DNA of 64,000 nt from an uncultured virus (IMG/VR IMGVR_UViG_3300030613_000009). Lineage: Duplodnaviria; Heunggongvirae; Uroviricota; Caudoviricetes. Below, in pieces: positions 1-64,000 of the stretch. The notes under the pieces were generated by a model. The model searched no databases, was not told the DNA's origin, and saw nothing but the letters and a program-made list of their open reading frames with translations. The stretch is taken from positions 1-64,000 of IMG/VR virus record IMGVR_UViG_3300030613_000009; one strand, given 5' to 3'. The translations under genes and the position numbers were made by a program. Position 1 is the first letter of the stretch, and every line of letters starts with the position of its first letter.

Positions 1-19
1 TGTACAATGGAGACAAACA

Positions 20-220
20 ATGACTCGCTCAGAAGCAGAAGATGTATGTCTTGGAGTTATGGAAGAATATCTCCCCAGGTCGGTGGCCAAGAAGGACCGC
101 AAGGAAATGCTCCACGGCATGTTCTACGAACTCATGGACCTAGGAGCCCTTTCGCTCAGTGAAGATGTCGACGACGAGGACCCCATCGAGACCGAAGACC
201 TGACGTCGTTGATTCGGTGA
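20..220 (+). CDS. hypothetical protein, acidic C-terminus
   Basis: ORF with GGAG upstream; packs with downstream ORFs. Confidence 0.6.
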   Translation: MTRSEAEDVCLGVMEEYLPRSVAKKDRKEMLHGMFYELMDLGALSLSEDVDDEDPIETEDLTSLIR

Positions 221-224
221 CGCC

Positions 225-467
225 ATGACACGCACCATCAAATCTGTCCCAACTGGCACCGACAACGAATTCAAGTGGGAGGTCCGAATCGAAGGAGAGG
301 ACTGCCCAGCTCTCACCCTGGCCTCGTACCTTGCCATGCGCAGTCTGTTGCAGACCTGTTTGGGAACTCCCGGGATGATGTCGTGCGGAAACAACACTCC
401 GCAGTCTTTGAAGATGACCCATGACGGCGAAAAATGGGTCATCATGTTGGAAGCGGTGGGGCCATGA
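225..467 (+). CDS. hypothetical protein
   Basis: ORF; ATGA overlap with next gene. Confidence 0.6.
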   Translation: MTRTIKSVPTGTDNEFKWEVRIEGEDCPALTLASYLAMRSLLQTCLGTPGMMSCGNNTPQSLKMTHDGEKWVIMLEAVGP

Positions 468-793
468 GCACTCAAAAAGATATCGTCGATACCATCATGG
501 TACTACCTACCGTAGTCAAGGTGGATATCAAACACGCTATGACAACCCCGCACGGATGGCTCGAGATGGAAGTATACGGCGGCGGGTACGGAGACATATA
601 CAAAGCCCTGGGGAGTGTCGTTCCGGCAGGAGTGACAGTTGCGTGGATTCACCATTTCTGGGCAGACCGGGAGACTCGATACATATACCCAGTAGGCGCG
701 CCAGCTAAGCCGGTCGAACCCAAGAAGTGCCGATGCGACATTCGAGACTTGATGTCGGTCGGACATAACGCCGGTTGCCCAGAAAGGCACTAA
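464..793 (+). CDS. hypothetical protein with C-terminal CxC-H-C module
   Basis: ATG 464 overlaps upstream TGA; ends CRCDIRDLMSVGHNAGCPE. Confidence 0.65.
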   Translation: MSTQKDIVDTIMVLPTVVKVDIKHAMTTPHGWLEMEVYGGGYGDIYKALGSVVPAGVTVAWIHHFWADRETRYIYPVGAPAKPVEPKKCRCDIRDLMSVGHNAGCPERH

Positions 794-794
794 A

Positions 795-1172
795 ATGCAA
801 GAGACAGTCAATTTTCCGGAATCCCCAGACGTAGACACGACGTGGTGTTGGTGTGACCAATGCAACTCAAACGCATACCCAAGCAACACCTTCGAATTGC
901 CTGCAGCGTGGGCCGCCGCTCTGAATCTCCCCGCCAATTCAGCCATCTTGCGCGGTGTGTTCATGGGTCCGTTCGAAGAAGCCATTAAGGAGGGGTGGGA
1001 AGAGCGCGATTGGGGTTATATTTGCCCCGTATGCAAGAGAGAAGAGGCAGAGCGCGACGTGGGCGAAAATGAACTCTTGACGAAGGACCTGGCGCTCGAT
1101 ATGATGGACGCCAAAGAGGTACCGAATGAACCAGAGTCCCCGAATGAACCGGAGTCCCCGAAAGACCTATAA
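795..1172 (+). CDS. Zn-finger-like hypothetical protein
   Basis: CDQC and CPVC motifs; ends with PNEPES x2. Confidence 0.65.
   Translation: MQETVNFPESPDVDTTWCWCDQCNSNAYPSNTFELPAAWAAALNLPANSAILRGVFMGPFEEAIKEGWEERDWGYICPVCKREEAERDVGENELLTKDLALDMMDAKEVPNEPESPNEPESPKDL
1122..1162 (+). repeat. 18-bp tandem duplication
   Basis: ccgaatgaaccRgagtcc x2 plus partial third copy. Confidence 0.9.
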
Positions 1173-1280
1173 GCTCCCGGCTCGCTTTTTTGTGAACGGA
1201 CAAGAGGTGGTTCCGTGCGCAGAGTTTGAATTCGACATCAGCCCCCCAAAACCTCAAGACAGTCTTACCGGAGCGCCAAA

Positions 1281-1718
1281 ATGCCACAATGTAAGTGCGA
1301 TATTCGAGACTTGATGTCGGTCGGACACAACGCTGGGTGCCCAGAGTCCAAGGAGGGCCGCGCGAAAGACAAGGCCAAGACTTACAGTCCGGGTGTGATT
1401 ACGGTCAACGGCAAAGTCGTGGGAGCGGTGAAGGAAATCTCCTACCACCCGCACTTCCCCGACATCGACATCGGCATCTACGGCCGGACCATCAGCTCGA
1501 ACTCGGCGAGCTATCAGCCCGCCCCGCCCGATATGGATTTCGAGTGGCTTCCACCTCCCGATGTTAGTGGCCGCCGTGCCGCCATCTTCGATGAATGGTA
1601 CGGTCGGGCCATCGCGGAGCTATACAAGAGCTGCATGGTAAACCTGCCCGAACTCAAGGGAGCCAGTAAAGTGTATGTGATGCCCTCTCCTATCCGGATT
1701 TTGGACTATACGGTTTAG
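1281..1718 (+). CDS. hypothetical protein with N-terminal CxC-H-C module
   Basis: GGAG upstream of ATG; starts CKCDIRDLMSVGHNAGCPE. Confidence 0.65.
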   Translation: MPQCKCDIRDLMSVGHNAGCPESKEGRAKDKAKTYSPGVITVNGKVVGAVKEISYHPHFPDIDIGIYGRTISSNSASYQPAPPDMDFEWLPPPDVSGRRAAIFDEWYGRAIAELYKSCMVNLPELKGASKVYVMPSPIRILDYTV

Positions 1719-1720
1719 CC

Positions 1721-2995
1721 ATGCAACTGACCTCCGGCCAACAGCTCGCCCTGGATTCCATTCAAGGCCTTCAAAAGTCGCACCCCAATGGCGGTGGGGT
1801 GGGGGTAGTGGCCGGCTTCGCTGGCACGGGAAAATCCACCACTATATCCAATTTGGTCGACGAGCACGGGGACGATTTGTTGGTAGTCGCCCCGACCGGG
1901 AAAGCGTGCGTTCGGGTAAGAGAGATTTGCGACGCACGAACAAAGACAATCCACTCGTGGCTCTATGAAGTCAGCGAGGACGAAAAAACTGGCGCTCTTA
2001 ATTGGGGCCTCAAGCCAATCGCCAAGATGGAGCGACCGAGGTGCGGGTTTCTTTTGGTCGATGAAGCCTCCATGGTTACGCACTCTGTTTTTGGCGACCT
2101 CTACGGCCGCTGTAAGGCACTCAACCTCAATCTCGTTTTGGTGGGGGATGGATTCCAACTTCCCCCAGTCGAGACCGACCCCAAGCGGGCAGGTTTTTCT
2201 GTCTTCTCTCCAGACATGCCGGCCGCTTTCAAGTTGCAGCTCACAGAAATCCACCGCCAAGCCCTAGACTCACCCATCATCCGGGCCTCGATGGCGCTTA
2301 GACAAGGCCAATTCGCCGGAGACGCCTTAGCGGACCTTCCTCTGGTCCTTGAATCCAAACTACAAGAAGAGGCTCGCCATACCTTCGAGTCTGAAGGTGT
2401 GGTTATAGTCCACCGTAACGTAACGCGTCACGCACTCAACAACGGCATTCGCTCGGACATGGGCAAAGGGGAGGCCCAGCTAGAAAAGGGCGAGCCTTTG
2501 CTGGTCACCCAGAATAACTACCAGCTCGAGACCTTCAACGGGGAAACGGTAACGTCTTTGACGACTCCCCTTCCCATCAATACCTCACCCGTTGCCGTCC
2601 ATGATGCGCATACGACCTCGAGCGCCTTCGTCAACTTCCTTCAGGTGCAGGTGGATACGCCCTTAAAGGGCCGCCAGGTCGCCTGTGTGGCCGATAGGGA
2701 GGTCTTCGGCACTCTTGGGACCGTGGGTGCCTTCGCCGTCAAGCGAGCGGCTCAGAGGTTGCTGCTGGACGAATACGGCCACACCGACGACGGCGAGGTC
2801 GGTGGGCCTCCATACTTGCAAGCCAATGTAGGGTACGTACTTACATGTCATAAGTCACAGGGGTCAGAATGGCCCCATGGCATCGTTGTCATAGAGCCGA
2901 GCTTGCGTTTGGGAACCAACGATGGTAGAAGATGGGGGTACACAGCGATTTCTCGCTTTAAGAAGCAAGTCAAAATTTGTTGGAGGACATCATGA
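1721..2995 (+). CDS. SF1B DNA helicase, Dda/RecD-like
   Basis: Walker A GFAGTGKS, APTGKA, VDEASM, GDGFQLPPV, LTEIHRQ, TCHKSQGSEW, YTAISR. Confidence 0.92.
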   Translation: MQLTSGQQLALDSIQGLQKSHPNGGGVGVVAGFAGTGKSTTISNLVDEHGDDLLVVAPTGKACVRVREICDARTKTIHSWLYEVSEDEKTGALNWGLKPIAKMERPRCGFLLVDEASMVTHSVFGDLYGRCKALNLNLVLVGDGFQLPPVETDPKRAGFSVFSPDMPAAFKLQLTEIHRQALDSPIIRASMALRQGQFAGDALADLPLVLESKLQEEARHTFESEGVVIVHRNVTRHALNNGIRSDMGKGEAQLEKGEPLLVTQNNYQLETFNGETVTSLTTPLPINTSPVAVHDAHTTSSAFVNFLQVQVDTPLKGRQVACVADREVFGTLGTVGAFAVKRAAQRLLLDEYGHTDDGEVGGPPYLQANVGYVLTCHKSQGSEWPHGIVVIEPSLRLGTNDGRRWGYTAISRFKKQVKICWRTS

Positions 2996-3174
2996 GTGAC
3001 ATTGCAGACGACGCCGATTTCCAGATTCAGCAGCAAGGCCTGGCCTCATACAAGACGTCAGACGGCGAAGTCTTCGTCTTTACGACCGAAACGCTCGAGG
3101 TCCTTCTTGCCAAATCCATCGAGAGCGGAGTCGGCAAGGTCCTGGTGGTGATGAAGTCACGTCCTTCGGCTTAA
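2992..3174 (+). CDS. hypothetical protein
   Basis: GGAGG RBS; ATGA overlap. Confidence 0.6.
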   Translation: MSDIADDADFQIQQQGLASYKTSDGEVFVFTTETLEVLLAKSIESGVGKVLVVMKSRPSA

Positions 3175-3181
3175 GGAACCT

Positions 3182-3499
3182 ATGAACTTTCAAATGATTA
3201 GAAGCGCTCTGCTGTACACGCGCGCATGGCTCATTCAGAACCGTGTCCCGCCAATCGCCATTCCGCCCTGGCGCAGACCCGGCGAAGAGGTCCACCCTGA
3301 GCCCAACGAGACGTTCTTGCCGTGCCCCTCTGATTACGAATACCTCTATTGGGAGGAAGCCGAAAGGGCCCTGTGTACTCAAGGGGTGGGGCCGTTTGCT
3401 GTAGCGCTGTGCAGGGCCATGGCGGGGCGGGGCGGTGACTACTTCTTGTCGCAGGTACGTGGAATGCCTCGTGGGCCGATTCCAAGGCCGAACTCATGA
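3182..3499 (+). CDS. hypothetical protein
   Basis: AAGGA RBS; ATGA overlap with next gene. Confidence 0.55.
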   Translation: MNFQMIRSALLYTRAWLIQNRVPPIAIPPWRRPGEEVHPEPNETFLPCPSDYEYLYWEEAERALCTQGVGPFAVALCRAMAGRGGDYFLSQVRGMPRGPIPRPNS

Positions 3500-3813
3500 A
3501 TGCCCTGCAAGGTCACACCGAGATTTCGCTGACAGAACGACTACTATTGCAGACGGAATTGGTCCCTAAAACTGGGTGCCTAGTGCCAACGAAGGTGCCG
3601 TACCGCCCCGGCGGGTCGTGTCAAATAAAAGTGAACGGCCGCCTTTATACGATGCGCCATGTCTCGTTCGCATTGGCGGGCGGTATACCTGACATCGGAC
3701 AGGTAGTCGGTAGCGTGTGCAGCACTCCGGGATGCGTATGTCCGTCCCACCTCAAGGCTATGACCCGCTCCGAAGCGATGCTGGGTGCGCTTAAGCGCAG
3801 AGCAAGGACTTGA
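3496..3813 (+). CDS. degenerate HNH-type endonuclease-like protein
   Basis: TGCL...CSTPGCVCPSHLKAMT resembles HxCxNxxCVNPxHL with His/Asn positions altered. Confidence 0.55.
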   Translation: MNALQGHTEISLTERLLLQTELVPKTGCLVPTKVPYRPGGSCQIKVNGRLYTMRHVSFALAGGIPDIGQVVGSVCSTPGCVCPSHLKAMTRSEAMLGALKRRART

Positions 3814-3844
3814 CTTCGCCGGTAGGTTCGCGTATACATAATTC
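3810..3844 (+). promoter_or_regulatory. sigma70-like promoter, leaderless (representative of a class; see findings)
   Basis: TTGACT-N17-TATACA-N6-ATG; TTGA contains the upstream stop codon. Confidence 0.75.
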
Positions 3845-4321
3845 ATGGCTACCGAAACCGCCCCCGCCGAAGTCCTCGCCACCTTCCGCATCCCCGACGC
3901 CAACCTCTCCAAGCTCACCGAGAAGATTGCCAAAATGTCCCGGAAGGCTGAGAGGCTGGTCGGCCAGCCAATCGTGCTGACGGTCATCGCGACCGAAGAT
4001 GTCGAGCGCATCGCCCGGAACCCCTACGGCAAGGTCATGTTGGACTCCAACGGCAAGCCCGAAGGAACCGGCGTCTTCGACCGCTACCACACCGTGACCG
4101 TGTCTGGCCCTCGCCCCCGCCTCAATGGCTGGGAGTTCGTCGCCGCCATGGACGTTGTGACCCTTGACGACGGTCAGAGGTCGGTCATGGTCCGAACCGC
4201 CCCCGGCAGGTCCATCCCGGCTGAAATCCGCAACCACACCGAGGAATGCCAGCACTGCAACACGAAGAGGAATCGCAAGACGCTGTACGTGGTTGAGAAG
4301 GCCGTTGACGGCACCCTTTAG
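3845..4321 (+). CDS. N-terminal part of apparent split Zn-finger/OB-fold phage protein
   Basis: GWEFVA and CQHCNTKRNRKTLYVV motifs; stops just after the CxxC hairpin. Confidence 0.7.
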   Translation: MATETAPAEVLATFRIPDANLSKLTEKIAKMSRKAERLVGQPIVLTVIATEDVERIARNPYGKVMLDSNGKPEGTGVFDRYHTVTVSGPRPRLNGWEFVAAMDVVTLDDGQRSVMVRTAPGRSIPAEIRNHTEECQHCNTKRNRKTLYVVEKAVDGTL

Positions 4322-4339
4322 TCCTGGTACACCAACCCC

Positions 4340-4630
4340 ATGAACACAATCACTCCCGAAATTGTGGCGCTGTTCGCGGATTATTCCCTCCTCGCCAACT
4401 TGGAAGATGGAGCTTGGGTGAAGGGCGTCGCCTATGACACCCTAGAGCGCGAGGCGTGCCGGGCTGCAGGGGCCAGGTCTGACTCTGCCTACAGCAAGTT
4501 CCATGGGGCTTGTGCCGACGCCGGGCTCGACCACGAGCAAGTCTACGCCTGGCTGAAGTGCTGCGAGGGCGTGCCGGCCGTTTCGCTCCCGAACGGAACG
4601 CAGATTGAGTGGCCGTACTATTCGGTTTGA
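4340..4630 (+). CDS. hypothetical protein in intervening cassette
   Basis: own promoter TTGACG(4305)-N17-TACACC-N6-ATG. Confidence 0.7.
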   Translation: MNTITPEIVALFADYSLLANLEDGAWVKGVAYDTLEREACRAAGARSDSAYSKFHGACADAGLDHEQVYAWLKCCEGVPAVSLPNGTQIEWPYYSV

Positions 4631-4670
4631 GGCGCTTGACACCAAAGTTCGACTCGCGTATATATAAACC

Positions 4671-5597
4671 ATGAACGCAACGGAAAGCTTCAAGGTGGTC
4701 GGCTCGTCGTGCCTCTCAAGCTTCACGGGGACCCAGACCGCCGAAAACGTCGCCGCCTACTTCGAAATCCTCGCCCAGATTTCCACCCTTTCCGACTCTG
4801 ACGACGAAGGAATGGGTGGGGGCCGGGCCGACCACTTCGGAGTCGACCACTTCCTCGGCTTTGTCGCCGCCGATATCCGGGTGAGTGGCTGGCTCTCCCG
4901 CAAGGCCGCACGGAATCTGAACCGCGACGGCGCCGCCACTGCCGACCAGGCCTGGCTCACCATGGAGGCCGTCGCTCAGGGCAAGGGCATCTTGCCCGAA
5001 CTCAAGCCCACCCACGCCGACACCGAGCGAGCCCAGAAGGCCATCGAGTACATCCAGGTCCACATCGACTCCGAACTCGATAAGGGCGAAGTCAACGACT
5101 ACCTCCACAACATCCAAGTCATTACCCGCATGAGCGCCCTCGCTTGGAAGGCCTCTGGCATCGCGGCCAGCATCATCCCGACCGCCGAACGGCTGATGGG
5201 CCAGGAAGTCGAGCGCCGCAAGTTCACGAATCTCAAGGAGACCTCCAAGTTCTTCGGCACGGTTGGTGAGAAGGCCACCTTCCAGGCCAGCATTCTCTCC
5301 TTGAAGGAGCTTGAGTCGCAGTGGGGCCTTACCACCCTGGTCAAGTTCGTGACGACCGAGGGCAACGTGGGGGTTTGGTTCGCTTCGGGTTCGGTCTCGG
5401 ACGAGTGGGACACCGACGAAGTCGTGATTCTCCGGGGCACGGTCAAGAAGCACGAAGACCGCCAGGGCCTGAAGCAGACCAACCTCACCCGGATGTCGAT
5501 GATGACCCAGACCCAGCTCGACGAAGAAGCCGCCAAGGCGGAAAAGAAGGCCGAGCGAGCCGCGAAGAAGGCCCTGAAGGCGGCAACCGCCGCTTGA
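4671..5597 (+). CDS. C-terminal part of apparent split protein; OB-fold-like C-terminus
   Basis: begins KVVGSSCLSSF; ends FGTVGEK...VWFAS...GTVKKH...QTNLTR; own promoter at 4636. Confidence 0.75.
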   Translation: MNATESFKVVGSSCLSSFTGTQTAENVAAYFEILAQISTLSDSDDEGMGGGRADHFGVDHFLGFVAADIRVSGWLSRKAARNLNRDGAATADQAWLTMEAVAQGKGILPELKPTHADTERAQKAIEYIQVHIDSELDKGEVNDYLHNIQVITRMSALAWKASGIAASIIPTAERLMGQEVERRKFTNLKETSKFFGTVGEKATFQASILSLKELESQWGLTTLVKFVTTEGNVGVWFASGSVSDEWDTDEVVILRGTVKKHEDRQGLKQTNLTRMSMMTQTQLDEEAAKAEKKAERAAKKALKAATAA

Positions 5598-5629
5598 CAC
5601 TCGGCGGGGAAGGTGGCATAAGTAAATCC

Positions 5630-5758
5630 ATGAATCGCCGAATCTTCAGCCCCACCGGAGTTCTGATGGGCAACACCAAGGACTACATCGTGGTGTTGCA
5701 ACCCCCGAAGGATTCCAAGCCAGCATTCCCCATCTATATCAAGGACGCAAAGACATGA
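5630..5758 (+). CDS. small hypothetical protein
   Basis: ATG 36 nt after TTGACA(5594); ATGA overlap with next gene. Confidence 0.5.
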   Translation: MNRRIFSPTGVLMGNTKDYIVVLQPPKDSKPAFPIYIKDAKT

Positions 5759-6036
5759 AACTTGTTTGGATTGTAGATACGACCAGCGTTCCGAGATTGC
5801 GACAGGTCAAAGAGGACACGCTGGCGCCAGGCCCTTACGCACCTCCCGGAATGGTGGTGTGGACTCCGAGGAAAAACTCTAAGCGATGGCATTACGTCTA
5901 CAGCGCCGACTCGTACGAAGAAGCTGCAATGAAGTACAACGCCATCTATGAGAAGCAGCTGCTCGAAGAAGAAGAAAACAACGCAAGGCGAGTATGCAAT
6001 ATCCGAAGCAGGATGGTGCCATGCCCCAGCAAATGA
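5755..6036 (+). CDS. hypothetical protein
   Basis: AAGGA RBS; operon packing. Confidence 0.6.
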   Translation: MKLVWIVDTTSVPRLRQVKEDTLAPGPYAPPGMVVWTPRKNSKRWHYVYSADSYEEAAMKYNAIYEKQLLEEEENNARRVCNIRSRMVPCPSK

Positions 6037-6275
6037 AGTGGTGGTTGATTGCCAAATTCGGTCACTGCGATTCGCAGCTGGCTGCCGTTAGCGACCACAA
6101 GTCGGACTGCGTCAGAGAGCTTCTGCGGCTGGGTCGCCCCAAGGGGTTCGAAATCGTCGAAATGCCTGCAGGAGACGAAGAAGGGATTCCGATTGGGTAC
6201 AATCCGATTTTTAACGTCCCGCCACCAGAGGTCGGTTACGACCTGGGGGTTGACGCAGGGCCCAAAACGCAGTAG
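6033..6275 (+). CDS. hypothetical protein
   Basis: ATGA overlap at 6033 (MKWWLIAK). Confidence 0.5.
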   Translation: MKWWLIAKFGHCDSQLAAVSDHKSDCVRELLRLGRPKGFEIVEMPAGDEEGIPIGYNPIFNVPPPEVGYDLGVDAGPKTQ

Positions 6276-6308
6276 ACTTTTCCCATACAAACCAAGGAGC
6301 AACGAATC

Positions 6309-6728
6309 ATGGAACTGACGTCAACAAGCGGCCACGTTTTTACCCTCGAGAGCATCGAGAATCATCTAGCAAAGTGCGAGCACATCTTCCCGTCCGAGAT
6401 TTGGGCCCTTGTCGCCAAGATTCGGGAACTCGACGCCAAGCTGTCAGCGAGCGAAACCGCCTCCGACTTGGACCCACAGCCCGAAACGCCCGAATACCAG
6501 CTCGAAATCATCGATGGCATGGCGGACTGGATTGCGGAGCGACTCCCCCAAAAGGAGCCCATGCTGGCTGGTCCAGACGCCGACCGCATGCACGAGATTT
6601 ATGTCACCTCAATCAACGAGCCCGTTAATTGTGGGACCGGTGTCTCGACCGAGCACTTCTACGTCGTCCCAGCCGAAGAAGGCCTTGAGTCCTTCCAGGT
6701 CGAGGTTGAGTTCAAGGTCGTGAAGTAA
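6309..6728 (+). CDS. hypothetical acidic protein
   Basis: AAGGAG RBS. Confidence 0.7.
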   Translation: MELTSTSGHVFTLESIENHLAKCEHIFPSEIWALVAKIRELDAKLSASETASDLDPQPETPEYQLEIIDGMADWIAERLPQKEPMLAGPDADRMHEIYVTSINEPVNCGTGVSTEHFYVVPAEEGLESFQVEVEFKVVK

Positions 6729-7079
6729 TCAGGCTAAACCTAGGTCATTAGAATTGTTGATGACTTGGCTGGGAAGCGAAATCACGCCACCGATATATGC
6801 GGTGGCGTTGAAGTAGGTATAGTTGCCGGACGTCAGACCTAGCGGTAACTGATTGATGATGTTTCCGCGAGGGTCAGTTACACGCTGTACCTTGATTGTC
6901 CCGCCAGCGCCCGTGGTCAGAATGCGCATAATTTTGACGGTTTCGCCCGTTTGGCCGGCAAGGTACAGGTACCCATACGCCCGCTCATAGAGCCCAGCCG
7001 TGTTGGTAACTGTGATGGTGCCGTCAGCTGCAACCGCGCTGATGGTTTGCGAGACGTCATTTATGATTCGACCGGCCAT
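6729..7079 (-). CDS. late, probably structural, protein
   Basis: TAATCT (7099-7104) and AAGGTG upstream; Gly/Thr-rich. Confidence 0.7.
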   Translation of the reverse strand: MAGRIINDVSQTISAVAADGTITVTNTAGLYERAYGYLYLAGQTGETVKIMRILTTGAGGTIKVQRVTDPRGNIINQLPLGLTSGNYTYFNATAYIGGVISLPSQVINNSNDLGLA

Positions 7080-7198
7080 GAGTTCACCTTGATGAAAAAG
7101 ATTACTGGCGCAGCGTTACACCAGCTGAGGACGCGAGCGATGTGGGGCGCGCGTTTGTAGGGAATTGTAGACTGCCATAGTAGTCATTGTACCGCAAG

Positions 7199-7669
7199 TC
7201 AACCGTTCAAGTCCAGGTATTTAAACACTTCCGGGAGCTTGCCCTTGCTGTATGCGGCTTGAAGGAATCCAAGCTTGACGGGTAGCTGGACGTGAGGAAG
7301 GTCTACAAACGAGGCCCAAGTCCCACCCCATTCGAGGCCGAGCTTCTTGGCCTCTTCGCCCAGGACTGTGTAATCTTTATCGCCCCACACAGCCTTGCCG
7401 TCGACCATGCGCGCAAAATCTGCGGCACATGCGAAGTTATGCATGCTTTGCGTGCCCTTCGCTTTGGTGACGATATTGCCCATAGGCTTGCTGGGGCTCG
7501 CCCCGTCTGGGTTCTTGACGGTTCGCCCGAGGGAGTATAGGTGAGCTTGTTCTGCTACGGTGCGAAGGCCCGAAGTGACTTTGTATTCACAACCACGAGC
7601 CCTGCAATTGACCACGAGTTGGTCAATCTTGGCTCGAAACTGTGGGTAGAGTGTGGTTAGGTCGACCAT
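7199..7669 (-). CDS. endolysin, peptidase M15 (L-Ala-D-Glu peptidase type)
   Basis: GLRT..EQ..LY..GRT, SMHNF.CAADF, GLEWGG.W..FVDLPHVQ; start refined to ATG 7 nt after TAATCT. Confidence 0.9.
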   Translation of the reverse strand: MVDLTTLYPQFRAKIDQLVVNCRARGCEYKVTSGLRTVAEQAHLYSLGRTVKNPDGASPSKPMGNIVTKAKGTQSMHNFACAADFARMVDGKAVWGDKDYTVLGEEAKKLGLEWGGTWASFVDLPHVQLPVKLGFLQAAYSKGKLPEVFKYLDLNG

Positions 7670-7676
7670 GGTGGGT

Positions 7677-7682
7677 AGATTA
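7677..7682 (-). promoter_or_regulatory. putative late promoter TAATCT (representative of about 19 sites)
   Basis: hexamer recurs just upstream of most minus-strand virion genes. Confidence 0.8.
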
Positions 7683-10283
7683 TTGACGGCCGTAGACCGC
7701 AAAAGAAATAGACCGATTCATTCCGTCGTCCCAATTGACGGAACCGCCCACGTCGGTATATAAGTACAGATAGAATGATGCACCCGAACCTGGCGTCAAA
7801 CCCCATCCTACTCTAATCCCGCCCGAGCCAAGCCAGTCGCTAGCAACCGGAACGACCGTAAATGTATCGTCGGCCATGTCGTCGATGAAATTGACAATCA
7901 ACTGTGTCGTAGGCGCCGCACCGACAGTGACATTAAATCCTCCGATAATGGAGCTGACCCCGCTTGTGTTGACGCTAACTCTTCCGTACGCCTTGACCAC
8001 GTTGTCTGGCGTTACCTTGTTGGAAACACCAGTCGCGGTGGAAGTGTTCGGCCCCGTAAAGGAGACTACGCCGTTTGTCGAGATGGTTGTGACGCCTGCT
8101 GTGTTTCCTACGAACTTTCCGGCTGGGGCTCCATCGTTGAGGCCTAGACCGTACACACCATACGACCCGCCCTCCCCGTACACTCCCGTGCCCCCAGTCG
8201 AGGCGCCTTTGACGCCGTATGTCTTCCCATTGCCATCGACTCCAATTCCAATCCCACTGGTGGCAGTGCATACGCCGCTGACGCCAAAGTTGTTTCCGGT
8301 AGCCGCGCTATTAACCCCATAGACGCCAGTTGCCCCCGCCGCCGATGTAGAACCTTGCATGCCGTATACAGTACCGTCGCCAAGTACGCCAATCGGGCCT
8401 GAACCAGACACACCCCGCACGGTGCCGGTGCCAGAAACGCCAGTTTGGCCGGTGCCCGATATGCCATTGCCAAATGATGAAATGCCCGTAATGGCCGTGC
8501 CGGTCAATACTGTCGCTATAATACCCGCTACAATCCCAGCATTCCCGGGAACCGCCAGACCATCGATTACCAGTCCGGTAGTGGCTGGGGTCGCGCCCGT
8601 CACCCCGCCTTGTATCCTTACGCCCGCCCCTGTGCCGCTAGCGATCGTGACAGTAGTGGCCGAGCTAGGTGCCGGCGTACCGCCGCTGACGATATCTAAA
8701 GCGCTTCCTGTCGCACTACTCGTAATGGCAACCGTCGTAGCGGAGCCTGAACTGTCAAACACTCCAGCGTGCCCCCCCACCCCTGCAGCAGTATTACGAC
8801 CCCAAACGCCCCTAGTGCCGGCAGAAGCTCCCACCGCATAGACGGCAGAGGCATAAGCTGGGCCAAACGTGGTGGCTTCGATGGCGTGGGCGTCTGCGTT
8901 TCGTACTTCAATCCCGCAACTACCAGGACCTTGCCCAGCCGTGTCGATGAAGAGACATCTCTCGGTACCTACAGAAACGCCAGTACCTCCCAGTATGGTC
9001 AGACCATTTTGCCCGCTAGGCGCGTAGATAAAACCGCCACGGTCCGAAATCGCGATTGGGTCAAGAGCGCCCGATGGAGATGGCGTATTGACGCCCAGAT
9101 AATCTCGACTGATTTTGACAACGCCCTGAGATGTCGGGGTCGCGGGTACGAACAGAGTCCCAACCGGGTAGCGCCATCCACGAGCATATATTTGGTTGCT
9201 ATCACGCCAGGCGATAACCCACCGCGCGAAAGGAGAACCCGACCCGAGCGTAAGCAAAGGGGCCTTGTATGCTGTCAAGGGGCCCGGGCTGCCGGTCCTG
9301 TCCAAGTCTACATAGAGAGCCTCCCCTACCAGCAGTGGGGATACCGAACCATCGGCGACATCGATGGTGTACGAGGTAGAGTTTTCGTACAGAAAGCGGA
9401 TGCCTTGCCAGGCCAGGGTCTGAGTCCCTAGGTCCCACGTAAAGTACTCGCCGGTGCCAAAAGGAGCACCGTGCGTGACCATGTTTACGTTGCGGTCAGA
9501 TGTGTTTGAATACCAGAACTCTCCCCCACCCAGCTCCCATGTGCGTGTCATGGAGGCGTCCATCCAATCCTTGAGGTTCCAAATGCCCTTATCGCCGCCA
9601 CTGAAGATGGTATTGTCGAGCGTGCCGAAGTTCTCTTTGCGGGTCCAGCCAGTAAAGAAGTTGTATTTGTCCGGAGCGTCGCCGCCGCCGCCGAGACGGT
9701 ACATCAAGTTGCGAGCGTCCTCGATATCTGAAATGAACCCGTTGGAGTCGAGGGTCACTACAGCTACGGGTGCGATGTCGGGCGAAGCGGTAAAGGGAGT
9801 GACGCTGATGTGTACGCGATAGTCTAGGGTCTTTCCTAGCGGAACGAGCTTGGGGGTCTCGAGGAGGGTCGAAGAGTCGATGAACTGGGCCAAGTCTATC
9901 GTCGAATCATCGGCAAGTCGGACAAAACTGAGCCCGACATAGTTTATAGTTCCAACGGTCCAGCCTCCAGTGACGCGGGCGTTGGTGGCCGGATTGAGGG
10001 ATTCAATTGGCTGTGTGGTTGGAACCCACAAAAAAGTACCAGACTCGGTGGCTTGGCGATTCCAGACAATCCCATCTGCGGTGGCCATTTGCAGGCCGAT
10101 GGCTGGCGCTCCGCTGGCCACGCCGCTGAGTACAAATCCACGCAGCACCAGGGCTTTGTCGCCTGCCAAGCTCAACCCGGCGAGTACGTCGAAGTCTGCA
10201 CATATAGCCGACTCAATGGCCCGGAAGTGCGGGACGTCTAGCCTCATCTGCGAAAGAAAGTTGAACTCTCTGGTTACGGCCAT
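7680..10283 (-). CDS. tail fibre protein
   Basis: downstream of baseplate genes; GVYG/GVSG glycine repeats; start refined to ATG 10283. Confidence 0.75.
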   Translation of the reverse strand: MAVTREFNFLSQMRLDVPHFRAIESAICADFDVLAGLSLAGDKALVLRGFVLSGVASGAPAIGLQMATADGIVWNRQATESGTFLWVPTTQPIESLNPATNARVTGGWTVGTINYVGLSFVRLADDSTIDLAQFIDSSTLLETPKLVPLGKTLDYRVHISVTPFTASPDIAPVAVVTLDSNGFISDIEDARNLMYRLGGGGDAPDKYNFFTGWTRKENFGTLDNTIFSGGDKGIWNLKDWMDASMTRTWELGGGEFWYSNTSDRNVNMVTHGAPFGTGEYFTWDLGTQTLAWQGIRFLYENSTSYTIDVADGSVSPLLVGEALYVDLDRTGSPGPLTAYKAPLLTLGSGSPFARWVIAWRDSNQIYARGWRYPVGTLFVPATPTSQGVVKISRDYLGVNTPSPSGALDPIAISDRGGFIYAPSGQNGLTILGGTGVSVGTERCLFIDTAGQGPGSCGIEVRNADAHAIEATTFGPAYASAVYAVGASAGTRGVWGRNTAAGVGGHAGVFDSSGSATTVAITSSATGSALDIVSGGTPAPSSATTVTIASGTGAGVRIQGGVTGATPATTGLVIDGLAVPGNAGIVAGIIATVLTGTAITGISSFGNGISGTGQTGVSGTGTVRGVSGSGPIGVLGDGTVYGMQGSTSAAGATGVYGVNSAATGNNFGVSGVCTATSGIGIGVDGNGKTYGVKGASTGGTGVYGEGGSYGVYGLGLNDGAPAGKFVGNTAGVTTISTNGVVSFTGPNTSTATGVSNKVTPDNVVKAYGRVSVNTSGVSSIIGGFNVTVGAAPTTQLIVNFIDDMADDTFTVVPVASDWLGSGGIRVGWGLTPGSGASFYLYLYTDVGGSVNWDDGMNRSISFAVYGRQ

Positions 10284-10305
10284 TGTGTCACCCTGTGTAT
10301 TTAGA

Positions 10306-10725
10306 TTACTGAGTTTGCTCGTTAGCCCAAGACAAGGCCTCAAAAGCAATCTCGCCGGTCACTTTGCCCTTTTCTGGCACTGACCAAGACTGCTTGGCCA
10401 CGCTGCAGTTTTTTGCTTCGAACACTACCGTGTCAGAACGGCGCTCTATCAACTGCAACATGAAATACTTTTCTCTGACCAGTTTTTCGAACGCGGTCGT
10501 CATCCCGGCCCCTTCGATACCGCCATCCCCCACCGTGCGGACCACACCCACGGTCCCGGTAATCCTGGTGATGGTCGGGGCCAGCTCGACAGGCAGGGGG
10601 GAGTCCAGCCCGTATTTAGCCGAACGGGGCGTATCGGAGGACCACTGAAACGCAGTCACGCGACCGTATGGGCGGCCATTCAAATGCAAGATTACCCCGG
10701 CGCTGACTATGGTTTTCTGTCTCAT
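10306..10725 (-). CDS. tail tube-like baseplate protein
   Basis: 139 aa; YGLDS..PVELAP..TRITGT pattern resembles the tube at 38913. Confidence 0.55.
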   Translation of the reverse strand: MRQKTIVSAGVILHLNGRPYGRVTAFQWSSDTPRSAKYGLDSPLPVELAPTITRITGTVGVVRTVGDGGIEGAGMTTAFEKLVREKYFMLQLIERRSDTVVFEAKNCSVAKQSWSVPEKGKVTGEIAFEALSWANEQTQ

Positions 10726-12401
10726 ACTTCGTCCCCGCCAAAAATTTCGGCAACATCAGACAATTTTCCTTCGCCTTCGGTTGGGTAGCCCTCACCACCA
10801 AGGCCACGGTCACCAGGGAATACAACCGTGAAATCTAGTTCTATGCCGGCTGCGGCTGCGTCAGTAGATGTGGATTGAGCCACAAGTCGCCCAGCAGCGC
10901 TACCCGTGATGTAGAGGTTGCCAGTGTCTGCGGGCGAGGCTGGAACCCATGGGCCACGAGCTGAAAGACAGTCGATGGTTGTGCCGGCCAAGTAATCGAA
11001 CTCCATGCCGTACCCAAAGTCAATCAATAGGCGACTGGGCCCAATCTTCTTGAGGTACTTTATTGGGCTCGATTGGAGCGAGCGACCGAACCCCAACACG
11101 AAGTATCCTGGCCCATCGGGGAAGTCGGCTGCGCTGAGAACGTCGACGTACTCGTAGTGCTGCGACTTGAGAAGGGGGGACGTCAGCGTGCTTTGGATGG
11201 CTGTGACAGCTAGACCATTCTGGGGGTCATAGATGTATGGGCCCGGGTCTCCCGGGGGTCGCGGTGAATTGTCGATACGAGCGTACGCGGCAGAGTGCGG
11301 ATTCCTGTTGACTACTTGGGTCGTGGCAGGGATTTGGATATCCACCCTGTGAGGTGAGACCTGCGCGACTACAACCGTTCGTGAGCCGTTGAGCGTGGTC
11401 TTCTTGGTCGGGGAAAAATAGCGGTAGTCATTGTTGGATGACTGGGTGATTGCGCCTACGAATCCCAAATCTGCATCGAGGTCAACGCGCTGGATGAAGC
11501 TTCCACCGCTCCATTCTGTGGACACGTCCAAGATTCGATATGTGCCTGGTGTGATGGTACCAACCCCAGAGCCAATCACGAGGTAGTCGCCTGCCTCTAC
11601 AATCGAAATGTCGACCAGCGGTATACCTACAGTAGTAAGAGACAGACGGGTCACGTTGGGGCTCGGGACCGAATACACCCAAACCAACCCTGCGGCCGAA
11701 CCTCCGTACACCTCCTTGTAGGAATCGAATCTAAGCCAAGGTTGGGCGCGCCCACCATTCACCCTCACAAACGACTTCAGGCCAAGAGAGCCGCTGTAGA
11801 TACGAACCTTGGTCTCGCCCGTCTCTGGGTCGACAACCGACACGGCAAAGCCCGTGGACCCAGCATCACTCATCACCTTGGTCAAAACAGATGAAACCTC
11901 CAAGGCGCTGGCGCTGGTGATTTGCGTGAACCACTCAGGCAAGAACTCAACCCGGTAGGACTGCGATTCGTCTATCGTCCACTCCAAGTCCAAACCAGAA
12001 GACAAAGAGAATGGTTCGACCAAGGAAGTCTCGGCGTAAGCGTGTAGGGCGTCGCGCCCATAAAATATCTCGAGGACTTCGCGTAGGGCCTGCAGGGTGA
12101 TTTTGTTGGCGTTGAGACGTATTGCCAACAGTCGAAAGAGGTCGTCCGAAATCCCAAGGTCCTTGGGCCGCTCGAGGCCGTCGTTTGCCGCTAGGCGTGT
12201 GAGATACTTCCCGGAGGCTGTAGCCTTGAAGAGCTGGTCGAACGCCAGTATCGTGTTGGTCCAGTTGACGTCGTCGCTCCAAGCCAGAGCTTCTATCAAG
12301 GCGTCCGTCATGGGGCCGCCGATGGCTTGAGACAAATGCTTACGGATGACCGTCGCGGCCGTCTCTCGTTCGGTTCCGTCTGTCAGTCCTGTTAGGTTCA
12401 C
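10722..12401 (-). CDS. baseplate wedge subunit
   Basis: follows baseplate J; TASGKYL...GLERP...ISDDLFR motif. Confidence 0.6.
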   Translation of the reverse strand: MNLTGLTDGTERETAATVIRKHLSQAIGGPMTDALIEALAWSDDVNWTNTILAFDQLFKATASGKYLTRLAANDGLERPKDLGISDDLFRLLAIRLNANKITLQALREVLEIFYGRDALHAYAETSLVEPFSLSSGLDLEWTIDESQSYRVEFLPEWFTQITSASALEVSSVLTKVMSDAGSTGFAVSVVDPETGETKVRIYSGSLGLKSFVRVNGGRAQPWLRFDSYKEVYGGSAAGLVWVYSVPSPNVTRLSLTTVGIPLVDISIVEAGDYLVIGSGVGTITPGTYRILDVSTEWSGGSFIQRVDLDADLGFVGAITQSSNNDYRYFSPTKKTTLNGSRTVVVAQVSPHRVDIQIPATTQVVNRNPHSAAYARIDNSPRPPGDPGPYIYDPQNGLAVTAIQSTLTSPLLKSQHYEYVDVLSAADFPDGPGYFVLGFGRSLQSSPIKYLKKIGPSRLLIDFGYGMEFDYLAGTTIDCLSARGPWVPASPADTGNLYITGSAAGRLVAQSTSTDAAAAGIELDFTVVFPGDRGLGGEGYPTEGEGKLSDVAEIFGGDEV

Positions 12402-12419
12402 GAAGTCACCATTCTACCA

Positions 12420-15400
12420 TCAGTCGCCAACCAGGGTAACCAGGATGTCCTGCTCGAGGTTCACCACGAAAGGCTTCTCATAGGGTTGGATTGCAATCAG
12501 GTCGTTGCCTGGGCCGTAGGCTGGGCTCAGAACGCTCACTCCTACAACTCCGTTTACCTTTTGTGCAGCCGCGACCAAGGCCCCGATAGAGACCGGAACT
12601 CCGACAGGTGTCTGGTTGATGACCGAAGCCACATTGGACCGAACAGTGTCTTTGATGTCTTGGGTGGAGACGCCAGTCTTGGTTCGAACCCCAAGCGACA
12701 CTTGGATTCTACGGATGAGGGACCCGTTGATGTTTAGGTCTGCCCCGGCTGCAGCAATCCCAGGGTAGCTGCTGGATTGCGACTCGTCCGCGTAGATGAC
12801 TCGGTTCGCTTCGGCGATTAGGCCCGTGTAGTGGGTATACCCGTCCACTCCTGGAACTAGTTCTGCCCCTAGAGCGAGTTTGTCTAGAGAACTCAGCACG
12901 GTTCCCACTGCTGCACTGATTCCAGCTAGCCCGCCCGGAGTGCTGACCTTGACGTCAGACCAAGCCCCATTGGGAGCGATGCTGAGAACCTTTTTGATGA
13001 GACGGCCCGGAGTGGCTTCGTGGATTTGAACAAGCCCAGCGGATGAGCCCAACGCCCCTACTGGCCCGATGGCGATTGGGGTGCGAGAGGTTGTGTTGAG
13101 TCGGAAGGCGAAGGCGTTGGTGAGGTCGAGCGAGGTCACTTTCCAGGTGCCAAGATTGTCGACCCCCCACAACGTAGTGTTGATGGTGAGGGAGTCGTTG
13201 GGCATTACGCTGTCGAAGGTGAAGAAGTGAATATCAGCCGATGCCACCTCCTCGACGGTATTGGCGTTCTCAATCCAGAACGTATAGGTGGACGGTTCGG
13301 TTCGGACCACTCTGAACGCTCCACGGTTGAGGGAGTTCATGGTACCTGTGGTCGGGTACGCGGGGTCAACCAATGAGGGGTCAACGACAGCCCAGTCGCC
13401 CTCTTGAATGGAAGCAAATCCACCAGGAGGCAGAGCCCCGTTCCACACATAGGCGGTAAAGTGGCCCTGCTTTTCGACTTGCCAAGTGTCGCCATCGATG
13501 TTGGTGCGAGACGTCCAGGCTTGGGTGCCGGTGATGACCACGCGACCTGTAGCGTCGAGTGTGGTCAGGCCGGTAGCAGACGAAATGATGGACTTGGGAC
13601 CCGCGATAGCGTTATTCAAAGCGACCCAAGTATCCCCACCAAGACCGACGACCTCGGACGACGAAACGGCGAAGGTGCAGCCAGTGCCCGAGACGACCGC
13701 ACTGCCGATGACAGCCGCCGACAGAGCGTTGGCCGACCCGCCACTGGCCTGAATAGAACCGAGGCCGCCAGGGGTAATGGTGGTGAGTTGCGGATTTTTG
13801 TTCTGTAGCGCTGGGACAATTTCTGCCGAGCTGAAGAGACCGCTTACTGCTGCCGTGTTGAGATAATCGACTACGTTCTTGGCCGTTGTTGGCACAAGAC
13901 GCACATCTTCGTTGGGCCAGTCGACAAGGCCAGTCGCCACGTTGTCTTTGAACGTGAATACGAAATCGTCAGTGGGTAGAGCTGGCGTGTTGGTCGACCG
14001 AACGAAGTTGACGCCATCTTGGAAAGAGAACCAAGGTGCAATTGCGCCGAGTCCATTGGCCGGAGCCTCGTAGGTTGCCCACGAAATAGTTCCGGCCGTT
14101 TTTTCTACTCCTGTTATCGGCGTACCGGCGAGGGCGTTCACGGATGTGACGATTGCGGACGTCGTATTGGCGGAAGCGTCGAGGGGGTAGAGCTTGTAAT
14201 TGGACGTCGCCACCACTGGCACCCACACCAGCACGGAGCCCACAACCCCAACGCCAGGGAGGGAGTAGGTGATTTTGTCGTCGGCCAGTGTGAGGGTCTT
14301 GGCCGTTGTCCCGCTGAACGTGCGAATGTCGCCAACCAGAGCGCTGGCCCCAGACAAAGAAGCGATTCCTCCAACGTCGCGACTGACGGTTCCGGTCCCA
14401 ACCATCACGCTATCTACACCAGGGTCCGAATACGAGACGGTATTGGTACCATGAGCGGTAATTGTCTTCGGCCCGCTTGGGAACGATGGGTCAGACAGGT
14501 TCACGTAGATTTGGTCGCCATCCAAAAGCCCGTGCCCTAGTCCTGGAGTGGTCAGGGTGAGGGTTGTCGTTCCTGTTAGGCGTGCCCCGGCCGACACGGA
14601 CACGTTGAAGAACTCGGTGTAGGTCGAGAGCCCGTTTGGTACGTCGATTGATGTGATGGCCCGTCCAACATACGTTGTGGCTCGGAAGTTGGGTAGAGTG
14701 CGAGCGGCGGAAGACGCTAGCGAAACGCTAACGTTGACGTAGTCAGACGACCGGCTGTCGACTGACACGCCGACAGGAGAGCTTGGAGTGGCGGGATATG
14801 AATACCCAACGCGCGCGTAGTTTCCTTCTGGACCCTGGCGGTAGTATCGCCACATGATGGACGTGGCGCCGGGAGATAGTTCGGTGGTTGCGCGAGAGTG
14901 CATGTATACAGCGAAGTCGCTCCAATCGAATCCAACGCCGAATCCCTCAGCCAGGCTGTGGCCTCCGTTGTCTGCGTCCCGCAGTGTGGCCGTGATGCCG
15001 TAGGACAAATCGGCTGGGGTGCAGCGTCGGAACATATTCATCACGTACCGCTTGCTGACTACATCTCCATCCACCACCAGGCCGAGCTGGTCATTTGGGG
15101 TGATGGCAAAAGGAGAGGCCGCATAGAATCGTTGCTCTGGCAGCCACTGCTTGATGACTGGCTGTCGCAGATGGAGGACGGTTCCAGCCCTGTACTCGAG
15201 CGAGCTGAAGTAATCGTCGTTGCCCCAGCGAGGACCGGACGTACCGGGAAGGTCTGGGATGGACTTGAGCCCTTCGAAGATGCTGCCGCTGCTCGGAGCA
15301 ATACCGGAGCCGTAGTCGACGACGGTTGGGCCGGTCGTGCTTGAGACGGAGTACGTGACGAAGGATGGGGTGCCGTTTTGTGAATTTGTGGTGCGAAGGT

Positions 15401-17963
15401 TGGCTAGATGGCTGACGCCGGATGCTTCCGCGTCGAGCATAGCAAAGCCCAACGCGACCCCAGCTTGGTTTCCTGCGACGCAGGCAATACTTCCATCTGC
15501 CGTAAAGGTGTTGGTGCGGACACGGACCCGAGTTGTACGGTACGTTGCCGCTTCGCCGCCCTCAATCTGTGAGCTGATGGCGGCGGCAAGAGTGGAAGCT
15601 GTCCATGGGTTGCCTGCAGTACCGATATAGATTCGTTGAGGCACTGCTGACGAACGAACGACTTTCAGTCCGCCATTAGTCAGCGAGACCAACTCGGTAG
15701 CACTCCACGTTAAGCTTTGCTCTACCTCTACCCAAGAGAAGGGGCTCGAGGTGGCGATGTCTACGATTCGGAAGGCGCCACGGTTGTCGACACTGAAGGC
15801 TGCGTCGGTCGCAATCAGCCAATCGCCGCGCTGAGCGTTCTCAAAAAGGTTGAGGGCAGTTGGACTGGTGTAGCGAACTCGCTGTCCCCAGGACTCTACT
15901 GCCCCGCTGACTTGCAAAGAGGACCCAGGACCGACAGACACAGGAACCACAGCCGCATTTCCGTCGACGACCAACCAGATTTCAGCTCCGAGCTGTCCAG
16001 TCACGCTTGTTCCTTCGGCTGCCACAGTCAGGGCAGAGAACGATGGGGTCTCAAGGAAGCTTCGAGTGGCAAAACTTCCAGCGGTCAGACGGCTACCTGC
16101 CGGCAACGGAGTATCCAGTTTGAGCTGGCCCAGGTTGCGGTCGAGGGTGTAGTCGCTGTTCATTCCAAACGACTCGGTCTCGGCGAAGACGGCCGCGCCA
16201 ATTACTCCACCTGTGACGCGAAGGCTAGCTTCGCTTGAACGATCTCGGTTGCTTGTCAGGGTCAGTGAGCCACCAGACACTGAAGTCGTGACTCCTGGAA
16301 TTAGGCGATTCAAAACCTTCGCCCAAGCAGACAGACTGTTGGCTTGGCTGACGGTGATGTACGACGTACCAGCATTTACGAAGTCGATGTCGTTGACCGT
16401 GATGGTCAACGGGATACCATCTACTTCAATCAGCAATGTGTCGCCGGTGGAAATGGATGACCACGAGGAATGGGTCTTGGTCGTCAACGAAGCCAGCGCC
16501 CCGTCCTTGCTGAGAAGACGGTCGTCTTGGTAGAGCCATAGCGATTCGGCCCGCTGCGTTGGGAACCCGAAGGCTACGTTGGCGTCAAACGCACCCACGC
16601 CTGGCGCCACTACCTGAATGGTCTCGTTGGCGTCGGCCTTGGCAAAGACGCTCACGTCTGTTCGGCCATCGGCAGTGCGGGCTGTCCATCCCAAAGTAGG
16701 GTCGGCGTTGATGGAGGCAACGACCTCGTACGAAGTAGCATTGGCCACAGCGGCGAAATCGGCCGCCTGAAAAATATGAGTCGAGCGGCGACCGCCAACC
16801 TCAACGGCCAGCTCGGCCCCTGCGGTGAGTGCGAATGGTGCCTGCAGAGTGCTCTTCAGGAAAGCCTTGGCCACGGGTCGGCCGTTCGCTAGCTGGAAGT
16901 ATTGTTCCCCACCGATGGCCGAATCAACGATGGCCTCGTATGCGATGCCTACGGTTTTCTCTTCGTAGCCAGTGCCATCATCGATATACACCGTCGTAGG
17001 CTCGCCTTGGCGCACTACAACCGACGCGCTTAGGATGCGGTTATTTTCATCGGGAGCGGTCAGGCCGATGATGCCAGACTTGATGGCTATCGCCGTTCCC
17101 TTAGAGCGGGACTGACGTGCCTGACGGATGCGCTCTCGGTACGTGTCGTCGTCTTCTGTGTCGCGACCGTTGGCGAATGGGATTGGGTTCGTGACGGCAG
17201 CACCAGTAAACGGAGCGCTGACGAACTCGACCACAGAGTTCATGACAACGTTTCCAACCGTGCCTGGGATTCGAGCTGTAGCTGGAACGTTGAGGACGGT
17301 TGTTTCGCCGTCTGGAATCACGGCCGCGAACGACGTAGCGAACTGAACAGAACTACCAGCGTTGCCTTGTGAGGTGCGGACTGTCGTCCCCACGTCTATC
17401 GTCCTGTTGCCACCGCGAGCGAACACCACAGACTCGCCCAGGTTGTGGAACTTGGTGGTGCCGCCAGCGCCGAGAGAAATGGTCCAGTACGAACCCATAT
17501 TCGCAGTAGCGGTGTAGGGAATTGGACCTTCGTAGTTTTTTGTGCCGCGACCAATATATAGATTGCCGCCGATGGCGGGGAAGTCCTGAGCCGACTCCAC
17601 CAATAGGACGGGAGCCCCGACGATGGGTGCCGCAGCCCCTTGGTAGATGCTCGTGCTGATTTTGGTGAAGCTTGTGTCTGTTATGGTCAAGTTCCCTGTC
17701 GAGGGGCTCTGGGCCAACCTAAGGCAGTCCTCGTCGGCACCGGCTCGGTCTAGGGCTTGCTTTTCTGCTCGGTCTAGGGAATTGGCGTTTAGCGCGTTGA
17801 ACGTGTCTTGCGAACCACGAAGGTCAGACTGTCCTGCCGCTTCAACGAAGCTCAATACCGGGTTGCCGACCTGTAGGGAGGGGTACCCCGTACGAGACAA
17901 TATGGTGTTAATCATCCCGCCGACGATTTGGTTTCTAGAACGGGGTAGAGGTATATTGGCCAC
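12420..17963 (-). CDS. very large baseplate J-like wedge protein
   Basis: ARIPGTVGNV, VTNPIPFANGRDTEDDDTYRERI, VYIDDGTG; C-terminal KVNGVVGVSV; 1847 aa. Confidence 0.85.
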   Translation of the reverse strand: MANIPLPRSRNQIVGGMINTILSRTGYPSLQVGNPVLSFVEAAGQSDLRGSQDTFNALNANSLDRAEKQALDRAGADEDCLRLAQSPSTGNLTITDTSFTKISTSIYQGAAAPIVGAPVLLVESAQDFPAIGGNLYIGRGTKNYEGPIPYTATANMGSYWTISLGAGGTTKFHNLGESVVFARGGNRTIDVGTTVRTSQGNAGSSVQFATSFAAVIPDGETTVLNVPATARIPGTVGNVVMNSVVEFVSAPFTGAAVTNPIPFANGRDTEDDDTYRERIRQARQSRSKGTAIAIKSGIIGLTAPDENNRILSASVVVRQGEPTTVYIDDGTGYEEKTVGIAYEAIVDSAIGGEQYFQLANGRPVAKAFLKSTLQAPFALTAGAELAVEVGGRRSTHIFQAADFAAVANATSYEVVASINADPTLGWTARTADGRTDVSVFAKADANETIQVVAPGVGAFDANVAFGFPTQRAESLWLYQDDRLLSKDGALASLTTKTHSSWSSISTGDTLLIEVDGIPLTITVNDIDFVNAGTSYITVSQANSLSAWAKVLNRLIPGVTTSVSGGSLTLTSNRDRSSEASLRVTGGVIGAAVFAETESFGMNSDYTLDRNLGQLKLDTPLPAGSRLTAGSFATRSFLETPSFSALTVAAEGTSVTGQLGAEIWLVVDGNAAVVPVSVGPGSSLQVSGAVESWGQRVRYTSPTALNLFENAQRGDWLIATDAAFSVDNRGAFRIVDIATSSPFSWVEVEQSLTWSATELVSLTNGGLKVVRSSAVPQRIYIGTAGNPWTASTLAAAISSQIEGGEAATYRTTRVRVRTNTFTADGSIACVAGNQAGVALGFAMLDAEASGVSHLANLRTTNSQNGTPSFVTYSVSSTTGPTVVDYGSGIAPSSGSIFEGLKSIPDLPGTSGPRWGNDDYFSSLEYRAGTVLHLRQPVIKQWLPEQRFYAASPFAITPNDQLGLVVDGDVVSKRYVMNMFRRCTPADLSYGITATLRDADNGGHSLAEGFGVGFDWSDFAVYMHSRATTELSPGATSIMWRYYRQGPEGNYARVGYSYPATPSSPVGVSVDSRSSDYVNVSVSLASSAARTLPNFRATTYVGRAITSIDVPNGLSTYTEFFNVSVSAGARLTGTTTLTLTTPGLGHGLLDGDQIYVNLSDPSFPSGPKTITAHGTNTVSYSDPGVDSVMVGTGTVSRDVGGIASLSGASALVGDIRTFSGTTAKTLTLADDKITYSLPGVGVVGSVLVWVPVVATSNYKLYPLDASANTTSAIVTSVNALAGTPITGVEKTAGTISWATYEAPANGLGAIAPWFSFQDGVNFVRSTNTPALPTDDFVFTFKDNVATGLVDWPNEDVRLVPTTAKNVVDYLNTAAVSGLFSSAEIVPALQNKNPQLTTITPGGLGSIQASGGSANALSAAVIGSAVVSGTGCTFAVSSSEVVGLGGDTWVALNNAIAGPKSIISSATGLTTLDATGRVVITGTQAWTSRTNIDGDTWQVEKQGHFTAYVWNGALPPGGFASIQEGDWAVVDPSLVDPAYPTTGTMNSLNRGAFRVVRTEPSTYTFWIENANTVEEVASADIHFFTFDSVMPNDSLTINTTLWGVDNLGTWKVTSLDLTNAFAFRLNTTSRTPIAIGPVGALGSSAGLVQIHEATPGRLIKKVLSIAPNGAWSDVKVSTPGGLAGISAAVGTVLSSLDKLALGAELVPGVDGYTHYTGLIAEANRVIYADESQSSSYPGIAAAGADLNINGSLIRRIQVSLGVRTKTGVSTQDIKDTVRSNVASVINQTPVGVPVSIGALVAAAQKVNGVVGVSVLSPAYGPGNDLIAIQPYEKPFVVNLEQDILVTLVGD

Positions 17964-18021
17964 TGGCTTACCTTTGGTTCAGGGGTTAGCGGTGGTGCGA
18001 CCAGCCCGCTCGAAGAGCAGA

Positions 18022-20535
18022 TTATTGCTTTACGTCCACCTGGATTGGGATATACTGGCTAGTGCCGGCAATCCCAATCGACATTTTTATGCGCACGACC
18101 CCGCCATCCTTCTGTACGCTGACCCCACTGACTCCAGTGAAAGACGGGTCGTTGCGGAATAGCTGGCTGATGTCGGATTTGATTTGCTGCGCCGATACGT
18201 CTGCCGTGCTCGTCCCAGGCTTGAGCCCCAAGCCGTACTCGGGATGATACATGAGGGAGCCTTTGGGGGTTGCCAAGGCCAGACGTATTTTTTGAATTTG
18301 GTTGACCAAGCCCGCCGCCAAACGGCCATCCCCGTCTGGCGTGATGATGATGTCATTATCTTGAGTCAACAGCCAGTCAATACCGCACGTACTCACGAGT
18401 GGGTCGAAGTAGTTGACCCCAGGAATAGACTTGACCAAAAACCCGTCTTCGGCCGGCTCGGCATCGGAGGGGATGTAGATTTGTTGCTGGCTATTGACCG
18501 TGTCTGGCAAAAAGGCCTGCACGAAGGACTGAGACGCTGTCGTGAACTTGGATAGGTCTGGTTCCCCGTCGAGCAGCACTGCGAAGTGTGTTCCGACTGG
18601 GGTGACTTTCTGAATGCGTCTGCTCTCCCTCAGCGTGGTGGTGCTCTCAATCCAGAGCTTTTGACCGACGAACAGATTAGAAGCATCGCTGACGAGTATT
18701 TGATTGGCGTTGCCATTCACCAGCAGGTTCAACTTGAAGCCGACTTCGTCGACGTATGGAGCGCGGAGCCCGTTGAGGGTGGCTATCTCGTGCCACCTCC
18801 CTGGTGTGCCCAGGTAGCGGTTGCTTAGTGTCTCTAAAGTGCTTCCGTAAGGGAAGGGCACTGAGAACTTCGACTTCGGCACCTGGAACGCGATTCCCGA
18901 CCGACGAGCCAAACCAGCCACGTAATCAAGGCTGGTGACCTGGTTTCGGTTGACGGAGGCTGTAGCCGCTAGTGCGTCGTATTGTTGGATGACTTCATTC
19001 AACGAAAACACTACGTCCCACTCATCGTCCGTTGGGGTCCTGGTGGTGGTGCGGACAGGCATGTGGTACGTGCTGGTATATGTGGTATCCCCAGCTCCGA
19101 TGAAGTCTGAAAAGTCGGCCAGCACTTGCACTGCCTGGTTGCGGGCCCGTTCGAAGTCTTCGCGGCGCAGGGACTGGACCGATTTTCGTTCTGCTTCCAT
19201 CTTCTTGATGGTGTTTGGACGCAGATTCAAGTCGCTCGGTCGAATGGTTGAGAAGAATGGGTAATTCTCAATCGGCGTGTCGACGATTTTGTTGACGGGG
19301 TCTGCGTTGTTGCCGTTTTGTGAGTCTCCGAATAGGCCGTCTCGCCGCGAAGCGACATCACGTCCAGACCTCGTATCGGCCTTGCCAGATGACACAGATA
19401 ACTGCCTGAACGCCTCTTGGATTGCATTGACCGAAGCGTCGAAGTTCCGTTGGAAACGAGAACCCACACGACTTAGCTCATTGACAGAATTCTTGGCAGC
19501 AGCCATCTCGAGTAGCGGCTCCCGCAAGTCTGAAATGATGTCGGTAGGGAAATCGACGGCGGTCAGGACGAGACCCACAGCGTCTTTGGCAAACAGCGTC
19601 GCTTGCCTTAGTGGGGTGAATAGTACGTTTTGGATGTCAGCCCTTACGCTCTGCAAGACGGTACGGGCGCCCTCAAGCACGGCGCGGCCCGTCTCGAGCG
19701 TATTTACGAGCTGTGCGAAGGTGTTGGGGTCACGGGTTCCAACCGTCCCTTGATATGGACTGGCAGCTCCTGTGCGGTCATCTAGGGCGACACGGCGCCA
19801 TGCTGTCAGGCTCAGGCTGAAGGGGTACTCTTGGGGGCGCTGTGCGTTGCGGGACAGGTCAAACGAGCGCGGGGTGACGAGGTAGATTTCTTGCTCTTTC
19901 CATATCGCCAACCCCAACCGGAGGTCCTTGTCTCCCTTGCGCTTCTTCTCCACATACGCCTCGAGAAAACGCTTGAGCAAAATAAATTGATAGAATCCGG
20001 TGCCCTGCAACTCGGGCGAACCTGGAGTCATGTCGGTTTCGGATACAACGTTGACGGGCGTATTCGTCCCGCCGCTGAGCAAGTTGTTGGCTTGGCTGAT
20101 GGCCGTTGCGATGCCGCGCACGGAGTTGACCGTACCAGCAAAAATACCTTGGGAGGCCGAAGAGAAGTCGTTCGGCGCAGTCACTGAGCCCCGCAGTGGG
20201 AAGACCCCTGTCGTACCTGACAAAGTAATATTCCGTAGGGGGGCCCCGTTGTGCTCTTCTAGTGCGCCGCCTTGTGTGATGCTCAGGTTGATTGCGAACG
20301 GGGTTCCGATGGACAGGGCTTCGGGAGGGATGGGAAGCGTGAATCTCGACTCGATATCCGCTACGCTATAGCTGCTGCCACGCTTGCGAAGCCACAGAAG
20401 CTGAAACGGAAAAGACTTGTCCCAATTCGTCTCGAGGTCGTCGCCGGTGGACCAGAAAGGGTGCGGCATATTTTTGCCGTCGAACGGGTCGGTGTTTTCG
20501 GTCGCAGCTCGTGTGATTGAGTCTTGGTTGGCCAT
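18022..20535 (-). CDS. baseplate protein with LysM-like and C-terminal gp25/GPW-like domains
   Basis: TLETLSNRYLG..RWHEIATLNGLRAPY; LALATPKGSLMYHPEYG. Confidence 0.7.
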   Translation of the reverse strand: MANQDSITRAATENTDPFDGKNMPHPFWSTGDDLETNWDKSFPFQLLWLRKRGSSYSVADIESRFTLPIPPEALSIGTPFAINLSITQGGALEEHNGAPLRNITLSGTTGVFPLRGSVTAPNDFSSASQGIFAGTVNSVRGIATAISQANNLLSGGTNTPVNVVSETDMTPGSPELQGTGFYQFILLKRFLEAYVEKKRKGDKDLRLGLAIWKEQEIYLVTPRSFDLSRNAQRPQEYPFSLSLTAWRRVALDDRTGAASPYQGTVGTRDPNTFAQLVNTLETGRAVLEGARTVLQSVRADIQNVLFTPLRQATLFAKDAVGLVLTAVDFPTDIISDLREPLLEMAAAKNSVNELSRVGSRFQRNFDASVNAIQEAFRQLSVSSGKADTRSGRDVASRRDGLFGDSQNGNNADPVNKIVDTPIENYPFFSTIRPSDLNLRPNTIKKMEAERKSVQSLRREDFERARNQAVQVLADFSDFIGAGDTTYTSTYHMPVRTTTRTPTDDEWDVVFSLNEVIQQYDALAATASVNRNQVTSLDYVAGLARRSGIAFQVPKSKFSVPFPYGSTLETLSNRYLGTPGRWHEIATLNGLRAPYVDEVGFKLNLLVNGNANQILVSDASNLFVGQKLWIESTTTLRESRRIQKVTPVGTHFAVLLDGEPDLSKFTTASQSFVQAFLPDTVNSQQQIYIPSDAEPAEDGFLVKSIPGVNYFDPLVSTCGIDWLLTQDNDIIITPDGDGRLAAGLVNQIQKIRLALATPKGSLMYHPEYGLGLKPGTSTADVSAQQIKSDISQLFRNDPSFTGVSGVSVQKDGGVVRIKMSIGIAGTSQYIPIQVDVKQ

Positions 20536-20554
20536 GATGGGGATATATGGTAGA

Positions 20555-21178
20555 TTATCCGACCAGCGTCAAACTGGCGCTATCGTCTGCATTTACGAAT
20601 ACTGTCCCGGTCCCGGATTTGCGCGCGACCCGCAATTTAATAGACGTCGTGAGGGCAGGGAGCGTAAGAAGCCAAGTGGCGCCCACAGAACGGTGGTCGC
20701 CGGCCACGTTGAAGAAATACTGCATATGCGGTGTGGGGGCTCCGTCCACGTCTAGCCAGTATTCCACTGCCGTGTTCGATGCATCCACGTAGCACCCGAA
20801 ATTGACTACAGCCATCGCCATACGGGCCACTGCCAACTTTGACGCAGCGGCGAATGTGCCGGTCAGTATGTCGGTGGGGGCCGTAAAGGATACATTGGTC
20901 GAGCTTGAGTCGACGTGTAGCCCAAACGGCCTAACCCTCAAAGCCAAAGCGGCCGAAGCTGCAGCCAGGCCATCGAGGACCTGTGTGTCCATGGCGGACC
21001 CGGGAGGCACCAGTGTATTGAAATCAGGGACGGGGAGAATCGATGTGCAATACGGTACATCGCCGATGCCGTCCCCAGTCGTGTCGATAGAAATCCCGTC
21101 GCTGTCCGAAAGTCTGGCGTCCACTTTGACTGCGTCCACGAGGGTTTGGTCGTCTGCGTTGAGTAACAGTGGGCTCAT
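20555..21178 (-). CDS. baseplate/spike-associated structural protein
   Basis: position in tail operon. Confidence 0.55.
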   Translation of the reverse strand: MSPLLLNADDQTLVDAVKVDARLSDSDGISIDTTGDGIGDVPYCTSILPVPDFNTLVPPGSAMDTQVLDGLAAASAALALRVRPFGLHVDSSSTNVSFTAPTDILTGTFAAASKLAVARMAMAVVNFGCYVDASNTAVEYWLDVDGAPTPHMQYFFNVAGDHRSVGATWLLTLPALTTSIKLRVARKSGTGTVFVNADDSASLTLVG

Positions 21179-21181
21179 TGG

Positions 21182-22297
21182 TTAGTCCCCGAGGTTCTTG
21201 GTGGACAAATAGGTCGCGGCCTGGGCTTCGAATGCTTGAATGTATCCGGCCAGTGTATTCAGCAATGGTGCAGCAGACAAAAGGGCCACAGAAGCTGCTG
21301 TCAGGCCTGGAGCTGCCAGTCCGCCACCTACCATTGGAACAGAGATGAGAGAGGCTGCGGTCGCTAGGCTGGACGCGGCGGTGGTGACCAACGAGTTCAA
21401 GGTGGCCAGAGTCGAGGCCATCTGCGTGTGCATCGTGGTTTCTTTGTTGCGGTAAGTTGTACCCTTGACCCAAGCGTCGGTGGCCGCTCCTACATGGACC
21501 CCGGCCGACTGGATATCTACGTTATTGGAGGCCTGGATATTGACTCCGGCCTGTGTGGTTGCGTTGATGTCGCCTTGAGCGTCGACCGTGACTGTACTGT
21601 TGGACGTGACGTGGTAGTCGTCATCGGCCAGTATTTCTATCGTGCGGTCCTGGTGGTTGACTTTGATGTATTGAGCGTCGTCTGGGGTTGCGATGGTGAC
21701 GTTGCCTTCACGAGTGAAGGAGACCTTGGTGCCTTCAGCTTCTGTGTCTGCGTCGTCGGACAGGGTTCCGTCAGCCTTGGTGGCGCCTCGAAACAAGACC
21801 GTGGCTTGCCCCTCTTTGTCTACGGTGAATCGAATGCCGTTGAACTCGAAGAATAGGTGGTGTCCGTCCTCTGAGTTGTCTACTTGGCTGCTGGCTGTGT
21901 CTTTGATACCTCCGAGAATAATCGAGCGCTGTTGGTTGCCGTCCAAGCAGAGCAGCAGCACCTTTGCTCCCACACCAAACGGTTTGTCCGTGTTCGGGTC
22001 GGCTCGTAGTGTGGCAGAGAAGCGGTCGGCCGTACCTCCAAACAGATTGGAAACGGTGCAGCCCCTAAAGGTGGTTGTGCTAGGTGTGTTGTTTCCGTTG
22101 CGGTGCATCACCTGGACGACATACTCTACGGTTGTCTTGGTGTAGCTGTGAGCGGAGCTGGGCCACACCACCTCTTTGACCTCCCCAAAGCGCAACACAT
22201 AGTCGTTCATGTTTGCCGTGGCGCCTCGAGAGCTACCTCTCGATTCCACCGACAAATAACTTGGAACGCATGTCCCGTCTGAGAGGAATTGTGCCAT
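21182..22297 (-). CDS. baseplate central spike (gpV/gp5-like)
   Basis: N-terminal OB-like region (GAKVLLLCLDG...IILGG) then V/T/N-rich beta repeats; start refined. Confidence 0.65.
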   Translation of the reverse strand: MAQFLSDGTCVPSYLSVESRGSSRGATANMNDYVLRFGEVKEVVWPSSAHSYTKTTVEYVVQVMHRNGNNTPSTTTFRGCTVSNLFGGTADRFSATLRADPNTDKPFGVGAKVLLLCLDGNQQRSIILGGIKDTASSQVDNSEDGHHLFFEFNGIRFTVDKEGQATVLFRGATKADGTLSDDADTEAEGTKVSFTREGNVTIATPDDAQYIKVNHQDRTIEILADDDYHVTSNSTVTVDAQGDINATTQAGVNIQASNNVDIQSAGVHVGAATDAWVKGTTYRNKETTMHTQMASTLATLNSLVTTAASSLATAASLISVPMVGGGLAAPGLTAASVALLSAAPLLNTLAGYIQAFEAQAATYLSTKNLGD

Positions 22298-22298
22298 A

Positions 22299-24377
22299 TT
22301 AGTTCTTGACCCCGCTACGATATTGAGCTGCGATGTTGCCAACGGACTCGCCCAGAGCGTTGGGGTCTATTTCAGCTTCAGCTGCACCGGCGTGTTGTAC
22401 TGGTGGTGTGACCTCGACTCCCTTTATCGGAGGAGAGGACGGTTCGTTTTTGTTTACCTGGTACTCCCGGCTTCTGGAACCCATATACGTCTGGAGGTCC
22501 TCTTGTGAAGTGCCAGTATACATCGAGAAATCGTCGCCGGTCAGTTGCTCCTGCTTGATGCCATGGCTGAGGGCGAGCTGGGTGCGGAAGGTGTTGACCC
22601 CGCCACTCGGATTGTGGCTAAAGGTATGGGTGACCCCCTCGATGTGAAAGAAATGATTGTCGAACGAAATGTTGTCACCGATACAGATGGGGCTCTGGAT
22701 GCCGACTAGCTCCATCGAGCCACTCAGCGTGAGGTGCTGTCCCATCACAAAGTCGGCGACGATATACATCCAGTCCCCAGCTTTACGGTTGGTGGCGTCA
22801 TTGGGGGAGCACGCGACCGTCATCATGTATGGGCGGAATCCAGAGCGGATAATGTCCAGGTCATCGCTGATTGGCGGGTCGCGTACTATGTACTCACTGC
22901 GGTTTTGAGTAGGGAGCCCGGTTTCTCCGTAGACGTGTACGAAGTTGAACCGAACCGAGTCCGAACGGCCCAAGTCTGCGCCGACGACTAGTGTTGGTGG
23001 CACGGCCCAGCAAGGCAATTCTCCGAATCTCGTAAGAGCTAGACGTCTGGGATTGTCTATCGGATTGTTCTGCGCCTGCGTTTTTGGGTCGTCCTTCTTC
23101 GTCGGAGTCATTGCAGACGGGGTCTTGGCTGGTGTGTAGGTCTCGTCTAGGACCCCGCTCGTGAAGGGTAGCTGCCTAACTACGAGAGTCGGCATGATGG
23201 CGCCAGTGGGGCCAACGCGCAGGCAAGTATACATTTCGTTGACGGCAGAGTTGACGTATTGCTGGAGTATGGACCACACTGTCTGTTGTCCATCAAACTG
23301 GGGCGGATTAGGCAAGAAGCTGCCCAGTAGTTCGTCCGGGCATACCAATTGACGTGAGGTTCCGTCGACTGGCAACCCGTCAGGAGTGAAGATTTGTCCG
23401 GCCGAATTGTACGTGACAGAGTTATCAGCATTGGACGAGTTCAGAAAGGCTACGTTGTCGTTGCTGAGTTGGTAGCGCTGCACCCCGGTCAATATATTAC
23501 ATATGTCATTCCACCCCTTTTGGCCGGTAGATTTTGTACCGGTAGTGACTCCCAGCAGGCTTCCTATCGGGTCTGGAATGACGAATGCATTGGGGTTATC
23601 TAACCCCTTTGTGGTAGAAACCCCAGGCGTGCTCTGGTAGCCCTGACTGGCCGGGACTCCCTCGCCATAAAAGGCATTGATGAAGAAAGGTAGTACGCGA
23701 CCGGTCGTCACCATCGGGTCCTGCTGGTTGTCTGTCCCGCCCAAAATCAAATTGTTTAGGGCCTCGCCCGTTTTCTTCAGCCACTCCGTGGCCGCGCCTA
23801 CACTGTCGCTGGCTAGATACGGCTCAAAGTAAATAGAGGCGTCGAATTCAGTAAAACCAGCGGCGTTGAGGGTGTACCCAGACGTCTTGAGGCCCGTGGG
23901 GCTTTGAGTCAAGCGGACTCTAGGACCTCCGGCCGTACGCCCCAGGAACTTCAAGCCGTCATTGAAGCCATTACAGGCCTCACCTTTGCGGACTCTGGAG
24001 ATGAGGGAATTGGCCGTTGCTACATCATTGACTATCCAGGCCGCCACCCAATCGCCCGGGAACGTTTCCGTGAGGTAATTGGTACCGGGCAGGAGGGTCG
24101 CCGACAATTGAGACACATGGTTGGATTTGCTCTCGGAGATGGACAACGAGAGAAGGTCCTCGACGATGACTAACACGTCGTCGCGTAGGCGAGTGCTATC
24201 TGCTGGGTTCTTGCTGAAAGATGCTTGCTTGTCTCGACTGAAGGTGACGGGGAAGCGATAGCGCCAAATGGCTACGATTGCGACGGGAGAGGTAGACAGA
24301 CAATCGGGTGCTTCTGAGGCGTCATTTACGACGCCCTTTTCTCCGAAACCCCATAGCAAGTCAAAATATCTAGCCAA
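22299..24377 (-). CDS. baseplate hub protein
   Basis: between tape measure and spike; SGSMELVG...ICIGDN...HIEGVTHTF. Confidence 0.65.
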   Translation of the reverse strand: MARYFDLLWGFGEKGVVNDASEAPDCLSTSPVAIVAIWRYRFPVTFSRDKQASFSKNPADSTRLRDDVLVIVEDLLSLSISESKSNHVSQLSATLLPGTNYLTETFPGDWVAAWIVNDVATANSLISRVRKGEACNGFNDGLKFLGRTAGGPRVRLTQSPTGLKTSGYTLNAAGFTEFDASIYFEPYLASDSVGAATEWLKKTGEALNNLILGGTDNQQDPMVTTGRVLPFFINAFYGEGVPASQGYQSTPGVSTTKGLDNPNAFVIPDPIGSLLGVTTGTKSTGQKGWNDICNILTGVQRYQLSNDNVAFLNSSNADNSVTYNSAGQIFTPDGLPVDGTSRQLVCPDELLGSFLPNPPQFDGQQTVWSILQQYVNSAVNEMYTCLRVGPTGAIMPTLVVRQLPFTSGVLDETYTPAKTPSAMTPTKKDDPKTQAQNNPIDNPRRLALTRFGELPCWAVPPTLVVGADLGRSDSVRFNFVHVYGETGLPTQNRSEYIVRDPPISDDLDIIRSGFRPYMMTVACSPNDATNRKAGDWMYIVADFVMGQHLTLSGSMELVGIQSPICIGDNISFDNHFFHIEGVTHTFSHNPSGGVNTFRTQLALSHGIKQEQLTGDDFSMYTGTSQEDLQTYMGSRSREYQVNKNEPSSPPIKGVEVTPPVQHAGAAEAEIDPNALGESVGNIAAQYRSGVKN

Positions 24378-24383
24378 TTGTGA

Positions 24384-26861
24384 TTACCTCGCTAGACGGC
24401 CGCCACCGGGAATAAAAGCATCCAAAATTGCCCCAGCCGCTGCTTTGGCTCCAGCTTTGACTTCTGACGATTTGGCCGAAGTCTTGGCTGCCGCCGCCGT
24501 GGTACTTCCGGTGCTCTTGGAGATGACGTCTTCTGTGGCTCCCGCCAATCGTTGGAATTTTTCGGTCAATACATCTATTTCACTGGCAAAGTTCTTGAAC
24601 GATTCGGTCGCCGTCAACCGCTCTTTGTTTTGAGCGTACTCCTTGACTACGTCTTTGATGTTTGCCATGACGGCAACGCCATCCTTGAGCATCTGGTCCG
24701 CTTCGGCCCCTCGTTTGGCAGCCGATTCCGCATCTATGCCACCATACGGAAGGTTTTTCTTGGCCTTCAGTCCTCCCTTGCCTAAGCCTCCTGTGCCAGA
24801 CAACAAATCGACAAGCCCTATACCGCCTTCCGTGTCCCCACCCATCAATACCCCAGCCTCCACACCCAGCGCTTCGCGCATGGCTCTCGCCTCGGCCGCG
24901 CCAGCGCCCTTGCCTTTGCTCTTTGTCCCTAGGTCTGCCAAGAACTCGCGTTCGGACATGCCACTAGAGCGCATAGCGCGCATCGCTTTGCTGACTTCAT
25001 CTTGCCCACCTTGTTCGACATAGCGAGCAAAGAGCCCGTGCGCCTGTCCGCCGAGCTGGGAAATTGCCTGCTCTTTAGTGATTCCGAAGGCTCTGGCTTT
25101 GGCAGAAGAACCACCACCGGCGATTTCAGCCAATTCCTTGAACTGCATGTTTGCTAGAGCGTCCTGAGCGTAAGTAGTTCCACCAGGCATTGCACGAATC
25201 GCCGACGAGACGTTCATGCCTTTTTGGTAGTTGTCGAACCCCGCGCCAAGCCTGTCTGCAGCTTGCATTCCGAGTTGTGCCCGTTGGACTTGGTTGAAGT
25301 CTTCAGGTCCGTTTCCGAAACCGAATCCTTGCTGTACGGCCTGCAAAGCCCCAGCGCCCGTAACCGTACCTCGTGGGTCAAACCCAAACAAGCTCTGTCC
25401 CAATTGGATACCTGCCGCTGTGGCGATACCCCCACCCATCGCGGCGCGAGCCATGAAGTTGGCCTGGCCGTTGCCGCTACTTCGTGCCGCAGACCCCAAA
25501 AGCCCGCTGACGTCGAAGCCGGCTCGAGATGCGCCCATGATGCTGCCGGCATGGCTGCGAGCAAAGGCGTCACCCCCAATGTTCCTGGCCTGAGTCGTAG
25601 CTCCTGCTAATTCTTCTACGCTATATCCGGTACGGTGGAGAGCTGCTTGTCGTTTGGAGAAGTCGTCCGACCATTTGCCGGTCTTGTCCTGGTTGTAACC
25701 CCATCCCAATATGGCACTGCCCGTCATTCTGGTACTGCGGGTCTCGTCCAAAGACGCCAATGCGCGTCCTTGGTTGTCGTAGTTTATGTCTTTGATGCGC
25801 TGACGGAGCTTGTCGTAACCCTCATATTTGGCGGTCTGCATCGCTTCTGGAGTTAGCGCAGAAATGTCCTTGCCTAGGCTTTTGGCGGTTTTCCATCCAG
25901 CGCCAAAGAGCCGGCTTATATCTTCTTCAGTACTGCCAACCGAGCGCATGGCTTCGATTTGGTCTTGGCCGGACATGCCGGCAAGAGTTCTATCTGCCAT
26001 TGCGTCTGAAATATCTGCACGGCGCATGCGCTCCCAGGCGCCACGAACGGCCTGACCGCGCCCAGCACGCGTGTCTATCATCATGTTGTTGAGGCCTTGG
26101 GACGTGCTCGCTACCGCCTGTGCCCCACCCGCCACGAGTCCGGCCGAGCGAAAGGCCACGGCTCCAGCCCCAGAGCCCATCAATGATTGCAACAGACCCT
26201 GAGGGCTGATGTTCCCGGGCCCAATCGGAGTCATCAACCCCGCCCCGATGTTTCCGTTGCCGAATTGCCATGCTGCTCCAGCAAGCCCCGTAGGCATGCC
26301 TGGGAGCCCGCTACGAGCACCGGGGAGCATTCGTGGGCCCGACATCGGGTTCAGCCCACGGTCGTCACCAAAGCCCTGCAGGACGCCTAGGCCGGCTTGT
26401 GCTTGCCTGATTTCGGCTGCGACCTGAATCATCTCTTTTTGGACGAATGCTTGGGTGCCCTTGCCTTTGAGCTTGTCGTAGGTGTCGCCCAACGCATTCA
26501 AGGAGCGCTGTAGTGAATCGAGTTGGGTCTTTTGCTGTTGGGTGGATGTCTTGAGAGCATCAGTCAGCCCCTTCAAAGAAGCCGTGCCCAACGTAGCCAT
26601 ATTCTTGAAGACGTTGGCGTTTGCGTTGATGCCTTGGGCGATAGATGCGGTCGGCCCACCGCCTCTGTTGCCACCAACCCCTGCGCCCGTTACCCCGCCA
26701 CCGCTCAGCAACCCACCACCACCGCCAGGCATACCTACCCCCTGCAGGGCTTTTGCCAGCTCCTTCGCTTTTTGGGTCATCTCAGTCAAAGCACGACTGG
26801 CAGCTTGAAAGCCTGCTTGCTCTAGTGAAGCTGAGATTTTGAGTTCTTTACCGGAGGCCAT
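24384..26861 (-). CDS. tail tape measure protein
   Basis: 825 aa, Ala/Gly-rich, follows chaperones, starts ELKISASLE. Confidence 0.8.
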   Translation of the reverse strand: MASGKELKISASLEQAGFQAASRALTEMTQKAKELAKALQGVGMPGGGGGLLSGGGVTGAGVGGNRGGGPTASIAQGINANANVFKNMATLGTASLKGLTDALKTSTQQQKTQLDSLQRSLNALGDTYDKLKGKGTQAFVQKEMIQVAAEIRQAQAGLGVLQGFGDDRGLNPMSGPRMLPGARSGLPGMPTGLAGAAWQFGNGNIGAGLMTPIGPGNISPQGLLQSLMGSGAGAVAFRSAGLVAGGAQAVASTSQGLNNMMIDTRAGRGQAVRGAWERMRRADISDAMADRTLAGMSGQDQIEAMRSVGSTEEDISRLFGAGWKTAKSLGKDISALTPEAMQTAKYEGYDKLRQRIKDINYDNQGRALASLDETRSTRMTGSAILGWGYNQDKTGKWSDDFSKRQAALHRTGYSVEELAGATTQARNIGGDAFARSHAGSIMGASRAGFDVSGLLGSAARSSGNGQANFMARAAMGGGIATAAGIQLGQSLFGFDPRGTVTGAGALQAVQQGFGFGNGPEDFNQVQRAQLGMQAADRLGAGFDNYQKGMNVSSAIRAMPGGTTYAQDALANMQFKELAEIAGGGSSAKARAFGITKEQAISQLGGQAHGLFARYVEQGGQDEVSKAMRAMRSSGMSEREFLADLGTKSKGKGAGAAEARAMREALGVEAGVLMGGDTEGGIGLVDLLSGTGGLGKGGLKAKKNLPYGGIDAESAAKRGAEADQMLKDGVAVMANIKDVVKEYAQNKERLTATESFKNFASEIDVLTEKFQRLAGATEDVISKSTGSTTAAAAKTSAKSSEVKAGAKAAAGAILDAFIPGGGRLAR

Positions 26862-26873
26862 ATATTGTCTAGA

Positions 26874-27380
26874 TTACTGGATTTTAGGTGGGGGTCCGAA
26901 TGGCTGCGCATCGGGGAAGGCGTCGGTATCTATGTCTTCAAACGTCATATGTACATCTGGCGGCAAAGGCGCCGTAACTGCTTGGATTTTCACCTCCGGG
27001 ATAGCCATCTTCAGCTCGTCTTGGATGTCTTGGAGAGGGGCGGTAGCCTTCTTCTCTTCTTCTGCCAACGCTTCCCGGCCGAACTCCCACTGGTCCGCAT
27101 CTTCAGCGTCTTCTTGGCGTCTCATTTCGGCAAGCTTGTCCTCTGAAGTCAGCAGACGGTCGATTTCCGCTTGAAGGTCCCCATCTTCGTATCCTTCGTA
27201 ATGGGTCTCAAACCAATGCTGGAGGACGTCCTCCAGGGGCAAATCCTCCACAGCGTCTAGGGGAGTGTGGTACTCGTGTGAGTACCAACGCATTATTTTC
27301 CTCAACGTGTAATCAGAAGGCTCCTCGGCCACAGCGTGGACAGCGAGAAGCTTCAGATTGCGCAAGTACTGAGGTGTCAT
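26874..27380 (-). CDS. tail assembly chaperone (second)
   Basis: immediately upstream of tape measure; RWYS..YHTPL; acidic; ATGA overlap at 27380. Confidence 0.6.
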   Translation of the reverse strand: MTPQYLRNLKLLAVHAVAEEPSDYTLRKIMRWYSHEYHTPLDAVEDLPLEDVLQHWFETHYEGYEDGDLQAEIDRLLTSEDKLAEMRRQEDAEDADQWEFGREALAEEEKKATAPLQDIQDELKMAIPEVKIQAVTAPLPPDVHMTFEDIDTDAFPDAQPFGPPPKIQ

Positions 27381-27880
27381 GGGCAGTTGCCCAACCAATC
27401 AAGAACAGCGGAATACTCAGACGGACTTGAAATACGCATAAGGGGTATCCCAGCCTCCCTACAGTCCCTGTCTTTGCGAGCATCTCTATCGATTGCATCT
27501 GGAGTGCTATGCCAATACTTGCCGTCATACTCAACCGCCTTACGTAGGGAGGGCACAAATACATCTAACTCGAACTGCGGATTGTTCAAGAGCCCTCTTC
27601 GCCCACTAAGAGCGTCTGGGTGTCTTTCCTTGATGAGTTCGTACAGCGCTAGTTCCGCCTTTGAGTGTCGATGGAAACAGGCCGCACATCCCGATTTCAT
27701 AGATGTTCTGTCGTTTGGGGACGCTTCCCACTCATGGCCATCTTTGCATATCCACCAGACGGAGCGTTCGGACCCAAACGAAATATCGTCCGGCAACAGA
27801 CTTCCGTTTTTGGACCAATGCCACTCTGCCCCTAGATGAGGCGCCTTGACCAAAAACGGAATTCTGATTCGATGTGCCAC
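27377..27880 (-). CDS. Zn-ribbon plus Vsr/DUF559-like PD-(D/E)XK endonuclease
   Basis: EWH..KNG, VWWICKDGHEWEA, ELDVFVPSLRKAVEYDGKYWH, RKD..C..AGI.L.RI. Confidence 0.8.
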   Translation of the reverse strand: MAHRIRIPFLVKAPHLGAEWHWSKNGSLLPDDISFGSERSVWWICKDGHEWEASPNDRTSMKSGCAACFHRHSKAELALYELIKERHPDALSGRRGLLNNPQFELDVFVPSLRKAVEYDGKYWHSTPDAIDRDARKDRDCREAGIPLMRISSPSEYSAVLDWLGNCP

Positions 27881-27884
27881 GCTC

Positions 27885-28271
27885 TTACTCCTTTGTCGTC
27901 TTGCTTAGCGCCTCGGCTGCCTTTGATGCCGCCTTCTGAATATCTTCTAGGTGGGACTTCTCCACCTTATTCAGTTCGGCACCAATGGCAAGAACGACGT
28001 TGACGTCATCAAAATCAAGTCCGCAGTTTGCGTCCTTGAACCACGAAGGCGTCTCAACAGCATGGGTCTGAATGCGGGCGATAGTGCCCGCGACAAGCTG
28101 GGCCATTCCTCCGACCTCTCCTCCTTGGGGGCCCAGAAGGCTGCGCTTTAGGGCATCCATCTCGAGGATTTCACGCAGCGACAACTTGACGTTCACCTTG
28201 AACTTCCCGCGCAGGTTTTCTTCACCTTCGACGGGGATAGACACTACGAATTCTGCGGTCTTACGGGCCAT
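27885..28271 (-). CDS. tail assembly chaperone (first)
   Basis: GKFKV...ETPSWF motif; AGAGG RBS; TAATCT at 28341. Confidence 0.6.
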   Translation of the reverse strand: MARKTAEFVVSIPVEGEENLRGKFKVNVKLSLREILEMDALKRSLLGPQGGEVGGMAQLVAGTIARIQTHAVETPSWFKDANCGLDFDDVNVVLAIGAELNKVEKSHLEDIQKAASKAAEALSKTTKE

Positions 28272-28395
28272 ATGTAACCTCTGTTGGGGGTTGGAGTCGG
28301 CACTCAGTATACCACACGAGCACTTCGACCCTCGGACTGCAGATTATCTCCCCAAAGCGCTTGACACTGGGGTTTGTGGGGTATACTATTCATAT

Positions 28396-28530
28396 ATGGC
28401 AACCCCCAAAGAAAAGTACGCCGAGCTGCTCCTGAAGTACAACGAGTTGGTCACCAAGCACGAAGTAGCGTGTGATACTATCGACAAGCTCCAAGCGGAA
28501 CTCACCCGATTCACCACCCCCAACAAGTAG
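28396..28530 (+). CDS. small coiled-coil protein
   Basis: ATG 35 nt after TTGACA(28361). Confidence 0.6.
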   Translation: MATPKEKYAELLLKYNELVTKHEVACDTIDKLQAELTRFTTPNK

Positions 28531-28541
28531 CAAAAAAGAAA

Positions 28542-28751
28542 ATGAATACTTCCAAGTTGCAGCGCGGCGACCCAGTAAAAGCAGCACGTGACCTTGACCC
28601 CACCGGAGCTTGTGTGCCTCAGGGCACTCTGGGGGTTGTGTTCGAGGAAGCGGGATACTACGACATCGACGAAGGGCCAATGGTTCGCTGGTTCAATGGT
28701 GGGTGTTGTAGTGTGGCGGACGGCGACGTCATCTCCCCCGAGGAGGAGTAG
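28542..28751 (+). CDS. hypothetical protein
   Basis: ORF; GDPVKA...GTLGVV...VRW suggests a small beta barrel. Confidence 0.55.
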   Translation: MNTSKLQRGDPVKAARDLDPTGACVPQGTLGVVFEEAGYYDIDEGPMVRWFNGGCCSVADGDVISPEEE

Positions 28752-28813
28752 AGCGCGCAACGAATATGGTATAATCACCGCAGTCTAAATAACGCAGTGC
28801 AAGGAGTAACAAA

Positions 28814-29170
28814 ATGCAAAAGCTAAATACCGATGACGTCGTTTCCTTCCTGAAGTCAGCCCCCGCAACGGTCAACGAGGTTGCGGCCAAGTTCGCCGCT
28901 ACCAAGCAGACCGCCAACCGGGTGCTGGCCAATCTTCGCAAGGTCGGCACGGTAGCGGTGGTGTCGAGCCGCAACAAGGTGAACCCCCAGGGCGGTGCCG
29001 TTCGTGGCCGTCCGGAGTTCCTGTATGGCGTCCTGGCTGCAGGCGAGGTCGTAGAGACTCCCGCAGCTCCAGTGGGGGTTGTAGAGGTTCCGGTCGTTCC
29101 GGTAGAGGTTGCACTCTCCCCGCTCGAAGAGACCAAGACATTCTCTTTCGACGATACCGACCGGCCGTAA
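28814..29170 (+). CDS. winged-HTH DNA-binding protein
   Basis: TVNEVAAKF..TKQTANRVLANL...RGRPEFLY; TGgTATAAT and AAGGAG upstream. Confidence 0.75.
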   Translation: MQKLNTDDVVSFLKSAPATVNEVAAKFAATKQTANRVLANLRKVGTVAVVSSRNKVNPQGGAVRGRPEFLYGVLAAGEVVETPAAPVGVVEVPVVPVEVALSPLEETKTFSFDDTDRP

Positions 29171-29190
29171 AATCCGGGTGAATCTCCGTC

Positions 29191-29222
29191 AAGGCCCCGC
29201 GAAAAGAGTGTCTCGGGGCCTT
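29191..29222 (+). terminator. hairpin, probable terminator
   Basis: AAGGCCCCG...CGGGGCCTT inverted repeat with T-rich sequence after it. Confidence 0.55.
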
Positions 29223-29255
29223 GACGTTTTTCTAGCAACAAGGTACAACTACGCC

Positions 29256-29549
29256 ATGACTAAGACCCAACTTTTGCAGATTTTGTCTGATATTGGTGCC
29301 TGTCCCGCAGCCATGAAGTGGGTGCGAGACACTCCGGGAACCCCCAAAGAATTGTACCAAAAATGCCGCAACCGTATCTGGCTAGAGTTTGTCGTCGAAC
29401 GCTTATATTCCAGCTTCGATTGGTACGAATACCGCAAGGCATCCGGCGAGGACTGGAAAGAGTACTACTGCAGATTCAACCTCAAGGCCTGCAATATTAT
29501 CCGCAAAATGGTGCCGTGGGCAAAGCTCAAGAAGGCGCTGGAGAAGTGA
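29256..29549 (+). CDS. hypothetical protein, paralogue of 32800-33120
   Basis: AC..A..WVR.TPGTP.EL..KC...WLEF shared; ATG 35 nt after TTGACG. Confidence 0.75.
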   Translation: MTKTQLLQILSDIGACPAAMKWVRDTPGTPKELYQKCRNRIWLEFVVERLYSSFDWYEYRKASGEDWKEYYCRFNLKACNIIRKMVPWAKLKKALEK

Positions 29550-29989
29550 CTAGACACAAAATCTCCGTCTATGCGGACGGGTCCAGCACGGGGCGCCTTG
29601 AAGGTGCCACTGGATGGGGGTGGCTTGTCATCGATTGGACCGACGACAAAATCGTTTGTGCTGGGTCCGAAGGCTCACCCAATGGTTCTAATTCGACCGC
29701 AGAACTGCAAGCAGCCATATGCGGACTCAGGGCTGTTATGGACCGGAACGTGCATGTAGGAAACGACGTGACGCTGATATCCGACAGCCAATACGCCCTC
29801 AATCTAGCCAACGGTTCCTTCAAGGCTCACAAGCATCAAGAGCTGGTCAAATCTTTGCAGGCGCTGGTGGCGATAACAGGGGCCAAGACCCACTGGGTCA
29901 AGGGCCACTCGGGCGACCCCTTCAACTCGAAGGTAGACGCACTTGCCAAAGCAGGAAAAGAGCGGTATAGCCCCCCAAAAGGAGATTGA
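29546..29989 (+). CDS. rnhA: ribonuclease HI
   Basis: YADGS, NSTAELQA, ISDSQY, HWVKGHSG..N..VD.LA; GTG start overlaps upstream TGA. Confidence 0.92.
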   Translation: MTRHKISVYADGSSTGRLEGATGWGWLVIDWTDDKIVCAGSEGSPNGSNSTAELQAAICGLRAVMDRNVHVGNDVTLISDSQYALNLANGSFKAHKHQELVKSLQALVAITGAKTHWVKGHSGDPFNSKVDALAKAGKERYSPPKGD

Positions 29990-29990
29990 A

Positions 29991-30281
29991 ATGTTCAACG
30001 ACATTGGTTTTCTGACGAAGCTTGGTGACGTATCCGATGCCCATGCGCGGGCTGGACACCCACACCCTTGCGATTCTAGAGGTCCGCAGGAGGTGCTATT
30101 CGATTCGATGCCCAAGGTTGGGGAACGGTGGGAGTTTGTTCTGGATGGACGGGTATGCGCGACGTCCCACGTAAAGGAGCGCTCGACCTCCTGGCCAGCA
30201 AAATGCTTGATGGAGATTGTCTTTTCGACTTCCAATTCAAAGTACAAGCTGGAGCTTGACATCGCCGACTTTATCGGGTAG
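29991..30281 (+). CDS. hypothetical protein
   Basis: AAGGAG RBS before ATG 29991. Confidence 0.6.
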   Translation: MFNDIGFLTKLGDVSDAHARAGHPHPCDSRGPQEVLFDSMPKVGERWEFVLDGRVCATSHVKERSTSWPAKCLMEIVFSTSNSKYKLELDIADFIG

Positions 30282-30292
30282 GTTCTCTCTAT

Positions 30293-30417
30293 CAAAGAAG
30301 AATGACGAATGTCAAGGTGCGGGAATACAATTACTTCGAGTCACCGACCGAGAATACATTAAGTCCCCCGAAGAAACCGTGCGAAGGGTGCTTTTGTGGA
30401 TTGACAGCCCCGACTAG
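30293..30417 (+). pseudogene. C-terminal remnant of Vsr/DUF559-like endonuclease
   Basis: KKNDECQGAGIQLLRVTDREY...TVRRVLLWI matches RKNQQCLDAGIKLLRVKDSEY...TIKRVLDWL of 46265-47230; no start codon. Confidence 0.75.
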
Positions 30418-30451
30418 GGGTGGTACCTTCCGCTTATCAAAGGAGAAAACC

Positions 30452-30670
30452 TTGAAGTACCACGTACAGATGGAACGCACAATCGATATCATCGTGGAAG
30501 CCGACGACCGGCGAGCGCTAGAAGCTGCGCTTGCCCGACTGACCGGGGAAGAGGGCAACGCCCTTGCCGTAGCCTCCGGAAGTGACTGGCAATACTTTAT
30601 CGGCCCCCCAATGGGCCCAGCAAAAGCTGCATACATCGTAACCGACGAACAACTTAAGGAACTACCGTGA
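30452..30670 (+). CDS. hypothetical protein
   Basis: TTGACA(30401) promoter, AAGGAG RBS, TTG start. Confidence 0.6.
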   Translation: MKYHVQMERTIDIIVEADDRRALEAALARLTGEEGNALAVASGSDWQYFIGPPMGPAKAAYIVTDEQLKELP

Positions 30671-30972
30671 GCCACATTATCAGCAACGACCTCGTGATGT
30701 TTGCAGCCATCAAGACTCACCCCAATGCGGAACGCATCGAACTGGCCCAAATCGCCCATGAGCTTGCTGGGCGTCCGTGTGGGTCCTTCGTCTACGACAA
30801 GACGATGTGGCTCGCCCTACTGGACCGTCTCTTGATGCTCGGGTACGTCCAGAAGGTAGGGGTCAACTTCGCCCCCACCAAGGTCGGGACCGACTTCCTC
30901 GGTCGCCGGGCTCTGGAGAATCAGGCACAGGCTGTCCGCGTCTACCAGGCCATCGCATTCGGAATTTTCTGA
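30667..30972 (+). CDS. hypothetical protein
   Basis: GTGA overlap; AAGGA RBS. Confidence 0.6.
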   Translation: MSHIISNDLVMFAAIKTHPNAERIELAQIAHELAGRPCGSFVYDKTMWLALLDRLLMLGYVQKVGVNFAPTKVGTDFLGRRALENQAQAVRVYQAIAFGIF

Positions 30973-30982
30973 AAGGTCCAAA

Positions 30983-31246
30983 ATGTTCACAGCAACGGCC
31001 TCGCCAGACCTAGTATGGTATCGCAATCTCGAATCGGGAGAGTTCTCTGACGACACTGTTGCGTCGGCAATGTGGGCAGCCACGATTGAAGGTCTGGGCA
31101 CCGGCCAACCCATCGTTCCGGTCTTGGCTGAATTCTTCAACGGTCACTTTATCGAAGGTGAGACCGCGACCGAAGCTATCCAGGCTTTTGACTCCGAGTG
31201 GACTGCACAAAATGGCAGCGAGCGTAAGATGGGATTCGGTGCATAA
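30983..31246 (+). CDS. hypothetical protein
   Basis: operon packing. Confidence 0.55.
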   Translation: MFTATASPDLVWYRNLESGEFSDDTVASAMWAATIEGLGTGQPIVPVLAEFFNGHFIEGETATEAIQAFDSEWTAQNGSERKMGFGA

Positions 31247-31476
31247 TGGCAACCGCGCAAGAGTGGTTAGAAGAGATGCGACACGTAGGCCTGCCAAGCG
31301 AGTGGGTCCCACAAGAGTTGGTACGTGAGTTGAAGTACGTATTGCCAGGCGCCATCTTTTGGTGTTACGAAGACGAGCCTGGGCTAATCTATGTAGTTCG
31401 TCGAGGTAAGCAATTGGCCTTTGGTTCAGACGCCAAGGAAGCCCTGAGCCGGGCTATCTTCCTTTGGGTCCGCTAA
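31246..31476 (+). CDS. hypothetical protein
   Basis: TAATG overlap. Confidence 0.55.
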   Translation: MATAQEWLEEMRHVGLPSEWVPQELVRELKYVLPGAIFWCYEDEPGLIYVVRRGKQLAFGSDAKEALSRAIFLWVR

Positions 31477-31883
31477 TTCTACAGCCGAATAGGTGGGTTT
31501 GTGGGCCCACCTCCTTGGTCAATCTCATGGCCCTTCGTGGTCGTGCGATTGGCCTAGAGGCCTCCATTCGTTGGACCGGGGCCACGCCAGAAAAGGGCAC
31601 TCCAGCAGCAGCGCTCAAGCGTGCGTTGGACTGGCTCAAGGTGCCGTGCGTGGAGTACTCGTCGCCCGGGCTGAGACGTAGCTGGGGCCGTTTGACCCGC
31701 TCGAGTCGCCCTGGGCTGCTGTCCGTCGACAAAGACGAGCATTGGGTGCTGTTGATGTCTGGGGTGGGCCGCAGAATCCTGGTCTGGGACCCACTGGTGG
31801 GGCTGTGCGTCTACGGTCGAGCCGAGTTCATGTCGCGGTGGGTTTCGCCTGTTGGCCGCTTCTATGGGTTGCTTACTTCTTGA
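31464..31883 (+). CDS. peptidase C39-like cysteine protease
   Basis: Q.....CGPTSL, HWVLL, VWDP (Cys-His-Asp). Confidence 0.8.
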   Translation: MGPLILQPNRWVCGPTSLVNLMALRGRAIGLEASIRWTGATPEKGTPAAALKRALDWLKVPCVEYSSPGLRRSWGRLTRSSRPGLLSVDKDEHWVLLMSGVGRRILVWDPLVGLCVYGRAEFMSRWVSPVGRFYGLLTS

Positions 31884-32550
31884 TGCCAGCCAAGAAGTCC
31901 CGAATCGAAGTCCACGAAGCACTCATCGCTACGTGATGGTTCGACCTCGGGGTACCACGACTGACTATCCCCACGACGGCGCCTCGATAGAAGACAGGGC
32001 TGCCAGAGCCGCCTGGAAGTACAGGGAAGCTTCCGATTACCAAGCCGTCTAGACGTCCACCATGAATCGTGACCGTCAGATAGCCGTCCGTCATGATAGG
32101 AAACTCTATCCCGAGAGGGTAAGCTACATTGGTGACCTTCGCGCCCGCTGGCGGTGAGAAGAGCCCGATGTCGGAGTGGTCAGGAAGCCAGCACTTTGAC
32201 CGAAAAAGAGCTAGGTCCTTGTCTTCGTCGACCGCAACCACTTCGGCCAAGCATAACTCCCGGCTCGCGTAGTCAAAAATCGTGATGGAGCCGATAGAAG
32301 CCGTGACCCCCGACCCCGCCAAGTCTGGGGGAACGTGGGCCACGCCGCAGTGACCGGCAGTCAGGATGAGGTCGTGGGAAATCGCCACGCCGCTACAGCT
32401 TCCTTCTTGGGTGACGCTGTCCGGGCCCAGGGCCAGCCTATGTGTGATTTCTAGACGGACGGCCGAAGTGATTTCTCGTTGCTCTTCGGTGCGAATGTGG
32501 GCGCACGAACTAGCAACTACCATCAGTACCAGGAGAAATCTACGCATCAT
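31873..32550 (-). CDS. trypsin-like serine protease, putative lipoprotein
   Basis: LTAGHC, DLAL, PGGSGSPV; signal MRRFLLVLMVVASSC; GAGGAG RBS; TAATCT at 32599. Confidence 0.85.
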   Translation of the reverse strand: MMRRFLLVLMVVASSCAHIRTEEQREITSAVRLEITHRLALGPDSVTQEGSCSGVAISHDLILTAGHCGVAHVPPDLAGSGVTASIGSITIFDYASRELCLAEVVAVDEDKDLALFRSKCWLPDHSDIGLFSPPAGAKVTNVAYPLGIEFPIMTDGYLTVTIHGGRLDGLVIGSFPVLPGGSGSPVFYRGAVVGIVSRGTPRSNHHVAMSASWTSIRDFLAGIKK

Positions 32551-32596
32551 GCACTCCTCGGAGCGCGGTAACCTATATGGTTTTGGCTCCGATTTC

Positions 32597-32803
32597 TCAG
32601 ATTATGTCACCCGGCAACATCTCGGTAGCGCTGAATGTGCTTACGAGCCGCCACGGCACCATCGCCTGAGCCTTGAGGACGGCGTAGTCTGCCGTGTCCG
32701 CTCGGACCCAAACGTAGATGGGGCCTACGTACAGGGCTGCGACATTGGGGTCACAGCGTTGACCGGATAGGTGGGACTCTAGGCGGACTACGTAGGTCTT
32801 CAT
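32597..32803 (-). CDS. hypothetical protein
   Basis: ATGA overlap with upstream gene. Confidence 0.5.
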   Translation of the reverse strand: MKTYVVRLESHLSGQRCDPNVAALYVGPIYVWVRADTADYAVLKAQAMVPWRLVSTFSATEMLPGDII

Positions 32804-33120
32804 GGTGCGGTTCCAAGAGCCCCTTCGATGTCAGCCCACAAAACCAACGAACGGATGATATCGCAGCCCTGACGGTGGTACTCGGCCCACAGCTGGTCGA
32901 CCTGACGGTGGTACTCGGCCCACAGCTGGTCGACCTGACGGTTGTGTTCGGCCCAGTCGAAAGAGACTTTGGACTCGCGGACAAGAAACTCCAACCAAAG
33001 TGGCCTTTCGCATTTATTCCAGAGTTCTTCGGGAGTTCCTGGGGTCGTTCTGACCCAATCAAGAGCTTCGTCACAAGCGTTGATTTGAATCAGCTTCTGG
33101 ATGAGTTGTGCGTTGGTCAT
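32800..33120 (-). CDS. hypothetical protein with 11-aa repeats, paralogue of 29256-29549
   Basis: WAEYHRQVDQL repeats; ATG 35 nt after TTGACA. Confidence 0.75.
   Translation of the reverse strand: MTNAQLIQKLIQINACDEALDWVRTTPGTPEELWNKCERPLWLEFLVRESKVSFDWAEHNRQVDQLWAEYHRQVDQLWAEYHRQGCDIIRSLVLWADIEGALGTAP
32868..32960. repeat. 33-bp coding tandem repeat (2 exact copies plus 1 partial)
   Basis: cctgacggtggtactcggcccacagctggtcga. Confidence 0.9.
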
Positions 33121-33160
33121 GGTGTATATATGCCAGGGTTTGGGTTGAGTGTCAAGGGTG

Positions 33161-33520
33161 TCAAATAACCGGTTTGACGGCTGGGGGTGTGGTTGCCAGT
33201 GCGAAGGAAGCCCTGGCGGTAGCCAGAGCCCTCAAGGCATCCTCCAGAGCGAGTTGAGCCTTGAAGACCTCGCGCTCTGCCATCCAGACCCGGAACGATT
33301 CGCTACGAGGGGAATTGGCGGCTGGGGCCGGCATCCAAGGCTCCATACCCTGGAAGAAGGCTTTGTCGAGGCGCTCCGTCAAGAACTCGTAAGTGTCCGC
33401 TTCTTTGTTGAGCAGCTCGGTTTCTGGGTCGTCGACCGCTTCGCCCTCGATGATGGGGAGGTCAGCGTCCAGAACCAATTCGAATTCGACTTCGTTGACG
33501 ATTGATGGAGGAGTGAACAT
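33161..33520 (-). CDS. hypothetical acidic protein
   Basis: TTGACT-N17-TATAAC-N6-ATG on minus strand. Confidence 0.7.
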   Translation of the reverse strand: MFTPPSIVNEVEFELVLDADLPIIEGEAVDDPETELLNKEADTYEFLTERLDKAFFQGMEPWMPAPAANSPRSESFRVWMAEREVFKAQLALEDALRALATARASFALATTPPAVKPVI

Positions 33521-33578
33521 GAATTAGTTATACCCTCGCACTCTTGTGGAGTCAAGGGCTGGCTGCTACAATGCACTT

Positions 33579-34136
33579 ATGAATCCGACGTTCTTCTCAG
33601 GCGCTGACGCGGTAGCATGTGACCAGCTTACAGAAGCGGGCTTTTCTTTGGAAGTGCTAGATGAACGAACCGCCATCAGGCGATGGGTGTTGTCGATTCG
33701 GGGGCAAATCAAGGGTAGGATGACGAACGATTACCGAGGCCAAAGCGTAGCCATATGGGCCATCCATCAGAACGGAATCGTGTCGCCCGGGGGCCCGCTG
33801 TTGCATTGGATTACTGGCAAAAAAAAATACCAGTTGGCTCCTCCCGGCAATCTGGATGCATGGGTACGGATAGATATGACCGAACGACTATTCCAGCAAA
33901 TCCAGCACGAGTTCGACGGTGTGCCCGAAACTTGGCGAGGACCGTTTGATGAGGGCCAGGAAGTCACATCTTCATGGTCCAGCATCGTGCCTGAACAGAA
34001 CCGATTGAGGTTGGGCTACAATCGCTGGTCCGACCAGGGCTACCGGTTCAGAACAGAAGCCGCAGCTCTCACGCGAGAAGAACTCGAAGGCGACCCGGAC
34101 GGCGCTCCAGTGGCGAGCTGGCGAGAAAGGCCTTGA
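33579..34136 (+). CDS. hypothetical protein
   Basis: TGcTACAAT-N6-ATG. Confidence 0.65.
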   Translation: MNPTFFSGADAVACDQLTEAGFSLEVLDERTAIRRWVLSIRGQIKGRMTNDYRGQSVAIWAIHQNGIVSPGGPLLHWITGKKKYQLAPPGNLDAWVRIDMTERLFQQIQHEFDGVPETWRGPFDEGQEVTSSWSSIVPEQNRLRLGYNRWSDQGYRFRTEAAALTREELEGDPDGAPVASWRERP

Positions 34137-34167
34137 CAGACCAAGTAGGGCCTGGTATATATACGCC

Positions 34168-34281
34168 ATGAACCCAAGAATCGTAGCTAAGGCGATGTTC
34201 GTAGTCGGCGCCGTTGTCATCCTCACAGGCTCTCTGCTTCCCCTGATTGTCGCTGGCTACCGGTACGGGTTGCTGCCATGA
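34168..34281 (+). CDS. small membrane peptide
   Basis: ATG 35 nt after TTGACA(34133); hydrophobic 37 aa. Confidence 0.5.
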   Translation: MNPRIVAKAMFVVGAVVILTGSLLPLIVAGYRYGLLP

Positions 34282-34450
34282 TTGACGAGGAAGAGCTGCG
34301 CCTAGCCCTGGTCCAGAAGCTGGATTCCCTCGGACTCCACCCCCACCACAGGCTCCCATACCCTCCGATGCTGGCCGGCCAAGACGTTACGGCCCCCAAG
34401 CTGACCACCGAAGCCACACTCCGAGCTTTTAAATTGACAAGGATGAACTA

Positions 34451-34693
34451 ATGGACGCCAACCACCAGGCATTTTTGGCCGAGCTGATTGAAGAAGCGCT
34501 GGACGTAGCGGCCGATTACGGATATGCTATTGGAAGCAAGGCCTCTCCGGCGCATATCGCCCACATAGAGCAGTTCTTGGCGACAGCAGCCGATAAGCTC
34601 TATACGGGCGTAGGATTAGGCCCCGAGCATGCTCGGCGTTTGGTCACTCTGATGGGGGAGGCGGCTCGTCGGAGGGCGGTGAAGAGTCCTTGA
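34451..34693 (+). CDS. hypothetical protein
   Basis: AAGGA RBS; TAATG overlap. Confidence 0.55.
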   Translation: MDANHQAFLAELIEEALDVAADYGYAIGSKASPAHIAHIEQFLATAADKLYTGVGLGPEHARRLVTLMGEAARRRAVKSP

Positions 34694-34886
34694 GGATCTT
34701 CTTGGCCATAATATTCCCGCCTGCGTAGACTGCCGTAGCCGCTAGGAGCGCGGTGACGTATTCGGGATACACCGGAACGAGTGTGGGCCAAATACCTGTG
34801 ACACCGTAGCCAACAGTGGCCAGGGCCATGGTGAGCCATGTCAAATGGAGTTTTCTCGAGGTGAGTCCGCCATCGCTAAGGTCCAT
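34644..34886 (-). CDS. holin candidate (two TM segments)
   Basis: SRKL followed by two hydrophobic helices and a charged tail; downstream of late motif. Confidence 0.5.
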   Translation of the reverse strand: MDLSDGGLTSRKLHLTWLTMALATVGYGVTGIWPTLVPVYPEYVTALLAATAVYAGGNIMAKKILKDSSPPSDEPPPPSE

Positions 34887-34888
34887 AA

Positions 34889-35329
34889 TTACAATCCCAC
34901 GATAGTTAACAGCACCTTGAGGTAATCCAGCGCTTTGGGCCCAGCCATCAACATACTGCCTACAGCGGCAAATCCAGCGGCAACTCGAACAGAGATAGCC
35001 GCCACCTGGACTTTCTTCTGCAATGGTGTTATTCGGTCGTCTACTTCAGCCAGGGCTCCCTCTAGAAGCTCTGTACGATGCATGTGCTGTACGAGAGATG
35101 CTGCCTGACCTACCAAAATTCCGGCTTGGATCGCCTGTGCGGCTTTTATCCCTGCCAGGCCAGCCTCTAGTTCGCCAAACTTTACGTCGACTTGGTCGAA
35201 TTTTCGTTCGACTCGGTCGAATTTTTCATCAATTTTGTCGAATTTTTCGTCTATTCTGTCGAAGCGAGAGTCTAGTCTTGACTCAACCGCCTGGAGCGCT
35301 TGGATAAGGTCTAATTGGTCAGTGGCCAT
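34889..35329 (-). CDS. coiled-coil membrane protein, possible lysis accessory
   Basis: FD(R/K)IDEK heptads and C-terminal TM; TAATCT 7 nt before ATG. Confidence 0.65.
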   Translation of the reverse strand: MATDQLDLIQALQAVESRLDSRFDRIDEKFDKIDEKFDRVERKFDQVDVKFGELEAGLAGIKAAQAIQAGILVGQAASLVQHMHRTELLEGALAEVDDRITPLQKKVQVAAISVRVAAGFAAVGSMLMAGPKALDYLKVLLTIVGL

Positions 35330-35339
35330 ACCACAAAGA

Positions 35340-35519
35340 TTATCGGGATTGCATGAAACTCAGTATCGCGATGCCGAAGACCCCACCGACAAAGAACGAG
35401 ACCATCAAAACGCGCCACAAAATGTCCTGGGCCAGGATGAAGCTGTCTTCAATGTCCCTTGGACTATCGGCACCAAAGTAGAGCGTGCGGCGGACAATGC
35501 GTCGGGCTAGGTAGAGCAT
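35340..35519 (-). CDS. small membrane protein
   Basis: TTGACA-N17-TACCAT-N6-ATG; C-terminal TM. Confidence 0.55.
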   Translation of the reverse strand: MLYLARRIVRRTLYFGADSPRDIEDSFILAQDILWRVLMVSFFVGGVFGIAILSFMQSR

Positions 35520-35593
35520 GCGGGAATGGTACGCTTCTGAGGACAGACTGTCAAGGGCTAGACTCGCAAGGTTTAGTGTGGTACTCATTAAAC

Positions 35594-35842
35594 ATGAACC
35601 GCCGACCAAGAGGCCATTGGATAGATGTAGACCTACAAGCAGAAATCAAGGCTTTGGGTAGGTTCAAAATGACTTATATAACTGGGCCACAAGGCGTCCT
35701 GAAGAGCGAAATCGTACCTTACATGCCCGGACTCTCGCATGAGACATGTCACGCGCTAGTCAAGCAAGCCGTCCTACGTGGGCGCCACCACAAGGCGCTT
35801 TGTTTTGATTTCCAAGACCTTGACAGCGATTCGGAAGATTGA
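35594..35842 (+). CDS. hypothetical protein
   Basis: TAGACT-N17-TACTCA-N6-ATG. Confidence 0.55.
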   Translation: MNRRPRGHWIDVDLQAEIKALGRFKMTYITGPQGVLKSEIVPYMPGLSHETCHALVKQAVLRGRHHKALCFDFQDLDSDSED

Positions 35843-35854
35843 TACATATTCATC

Positions 35855-36040
35855 ATGAACGACGCCAACAAGCTCTTCGAAGCCGCTCTCAAGAAGGTTC
35901 AGTCCGCCTCAATCCGCGCCTGGGCCCAGACCGACCGCAACCGCCCGCTGTGGCTGAAGCACTGCGGCTCCGTCAACGAGAAATACGCAACCCCCGATTT
36001 CGTCGCCGGCTACATCGTGGCGCTTGCAATCGGCCTCTAA
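35855..36040 (+). CDS. hypothetical protein
   Basis: ATG 35 nt after TTGACA(35820). Confidence 0.65.
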   Translation: MNDANKLFEAALKKVQSASIRAWAQTDRNRPLWLKHCGSVNEKYATPDFVAGYIVALAIGL

Positions 36041-36070
36041 CTACAGTAGTAAATACCTCAAGGAGCAAAC

Positions 36071-36463
36071 ATGGACTTCGACGATTTTGTGCAGATGAAT
36101 GTTGACACCGGCGCCGCTTTCGAGTTCTTTGGGGTTGACGAGAACCTCTTCAAGATTGGCTCCCACGTCATCCGCGTTCTGGAGGACGAGTCGGACGGTT
36201 ACCGCTCCCACCTTGGGTCGGTCGAAATTGACCCCAAGCTTGAAGACGTCAAGCCCATCTTCTTTCGACGGTCTATCGACTCGGTTCGTATCCATCGAGT
36301 AACTGAGGTAGACAACACCCCCTGGAGCACCGACCTCCTCTTGAGCTTTTTCGGCTTCGAGTTGCGCTCCGTCGTTGACGGGCACGTTTGGCTCCGGTTC
36401 GGCACGGAAAACTACGACGACTACTACCCCTGCTTCATCTTCTCCTACACCCCCCGCACTTGA
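36071..36463 (+). CDS. phage hypothetical protein
   Basis: AAGGAG RBS; EDESDGYRS and FGTENYDDYYP motifs. Confidence 0.7.
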   Translation: MDFDDFVQMNVDTGAAFEFFGVDENLFKIGSHVIRVLEDESDGYRSHLGSVEIDPKLEDVKPIFFRRSIDSVRIHRVTEVDNTPWSTDLLLSFFGFELRSVVDGHVWLRFGTENYDDYYPCFIFSYTPRT

Positions 36464-36514
36464 CATCAAATCCGCAGTCTGGCATATACAAAGCATCACC
36501 CAAGGAGTATCACA

Positions 36515-36763
36515 ATGGCAATCCAGCTTCACTCGAATTTCTTCCCTCTCCGCACCTTTCTCATACTTAGCCGCGCTATCAACTTCGTGCATGACAACAA
36601 GGCCAAGAACTCCCGCGATTTTTCGATGCTCACCTCGGACGGCCCAGGTCCGTGGCCCACCGTCAAGTTCTGGTACGTCGACACCAACCAGGTCGGCAAC
36701 AAGGAAGTCAAGGACCCCACCAACCCCCTACGTACCGTGTACGTGCATGGCGGCCAGTCGTGA
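36515..36763 (+). CDS. hypothetical protein
   Basis: TTGACA(36460) promoter and AAGGAG RBS. Confidence 0.65.
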   Translation: MAIQLHSNFFPLRTFLILSRAINFVHDNKAKNSRDFSMLTSDGPGPWPTVKFWYVDTNQVGNKEVKDPTNPLRTVYVHGGQS

Positions 36764-37047
36764 GCATCTTTTGTGACCACTGGAATGAGGACCGGGATTG
36801 GCCAGCTCCCAGGTCGGATGACATGGGCGACGCCAAAGACCTTCGGAAGAACGTTGAAGCGTTGCGCGAATCCTTCGATCCCGCTCTATCCACACGAACC
36901 AACGTGTTGATTGAACTGCAGAAAATGGGCGGCCATAAAATGAACCAAGACGTAGACCACCCGCGAGCAGACCTCCTTCTCCTGGCCCTCATCAACGACC
37001 CGGAAATCACCGCCGCTTTCGCAGCTATCGAGAAGTGGTATGAGTAA
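36760..37047 (+). CDS. hypothetical protein
   Basis: GTGA overlap; H.RAD.LLL...KWY ending. Confidence 0.55.
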   Translation: MSIFCDHWNEDRDWPAPRSDDMGDAKDLRKNVEALRESFDPALSTRTNVLIELQKMGGHKMNQDVDHPRADLLLLALINDPEITAAFAAIEKWYE

Positions 37048-37213
37048 TCCAACGTTCGAGCAGTTTTTGACCATGGGGGCGATGTCTGCCCTCGCGGCTG
37101 TGGTCGGGGTAGTACTCGTCCCGATGGTTCTCGCCGGGGCTTGCGTCTGGGGCGTGTTGTGTGGTATCGGTTGGCTCGTGGAAGAGTTCAAGAAGGCCAT
37201 GGAAAAGTCATGA
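37040..37213 (+). CDS. small membrane protein
   Basis: 57-aa hydrophobic ORF filling the gap; ATGA overlap with next gene. Confidence 0.5.
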   Translation: MSNPTFEQFLTMGAMSALAAVVGVVLVPMVLAGACVWGVLCGIGWLVEEFKKAMEKS

Positions 37214-37566
37214 AATTCATCATCAGCCGTGCCAGTACCCGCCTCGATACCGCCTCCCCTTGCGAAGGGGCTATCGAAATCTCGGTCCCCATCATCGAAC
37301 GACGGACCTACAAGTCGTTCGAAGAGTACGACCTTAAGTCGCCCCGATGGCGGACTGTCGGCTTCCTGGAGGAAGGCACCGAGCATAAGGTCACTCCTCA
37401 GGGCATCCAGCGGCGAATGGGTGTCCGCAAGGAATGGGCTATCGACCTAGAAGGCCTCGAAGAACTCATGAAGTTCATTGACACTCATGGCAGGTGTGTG
37501 GTAGACCTAGACCCTTTTATCGAAGAGTACCCCACCATCACAATCTACGACAGCTACCTGGAGTAA
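37210..37566 (+). CDS. hypothetical protein
   Basis: start refined to ATG 37210; ends ITIYDSYLE. Confidence 0.65.
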   Translation: MKFIISRASTRLDTASPCEGAIEISVPIIERRTYKSFEEYDLKSPRWRTVGFLEEGTEHKVTPQGIQRRMGVRKEWAIDLEGLEELMKFIDTHGRCVVDLDPFIEEYPTITIYDSYLE

Positions 37567-37569
37567 ATC

Positions 37570-37839
37570 ATGAAGCTCGAAGAATTGCCCAAGGGCCTGC
37601 GCGAAGGAATTGAATTCGGTGTTGCTCGACTCAAGAGCGACTTCAACATGAAAATGACGGGCGGGGCCGTTTGGGCGGCCTTCAATCGCCCCGCCGCCAT
37701 CCACATCGCTCGGGACGAAATGATTGCCGTACACCAAAGGTACTTGGCGCAAATGCTGGATTGCCCCTTGTACGAGCACCAGAAAACGCGTATTCTGGTC
37801 GTACTGGCTGAGATTGAAATCTTGAGAGGTGTGGAATGA
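37570..37839 (+). CDS. hypothetical protein
   Basis: GGAG RBS. Confidence 0.55.
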   Translation: MKLEELPKGLREGIEFGVARLKSDFNMKMTGGAVWAAFNRPAAIHIARDEMIAVHQRYLAQMLDCPLYEHQKTRILVVLAEIEILRGVE

Positions 37840-37847
37840 AGAAGTTC

Positions 37848-37920
37848 GGGCCTTTAGCTCAATGGTTAGAGCCGCGCGCTCATAACGCGTCTTATCTCGG
37901 TTCGAGTCCGAGGGGGCCCA
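37848..37920 (+). tRNA. tRNA with CAT anticodon, probably Ile2 (lysidine type), otherwise elongator Met; CCA not encoded
   Basis: cloverleaf: GGGCCTT/GGGGCCC acceptor, TAGCTCAATGGTTAGAGC D arm, CTCATAA loop, GGTTCGAGTCC T arm; paired G1-C72 argues against initiator. Confidence 0.92.
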
Positions 37921-37933
37921 TAGGAGAAACAAC

Positions 37934-38179
37934 ATGAAACACAAAATCATCAATCTGCTGAGCCTGTATATTCCACAGACGGTTCGAAGCCTAGCCTGGC
38001 AGATTGGCGCGCATTATTCGACCATTCGTAGAGCCCTGAATGGCATGATTGCCGAAGGGGTTGTGGTACGGTTCCGAAGCTGCTGGGGCGGCCCCTACCA
38101 GTATCTCCTTGACGGCAATTGTCGGTTCTCTACGCTACAACTGCACGGTTACAACATCAAGCTCGCAGCCGTCCTCTAA
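37934..38179 (+). CDS. winged-HTH protein
   Basis: TVRSLAWQIGAHYSTIRRALNGM; AGGAG RBS. Confidence 0.65.
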   Translation: MKHKIINLLSLYIPQTVRSLAWQIGAHYSTIRRALNGMIAEGVVVRFRSCWGGPYQYLLDGNCRFSTLQLHGYNIKLAAVL

Positions 38180-38188
38180 AGGAACACA

Positions 38189-38542
38189 ATGATTCTCTCA
38201 AGCGAACAGTTTTCCCGCGAGTACCCAGAGACATTCCGCAACGCGGCATGGTGCGATGCCGTTTTCGGGGAAATAAAAACATCGTGCGGGGAAATCCCAT
38301 ACGTGCTGTACGGATTCGGGTTCGCCGCTCCACCCAGGATGATTCTTCGGTGGAAAAGCGAGTGGGTCAACGTCACTCGGGACGTTGTCCAAATGCGAGA
38401 CAACCTCAACCTAGAGGATTCCGTCATCCACCTGGAAGACGACGATTGGGCAAATGTTCGTGTCCCGGTGTCGAGCCTAGTGCGCGAATACAAGGACGCT
38501 ACGCCCGGTGGGCTTGGTTTTTACGGCCTTTACGGCTTTTAG
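38189..38542 (+). CDS. hypothetical protein
   Basis: AAGGA RBS. Confidence 0.6.
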   Translation: MILSSEQFSREYPETFRNAAWCDAVFGEIKTSCGEIPYVLYGFGFAAPPRMILRWKSEWVNVTRDVVQMRDNLNLEDSVIHLEDDDWANVRVPVSSLVREYKDATPGGLGFYGLYGF

Positions 38543-38678
38543 TCTTCCGCTTGGGCTTGCGTTCCATCAACTTCTCACCGAGCTTTTGGCCTATTTCGGC
38601 TGCGGCTGCTACGGCCATCGCTTCGACGACTTCCTTCAGAACGTACTGCCACAGGGGCTTGACTAGAACGCTCAACAT
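38499..38678 (-). CDS. small late protein with basic tail (below ORF-track cutoff)
   Basis: TAATCT exactly 7 nt before ATG; 59 aa MLSVLVKP...RKPKRKTKSRKGRK. Confidence 0.5.
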   Translation of the reverse strand: MLSVLVKPLWQYVLKEVVEAMAVAAAAEIGQKLGEKLMERKPKRKTKSRKGRKNQAHRA

Positions 38679-38695
38679 GTGCTATAGATTATCCC

Positions 38696-38869
38696 ATGGT
38701 TGAAATCATTTACTTCCCGAAGAAGTGTCTCGAGTGCGGCTCCGTAATGGTAGCCATCAAGAAGATGTCCGGCAGCACGTATTTGGACTGCCCGAACCCC
38801 AAGTGCCACGTCTCTACCGACTACGAAGGGGATGGGTACGACGGTTACTTCAAGGACTACAAATGGTAA
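38696..38869 (+). CDS. small C4 Zn-ribbon protein
   Basis: CLECGSVM...CPNPKC; TTGACT(38659) upstream. Confidence 0.65.
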   Translation: MVEIIYFPKKCLECGSVMVAIKKMSGSTYLDCPNPKCHVSTDYEGDGYDGYFKDYKW

Positions 38870-38896
38870 CCCCGCCCTCCCAAAGAGAAGGCGGGG
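38870..38896. terminator. hairpin between convergent genes
   Basis: CCCCGCC...GGCGGGG. Confidence 0.55.
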
Positions 38897-38912
38897 CGAC
38901 ACACAAACAGAC

Positions 38913-39383
38913 TTACGGTAGGGTTGCAGCTCCGACAGACTCGGACAGTTCAGTGTCTTCGTCGTCAATCAGCAATCCCAGGTACGTTACCGAGACATCT
39001 TCGAGCGCTCGCGCATTCAGTGTGGTCGAGTAGCTAACGGGACGGACCGAATGGACCTTGTGGATATCGCGGCCCGTTTGACGGTCCGTTATGACCAACT
39101 GCAGGTATTCGTGTGTCAGCAGGTCGCGGGTGTTGGGGACCTTCATCATGCGGTGAACCCCCGCCCCAATGACTCGAAAGCCGGAGCACTGGACGGTTAC
39201 TGCCTCTTGGGCGGTGTACACCAGCTCATCGGGGCTGAATCGACCCAGAATGTTCACTGGCTGGACGTCGAACGTAAGCCCTACCGTAACCGTGTGAAAG
39301 CTACCTACAAGCTCGGGCTTGCCTGAATTCGGGTCGGCGATGAATACCTTCGCTCGGGCGCCGCTCATTACCTTGCTGGCCAT
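38913..39383 (-). CDS. tail tube protein
   Basis: 156 aa downstream of sheath; VMSGARAKV...ILGRFSPDELVYT; TAAGGAG RBS. Confidence 0.75.
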   Translation of the reverse strand: MASKVMSGARAKVFIADPNSGKPELVGSFHTVTVGLTFDVQPVNILGRFSPDELVYTAQEAVTVQCSGFRVIGAGVHRMMKVPNTRDLLTHEYLQLVITDRQTGRDIHKVHSVRPVSYSTTLNARALEDVSVTYLGLLIDDEDTELSESVGAATLP

Positions 39384-39468
39384 AGAAAATTCTCCTTAGT
39401 TCTGGCAAAGCCAGGAAGTTAGGTTTACGGTTGACAGATTACACGGGATGAAGTAAAGTGCGTACGTA

Positions 39469-39666
39469 ATGAAAGTCACCATCTATTATGAAGACGGAGT
39501 GCGGTGTATGGTACCGTCCGAGCCCGACGAGACCCGTACCCAAGAAATCTCACGCGACACTTGGTGTCGATACAACTTGTTTCTGCAACAAGAGAGAAAC
39601 TGGCAGCTCTTTCTGAGAAGACTCGACAACTTCGCCTTTGCTGCTGAGGACGACCGGGAGGATTGA
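39469..39666 (+). CDS. hypothetical protein
   Basis: TTGACA(39431)-N17-TAAAGT upstream. Confidence 0.5.
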   Translation: MKVTIYYEDGVRCMVPSEPDETRTQEISRDTWCRYNLFLQQERNWQLFLRRLDNFAFAAEDDRED

Positions 39667-39697
39667 CATCTGGGTGGGATGGGGGTATAGGTGTAGG

Positions 39698-40384
39698 ATG
39701 GCCAACTTCCTTATCTATGTATTGTCGGGTCCAGACGGAGAAATACGTTACGTTGGACAGACTACCAAAACTCTCAACAGGCGGTTACGCGAGCACCTGC
39801 AGCCGTCCTGCCTTAAGAAGCCCTCCCACAGAACACATTGGCTGAAGGGCCTGGTCGATATTGGGGAGCGACCTACAATCGCTCTTCTCCAGGTCTTGTA
39901 TGGCGAGGGCGACGCAAACGCAGCCGAAATCTATTGGATCGCTTGGTGCCGTCAGAATGGATATCGGCTAGTCAACGACGCCGAGGGAGGCTGTGGGGTA
40001 AGGGGCTTGTCCGCAGAGACAAGACAGAAAATGAGTGATGCCAAGAAGGGCATGGTTCCGAAGTGTTCCAGCCTGCCAAAGTCCGAATCCACTAAAGAAC
40101 TAATCAGACAGGCCCATATCGGCAAGAAAGCGTCTGAGGAGACAAAAATAAAGATGGGAAACTCCCGGAGGGGCCGCAAACACACCGATGAAACCAAACG
40201 ATTGATGTCCGCAAAGGCCTTGGGTCGGCCCAAAAGCGACGAGGCTAAGAGAAATATATCTGAGGCCGCACGTCGGAGGAAACCACCGAGCGAAGAAGCC
40301 AGGAAGAACATGTCCCTGGCTGGCCAAAAACGATGGGCTAAGCTTAGGCTGACTGCTGAACCGCCGACACAAGGAAATTTATGA
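39698..40384 (+). CDS. GIY-YIG homing endonuclease with NUMOD3-like repeats
   Basis: LIYVL...RYVGQT...RLREH, EIYWI, LVN...GG; SEETK.KM repeats. Confidence 0.88.
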   Translation: MANFLIYVLSGPDGEIRYVGQTTKTLNRRLREHLQPSCLKKPSHRTHWLKGLVDIGERPTIALLQVLYGEGDANAAEIYWIAWCRQNGYRLVNDAEGGCGVRGLSAETRQKMSDAKKGMVPKCSSLPKSESTKELIRQAHIGKKASEETKIKMGNSRRGRKHTDETKRLMSAKALGRPKSDEAKRNISEAARRRKPPSEEARKNMSLAGQKRWAKLRLTAEPPTQGNL

Positions 40385-42911
40385 GGACGAATTCGATGGC
40401 CGTCGCCAATTTAATTTCACAGGACACCAGCATAGCATTGCCGTTGATTTTGATGACGAGGTTCTTGTATCCCTTAGGGGCCCCATCGTCACTCGGGGCG
40501 ATGAGCTTGAGGCGAAGCATGTCCGCCAAAACGCTTTCGGCGAAGGACCGAGCCACAGCCGCACTGATGTCGGCCACAGATTGACCCACACAAGCACGTT
40601 CCATTCGCTGGGCCATTGTCAGCGAAACGGTATCCGCTGCGTAGACGGCCTGAATGCTGTTGAAGACGAAGTTGGAGTCCGTTCCGTAAGATGTTTGGTC
40701 GCTCAGGAAGATGTACCCGCCTCCGTCCATCGGAATACCAGCGACCAAAAGTCCGGCTTGCAGGGCTGATTCGACCTGTGAGTCGTTCTTCGGGTTGAAG
40801 TCACCAGCGCGGGACAGTACGCCCGAGGTGTTGATTCCCTTGTGCTCGACGTTGCGGTAGAACCCTGCGGCCTGAATGCCTGCAGCGAGTGAAGCGCCCA
40901 TCCAAGGGAGGAATTGCTGGATAGAGCCGTCCGAGCCGATTTGCTTGAAGTCCTGGAAGGCAACTGAACTTCGGAACGAGGCGATGTTGGCTGAGACGTT
41001 CTTCGAGGTATCGAAGTCAGATGCAATCGAAAGGAACGCTTGACGATTGCGACGTCGCTTGAGGGTTGACATCGAGAGGACGTGTGACTTGGCTCCTGCG
41101 TGGATTGCTGAGATGGTGTACGAAGAAGCGGGAACCGGGGGGACTGCTGTTGGGACCCCGCCTTCCGTAAGTCCGTCCAGAATGTCTTCCGAAGCGTCAC
41201 GAGAGAACAACGGAACGAGGAAGTTGCCTCGGACTTGCTCGAGAGCTGCGTATGCCGCCTGGATGGTTGCGTCTGAAGTTCCGCCCCACGTCCCGCCAGC
41301 CAGGAAAACCTGAGCTGCCATTACATCGGGGAGTCCGCTCTGTGCTGCTACGGTTGGGTCGTTGACTTGAACGAGGCTCGAGGAGCCGCTGACTTCATTG
41401 TAGAAGCGGTAGGCGTCCACCTTGAGACGGCCAGGCTGTGTCCCGAACTGTCCGCAGATGTCCTTGGTGGTGACGTCGTCAAGGGCGTACGCGGGAAGGT
41501 TGCCTAGAGCTGCGGTACCGACTGAGCACGAATAACCGGTCTGGCTAGCGATGAAATCTGCTACGGCTTGGATATTCGAGAAGTCGTTGAGGTTGACGCT
41601 GAGGTTCCCACCTGAGCCGCCAGTGACAGCGGTCGTCAGAAGGTCATCCGTCAGAGTCATCGTGGCGGTTGTGCCTTGGTAGCCAATCTTGAGGACGATT
41701 TCGCCGCCGACAGTGGAGGACTCAGAAATTGCCGTGGAGGACTGGTTGGTGCTCAGGGTGACTTTGTATTCAGCAGACGAAACTAGGAGCTTGGCGGATG
41801 AAGCCTTGCTCACCCAAGAAACGGCGGTGGTGGTTCCGAGGACGAAGGCGGTGCGAGAAAGGAGGTCAGCGCCAGTGGTGAGTTCCGCAAGCTCGAGTGA
41901 CTTGCCGACGCCATCGATTACGGCACCAGACTCGAGCGAAATCGAGACGGGAGCGAAGGCCTGTAGGTCTGTCACTGCGGAGGGGCTGACGGCCAGAACG
42001 TTGGCTGGGCCTGTGATGGTTCCGGGTACGCCAGCGGGCTTGGTAGCGTCGCTGAGCTTGGTCGCAGTGATAGAAACAGAGCTGGTCGCTGTGACGACGT
42101 ACGCCCCGACGTTTTCGTCGGCTGCGCCCTTGAGGGGGTTCATGGCTCCGAAGGGGAGGACCAGGGTGTCTCCCACTGCCGGGGTATTGTCCCATGCGCC
42201 GCCAGCGATGGTGGCAACGATGGTATTGCTTAGGGCTGGGGTCACGGTAATCGCAACCGTACGTGCTCCGATAGGAGCAAGGAGTAGGTTGCGGGTCGCG
42301 CCGCCAGAACAGGTCACGCCCGGAAGAGCCTCGATGAGGCCTTGGAATGCGGGAGGCAGCATTGCGGCTGAAACAGTCGAACCAACTGCAGCGCCACCGC
42401 TGACGCGAATACGGTAGTCGACAGCGCCGACTGGGGGAATGTAAGTGAAGACGTCAGTCGTAGGTAGAACTTCAGCCTGTGCTTGAGTGGTCCGGTACGC
42501 AATGCCATTGCCAGCCTTGCCGTACGAGCGGTCGAACAACGTGGCGTAGGTTCCGCCACCAATCTTCGGAAGCGCGCCAGAAGCTTTCGTTCCGATGTTG
42601 GTCTTGACCAGAATGCAACGACTGAGGGAGCCGGTGATGTCTGGGTCGTTGGCTGCAGCGATGGCAGCTCGGAAGGAATCGACGAGGGGGCCGCCCTGAT
42701 ACTTGGCCTGGACTTCGGCCAGCTGGTCTGGACCGAAGGCGTTTTGCTCAAGGTCTTCCTCTTGGGTGAAGTCGGGGCCGCCATTGGCTTCGCCGACAAG
42801 CATCAACACGCCGGTCGTGGCCAGCCCGCTAGGGTTGGACTGGACCGTGTATTTAGCGTAAGCTCCCGGAATCACTAGAGTTCCGTCAACAGTGCTGAGC
42901 GATTTGGCCAT
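40344..42911 (-). CDS. tail sheath protein
   Basis: IPGAY, LVGEANGGP, C-terminal DQTSY...NSIQAVYAAD; AGGAG RBS; upstream of tube. Confidence 0.88.
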   Translation of the reverse strand: MAKSLSTVDGTLVIPGAYAKYTVQSNPSGLATTGVLMLVGEANGGPDFTQEEDLEQNAFGPDQLAEVQAKYQGGPLVDSFRAAIAAANDPDITGSLSRCILVKTNIGTKASGALPKIGGGTYATLFDRSYGKAGNGIAYRTTQAQAEVLPTTDVFTYIPPVGAVDYRIRVSGGAAVGSTVSAAMLPPAFQGLIEALPGVTCSGGATRNLLLAPIGARTVAITVTPALSNTIVATIAGGAWDNTPAVGDTLVLPFGAMNPLKGAADENVGAYVVTATSSVSITATKLSDATKPAGVPGTITGPANVLAVSPSAVTDLQAFAPVSISLESGAVIDGVGKSLELAELTTGADLLSRTAFVLGTTTAVSWVSKASSAKLLVSSAEYKVTLSTNQSSTAISESSTVGGEIVLKIGYQGTTATMTLTDDLLTTAVTGGSGGNLSVNLNDFSNIQAVADFIASQTGYSCSVGTAALGNLPAYALDDVTTKDICGQFGTQPGRLKVDAYRFYNEVSGSSSLVQVNDPTVAAQSGLPDVMAAQVFLAGGTWGGTSDATIQAAYAALEQVRGNFLVPLFSRDASEDILDGLTEGGVPTAVPPVPASSYTISAIHAGAKSHVLSMSTLKRRRNRQAFLSIASDFDTSKNVSANIASFRSSVAFQDFKQIGSDGSIQQFLPWMGASLAAGIQAAGFYRNVEHKGINTSGVLSRAGDFNPKNDSQVESALQAGLLVAGIPMDGGGYIFLSDQTSYGTDSNFVFNSIQAVYAADTVSLTMAQRMERACVGQSVADISAAVARSFAESVLADMLRLKLIAPSDDGAPKGYKNLVIKINGNAMLVSCEIKLATAIEFVLINFLVSAVQQSA

Positions 42912-42934
42912 GAGAATTCTCCTGGTAAGGCAGA

Positions 42935-45190
42935 TTACTTGGGATTATTTAGTCTGGCAAAAATACCAGGGCGAGATTGGGGCTGAACGGAAACCGTTGT
43001 GGTGGTCCGATGGATGGGCTTGACGGGAGCCGGTGGCTTGTAGGCTCCGGCCATTGCGTCGGCAAACATTGCGGCACGGTCCTCTTGCTCGTGTGGGGCT
43101 GGGAGCTTGACCTTAGGGGTTGGAGCTGCCGATGGGGCGCCCATTGCTTGGCTTTCGCGGTGGGCGATGTCAGACATCACGCCCTTGCCGAGTGGCGGCA
43201 TTTTTGGGGCTGTCGGTGGTTTCGGGATGCTGCCGCCAGCAGCAGGCTTCATTGCATTGCCTGGCTTGGAAACCGGCGTCTTGGTACCCATGTTTGCGCC
43301 AGACGGGGGTTTCGCCATAGGCGGCTCTGCCTTCTGGGTCGGCGACTTGACTGGAGTCTCTTTGTGTGGGAAGTCCCGTGGCTTCTTGGTGGGTGCCGGC
43401 TTGGCAGAAGACTCTTCTGCATTCCTACCTTCGCCGCTCACCTGCCAGGGCTTGCCTTGATAGAATGGACCTGGAGCATGGCGCGGGTCGCCCTTGCGAA
43501 TGTCCGACAGCGTTTTGCCCTTCTTGATTTGCCCGCCTGAACCTTCGGCAGATACTTCCTTCGAAGTCGCAGGCATCTTGGTGACTACGCCGTTGCAGGA
43601 CTGCTTGCCCTTGGGGTCGACGAGTTCGTCCTTCTTGATGCAGGCACATTCAGACTTGCCACAGCCCTTGCAAAGCTCGGCCTTTTGGGCGACCATCGGG
43701 CGTACGGCGGTTCCACCGTGGAGAGGGTCGTTCTTGCCTTGAGGATTGAGGTGGGCGGGAGCTACGTCCTCGATGCCGGACGAGACGGTCGTGCCTACGT
43801 TGTGTTTGTGGGGAGGAATGAGAGCCTTGGCCATTTCCCTTTTGCGCAAGTCTTCGATTTGTGCCGTAAGGTTCTTAATACGGTCTAGAGCAGCTTGTCG
43901 GTCGATAGGATTGGCCACGTTTTTCTCCTGCAATGTCGAAAAGATTACAGCACTTTCCGATTTTGCGGTAACCACACCTCGACCTGGCCCAGCGTTGGCT
44001 GGACTGTTGAGGTGTGCTGTCAGCATTTTGTGTATTTGCGCGCCTTGCGGGTGCGTTTGTAGGGCTGCGATGAAGTTGGGATGGTTCATGTGCTGGGTGA
44101 TGAACTTGCCTCTGGCTGGAGAGCCCTTCGGAAGAGCCTTGAGTCCTTGCGTGAATCCTTCAACGGTACTGTGGGTTCCTGCCGGAATTTCTGCCTTGTG
44201 CACTCTCATCTTGCGGGGGTGTATCTTTTTGTACTCTTCCCGAGTATGGAACTTGCCCTTTTCCGTGTAGCCCTCGTCGTAGTTTTCTTTGGGCTCGGGT
44301 AGTTCTTTGTGGTCGTGGTAGGCTGTATCGGTTTCGGTCACGCTGCCGGTGGTTTTGTGGCGCCAGGCAATCTTGACTTTGGGCTCAGCTTTGGCCATAG
44401 GCTGACTACCGCGTACTAGGTCCAGCGCGATAGATAGAGGAACTTCATGCGAGTGAGGGACGAACCCGATTTGCTCCATGTTTGGGAGAGTGCTGGCGAC
44501 CGCTACGTGTACAGCATTCGCCATCGCGCAATTGTGCTCACGGTTGAAGACGTCATCGGAAATATGCATACCGAGAGCCCCAGCCAACTCGCGCTGCTTC
44601 CTGGAAGCTAGGTCTTCCCAATGAACGTCAGATTCCGGACTCGGCGCTGGTCCGTACAGTTTGTCGATTTCTGGCTTGGTCAATGCTCGGGCTAGCTGGA
44701 TGAGGGTCTGCTTTGCGTTTTCCGTGTTGAATTGCTGGGGGTCCGTCTCCCCTGGGTCATGGACAGGAAGGAGGCCGGATTGGAAGTCGTGTTCTGGGGC
44801 ACGAGACCCGTACCTGCCGCCGTGCAGGAAGGACTTGAAGCCGTAGCTTTGGACTAGCTTGTGTATTTCTGGTAGCTTGGTCCGAAGGTCATAGGCGGAT
44901 GGGGTAGCTGCGCCGGCCCCCATGGCTGCACCGAATGGAGTCAACAGAGACGGGATGTGCTCACCCTGGCCAGCCAGTTCGGCGCCTAGGTCGGCTACGA
45001 TGTCTGGTTCAGCCTTGGTGAGACCTGGCTTCTTGGTTTGGGCTCTGCTTCTGAGGGCAGCAAGGGCGCCTTGGTTGGCGTGGGTCGCCTCCGTCTGCGC
45101 TGGGAAGTATGCGTCCACCCCGCTCATAATACCGAATGAGCCCTGGCCAGAAAAAACTGGATGGTTTTGGAGGTGCGGAGGAATAGCCAT
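42935..45190 (-). CDS. late, low-complexity putative internal head polyprotein
   Basis: TAATCT 7 nt before ATG; modules separated by TKAE, AKAE, HKAE, AKSE, AKAL, QKAE. Confidence 0.65.
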   Translation of the reverse strand: MAIPPHLQNHPVFSGQGSFGIMSGVDAYFPAQTEATHANQGALAALRSRAQTKKPGLTKAEPDIVADLGAELAGQGEHIPSLLTPFGAAMGAGAATPSAYDLRTKLPEIHKLVQSYGFKSFLHGGRYGSRAPEHDFQSGLLPVHDPGETDPQQFNTENAKQTLIQLARALTKPEIDKLYGPAPSPESDVHWEDLASRKQRELAGALGMHISDDVFNREHNCAMANAVHVAVASTLPNMEQIGFVPHSHEVPLSIALDLVRGSQPMAKAEPKVKIAWRHKTTGSVTETDTAYHDHKELPEPKENYDEGYTEKGKFHTREEYKKIHPRKMRVHKAEIPAGTHSTVEGFTQGLKALPKGSPARGKFITQHMNHPNFIAALQTHPQGAQIHKMLTAHLNSPANAGPGRGVVTAKSESAVIFSTLQEKNVANPIDRQAALDRIKNLTAQIEDLRKREMAKALIPPHKHNVGTTVSSGIEDVAPAHLNPQGKNDPLHGGTAVRPMVAQKAELCKGCGKSECACIKKDELVDPKGKQSCNGVVTKMPATSKEVSAEGSGGQIKKGKTLSDIRKGDPRHAPGPFYQGKPWQVSGEGRNAEESSAKPAPTKKPRDFPHKETPVKSPTQKAEPPMAKPPSGANMGTKTPVSKPGNAMKPAAGGSIPKPPTAPKMPPLGKGVMSDIAHRESQAMGAPSAAPTPKVKLPAPHEQEDRAAMFADAMAGAYKPPAPVKPIHRTTTTVSVQPQSRPGIFARLNNPK

Positions 45191-45200
45191 ACCGCAAAGA

Positions 45201-46229
45201 TTATCGGGTCTGGCTCAACCCATCGTATTCGCCGACCCATAGCTGGTCGTCTGGATTCATACCTGCAGGTAGGTGGTCGGAACCGGTCACTCGCTCTTGA
45301 GCCACAATGCCATCGATGGCAGGTGCGATGATTTTGGGCCAGTACATCCGCACATACCCAGAAACCATCACGTTTCGCGTGAACACGGCTTCGGTGTCTG
45401 GGAAGGTTTGGTTGATTTTGAGGTCGCTCGAGGTGAAGGTGGACCGCTCAAACCCCCGCGCCTCAAGGAGAAATTCTTTGTAGCGCAATAAACAAAACAC
45501 CACCACCGAATGCAGTAGCACCGTCAGCGTCGGTTCGCCGCCCACATTGACGCTGACCTGGTAAGTCTCTTTGAAGCTGGAGGACTCGATTGAAGTCACC
45601 CACGATGGGCGGTGGCCCTTGAGCACGGCGCCTTTGAAGTCGGCAACAGTAGCTGGGGCAATCTGGAAGCTCGTAGCATCGTAGACCTTTAGGATTTCGT
45701 ATGGGGTGCCGACTTTGTCTACAATGAACATGCCTTCTGCGATGAGTATGTCGTCCGGCAGGTCCCTGGACTTCATCAGCACGATACCAGTCAATGGCTC
45801 GTACGAAGATGGGGTGAAGGGCCTAGTCAAAGCTGGCCAATCACCTAGCGTGGTTTCGAATGCGGTTTCTGGGTTGATGTCGCCTAGCGTCGATTCGTTG
45901 GTGGCTTCACCGGAATCGGCCATAGTTATGACGATACACGGTACGGTAAGCTCATTGCGGACGGGCGAAATCTTGACCGGAATGTTGGTATCCATGAACC
46001 ATTTCTTGCATTGGTTCAGTTCCTTCATTCCGTACTCTTTCCAGGTCAGGGAATCCTGGGGCAAAGAGGCCCACACGAAGTTCAAAAGACTGGGGTTGGC
46101 GCGCAAATCTGCAAAAGCAACATCTAAAGCGCTCTTGAGGATGAGGTCTCCCTGATGGATTCCCAAGACCTTAGTGGTAAGGGCATCGGGCAAAGGAAGT
46201 TCAAGGCGTTTGACGAGTGGTTGGGCCAT
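45201..46229 (-). CDS. neck/tail terminator-like structural protein
   Basis: late motif; PCIVITM...E pattern; upstream of sheath. Confidence 0.55.
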   Translation of the reverse strand: MAQPLVKRLELPLPDALTTKVLGIHQGDLILKSALDVAFADLRANPSLLNFVWASLPQDSLTWKEYGMKELNQCKKWFMDTNIPVKISPVRNELTVPCIVITMADSGEATNESTLGDINPETAFETTLGDWPALTRPFTPSSYEPLTGIVLMKSRDLPDDILIAEGMFIVDKVGTPYEILKVYDATSFQIAPATVADFKGAVLKGHRPSWVTSIESSSFKETYQVSVNVGGEPTLTVLLHSVVVFCLLRYKEFLLEARGFERSTFTSSDLKINQTFPDTEAVFTRNVMVSGYVRMYWPKIIAPAIDGIVAQERVTGSDHLPAGMNPDDQLWVGEYDGLSQTR

Positions 46230-46264
46230 ATGGGAAAGATTATGGGGTGTGGTAGAATAGAGAT

Positions 46265-47230
46265 ATGAAACAGAACTCCCTCAAACTCAAAGCACCGCAC
46301 CTGGAGGCCGAATGGCATCCGACCAAGAACGGAGACGTCCGATTTGAAGGCGTCACTTGTGGGTCCGAGCGAGAATGCTGGTGGGTGTGTTCGAAGATGC
46401 ACGAATGGTCCGCAACTCCCTACAATAGGACCAGGAACGGTAGCGGGTGTCCGACATGTTCTACCCAAAGAAACAGTGGCCCCCGCCAGGCGCGCCTGCA
46501 CAACTCTTTAGCGACCTGTTCCCCAGAACTACGCCCCGAATGGCATCCCAAAAACGCGCGGGTCTTTGATACTATAGCTAAGGGATGCACAAGCGAATTT
46601 TGGTGGGTATGCGCAGAAGGTCACGAATGGGCGATGAGCCCCAACATGCGAGTGTCGCAGGCGCAAGGATGTCCGTACTGTAGCGGGCGTCGTGTGTCGC
46701 CCCAAAACGCACTATCGGCTGTGCGACCGCAGCTATGCCAAGAATGGCATCCCACAAAGAATAAACACCTTACGCCAGATACTGTATCGTATGGATCCGC
46801 CCAAAAGGTATGGTGGATATGCGCTAAGGGCCACGAGTGGCCGGCCTCGATTGCCAATAGATCTAAAGCCCTAGACCCAAGGGGCTGTCCGAAATGCGCC
46901 GACATCGCCCAGCATTCCAAAGCCGAGTTGGCTATCCTAGGAGCGGTTCGGGGTCTCCATCCAGATGCGGGTCACGGCGACGGCCTTTTGAACAACAAGC
47001 GATTCAAACTGGATATATACGTACCGTCACTTCGTAAGGCGATAGAATATGATGGCGGTAAGTGGCACTCGGAGTCCAGACGCGTAGAGTGCGACTTGCG
47101 CAAAAACCAACAGTGTCTCGATGCTGGAATTAAACTCCTCAGAGTCAAAGACTCCGAGTACGAAAAGCACTTAGGTGGCAACCCCGCCGCCACAATCAAA
47201 CGAGTCCTTGACTGGCTCGCGTCAGCGTAG
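46265..47230 (+). CDS. three Zn-ribbon repeats plus Vsr/DUF559-like endonuclease
   Basis: EWHP.KN...WW.C..GHEW...GCP.C x3; LDIYVPSLRKAIEYDGGKWH. Confidence 0.85.
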   Translation: MKQNSLKLKAPHLEAEWHPTKNGDVRFEGVTCGSERECWWVCSKMHEWSATPYNRTRNGSGCPTCSTQRNSGPRQARLHNSLATCSPELRPEWHPKNARVFDTIAKGCTSEFWWVCAEGHEWAMSPNMRVSQAQGCPYCSGRRVSPQNALSAVRPQLCQEWHPTKNKHLTPDTVSYGSAQKVWWICAKGHEWPASIANRSKALDPRGCPKCADIAQHSKAELAILGAVRGLHPDAGHGDGLLNNKRFKLDIYVPSLRKAIEYDGGKWHSESRRVECDLRKNQQCLDAGIKLLRVKDSEYEKHLGGNPAATIKRVLDWLASA

Positions 47231-47248
47231 CTGTGCTACAATACCCAT

Positions 47249-47557
47249 ATGGACGCCCCACTCAACGCCGAACAACTCGAAGCCATCGCCCGATTCCTAC
47301 ACATGTTGGTGACAAGCCGAGAGGCCAAGTTGGCGTTCGGAGCCCACCAGCGCCAGCTAATTAAAGACGCGTTGTCCCGAAAAATAACACTTGACAATCC
47401 ACGAACTCGGTGGCTAATATCGACCCGAGACCGAGTTATCGCCGCTCTAATCGAAGAGGCTGAAAAGTACAACGCAGAAAATCCACACGACCGCATCAGC
47501 CATCAGGACATGGCCGACGCCATCGCTACCGTAGGATTGAGGTTCGGAATCAAATGA
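47249..47557 (+). CDS. hypothetical protein
   Basis: TGcTACAAT-N6-ATG. Confidence 0.65.
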   Translation: MDAPLNAEQLEAIARFLHMLVTSREAKLAFGAHQRQLIKDALSRKITLDNPRTRWLISTRDRVIAALIEEAEKYNAENPHDRISHQDMADAIATVGLRFGIK

Positions 47558-47913
47558 ATATTTCAGGAGTGGACAGAACCTTTCCGAATCTAGGTAGCCC
47601 CTATGGCATGGAACTTGCCGCACGAATTATTGTCCGAAGGTGGCCCAAGGCTGCCTTTCTGGACTTGACCGAACATATCTGCGGGGTGGATGGGGTAGCC
47701 TTCGGCCAGACGCTAGTCCTCTTTGTCTATCGGAGCTTCGAAATGGTCATAAGTTGGGACGTTTCGGAGAACCCCAACGATATGATTGAGCTATCCATTG
47801 TCCCGGAAGGGTTGATGGTGGTTGTGGGCGACGACAAGGACCCCACGATGGCGGGGATTTTAGCCGAGCTGGAAGCGGTCCGGCTCCCTGGGATTCCTCC
47901 AAGCTTTACTTGA
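47554..47913 (+). CDS. hypothetical protein
   Basis: ATGA overlap. Confidence 0.6.
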   Translation: MNISGVDRTFPNLGSPYGMELAARIIVRRWPKAAFLDLTEHICGVDGVAFGQTLVLFVYRSFEMVISWDVSENPNDMIELSIVPEGLMVVVGDDKDPTMAGILAELEAVRLPGIPPSFT

Positions 47914-47944
47914 CGGTTTCGACGAAGACTGGTAGATCGACACC

Positions 47945-48145
47945 ATGAACGAAAATGAACCAAGAGCCGTTAAGAGGGCTGTACTCAAAGAGGCACTAGC
48001 TTGCTGTGTGTTCGAAATGGAGGTGCGGTTAGAGCGCAAAGGTCGCCTAAGCACTTTCGATAAGCACTCCTTCATCGTGGCACTGGACCGAGCACGCGCA
48101 GCCCTTGGGTTGCCACCCAAAAGCAGGGAATCGGTGACGAAATGA
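47945..48145 (+). CDS. hypothetical protein
   Basis: ATG 35 nt after TTGACG(47910). Confidence 0.6.
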   Translation: MNENEPRAVKRAVLKEALACCVFEMEVRLERKGRLSTFDKHSFIVALDRARAALGLPPKSRESVTK

Positions 48146-48432
48146 AATTCGGAGACACGGTTTACGTCCTTCGCGGTAACGCCGGCAACTCTCCCCATAC
48201 GCCCGGCTGCTTGCGGGTAGTCAAGGCGCGATTGGTGGGTCGGTACAACGGCACCAGTACAGTTGAGTTGACACAGAAGGACTCGCTCGCTATGGGCTAC
48301 TCCCCTACCAAGGGTGCTGCTGGGCGGACGAAGACCTTCGACTCGTCGGCGGTTTTTGGCACGAAGGTGGCAGCCAACAAGGCCAAAGCTCGCGAGCTGA
48401 AAGAGTACATGCAGGACGATTACGGATTCTAG
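48142..48432 (+). CDS. hypothetical protein
   Basis: ATGA overlap. Confidence 0.55.
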   Translation: MKFGDTVYVLRGNAGNSPHTPGCLRVVKARLVGRYNGTSTVELTQKDSLAMGYSPTKGAAGRTKTFDSSAVFGTKVAANKAKARELKEYMQDDYGF

Positions 48433-48442
48433 GAGCCGCACA

Positions 48443-48676
48443 ATGAAACTTAGCGCCTATGAGTCGTCAGTCTTGGCCTTTTTGGCCCAACGCCCTGAAA
48501 GCCTGGCCTCGTTTCGGGACAAGCTCGGCCTGGATGCAGTGGCGATTGCCGACTATTTGGCCGGGAATCAGAGCGCTAGGCAAGACATCCAAGAGACCGG
48601 AGATGCCATTCTAGCTTGGGCCAAAGGGTGCCAGGAAAGGCAACAGCTAGAATTAGAGTCTAGCCTATATGATTGA
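48443..48676 (+). CDS. hypothetical protein
   Basis: AGGAG RBS. Confidence 0.55.
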   Translation: MKLSAYESSVLAFLAQRPESLASFRDKLGLDAVAIADYLAGNQSARQDIQETGDAILAWAKGCQERQQLELESSLYD

Positions 48677-49679
48677 GCTAGGGGAAGGTTTGGCTCCAAA
48701 AGCAAGGTCGTGTACTGTGTACGTTCTCTTCGTCGAGGAGGAGCTGCGCTATGTCGGCCAAACATGGGGCGACCTCCGAAAGAGACTCAATAAACACCGA
48801 CGCCCCGGGCCAAGAGACCAAACCCACCGGGCCCGTCTTTTTCGCAGATGCGCTCTCCTTCATATTCCAACAAGAATACAGTCACTACAAACGGGATTAA
48901 CATCCCAGAGTCAAGCGGACGAATGCGAAATCTATTGGATTGACTTTTTTCGTAAAAAAGGATGCAGATTGGTCAACGAGACTGATGGCGGACGGGGTGG
49001 AGCCGCATCTGCCGCCGTAGTGCAAAAACTTCGCCGAGCCCGAACGGGTATTACGGAAGAGCAGGAGAGGGAAATTTGTTCACTGTATCCCAGGCTCAAT
49101 ACGCGCCGACTTGCCGAAAAGTTCCAGGTGTACCACCAAAGTATTATCTATATCCTGAAATCACACGGCATTGCGCGCCAAGATAGGTTCTCATCCCAGG
49201 GCGGCCTCACCCTTTCGGAACAGTCTCAGGCTCTGTTTGATTACTTGTCTGGTATGTCGGCTCCCGAAGTTGGAGAGAGGTATCACTGCTCTCGCACTCT
49301 GATATACGGCATATTAGATAGGGCGGGGCTGCGCGCTCGGTCAGATTCCGAGGCCCTCTCCATCCTAGACAGGAGCCAAGCGCTTATAGCTTATGTGAGG
49401 TATATTCATGGCGACACCATTCCCACGCTCGCAGTGTCTTGTCGGTGTAGTTCCGCTGCTGTCCGCAACGCATTCAAAAGAAATAATTTGCCACTAAAGG
49501 ACAAGTGGGCGGTCCGCGCCCCAGATGGAACCGTCTTTGCTTCTGTAAAGGCGGCGGCGGCGCATTACGACGTCGAAGAAAATACCATCAGCAAGGGGTT
49601 CAGTAAGCCGGTGCGTGGGGGTCTCTTTAGCCGCGTACCTCCACAAATATCAGAGAGTGGAGTCCAACCTGCGAAGTAG
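48669..49679 (+). CDS. GIY-YIG homing endonuclease with tandem HTH-like repeats
   Basis: TVYVL...RYVGQT...RLNKH, EIYWI, LVNETDGG; three HTH-like units and NUMOD1-like tail. Confidence 0.85.
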   Translation: MIELGEGLAPKARSCTVYVLFVEEELRYVGQTWGDLRKRLNKHRRPGPRDQTHRARLFRRCALLHIPTRIQSLQTGLTSQSQADECEIYWIDFFRKKGCRLVNETDGGRGGAASAAVVQKLRRARTGITEEQEREICSLYPRLNTRRLAEKFQVYHQSIIYILKSHGIARQDRFSSQGGLTLSEQSQALFDYLSGMSAPEVGERYHCSRTLIYGILDRAGLRARSDSEALSILDRSQALIAYVRYIHGDTIPTLAVSCRCSSAAVRNAFKRNNLPLKDKWAVRAPDGTVFASVKAAAAHYDVEENTISKGFSKPVRGGLFSRVPPQISESGVQPAK

Positions 49680-50471
49680 GTCTGGCACAATCTTTGTCTC
49701 CCATACCTTCAAAGCCCAATCAGCAGTAGTATCCATAAGATTCCTGGCTGGGGTCCCAGGATGGTACCAGCGGCCCTCGGCATAGTGCTTGCTTGACGCC
49801 ACGCGAAACGTCATGATGTCCTTGCGCACCGACGACTTCCCGGCCGCATTCTTTATTTCGCGCTGGTAGACGTTGACTCGGTTCAAGAATGGAATGCCAG
49901 TAGGTCCTTGCCTCGGTGCTCCGATAGGACCGTGGCCCTGCCCTGGGCCTTGAGCTGTCTTCATCGGCGCCCAAATGTCGAATGTATGCAGCTTCCCCAT
50001 CTTGGGTTTGCCGTGCTCGTCCGTCTCGAGCTTGCCGTATGGGATTTTCCGCTGTCGCATTTCTTGCTTTATCGTCGAGGTGAGGTCGTTTTGGGCTGGA
50101 GTTTGCCTTGACGGTCCTTTGTTGTGTTGGAATGGCACGACGATGTAGGTCGAACCGTCTTTTGCCGTCTTCGCCTTAGGGCTAGACAGCAAGTCATCCA
50201 ACATAGTGCCTTCCGGTTTTCCTTCTTCTATCCACATCGCGGAAGCGTCCAAGGATATGACCCAAGCGTCTTTGGAGATTTGCTTGAAGTTCAAGGCCGA
50301 AACATACTTGTCCCGGGTCGCGTGGAGCTTGGACTGGGCCTCTTCTAGAACGTGGGCGTGAGCCTGCAAAGCTAGCCCTTGAGCCGCTTCGAGGAGGGCT
50401 GTTTGGACCTTGGGCTCAAGCTCCTTTTGAAGGTCTAGTATTGCCGTCAAGTCTACATTCAGCGAAATCAC
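49650..50471 (-). CDS. neck/tail completion-like virion protein
   Basis: WIEEG, YIVVPF, MTFRVAS...WYHPG motifs. Confidence 0.6.
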   Translation of the reverse strand: MISLNVDLTAILDLQKELEPKVQTALLEAAQGLALQAHAHVLEEAQSKLHATRDKYVSALNFKQISKDAWVISLDASAMWIEEGKPEGTMLDDLLSSPKAKTAKDGSTYIVVPFQHNKGPSRQTPAQNDLTSTIKQEMRQRKIPYGKLETDEHGKPKMGKLHTFDIWAPMKTAQGPGQGHGPIGAPRQGPTGIPFLNRVNVYQREIKNAAGKSSVRKDIMTFRVASSKHYAEGRWYHPGTPARNLMDTTADWALKVWETKIVPDLLRRLDSTL

Positions 50472-51343
50472 TGGGCTTGTCCCATTGACCCATCTTGCAC
50501 TCGTACAAAAGAGTACCCACCGACAGTCTTGCGCCGCCCGCTAAGAACAGAAGATACATGCGACCGTTGTATTCCAAGTGCTCGCGCCGCTGAAGCTGCT
50601 GTACTGTAAACTATACCGTTTTGGTCGCGTATAGCGGTACCGCCCTGTCTGCGCGAATTGGCTAGATTGTGTGCCTCATCGTATTTTTTCCCTTTTGTAG
50701 AGCTCCCATTAGGTCGAAACTTGGCCTCTAGGACTTTTAACGCCAGTGTGTGTTTGCGCGGAAGACAAATTTCGGGGTAGTCGCTATACTTCAGCGCGCG
50801 GATGGCCCTTTGCGCTGGTCTAACGCCCGAATATTCAACCCTAAAGATGGATTTGTGGGATCGAATATTGGCGCGATGTTGAGTGGTATTTTCAATGTAG
50901 TCCCGGAAACCGGTTACCATGTGTATGTTGCCACAAAAACCAACAGTGAAGTTCGAGCCGTGATCTATAACCCACCCATCACCATCTACACATCCGCGCC
51001 AATAATGGGGTAACAGTTCGGATGGCCCAGTCCAAGGAGAAATCGTAAATGTCTTATTGTTGGAAAACCCCAATAGGCGTAAATCTCGGACTATCTCGGA
51101 CCCGTAAACCTTAAGAGTTGCCTGCGTCCCTGTACTCCTGGACATTGGGCGCTCGGTTATTTTATGCGAACTGTGCATCCAGCCACGAATTCGCTCTAGA
51201 ACGGTCCTATCTCCTTTTTGGAGACTCAATACCATCCCGTTCTCAGCTACATGTCCATCCGTGGCCATAAAACCTAAGGTGTATGCCTTTTCGGGCGTAT
51301 CTATCGACCGGAAGAAATCCCTATCGGCTTCGTATTGTATCAT
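50468..51343 (-). CDS. LAGLIDADG homing endonuclease with NUMOD1-like tail
   Basis: AYTLGFMATDG and YWRGCVDGDG; YSTAASAARALGI...GGYSF. Confidence 0.88.
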   Translation of the reverse strand: MIQYEADRDFFRSIDTPEKAYTLGFMATDGHVAENGMVLSLQKGDRTVLERIRGWMHSSHKITERPMSRSTGTQATLKVYGSEIVRDLRLLGFSNNKTFTISPWTGPSELLPHYWRGCVDGDGWVIDHGSNFTVGFCGNIHMVTGFRDYIENTTQHRANIRSHKSIFRVEYSGVRPAQRAIRALKYSDYPEICLPRKHTLALKVLEAKFRPNGSSTKGKKYDEAHNLANSRRQGGTAIRDQNGIVYSTAASAARALGIQRSHVSSVLSGRRKTVGGYSFVRVQDGSMGQAQ

Positions 51344-51396
51344 ATACAATCAGATTACATCGTTCTAGAGTTAGTAGGCTTACCGGTCGCCACCTC

Positions 51397-52965
51397 TTAC
51401 GATGACTGCCTCCTGGACGAAATGGGGCGCCCCTCTGTATCCATGATTAATCCCGCGCGCACACTTCTCCACGTTGTACTACCATCCGGCTTTTGAATTT
51501 TGATTTTCCCGGCGTCTTTCGTCCCACCCGGGCCGGGCTCTTTTGTGGACCCCACCGGATAATTTACTTCGTGGCGTCCCGTCTTGCCTGGGTCTAGGGC
51601 GGCCTTGTAATACTTGTCGTCGTCGGTAAGGTGGTCCTTCACGATTTCTTTGGCGCGTTCTGCGTCTAGCCCATGCTCTTTGCGCTCTTCCTTGACGCCG
51701 TGCTCTAGGTCATCCCGGGCAAACTCTTCGTCGGGAGCGTCGTCTCCTTTGCCGCCAGGCATCAAATCCTTGTGAAGCTCGCTATCTTCTGAAAACGATT
51801 CTTCTGGTGAGACCTCGACCTTGTCGTAAGCGAGACATTCGGGGCAATCGATGTCTGTTCCCGGTTCAGCGCCGCACATGGGACAACTGGTTGATTCAGA
51901 CTTCTTGACCTCAGCTCTGGAATCTTCTCCGGGATTGCTATCTCCTCCTTGAACGCTTCGGGCCATCTCAACCATGGCCTGCAGCATACCGACCAACGAT
52001 TGGTATAGCTCTGGGTCTGCCTGTTGGAGTTGCTCTAGTTCAGAAGCGCGCTTCTTGAAGACCTGTAGAATAGCCGCTACCCGCTTGGTCAGGTCGCCGT
52101 GGGCTTGGCCCTTGGCTTCGGCCGCTTGTTGGACTTGCTCGTCTTGGGAATCCTGTTGGCCTTGCTGGGAAGCTACTTGGCCCAAGGTGTCATGGAGCTG
52201 GTCCATGTCTATGGCTGGTTGTGCTGAGTTAGCGTCTGGGGGCGGACCCTCGCTGCCTTCTTGAGATGGCTCGGGGTCTGCATCTTGAGGTGGGGTGGGT
52301 ACCAACGGATGGGCAGTGGTAGGGCGCTGCTCTGGAACAAATCCGGCACCCGCGTTTTCGGCATAGGCGGGACCTTCCGCCTTTGCAAGGTGGGGCAGTT
52401 TCGGCTTGCGCTGGAAGAACTTGCCGTCATCCCCTACGAAGCCAGACAAAACCTTGCCGTCGATGGCGTCTTGTTGGAGTTCTTCGGGTAGACCTTCGAG
52501 GTCGTGGATGGACCCCGTGGGGTACACCTTGCCTGTGCGGGGGTCATGGAATGCCGCTTGCGTCTTCTGGAGGGCCGTGGCGAGGTCTTCTTCGACAGAC
52601 TGGTCATAGAGACGGATACGGTCGCCTCCAGCCTTCTGGGCTGCCTGGAGGGCTTTATCGGCCTCTGACATCTTGGCCCCCACACCGACCGAAACCGTCG
52701 CCCCAACCGTTTCGGCATATTGTGAGCGGAGGTGGGGAAGTTCGGTCAACTTTTCCGCTGGGATGCGAATTCGACCTTCGTCGCCATTCATGATGATGAC
52801 TTCGCCATTGTTGGCCAAAGCCCAGCTCTTCCAGCCGTCGTTGCCTGTTTCTTGCACTTGCGCGAAGCGTGCCATTCGCTCGAAATCGTCGGCGGCCGAG
52901 GCGTAATCAATTTCCTTCGGGTTCCGGTCGGTCTTGAATGCTAAGTAGACGAATGTTGATGGCAT
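51397..52965 (-). CDS. late multidomain protein: degenerate mCpol/GGDEF-like domain, Zn finger, DUF5661-like domain
   Basis: NGDEG...GATVSVGVGAKMSEADKAL; CPMC..CPEC; PGGKGD...GVKEE.KEH...EIVKDHL...YY; start 7 nt after TAATCT. Confidence 0.7.
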   Translation of the reverse strand: MPSTFVYLAFKTDRNPKEIDYASAADDFERMARFAQVQETGNDGWKSWALANNGEVIIMNGDEGRIRIPAEKLTELPHLRSQYAETVGATVSVGVGAKMSEADKALQAAQKAGGDRIRLYDQSVEEDLATALQKTQAAFHDPRTGKVYPTGSIHDLEGLPEELQQDAIDGKVLSGFVGDDGKFFQRKPKLPHLAKAEGPAYAENAGAGFVPEQRPTTAHPLVPTPPQDADPEPSQEGSEGPPPDANSAQPAIDMDQLHDTLGQVASQQGQQDSQDEQVQQAAEAKGQAHGDLTKRVAAILQVFKKRASELEQLQQADPELYQSLVGMLQAMVEMARSVQGGDSNPGEDSRAEVKKSESTSCPMCGAEPGTDIDCPECLAYDKVEVSPEESFSEDSELHKDLMPGGKGDDAPDEEFARDDLEHGVKEERKEHGLDAERAKEIVKDHLTDDDKYYKAALDPGKTGRHEVNYPVGSTKEPGPGGTKDAGKIKIQKPDGSTTWRSVRAGLIMDTEGRPISSRRQSS

Positions 52966-53044
52966 GTGACATAGATTATACCGATGGCGCTTGACACGCA
53001 AGAGGCAACCGAGGTAGGGTGTCGACGATAAGGGAGCTAACCAA

Positions 53045-53701
53045 ATGACACCAAAATACGAATTCACAGGCGAAACAAAGAAGTTCAATGGCATCACTCT
53101 CCGTCGCATCCGTCGTCTTTCCGATGGTTTGGTTGGAGGATGGATTGAATCCGAAGCCAACCTGAGCCACAAAGGCAAGTGTTTCGTCTACGGCGACGCC
53201 CAGGTCTACGGCAACGCCCGGGTCTCCGACTCAGCATGGGTCTCCGGCAACGCCCGGGTCTACGGCAACGCCCAGGTCTACGACGACGCCCGGGCCTCCG
53301 ACTCAGCATGGGTCTACGGCAACGCCCAGGTCTACGACGACGCACAGGTCTACGGCAACGCCCGGGTCTTCGGCGACACCCGAATCGACCGACCCTTTCC
53401 GACAACCGAAGAATTCATCGGCTGGAAAAAGGTCCGAGGGGCCATTCTGAAGCTCCAAATTCTCGGGACTCGAAGTGGGAGCTGGGGCGTCAAGTGTCGA
53501 ACGAACCACTGCCTCGTTCTCGAAGCGTTTCCCCTCGATGCCGGGTCCCAAGAGACTACTTTCGGGTCTCTGTACGACCTAAAGTTCACCTACACTGTAG
53601 GCAAGCGGGCCATGAGCTGGACTTACAATCCAGACACAACGGTAGAATACGGGGCCGGAATCCATTTCTTTTGTTCCCGAGTCGAAGCGGAGAATTACTG
53701 A
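53045..53701 (+). CDS. hexapeptide (VYGNAQ) beta-helix repeat protein
   Basis: 18-bp coding repeats at about 53185-53375; GGWIESEANL N-terminus; GIHFF C-terminus. Confidence 0.8.
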   Translation: MTPKYEFTGETKKFNGITLRRIRRLSDGLVGGWIESEANLSHKGKCFVYGDAQVYGNARVSDSAWVSGNARVYGNAQVYDDARASDSAWVYGNAQVYDDAQVYGNARVFGDTRIDRPFPTTEEFIGWKKVRGAILKLQILGTRSGSWGVKCRTNHCLVLEAFPLDAGSQETTFGSLYDLKFTYTVGKRAMSWTYNPDTTVEYGAGIHFFCSRVEAENY

Positions 53702-53702
53702 T

Positions 53703-53969
53703 ATGTACCATACCCACGCAAGCGCGGTTGTCCCTTCTACCCAGGAAGAATTCCTGGAGCAACTCAAGGGCATCGCCCGGAACTATACCGGGTGCAGCCA
53801 CACCCCGGACGTCATTGAATCATTGATGGTCGAGCTTCGACAGGCGTTTCGGATGTGCTATGAGGCGCGTCGAATCGATACCATCCCGCAAATCTACATC
53901 GATGTCGAGCCCTGTACCCGTCAAGTTCGCGTGACCACTTCGAAGTTCACCTGGAAGGACGCAGAATGA
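53703..53969 (+). CDS. hypothetical protein
   Basis: GGAG RBS. Confidence 0.55.
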   Translation: MYHTHASAVVPSTQEEFLEQLKGIARNYTGCSHTPDVIESLMVELRQAFRMCYEARRIDTIPQIYIDVEPCTRQVRVTTSKFTWKDAE

Positions 53970-54157
53970 AAGACAAAACTTCATACACCGTAGAGCAGGT
54001 AAAGGCCGTAGACTGGTGTCGTTGTGGTAACTTGGATGTGGACCGAGACAGACTCATGGCCACAGCCGTAGAGTTAAAGGCGGCGCTCGCCAGGGTCAGC
54101 GAGCTGGAGAAGGCTTTGGTCTTCATGTTATTTGAGAAAAAACCACGGGGCTCTTGA
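53966..54157 (+). CDS. hypothetical protein
   Basis: ATGA overlap. Confidence 0.55.
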   Translation: MKDKTSYTVEQVKAVDWCRCGNLDVDRDRLMATAVELKAALARVSELEKALVFMLFEKKPRGS

Positions 54158-54209
54158 CGAAACCTCCTCCGATGGGTATTATTCCGCACATACGCAGCAA
54201 GGAGACACC

Positions 54210-54704
54210 ATGAAGGTCTGGACCCCAGAATACACAAAATGGCTCGCATCTATTAAGGCTGGAGACTTGGTGGCGTGCACGGATGCGCTCCTTCATGCGA
54301 ACTTCACGCGCGAAACGTACGGGTATCGGATTCTAATGGTCCGCCACATCACACCCAAGCGAACCAGATTCGACTGCTTCGACCCTCTCGAGCATGACCC
54401 AGAACCCGGCCGCATCGGCTACCTCAACCCGGTTGTCTCTTTTGGCAAGGACGGGGGCCGAATCGTAGGTGAGGGCTTCCGCCGCGAATCCTTCTTCATC
54501 GACCCCGTTACCCCGGAGGTCACCGCGTCTATCATCGACGACACCAAGACGGCCGAAGCTATCGAGTCATTAACGCACCTGGCTCGGAATATCGAAGAGC
54601 TACTGAAGAATCCATGGGGCCGCGACAGGAACCTGGTGCGTCAACTCGCCGCTGAGGCAGAAGTCATTCTTGGTCTGTTTGAAGCAAACCGAAAGGTAGA
54701 GTGA
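54210..54704 (+). CDS. hypothetical protein
   Basis: TTGACG(54154)-N17-TATTAT promoter; AAGGAG RBS. Confidence 0.65.
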   Translation: MKVWTPEYTKWLASIKAGDLVACTDALLHANFTRETYGYRILMVRHITPKRTRFDCFDPLEHDPEPGRIGYLNPVVSFGKDGGRIVGEGFRRESFFIDPVTPEVTASIIDDTKTAEAIESLTHLARNIEELLKNPWGRDRNLVRQLAAEAEVILGLFEANRKVE

Positions 54705-54705
54705 T

Positions 54706-55596
54706 ATGGGATACCTTCACATCAACAATTTGTCCAAGGACGGGCGCATCCTCCAGCTTTTTAAGCGTGTATACGCATGTGAGAAAGTGCATGGAACTAG
54801 CGCACACGTGCGATTCGCGGGTGGTAAAATCTATTTCTTCTCTGGTGGCGAGAAGCACGAAACCTTTGTTAATATCTTTAACGCAGCGGACCTTCAGAAG
54901 GGGTTCGAGTGGGCCTTCCCTGAGCCCCCCACCAAGGTCGTAGTGTACGGGGAGGCCTACGGCGGCAAGATGCAGGGTATGAGTGGCACCTACGGCACGA
55001 GGGCACGCTTCATCGCCTTTGACATGGCTATCAACGACCGCTGGCTGCAGGTCGAACACGCCAAGCACCTGGCAGAAAGCCTCGGACTCGAATTCGTGGC
55101 CTTCAATCTGGTCGAATGCACCCAAGAGGCTCTGGACCATGAGCGGGACATCCCGTCGCGGATTGGCGTCCTCAACGCGCAGCGGGATGGGGTGGTCGAT
55201 TACGTCCCGAAGCCTGCCGAGGGCGTTGTCATTCGCCCCACCATCGAGCTAGACTACCGGCCCGGGGATAGGATTATCGCCAAGCACAAGCGCAGTGATT
55301 TCAGTGAGCGCAAGTCCAAGTCAGATACGAACCTCAACCCAGATAAGGCTCTGGAGTTGGCCACCGCAGAAGCTGTGGCTGAAGAGTTCGTGACAGAAAT
55401 GAGATTGAGCCATGTCGTCGACCACCTCAAGGGAGACCTTGGGCGCGAACTGACCTTCGCGGACATCCCGGAAGTCATTGACGCCATGATGGAGGACGTG
55501 TTACGAGAAGGGGCCGGTGAAGTCGAGAATACCAAGCCCAACCGCAAGGCCATCGGTAACGCTACAGCCAAGATGCTCAAAATGAGGACGCCATGA
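54706..55596 (+). CDS. RNA ligase, Rnl2 family
   Basis: motif I EKVHGTS, YGEAYGG, FIAFD, EGVVIRP, IAKHK, F.E; C-terminal VTEMRL.HV. Confidence 0.85.
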   Translation: MGYLHINNLSKDGRILQLFKRVYACEKVHGTSAHVRFAGGKIYFFSGGEKHETFVNIFNAADLQKGFEWAFPEPPTKVVVYGEAYGGKMQGMSGTYGTRARFIAFDMAINDRWLQVEHAKHLAESLGLEFVAFNLVECTQEALDHERDIPSRIGVLNAQRDGVVDYVPKPAEGVVIRPTIELDYRPGDRIIAKHKRSDFSERKSKSDTNLNPDKALELATAEAVAEEFVTEMRLSHVVDHLKGDLGRELTFADIPEVIDAMMEDVLREGAGEVENTKPNRKAIGNATAKMLKMRTP

Positions 55597-55898
55597 ATAA
55601 CTATGCTATGTACCCAGAAGTCCGATTGACCATCGACAGCATGCGGCACACTATCATCAACCACATGGGCACGTTTTTCGACCAGCAGAAGGGGGCCATC
55701 AAGGAGGCGGTTGACCGGGCCGTCGAAGCCTTCGACTTCCAGGCAGAAGTCGCCAGGATTGTAGACGGAGAGGTCAAGAGACAGCTACAGGAGATGGCTC
55801 GCTTGGTGGTTCGGTCTGCCCTGTTCAAGCAAGAAGAGAAGTTCCTCAAGCTGGCGCAAGAAGCTCTTGTCGTTGCATTGAAGGATGGGGTACGATGA
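55593..55898 (+). CDS. hypothetical protein
   Basis: ATGA overlap; GAGG RBS. Confidence 0.6.
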   Translation: MNNYAMYPEVRLTIDSMRHTIINHMGTFFDQQKGAIKEAVDRAVEAFDFQAEVARIVDGEVKRQLQEMARLVVRSALFKQEEKFLKLAQEALVVALKDGVR

Positions 55899-56116
55899 GA
55901 ATTCTGCAGATGATTGAAGAGGCTCAGGACCTGGTCGGGCGCACCAACGACCTACGCACCAGGCGACGCGCACTTGACACTCTGACCAAGATGAGGCGAG
56001 ACCCAGAGCAGCTATACTTCGCTGCACTTCGAATGACTACAGCCAAAGCACGCTTGGCTTTGGCAATGGCGTGTGAGCGAGAGCTGGTTCGACTCGAAAA
56101 GGGAGATGTGGTATGA
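55895..56116 (+). CDS. hypothetical protein
   Basis: ATGA overlap. Confidence 0.55.
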   Translation: MRILQMIEEAQDLVGRTNDLRTRRRALDTLTKMRRDPEQLYFAALRMTTAKARLALAMACERELVRLEKGDVV

Positions 56117-56295
56117 CACGAGAAGAACGATACGCAGCAGTCATCGAAGAGGTTTTGGACATTCTCCTGGAATCTGGCAATGGCGACTTAGATGACGCCA
56201 TACGGCTGCTTTTCTGGGCTCAGGACGGGTACGCCCATCGGAAGTCTCCAGACGGACGTTGGGTGACTTCGTGGTTGCCGTCAGATGAGCCATAG
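56113..56295 (+). CDS. hypothetical protein
   Basis: ATGA overlap; GGAG RBS. Confidence 0.55.
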   Translation: MTREERYAAVIEEVLDILLESGNGDLDDAIRLLFWAQDGYAHRKSPDGRWVTSWLPSDEP

Positions 56296-56303
56296 GAGAA
56301 AGA

Positions 56304-56498
56304 ATGACAACGACCGACGAAAAGGCTATGATGGACGCAGAAGACGCCGCTAGGTCGCTAGAGGCGTTAAAGCGCTTCAGGCCGCGCTGGATTCTCGCTT
56401 GGCGGTTCGTCCAGGACGAGCTGTGTTTGGACACTCCTGAAATGAAGGATGTCTTGGCTGTGTATGACCGAATTAGAGACCTGGAGGAAACACGATGA
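56304..56498 (+). CDS. hypothetical protein
   Basis: AGGAG RBS. Confidence 0.55.
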   Translation: MTTTDEKAMMDAEDAARSLEALKRFRPRWILAWRFVQDELCLDTPEMKDVLAVYDRIRDLEETR

Positions 56499-56725
56499 CC
56501 GAGCAAGACCTTATCGAAACCCTAGACTATCGCATTGAGGCCGCCTTGGCTATTATTCAATGCTATGGATGCGACGACGGACCCCACAATAAGCAGTGGG
56601 TGCTCGACCAGGTGGTCCGCCAGCTTGTGTCAAGTCCTGAGGACTACAAGCAGTGGGTAGCCGAAACCAAGGCCGGAGAAGATGGACCAGACACATACGA
56701 GTGGGACGAAGGGGTTGCACCATGA
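56495..56725 (+). CDS. small phage hypothetical protein
   Basis: GGAGG RBS; YG..DG.H.KQWVLDQ...WDEG.AP motif. Confidence 0.65.
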   Translation: MTEQDLIETLDYRIEAALAIIQCYGCDDGPHNKQWVLDQVVRQLVSSPEDYKQWVAETKAGEDGPDTYEWDEGVAP

Positions 56726-57381
56726 CCGATAAATTTTCCATTGCGTGTGAAGACTGCGCGTTTGATGGCGCCTATGGTCGCGAAATATCACGACCATGCC
56801 CCGATGGGTGCCCCACCTCCGTCGAGGAGTCCAAGAGACTATTGGCATCCGCCCAAGGGCGCTCCAAGTACGATATCCGGCCCGTCGCCGACGACCCGAC
56901 ACGTTCTACGTGCGAAGGCACCACAAACGGGACCGGGGCTTCTGACGTTTGCGTGAAGGTCGGTACGCCGGTAGCTCTGTCTTCTGGTGAAGTCCGAGCC
57001 GTGTCGAAGACGGGAGGCGCGAAGGGCACCAAGCCAGCCCAATACGCTCTGATTCCTACATGGCCCTTGCGCGCGCTGGCTGTCCTCTTCGGTAAAGGCA
57101 ACTCCAAGTACCCTAAGCCTGATGGCACGTTGGGAGGACCAGACGAGCAAAACTGGATGAAGGGCTACCCGTGGAGCTATTCCATCAGCGCTTTGATGCG
57201 ACACCTGGAGGATTGGCGTGAAGGGGAGAAAGAAACCCCCCAGAATCCGCCCGGCGAGCCACAAGACCCCACCGCTGGAACACACCCACTTATTTCGGTT
57301 GCGTGGCATTGCTTCACTTTGTATACCTTCGAGAAGTTCGGGCTCGGCACCGATGACCGTGTGAAGGCCCCGAAGCCGTGA
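56722..57381 (+). CDS. dATP/dGTP diphosphohydrolase-like (DUF5664-type) protein
   Basis: K....LIP......A.....G..KY...NW.KG..WS....ALMRH...W..GE...HPL..VAW. Confidence 0.78.
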   Translation: MTDKFSIACEDCAFDGAYGREISRPCPDGCPTSVEESKRLLASAQGRSKYDIRPVADDPTRSTCEGTTNGTGASDVCVKVGTPVALSSGEVRAVSKTGGAKGTKPAQYALIPTWPLRALAVLFGKGNSKYPKPDGTLGGPDEQNWMKGYPWSYSISALMRHLEDWREGEKETPQNPPGEPQDPTAGTHPLISVAWHCFTLYTFEKFGLGTDDRVKAPKP

Positions 57382-57635
57382 AAAAGGGTCTGTCAGCCAA
57401 AGTGGGACTGGCAATGACGCCGATTGGCGACCTAGAGGAAGATATGCTAGCACTAAACAACACAGTGAAGATAATTAACCCGGACAGTTCCTTTCACAAC
57501 AGGAAGGGCCGTATCTCGGATTTTCCCAAGAGCTGGTGCGTGGAAGTGAGCATCTCAGACTGGAATAATATGTACTCGGACGACAACCGCGTACTATTCC
57601 AATTCCACGAAGTGCAGTGGGTCCGAGACCTATGA
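57378..57635 (+). CDS. hypothetical protein
   Basis: operon packing; start uncertain. Confidence 0.5.
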   Translation: MKKGLSAKVGLAMTPIGDLEEDMLALNNTVKIINPDSSFHNRKGRISDFPKSWCVEVSISDWNNMYSDDNRVLFQFHEVQWVRDL

Positions 57636-57835
57636 GTCCCGTGGAAATCCACCCAGGAGCCCCGAACTCGCCTCTGCCGACCGACATCAAAGACGCATGG
57701 GATGAAATCCTAGCACTGCGGTCAATCCTCATCCGCGAGCGTGAGGCACACGTAGCCCTCGTCGAGCGATACGAACTCGCTCGACGGTCTATGCGTACGA
57801 TGTGCCTGAAGCTGGAGCAGGCGCTTAAGGGTTAG
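57632..57835 (+). CDS. hypothetical protein
   Basis: ATGA overlap at 57632. Confidence 0.5.
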   Translation: MSPVEIHPGAPNSPLPTDIKDAWDEILALRSILIREREAHVALVERYELARRSMRTMCLKLEQALKG

Positions 57836-58908
57836 GCTATCACCCGGTAGACTTCTCGCCACAAACATCTAGCAGGAGAGGGAGCTTCGTAGTTAGCCAT
57901 CAAATGTAGATGGTCGCCAGGCTTAATTACTATCGAAGCGGTGGTCAATACGACACCAGAAAAGTGCGTCGTGTCGTCATCGCTATAGATGGTTAGGTTG
58001 CCTGTATAGCTCGGACCGAGGGAGCTTTGGATATGTACTTCATATCCATTCGCGTAGCTGACTTCGATTACGGGCCCTGTAATCGCGTCGTCGTCCAGGG
58101 TGACGTCTGTGGTTAATAGCGTGGTAAAAACTACCCTAGATGGGTTCAATCCAGCAAGAGCTGCGTCTGTCAATCTAGAGGTGGCGTCCGATACGGTCAC
58201 TTCCGAAACAAATGACCCTGACGAGCCGAGCAGTTGACTTACGTTTGCTGCGTCGGTAGCGCTAACACCAGCCGCCACTCCAGTTATTGCCTGGCTGTTG
58301 AGGGCGATACCTGCGCTGAAGGTCTTGACGCCGGCGAAGGTTTGGGCCCCGGTCGTTACTCCACCAGGGTTCGTTGCGTCGGCTGGCTGTAGCGTTAGAG
58401 TCGTTCCAGCAATAGAACCGCCGTTTGCGTTTGGAGTCGAGCCAAAGGCGCCCATCGTGTCTACGCCGCCACCCCCACCACCACTGCCGCCAGCTCCTTC
58501 GTTGTCATAGATGACGTCGATACGGTCAGTGGCCGACAGCTCGTACCCAGCAATCGAGCCATTCCAATACAACTGGTCCCCGGCAGTCAAAGCGCCGTAG
58601 GCTCGTGCGGTCGCGCCGCTGTCGCCCGACATATAACAAGCTTTGGTCTTGACGCCGTCTCCCATTTCAACGCCAGCTCCGTTGACCTGTACTTCAACCC
58701 ATGCCGTGATAGTCGCCGCAAGTGTAGTGGCTGTAGCTAGCTGGCCATCGGCCGTAGTGATGCTGGCGACCATATCTCGGTTAGAGACCGAGAGTCCACC
58801 AGCTAGGTTGGAGTCGCCGGGCTCGTATTTGCCGGTTGTGTCGTTCCAGGTCACCACTTGACCCTGCGTTGCGCCGTCTTGTCCGAGTTGCTTTAGTGGT
58901 AGTCGCAT
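57832..58908 (-). CDS. virion fibre/decoration protein (mosaic)
   Basis: TAATCT (58930) and AAGGA upstream; modules shared with neighbouring genes. Confidence 0.7.
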   Translation of the reverse strand: MRLPLKQLGQDGATQGQVVTWNDTTGKYEPGDSNLAGGLSVSNRDMVASITTADGQLATATTLAATITAWVEVQVNGAGVEMGDGVKTKACYMSGDSGATARAYGALTAGDQLYWNGSIAGYELSATDRIDVIYDNEGAGGSGGGGGGVDTMGAFGSTPNANGGSIAGTTLTLQPADATNPGGVTTGAQTFAGVKTFSAGIALNSQAITGVAAGVSATDAANVSQLLGSSGSFVSEVTVSDATSRLTDAALAGLNPSRVVFTTLLTTDVTLDDDAITGPVIEVSYANGYEVHIQSSLGPSYTGNLTIYSDDDTTHFSGVVLTTASIVIKPGDHLHLMANYEAPSPARCLWREVYRVIA

Positions 58909-58944
58909 TATTGTTTTCCTTTGAATCTTAGATTACGGGATGGT

Positions 58945-59877
58945 TTAGCTGCTAATCCATGGGGCTAGGAGTGAGGTCACCATCCAACTGAAACCAGTAT
59001 TGCCTGAGGCTGCAGATGAAAGGTTAACCGTAAACGAGCCGGCTGCCCTCGTAACCCAACTACGCGCTGCGCCGTGGTCGCCTAGCCAAGTAATAAGTAT
59101 ATGCGAACTAGTTGTAGCGAAGGATGTAGTTATTGTCGTCGTCGTACCTCCTGATGCGATAGCGTTTATGCCTACCGGAGCGTATTCGCTTTGAATGGCG
59201 GGGTCGCTTGAGCTGTCGCGCCCATATCTGGCAATCATGCCATCAGTACGAATCTCAGTGGAATTGTGGACGTAGTCGGCATCTGCTACCCAAGCCGATG
59301 ATATTACATTGCAAGCAGTCTTGGTGACAGAGAGGTATTCGACCTCCGTGGTCCCGGTGATGTTTGTTCTTACAGAGAATAGCTTAGCTGCGGCATCGCA
59401 CTCAGCATCGGTCCCTGAAGAGCCTGCCCTCACACATATGTCGCTTGCGCCCGAGCCTAAGTTTGTGTAAATCGATACGCGCCCGCCGTCGCCCAGCCCA
59501 GCGGTATTCAAGAGCACTGGGGAGCTGACGCTTTCGGAGACCAATGCTTGAAACGTTTTAGTGCCATACGGCATTATCTGGTTGCCGGCGGACACCCCGC
59601 CCGGATACCATGGGCCGGAAGGGTAGGTGCCTGCGGCTGGCTGTAGATACAGTACGCCCGCCGTAATTGTCCCACCGTTGGCATTTGGGGTTGACCCAAA
59701 TGAGCCCATCGTGGTACCGCCAGATCCACCACCAGCAGCGACCCAACCAACATCTGTTCGGAACTTGAGGAGATGCTCGGTCGAGTCATAATATACTTGA
59801 CCTTCTGTGGGCGTGCCTGGAGCCGCACCTGGAGCGAAGATTTCGCCGTTAGACGTTTCGACGTTACGATTAGCCAT
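58945..59877 (-). CDS. virion fibre/decoration protein (mosaic)
   Basis: EGQVYYDST motif; modules shared with 60097-61971. Confidence 0.7.
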   Translation of the reverse strand: MANRNVETSNGEIFAPGAAPGTPTEGQVYYDSTEHLLKFRTDVGWVAAGGGSGGTTMGSFGSTPNANGGTITAGVLYLQPAAGTYPSGPWYPGGVSAGNQIMPYGTKTFQALVSESVSSPVLLNTAGLGDGGRVSIYTNLGSGASDICVRAGSSGTDAECDAAAKLFSVRTNITGTTEVEYLSVTKTACNVISSAWVADADYVHNSTEIRTDGMIARYGRDSSSDPAIQSEYAPVGINAIASGGTTTTITTSFATTSSHILITWLGDHGAARSWVTRAAGSFTVNLSSAASGNTGFSWMVTSLLAPWISS

Positions 59878-59878
59878 A

Positions 59879-60085
59879 TTATTCTACCTTTGGCAACGGG
59901 AGTGACTCTAGGAACTTGTCGAAGTCTGGGTCGCTTTCGGCGTAAGCGGCCGGTGCGCTAGTGATTAGGACGTCTAGCTTGGCTGCGTACGACTGGAATA
60001 AATTGATTGCATCGCCAACTTTGGAGCGTAGGTCCTGCTTGGAGGTGGCTGTTGCAATCATGGTAGCGAGTAGTTGTGATGGCAT
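59879..60085 (-). CDS. small protein, possible fibre chaperone
   Basis: tightly packed between fibre genes. Confidence 0.5.
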   Translation of the reverse strand: MPSQLLATMIATATSKQDLRSKVGDAINLFQSYAAKLDVLITSAPAAYAESDPDFDKFLESLPLPKVE

Positions 60086-60096
60086 AATTTAGTACC

Positions 60097-61971
60097 TTAT
60101 AGGATTGCGGAGACTTCCCAGCCAAACGACGTGTCGGCGGTAGCGGCCGAAGAAAGAGTGACAGTGAACGAGCCAGCGGCACGGGCCACCCAAGACCTGG
60201 TAGCACCATGGTCACTATACCAAGTGATTGTGACGCGGCTAGTAGCAGTGGTGAGGGAGTTATTGATTTGGCATGTGGTTTGGCCCGAAGCGATTGCAGA
60301 AACGCCTGTGGGCTTGTTGATTGTGGCTGCACCGGGGGTACCAGAAGAGTCGGTGCCTGATTGGTCGATGCGGCCGGCTGAAGATATAGCCGCCTTCTCT
60401 ACCTCAGTCCCACCGACACCGGTCCGAAGGCTGAGCAGCTTGGCTGTGGCATTGACCGAAGCGTCTGCTGTGGTAGTGCCGACCTTAAGACAAAGGTCCG
60501 AGGCTCCAGTGCCGTTCTGGCCGAATAAATTGAGACCAGTGGAGGTATGAGTATAGATAGTGTCGCACTGAAGGTTTAGACCGGTCGAGACTTCGCAGTA
60601 AGTCGCAAAATGGATGACCGTTCCTTCTGTCCAGATGGTCGGTCCTGGGGTGACGCCTGTGCTCGACGGCTGGAGCCGTAGGGAGCCGATAGAAAGCCCT
60701 AACTTATCGACTAACAGCTTCTCTACTTCAGTCCCGCCGATGCCGGTCCGAACGCTAAATAGCTTGGCTGTTGCATTGACTGAGCCGTCCGCTACCGAGC
60801 TTCCGATCTTGACACAAATATCAGAGGCGCCGGTCCCGTTCGTGTTGTAAATGGTCGGGGATATAATATTAGAGAAGGTCTTGGTTCCGGCAAAGGTCTG
60901 AGCTGCGGTACTGACCCCACCTGGGTAAGTACCATCGGCAGGCTGTAGGGTTATGGCCTGTGTGCTGAGTGAAGCACCGTTGGCGTTAGGCGTCGAACCA
61001 AACGCACCGAGCGTCACGTCACCCGAGTTGGTTCCAGACTGGTTTCCGAGGTTGGTAAACCCGGCCGCAGTCATAATACCTGGGTTAGACGCGTCGGCGA
61101 GGCTGAGGTGCAGTACCTGACTTGAAATACTAGCGCCATTGGCCTGAGCTGTAGTTGTGGTTCCAACCGTTACGTCACCCGAGTTGGTTCCAGAAGTATT
61201 GCCGATGACTGTCTTTTGTGCGTCGGTGCAATACCTAGCGTTGGTCGAGTCAGCAATGTCTGCGGTTGTAGCTGCGGCACCTGCAGTTACGAGGCCCTTT
61301 GCATCGTAGGTGATTTTGGTATTGGTGCCAGCGGTGATGGCCGCATTCTTAACCACCAAGCCGGATAGGTCTTGGTCGCCTGTATTTGAGCCAGACAGGT
61401 TAGAGGCTGCTACGGTTCCAGCGAAGGTAGCTGCGGTTTTGTTGATGCTGAAGTACTCAGTTTCCGTCGCGTCGAGTCCGGCCCGCACACTGAATAACTT
61501 GGCTGTGGCGTGCACCGATGCTGCAGCAACACTCGAACCGGCCCTAACACAAACGTCTGAGGCGCCAGCCCCGAGTCCGCCGTAGAGCCGAGCGCCGGTA
61601 GGGCCCAACATCAACCGTTGAGAACTACCTCCGGCCGTAGTTAGGCTTGTGTCTGCCGTTCCGGCTAGTAGAGCGAGTACGCCACCGCCACCCCACCCTG
61701 GCCCGTAGAAATAGCCGCTGCCGGTGGTTACTGTACCGTAGACGTCAATAAAAAAGGGGATAGCCGCGCCGTTGCCAGTGACCAGCTCCAGCAAGCGGGT
61801 AGTTGGGTCCATGTCTCCAACAGCGGTGGAGGTGCCCATCCTAATCATAACTTCGTCAGCAAAGCCTAGGGCGGATGTTCGAAAGCCCCACTTGCCAGTG
61901 TATCCATCGTAGATGGGAACACTGCCGTGGGTTGCGCCAGACGGACCAAGCTGTTTCAAGTCTGATTTCAT
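60097..61971 (-). CDS. virion fibre protein (mosaic)
   Basis: TKITYDAKGLVTAG and SGTNSGD fibre motifs; internal repeats. Confidence 0.75.
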   Translation of the reverse strand: MKSDLKQLGPSGATHGSVPIYDGYTGKWGFRTSALGFADEVMIRMGTSTAVGDMDPTTRLLELVTGNGAAIPFFIDVYGTVTTGSGYFYGPGWGGGGVLALLAGTADTSLTTAGGSSQRLMLGPTGARLYGGLGAGASDVCVRAGSSVAAASVHATAKLFSVRAGLDATETEYFSINKTAATFAGTVAASNLSGSNTGDQDLSGLVVKNAAITAGTNTKITYDAKGLVTAGAAATTADIADSTNARYCTDAQKTVIGNTSGTNSGDVTVGTTTTAQANGASISSQVLHLSLADASNPGIMTAAGFTNLGNQSGTNSGDVTLGAFGSTPNANGASLSTQAITLQPADGTYPGGVSTAAQTFAGTKTFSNIISPTIYNTNGTGASDICVKIGSSVADGSVNATAKLFSVRTGIGGTEVEKLLVDKLGLSIGSLRLQPSSTGVTPGPTIWTEGTVIHFATYCEVSTGLNLQCDTIYTHTSTGLNLFGQNGTGASDLCLKVGTTTADASVNATAKLLSLRTGVGGTEVEKAAISSAGRIDQSGTDSSGTPGAATINKPTGVSAIASGQTTCQINNSLTTATSRVTITWYSDHGATRSWVARAAGSFTVTLSSAATADTSFGWEVSAIL

Positions 61972-62100
61972 TCATTGCCCCAGTCTGTAAAGCACGCCCA
62001 ACCTTTGAAGATTGGCCCGACACCGTTTGTTGGATGCCGAGGCGCCACGCGCGTGTTGGGTTGCAAACCGTTAGTCTGCAACCATTACCAGCTTACCACA

Positions 62101-63423
62101 TTATGGCATGAACATTACGTCAACCACATCGGAGGCCGCGAGCTGATACCCAGCAACGCTGCCAACCCAGTGTAGAGTGTCACCAGATGCAATCGCCGCG
62201 AAGGTGCGTGCGGTGGTTCCGGCGTCGCCAGAGAAGTAGCAATCGCTGGTCTTGTTGCCGGAGCCGACCCACTGCTTCATGCCGTTGACGAATACTGCAA
62301 CTTCGCCACCGTGTGTGTTGGTTGCGCTGACGGTGGTCGTCATTGCCTGGTCGAAGTCCGTGGTGGTCACAGACGCGGTGAGGTGGCGCATGCCCGTGGC
62401 AAGTGCCTGGTCGCCTGTGTTGGTACCAGTGATTGCAGCGAGCTTGCTGAAGTCGGCTGCGACCATGAGACCGGGGTTGGTTGCATCAGCGACGCTCAGG
62501 TGAAGAACCTGGCTCGAGATGCTAGCACCGTTGGCTTGTGCGGTTGTGGTGGTTCCAACCGTTACATCGCCGCTGTTCGTGCCGCTGGTGTTACCGATTA
62601 CAACGAGCTGTGCGTCAGTGACGTACCGAGCGTTGGTGCTGTCGGCGATGTCTGCGGTTGTTGCAGCGCTGCCGGCAGTGACGAGGCCCTTTGCGTCGTA
62701 GGTGATTTTGGTATTGGTGCCAGCGGTGATGGCTGCGTTCTCGTCGACCTTACCGTCGAGGGCAGTCTGTAGGTCAGTCTGGTTCGAGAGAGTCCCTGTG
62801 ATGCTACCCCATGCGGCCGCAGCAGCTTGTGAAAGCTGGCTGAAGCTGAGTGAGGTTGTGTTGAGGGTGATGGGGTCAGGAGTTACAAGGACCCAGCCCT
62901 TGAGGCCGTTCGCGGTACCTTCAACTGCGAAGGTGTACATACCCGACGTAACTTCGGCGTCGCTATTGGCGTCGGGAGCACGGGTAAGGACGAAGGCTGT
63001 TCCGCCATCTCCAAGCGTGGTTACTTCGTAGATACCGTTGTCAGCTCCGGCTGCGCCGTTCTTCAAGAGCAAGCGCTTCTTGTTGGTGACGTCGAGGGTA
63101 ACGCCGTCGATTGCAGGGAGAGCGCCGGCTGCATCTGCCGTGATGACGTTGCCAACACGCGTGTACGCAGGAAGAGCTGCGGCCGTTACTGCCGATACTG
63201 AAGCCTTGGGGTCTAGACCTGACGCAACTGCGTCAACATACGTCTTGTTGACGGCCGAAGTCGCCGTAAGTGGCGTCGTGGGTAGGATGATGTCGCCAGT
63301 GCCGCTGACTGTGATTACGCCCGAGCTAAGTGCACGAGCGCCATCTGTGGTAAGTACAGTGCTGTCGACCTTAGCCGAAGTGACTGTACCATTCTTGAGT
63401 TGTTTGCCGTCTAGAGTAGCCAT
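62101..63423 (-). CDS. virion fibre/head decoration protein
   Basis: AVNKTYVD...GLDPKASV, RLLLKN...NGIY...LTRAPDA; AGGGG RBS; TAATCT at 63508. Confidence 0.75.
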   Translation of the reverse strand: MATLDGKQLKNGTVTSAKVDSTVLTTDGARALSSGVITVSGTGDIILPTTPLTATSAVNKTYVDAVASGLDPKASVSAVTAAALPAYTRVGNVITADAAGALPAIDGVTLDVTNKKRLLLKNGAAGADNGIYEVTTLGDGGTAFVLTRAPDANSDAEVTSGMYTFAVEGTANGLKGWVLVTPDPITLNTTSLSFSQLSQAAAAAWGSITGTLSNQTDLQTALDGKVDENAAITAGTNTKITYDAKGLVTAGSAATTADIADSTNARYVTDAQLVVIGNTSGTNSGDVTVGTTTTAQANGASISSQVLHLSVADATNPGLMVAADFSKLAAITGTNTGDQALATGMRHLTASVTTTDFDQAMTTTVSATNTHGGEVAVFVNGMKQWVGSGNKTSDCYFSGDAGTTARTFAAIASGDTLHWVGSVAGYQLAASDVVDVMFMP

Positions 63424-63510
63424 TGACTATTCCCCTATTGTATTGCGCCAAAGTGTGGTATGATGCAACCGACGCCTGCTGCACCACGATGGTTTTACTG
63501 TCTACGAAGA

Positions 63511-63685
63511 TTACACCCTAGAGAAAACAAGCCCACCAATAGCCCTTCGTTCACCTCTTACGACTCGAGATATCGCACCGCCGCAGGCGAGTTTTCATTG
63601 GCCGTATCGTCTGACCCACATAACGAACGTTATCGTAGCGTGGGTCGGTGAGAGCGTATATGACGCCATCTTGGCGGTCAGTCAC
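63511..63685 (-). pseudogene. internally deleted GIY-YIG homing endonuclease remnant
   Basis: GVIYALTDPRYDNVRYVGQT...TRL joined out of frame to NUMOD1-like tail AISRVVRGERRAIGGLVFSRV. Confidence 0.8.
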
Positions 63686-63998
63686 AGGCGTCACCAGAGC
63701 GCGTCTTCTTTTGTAGGGTCCTCATTCTATCCGTTAGCTCTTGGTACTCCGGCAAACAGAACTCATAGTCCGAAAGAGCCGCCCACTCCCCCTTGGACAA
63801 TTCGGTCCACTCTAGACCTGGCTCGTGCTGTTGGGCTATGTGCCTGGCCACGGCTCGGTGTGAAGCTGCGCCTACTACTTCGCCGCCATCCAAAGCCATG
63901 AGGTGGAGTCCGCCGCGTGTCTTGACGTGCCACAGCACCTTGCCTTTGACCTTACCTACTGCGCGCTTGAATTCTATTTCGTTTGTGGGTATCCTCAT
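63678..63998 (-). CDS. hypothetical late protein
   Basis: ORF on the structural strand at the window edge. Confidence 0.6.
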   Translation of the reverse strand: MRIPTNEIEFKRAVGKVKGKVLWHVKTRGGLHLMALDGGEVVGAASHRAVARHIAQQHEPGLEWTELSKGEWAALSDYEFCLPEYQELTDRMRTLQKKTRSGDACD

Positions 63999-64000
63999 AC

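Follow-up and report, generated by a model that had tools for sequence, protein, structure and literature searches.

The N-terminus of P0001, a 522-residue protein encoded in the window analysed here (64,000 nucleotides of viral DNA), is a true mCpol palm, homologous to OptS of the Panoptes system. P0001, a modular late protein, comes from an uncultured Mx1-like myovirus of ~165 kb; the phage proteins to which it is related are likewise modular and form a large family that is so far undescribed. Its mCpol domain is very probably inactive, to judge from its active-site residues. For the protein as a whole, we lean, somewhat beyond an even chance, towards a pseudoenzyme mCpol that would ride on a cleaved capsid cargo protein of the Mx1-like phage. 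It was in 2025 that an mCpol was shown to drive the Panoptes guard system; the survey in that work calls mCpol rare and mentions prokaryotic operons only (PMC12657218, in the portion available). The large phage protein family headed by an mCpol brings viruses into the study of this type of signalling. P0001 appears to be a dead form, and most of the interest lies in the family rather than in this gene alone.

An mCpol palm on a modular phage protein

The gene and its parts are as follows.

52973..52978, minus strand: TAATCT motif, part of TATAATCT, followed by 7 nt and then the ATG of P0001
51397..52965, minus strand: P0001, whole coding sequence, 522 aa; ATG at 52965, stop at 51397-51399, in agreement with homologue N-termini
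52564..52965, minus strand: mCpol palm domain, aa 1-134, predicted inactive (Pfam, profile, AF2, Foldseek, VIA, column counts)
52408..52557, minus strand: small alpha/beta module, aa 137-186, in only part of the family (pLDDT block means ~75-85)
52216..52392, minus strand: disordered Pro/Gln-rich linker, aa 192-250 (pLDDT mostly <50)
52375..52389, minus strand: LAKAE, aa 193-197, candidate prohead-protease site 1, by motif match
51946..52206, minus strand: conserved helical middle domain, aa 254-340, in 166/177 family members
51895..51909, minus strand: VKKSE, aa 353-357, candidate prohead-protease site 2; a strict site lies here in 83/166 relatives
51835..51885, minus strand: CPMC-x9-CPEC, aa 361-377, putative small zinc ribbon, lineage-specific, low model confidence
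51616..51780, minus strand: DUF5661-like helical module, aa 396-450 (pLDDT 93-96 over ~aa 411-450)
51400..51612, minus strand: C-terminal beta domain, aa 452-522, in 160/177 members and always at the extreme C-terminus; no known family

Homologues begin at the methionine of MPSTFVY, so the 593-aa ORF starting at TTG 53178 was rejected as the gene. The N-terminal text quoted in the initial annotation (YLAFKTD..., WALANNGEVIIMNGDEG..., YAETVGATVSVGVGAKMSEADKALQAAQKAGGDRIRLY) matches the translated minus-strand ORF exactly, and the TAATCT motif stands at the spacing given there. Its placement of the gene among neck genes holds as far as synteny to the sheath is concerned, but no neighbour falls into a named family.

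Assignment of the N-terminal domain rests on sequence profiles and predicted structure together. P0001 scores 25.8 bits against Pfam PF18182 (E 1.5e-5; gathering cut-off 26.4) over profile positions 7-113 of 114 (107 of 114 covered), and its relatives score 28-65 bits. A PDB search with the single sequence returned nothing relevant and a PHROGs search gave no family; a profile built from 113 relatives found the OptS/mCpol chains 9nwn_B (E 4.9e-10) and 9mnr_A (E 5.8e-10). The AF2 model of the domain (pLDDT 95) has the minimal RRM-like palm fold with its beta-hairpin, and Klebsiella OptS (KpOptS) leads in both Foldseek and VIA: the top six Foldseek matches are all OptS/mCpol (TM 0.78-0.87, rmsd 1.6-2.0), and VIA aligns 118 residues with the 119-residue KpOptS chain at Z 16.5 and rmsd 1.9 Å, above the best GGDEF protein (YfiN, Z 12.8) and Cmr2 (Z 12.2). 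The proposal of an mCpol-, Cas10- or GGDEF-type palm is upheld by the PF18182 match, just under its cut-off, by profile E-values of ~5e-10 and by the fold matches; structure prediction with Foldseek, the check suggested alongside it, places OptS/mCpol on top. GGDEF diguanylate cyclases and Cas10/Cmr2 palms share the superfold (Foldseek E from 1.6e-5), but the P0001 domain is shorter; its hairpin reads NGDEGR, the GG[DE]EF motif is absent, and a Pfam search at E<=0.01 gave neither GGDEF (PF00990) nor Cas10. With the full-length model, a BFVD search retrieved a single family member, itself uncharacterised, along with GGDEF proteins of phages, and nothing that would explain the middle or C-terminal domains.

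P0001 thus shares the minimal palm fold of Panoptes OptS/mCpol (KpOptS, PDB 9mnr and 9pd0; mCpol, 9nwn; PF18182), and most of its phage relatives also carry the DGDxxGR strand motif and acidic hairpin. The setting is different. In bacteria OptS stands alone as an enzyme of ~120-130 aa, and its operon also encodes a membrane effector that senses nucleotides (PMC12657218, available portion). The P0001 domain, by contrast, forms the first part of a 522-aa late protein of a phage, encoded in a structural block, and has Lys at the Asp6 equivalent.

The family numbers 735 representatives at E<=1e-3. Its shared frame consists of the N-terminal mCpol, the helical middle and the C-terminal beta domain, the latter two occurring together in 159 of 177 aligned relatives. 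Some members add inserted modules: ART-PolyVal (at least 3), GNAT (6/60 long members), ParB_N (2/60), radical SAM (1/60) or DUF5661. The DUF5661-like assignment in P0001 is suggested by alignment: a PF18905 search with its C-terminal 149 or 267 residues found no match at E<=1, but the stretch aligns with relatives that pass the cut-off of 27 bits (P0008 at 27.3 bits, P0109 at 36). In the putative Zn finger, C361, C364, C374 and C377 are present (Cys-x2-Cys-x9-Cys-x2-Cys) but modelled at low confidence; in alignment A2 the closest relative shown is the only other sequence with this Cys4 stretch. When the last 78 aa were searched against the ESM Atlas, every match was unrelated and below threshold. 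A FAK FAT identity for the helical middle was rejected, the family-profile matches being insignificant (E 0.07-0.8).

Candidate processing sites, proposed packaging and the late locus

The motif [ILVM]xK[SA]E occurs in both disordered linkers of P0001, each time in a segment with pLDDT <50, and the second site directly follows the middle domain. Counted in its loose form across 178 family proteins, it reaches 269 occurrences, where shuffled sequences give 42 +/- 6.5. In the Mx1 member of the family, WNM70340.1, the candidate sites read VQKSE and IPKAE. With the motif picked by eye on this mCpol family and the block limits fixed after the data were seen, strict sites in the head-to-neck block number 15 in Mx1 (shuffle mean 1.2), with 4 in the rest (shuffle 4.7), and 19 in the relative G001 (shuffle 2.1), with 2 elsewhere (shuffle 3.1), a ~16-fold enrichment in head and cargo proteins of these two relatives. 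Four sites lie in the G001 protein in scaffold position, directly upstream of the major head protein, and four in a 290-aa Mx1 protein directly downstream of the GGDEF match; the portals of both phages have a site at residue 637, and the motif also occurs in NUDIX/kinase giant proteins. From this enrichment we infer that members of the P0001 family are processed by a prohead protease and packaged in the capsid. The prohead protease itself is no more than hinted at (phrog_1028, E 3e-5 over 36 residues); a Peptidase_S77 search of relatives gave no match, nor did one of control genomes.

In the sequence of events that we favour, P0001 would be built into the prohead, and the maturation protease would cut both exposed LxK[SA]E linkers, after ~E197 and ~E357. 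The cleaved pieces could then remain as capsid cargo, much as polyvalent proteins do elsewhere among phages. There are precedents for such processing. T4 internal proteins and phiKZ inner-body proteins are capsid-internal and cut by the prohead protease, and P0001 resembles them in being a late gene product, in its acidic, disordered linkers and in a short site that recurs and ends in Glu. The T4 and phiKZ prohead-protease consensus sites differ from the candidate site [ILVM]xK[SA]E. T4 Alt belongs to the same kind of protein (PMC5512222, available portion). If the site is cut, the LxK[SA]E linker motif would offer a handle on processed, capsid-carried proteins of large, almost uncultured phages.

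The proposed packaging and injection gain indirect support from the sharing of the motif by scaffold, portal and cargo-like proteins and from the polyvalent-type modules found in relatives. Like the polyvalent proteins (Iyer, Burroughs, Aravind et al. 2017, PMC5512222, seen in part), P0001 is a phage protein of several domains whose gene adjoins virion genes, and its relatives carry the hallmark modules ART-PolyVal, ParB_N and GNAT; P0001 itself has the dead mCpol, the putative zinc ribbon and the DUF5661-like module. The available text of that study notes GGDEF domains and predicts packaging and injection, and does not contain the word mCpol. There are also differences: the P0001 family has a fixed three-part frame with inserts, MuF or portal fusions were not seen, and its linker motif suggests that a prohead protease does the cutting, and not a peptidase domain of its own. 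GNAT and ParB inserts do not have candidate cleavage sites on both flanks. The middle and C-terminal domains, considered as a packaging tag common to other cargo, were rejected in that role because they are absent from every protein other than the mCpol protein in both proteomes searched.

The locus can also be read in another way. All 16 loci have p273 as the next conserved same-strand gene, and the mCpol gene leads a conserved block up to the tail sheath, with p342, p751, the sheath gene and p156 coming after p273 wherever the locus extends. Here, and in no other of the 16 loci, a homing endonuclease gene splits the P0001 gene from p273 (locus L002).

50468..51349, minus strand: homing endonuclease gene (Pfam I-HmuI NUMOD-like, phrog_4645)
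49650..50471, minus strand: p273, conserved downstream partner (phrog_16819; weak HK97-gp10-like / Phage_tail_S lead)

Profiles of p273 and p342 matched no solved structure at E<=10. A gene that always comes first in the block leading to the sheath, in the slot directly upstream of the neck genes, could encode a late structural or assembly protein outside the head, for example one attached to the collar or neck, with the dead mCpol acting only as an oligomerisation or docking module. T4 fibritin occupies just such a slot before the neck genes, and the weak tail-type lead of the adjoining p273 points the same way. In dead members of the family the fold core and two family-specific residues, Trp45 and Trp48, are conserved, as they might be in a docking module, and OptS is described as a putative tetramer with its pocket across two protomers (PMC12657218 / PMC12657230, in the available portions). 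What makes this external role unlikely in our view is the company that the domain keeps: ART-PolyVal, GNAT, ParB_N and radical SAM inserts would be implausible on an external fibre, LxK[SA]E recurs in the portal, in the scaffold-position protein and in NUDIX/kinase giant proteins, and long disordered acidic linkers are closer to those of internal head proteins than to fibres.

Decay of the catalytic centre

Replacement of DGD by KTD and of GGDE by NGDE, as described in the initial annotation, was confirmed by the homologue alignment suggested there. At the first motif P0001 has K11-T12-D13, where the family has D-G-D (128, 135 and 160 of 177 aligned relatives); at the second it has N60-G61-D62-E63, where the family has G-G-D-E (136, 163, 145 and 144 of 177). 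OptS Asp6 and Asp57 are catalytic and critical for full activity (PMC12657218 / PMC12657230, available portions). The Asp6 column is the first D of DGD and holds Lys11 in P0001, which therefore has no metal-binding strand-1 Asp; HMMER places Asp57 on the E of the family GGDEG, where P0001 keeps the acidic pair D62-E63. The Gly-Arg loop after motif 1 has also gone (P16-K17), as has Lys110 (Q110), and A35 stands at the position equivalent to OptS Ser30. These losses bear out the description of the domain as catalytically altered. Residual or altered chemistry remains conceivable because D13, D62, E63 and R65 are retained.

Loss of this kind recurs in the family. Of 168 members that could be scored, 125 have intact catalytic motifs, P0008 and P0019 among them, and in the 43 degenerate ones conservation drops only at columns 11, 12, 15, 16, 19, 20, 24, 38, 60, 62, 63, 87 and 110, with the fold core kept. 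In a tree made with the catalytic columns masked, P0001 falls within a 15-member, all-degenerate clade (support 0.93); at least 18 independent losses are counted, a rough figure because the tree rests on ~110 columns and a midpoint root.

Two roles had been proposed for the altered domain, binding or perturbing cyclic-nucleotide immune signals and co-option of the fold for structure. The first is disfavoured because the whole substrate pocket is eroded, the positions that hold the triphosphate and base in OptS all being altered (K11, P16-K17, Q110, A35); the same erosion favours a co-opted, non-catalytic role for the P0001 copy. On the reading that we prefer, the dead mCpol would have been retained in this lineage for assembly or partner binding, and the helix with Trp45 and Trp48, which is family-specific, is a candidate partner-binding surface. 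As a sponge or decoy, the domain would bind nucleotides without making them and so absorb CBASS, type III CRISPR or Panoptes signals. Phage sponges such as Acb2 and Tad1 (PMC12657218, PMC12657230, available portions) could serve as precedents by analogy, the fold has been kept under selection after catalytic loss, and P0001 itself retains D62-E63 and R65. These hairpin acids are lost too in other dead members (29/168), however, and a sponge-like multimer is not predicted, so that a sponge seems improbable on top of the altered pocket. A homodimer prediction for aa 1-130 with its alignment, without controls, scored 0.00 (mark 0.42) and weighs neither for nor against a multimer. Least probable, and only faintly so, is a still-active synthase with an unusual metal site, in which D13, kept in 160/177 members and 81% of dead ones, would replace the first Asp and the product might differ: N-G-D-E-G-R is close to the family hairpin motif, but ~ten active-site-linked positions are lost together, including the Asp6 equivalent critical in OptS, and all 15 clade members lack the two-Asp / two-acid pattern.

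A possible virus side of Panoptes-type signalling

Roughly three quarters of the relatives sampled have a domain with the look of a working cyclic-oligonucleotide synthase, and its predicted product would probably be used against nucleotide-based immunity of the host. The family thus raises two questions: how phages use an mCpol enzyme, and why the fold is retained although catalytic death is frequent. Around P0001 there is no sign of a Panoptes operon: its neighbours are the homing endonuclease and structural-block genes, and none of the partner types sought (S-2TMbeta, CARF-TM or SAVED-2TM) lies beside the gene. Searches for Cap15_CD_rec and SAVED gave no match in 5/5 complete relatives, nor in control genomes, and the relatives searched yielded no Tad2-like protein. 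The head module of this phage group also encodes an intact GGDEF protein, distinct from the mCpol protein; it occurs in 7/7 complete genomes whatever the state of the mCpol, and the idea that it substitutes for a dead mCpol was rejected on that ground.

More broadly, Mx1-like phages could deliver ready-made mCpol synthases in the capsid as a counter-move to Panoptes-type guards, the P0001 copy being disarmed and kept as an assembly module. We regard this scenario as distinctly doubtful. If it were true, injected active mCpols would produce a cyclic dinucleotide of the type that serves the guards as their 'all is well' signal, and the guard effector would stay silent while the phage disarms CBASS-type signalling. 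The intact head-module GGDEF protein would then sit beside capsid-delivered mCpol synthases, and the P0001 lineage would have been disarmed at least once among the ~18 independent losses.

A literature search found no description of a phage mCpol; Burroughs et al. 2015, reportedly the study that defined mCpol, lay outside its reach. When three family members were compared by tblastn with 50,697 phage records, Myxococcus phage Mx1 was the sole match, and it provides a culturable entry point to the mCpol family.

Fold and decay of the mCpol active site

The N-terminal domain of P0001, the 522-residue product of gene 51397..52965, is a real mCpol domain, as the initial annotation had proposed. 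Pfam PF18182 matches aa 13–119 over profile positions 7–113 of 114 (E 1.5e-5), scoring 25.8 bits, 0.6 bits below the curated cut-off. Searched against 1.84 billion representatives, aa 1–130 match 735 proteins at E<=1e-3, of which 424 also pass E<=1e-10; among the 150 matches listed, the match is nearly always N-terminal, in proteins mostly of 300–1300 aa. A profile from 113 relatives finds the solved mCpol chains 9nwn_B (E 4.9e-10) and 9mnr_A (E 5.8e-10), the latter being Klebsiella Panoptes OptS (KpOptS). The AlphaFold2 model of aa 1–130, with the family alignment as input, has a pLDDT of 95, and its best six Foldseek matches in the PDB are all OptS/mCpol (TM 0.73–0.87, rmsd 1.6–3.3 Å), with GGDEF domains and Csm1 ranking after them. 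In a structural search against representatives, 9mnr_A is also the top match, with 118 of its 119 residues aligned at rmsd 1.9 Å and Z 16.5, compared with Z 12.8 for YfiN GGDEF and 12.2 for Cmr2.

The gene and the signal preceding it read as follows.

ATG 52965 to stop 51397–51399, minus strand: mCpol-domain gene (P0001), 522-aa open reading frame
52973, 51352, 46237, 45198, 35337, 26871, 7677 and others, minus strand: TAATCT sites

A longer reading from TTG 53178 was rejected, because homologues begin at the MPSTFVY methionine encoded at ATG 52965. All peptide strings quoted in the initial annotation are found in P0001, TAATCT lies at 52973–52978, 7 nt before the ATG, and the observation as a whole is confirmed. 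The window holds 24 copies of TAATCT where 14.7 ± 3.6 are expected, and the structural-gene strand carries 21 of the 24; at least seven sites lie 7–9 nt ahead of the start codon of a long open reading frame, in many cases running into the stop codon of the gene before. In 12 of 16 related loci AATCT(T) is found at the equivalent position ahead of the mCpol gene, but in Myxococcus phage Mx1 this position is taken by a GAGGA Shine-Dalgarno sequence. In the uncultured relatives, TAATCT may serve as a signal for late promoters or for translation start.

The P0001 domain is very probably inactive, judging from its residues. The Panoptes paper describes KpOptS Asp6 and Asp57 as catalytic, metal-holding residues; in our HMMER alignment Asp6 pairs with the first D of the family DGD motif and Asp57 lies on the GGDE hairpin. 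In P0001 that first D, present in 128 of 177 relatives, is Lys11, followed by Thr for Gly12, Pro-Lys for the Gly16-Arg17 loop, Asp for Gly20 and Gln for Lys110, with Ala35 at the Ser30-equivalent position; D13, D62, E63 and R65 are kept. The catalytic alteration suspected earlier is thus borne out by the missing Asp6 equivalent and the changed Gly-Arg loop and Lys110. Among the 168 of 177 aligned sequences that were scored (nine without the N-terminal strand being left out), both acid pairs are intact in 125, the strand-1 pair alone is lost in 10, including P0001, the hairpin pair alone in 4, and both in 29. The 43 degenerate members lose conservation exactly at positions 11, 12, 15, 16, 19, 20, 24, 38, 60, 62, 63, 87 and 110, and still conserve a fold core of W45, W48, G54, S92, G94, G96, E101, L106 and G113. 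Such a pattern, with active-site positions lost and the fold core conserved, is the mark of a pseudoenzyme retained for some other role. In a midpoint-rooted domain tree with catalytic columns masked, the ancestor is reconstructed as intact, with at least 18 changes since, and P0001 falls in an all-degenerate clade of 15 members (support 0.93); with about 110 columns behind the tree, these numbers are rough. Both motifs are dead in Mx1, the only cultured relative (SWSID and GAVGV).

Two tryptophans of the long helix, Trp45 and Trp48 (window about 52822–52833), are 80–95% conserved in live and dead phage members alike, where KpOptS has Ile and Met; they may form a family-specific surface.

Protein architecture and genomic setting

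The full-length P0001 model (mean pLDDT 76.9) divides as follows.

aa 1–134: mCpol domain
aa 137–186: small alpha/beta module
aa 192–250: disordered linker
aa 254–340: helical middle domain
aa 341–392: poorly modelled stretch with CPMC-x9-CPEC
aa 400–448: helical module, confident (pLDDT 93–96 over about aa 411–450)
aa 470–520: C-terminal beta domain

With family-built HMMs, the middle domain is found in 166 of 177 members, the C-terminal domain in 160 (median distance of its end to the terminus, 1 residue) and both together in 159. In the proteomes of Mx1 and of the relative G001, the C-terminal-domain HMM matches nothing outside the mCpol protein, and the middle-domain HMM adds one marginal match (E 0.0016). 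Residues 400–448 align to the PF18905 (DUF5661) stretch of relatives; P0001 itself has no PF18905 match in Pfam. In relatives, inserts sit between these fixed parts, most without a named family: among 60 members of at least 640 aa, Pfam matches at E<=1e-5 are to mCpol in 50, GNAT in 6, DUF5661 in 4, ART-PolyVal and ParB_N in 2 each and radical SAM in 1, and the relative P0027 is a third ART-PolyVal carrier. Such inserts are modules typical of the polyvalent proteins described in PMC5512222, a paper from which the word mCpol is absent.

The window's contig has 73,973 bases; a protein 92% identical to P0001 lies on G001, a complete IMG/VR contig of 164,882 bases, and relatives' contigs span 150–182 kb. 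Among 50,697 phage records, only Mx1 has a homologue. In 16 of 16 loci (15 IMG/VR plus Mx1), the next conserved same-strand gene is p273, followed, as far as the loci reach, by p342, p751, the sheath (seen in 10 of 16) and p156. The p273 product belongs to a PHROG of unknown function with a weak HK97-gp10-like/Phage_tail_S lead, and p273 and p342 profiles match no solved structure, so that ‘neck genes’ is only a plausible label. The gene directly before the tail sheath, p751 (window 42935–45190, minus strand), falls in no Pfam or PHROG family. Other neighbouring genes are listed here.

50468–51349, minus strand: I-HmuI NUMOD-like homing endonuclease gene, inserted between the mCpol gene and p273 in the window and G001
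48669–49679, plus strand: second homing-endonuclease gene (GIY-YIG with HTH)
53045–53701, plus strand: YdcK beta-solenoid/DUF5758 gene, divergent from the mCpol gene
54706–55596, plus strand: RNA ligase gene (PF09414), divergent from the mCpol gene

Homing-endonuclease genes flank p273 on both sides, the GIY-YIG gene overlapping its 3' end convergently by 30 nt; the G001 head module holds many more HNH/homing endonucleases. The YdcK/DUF5758 and RNA ligase block is absent at the equivalent place in Mx1.

Linker sites and proposed capsid processing

At domain junctions, the loose motif [ILVM]xK[SAT][DE] occurs 269 times in 178 family proteins, a count inflated by homology among them, against 42 ± 6.5 in shuffles (maximum 60). 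Because of this inflation, we turned to whole proteomes. The 199 G001 open reading frames hold 26 motif sites, mainly in few proteins: four in a 314-aa protein directly upstream of the major head protein (scaffold position), four in a protein of 1295 aa whose end is PI3/PI4-kinase-like and which has a faint head-protease match, three in a 1607-aa NUDIX giant protein, three in p751, two each in the mCpol protein and a 771-aa protein, and one in the portal. With three LxK[SA]E sites in its G001 copy, p751 may be a protease substrate. Mx1 has four sites in a 290-aa protein directly downstream of its GGDEF match, likely in the scaffold position, three in the NUDIX protein, and two each in the mCpol protein and the portal, one of the latter at residue 637 as in G001. 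With head-to-neck block limits drawn after the data were seen and within-protein shuffles, the strict motif [ILVM]xK[SA]E occurs 15 times in the Mx1 block (shuffle mean 1.2) versus 4 elsewhere (4.7; Fisher p 1.6e-8), and 19 times in the G001 block (2.1) versus 2 elsewhere (3.1; p 6e-7).

Both P0001 sites, 193–197 and 353–357, fall in linkers with pLDDT<50. Across the family, longer proteins hold more sites (from 0.58 up to 1.73 per protein), and 83 of 166 members have a strict site no more than 40 residues past the middle domain. The ART domain has sites on both sides in two proteins, as does the radical-SAM domain in one; GNAT and ParB modules are not bracketed. The simplest reading is that the linker motif would be a maturation-protease site, and on that reading P0001 would be a processed capsid component; its packaging into the virion is indirectly supported.

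Giant cargo-like proteins with several LxK[SA]E sites are encoded at G001 129152–133039, 152960–157783 and 158524–160839 and at Mx1 24404–30710, either within the head module or ahead of the mCpol gene; among their features are a PI3/PI4-kinase-like end, a faint head-protease match and NUDIX with ParB-like hints.

Possible roles in host signalling

The active majority of the family look like working synthases, and intact phage members share DGDxxGR with KpOptS. According to the Panoptes papers, host mCpol keeps up a standing signal of 2',3'-c-di-AMP or cA3, and a membrane effector is triggered when that signal is lost. In the boldest reading of the family's role, a phage mCpol delivered with the virion could replenish or imitate these signals. 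Perturbation of cyclic-nucleotide signals, which the initial annotation had suggested, is unlikely for the dead P0001 copy but may apply to the family. In the relatives searched, we found no Tad2-like sponge and no match to the sensors Cap15_CD_rec and SAVED, for which control searches were silent too. A literature search on mCpol, including phage-encoded or anti-Panoptes forms, yielded the Panoptes papers only; phage members may be listed in supplementary tables. The survey in PMC12657218 covers prokaryotic operons only and calls the systems rare.

Outside the window, a G001 head-module protein (L023:13108–14268) carries an intact GGDEF domain (PF00990, 37.4 bits) with DGNDF and GGDEF motifs and an LAKSE site ahead of the domain. 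A GGDEF match occurs in seven of seven complete Mx1-like genomes (L035–L042), in some cases inside reading frames of 1145–1473 aa.
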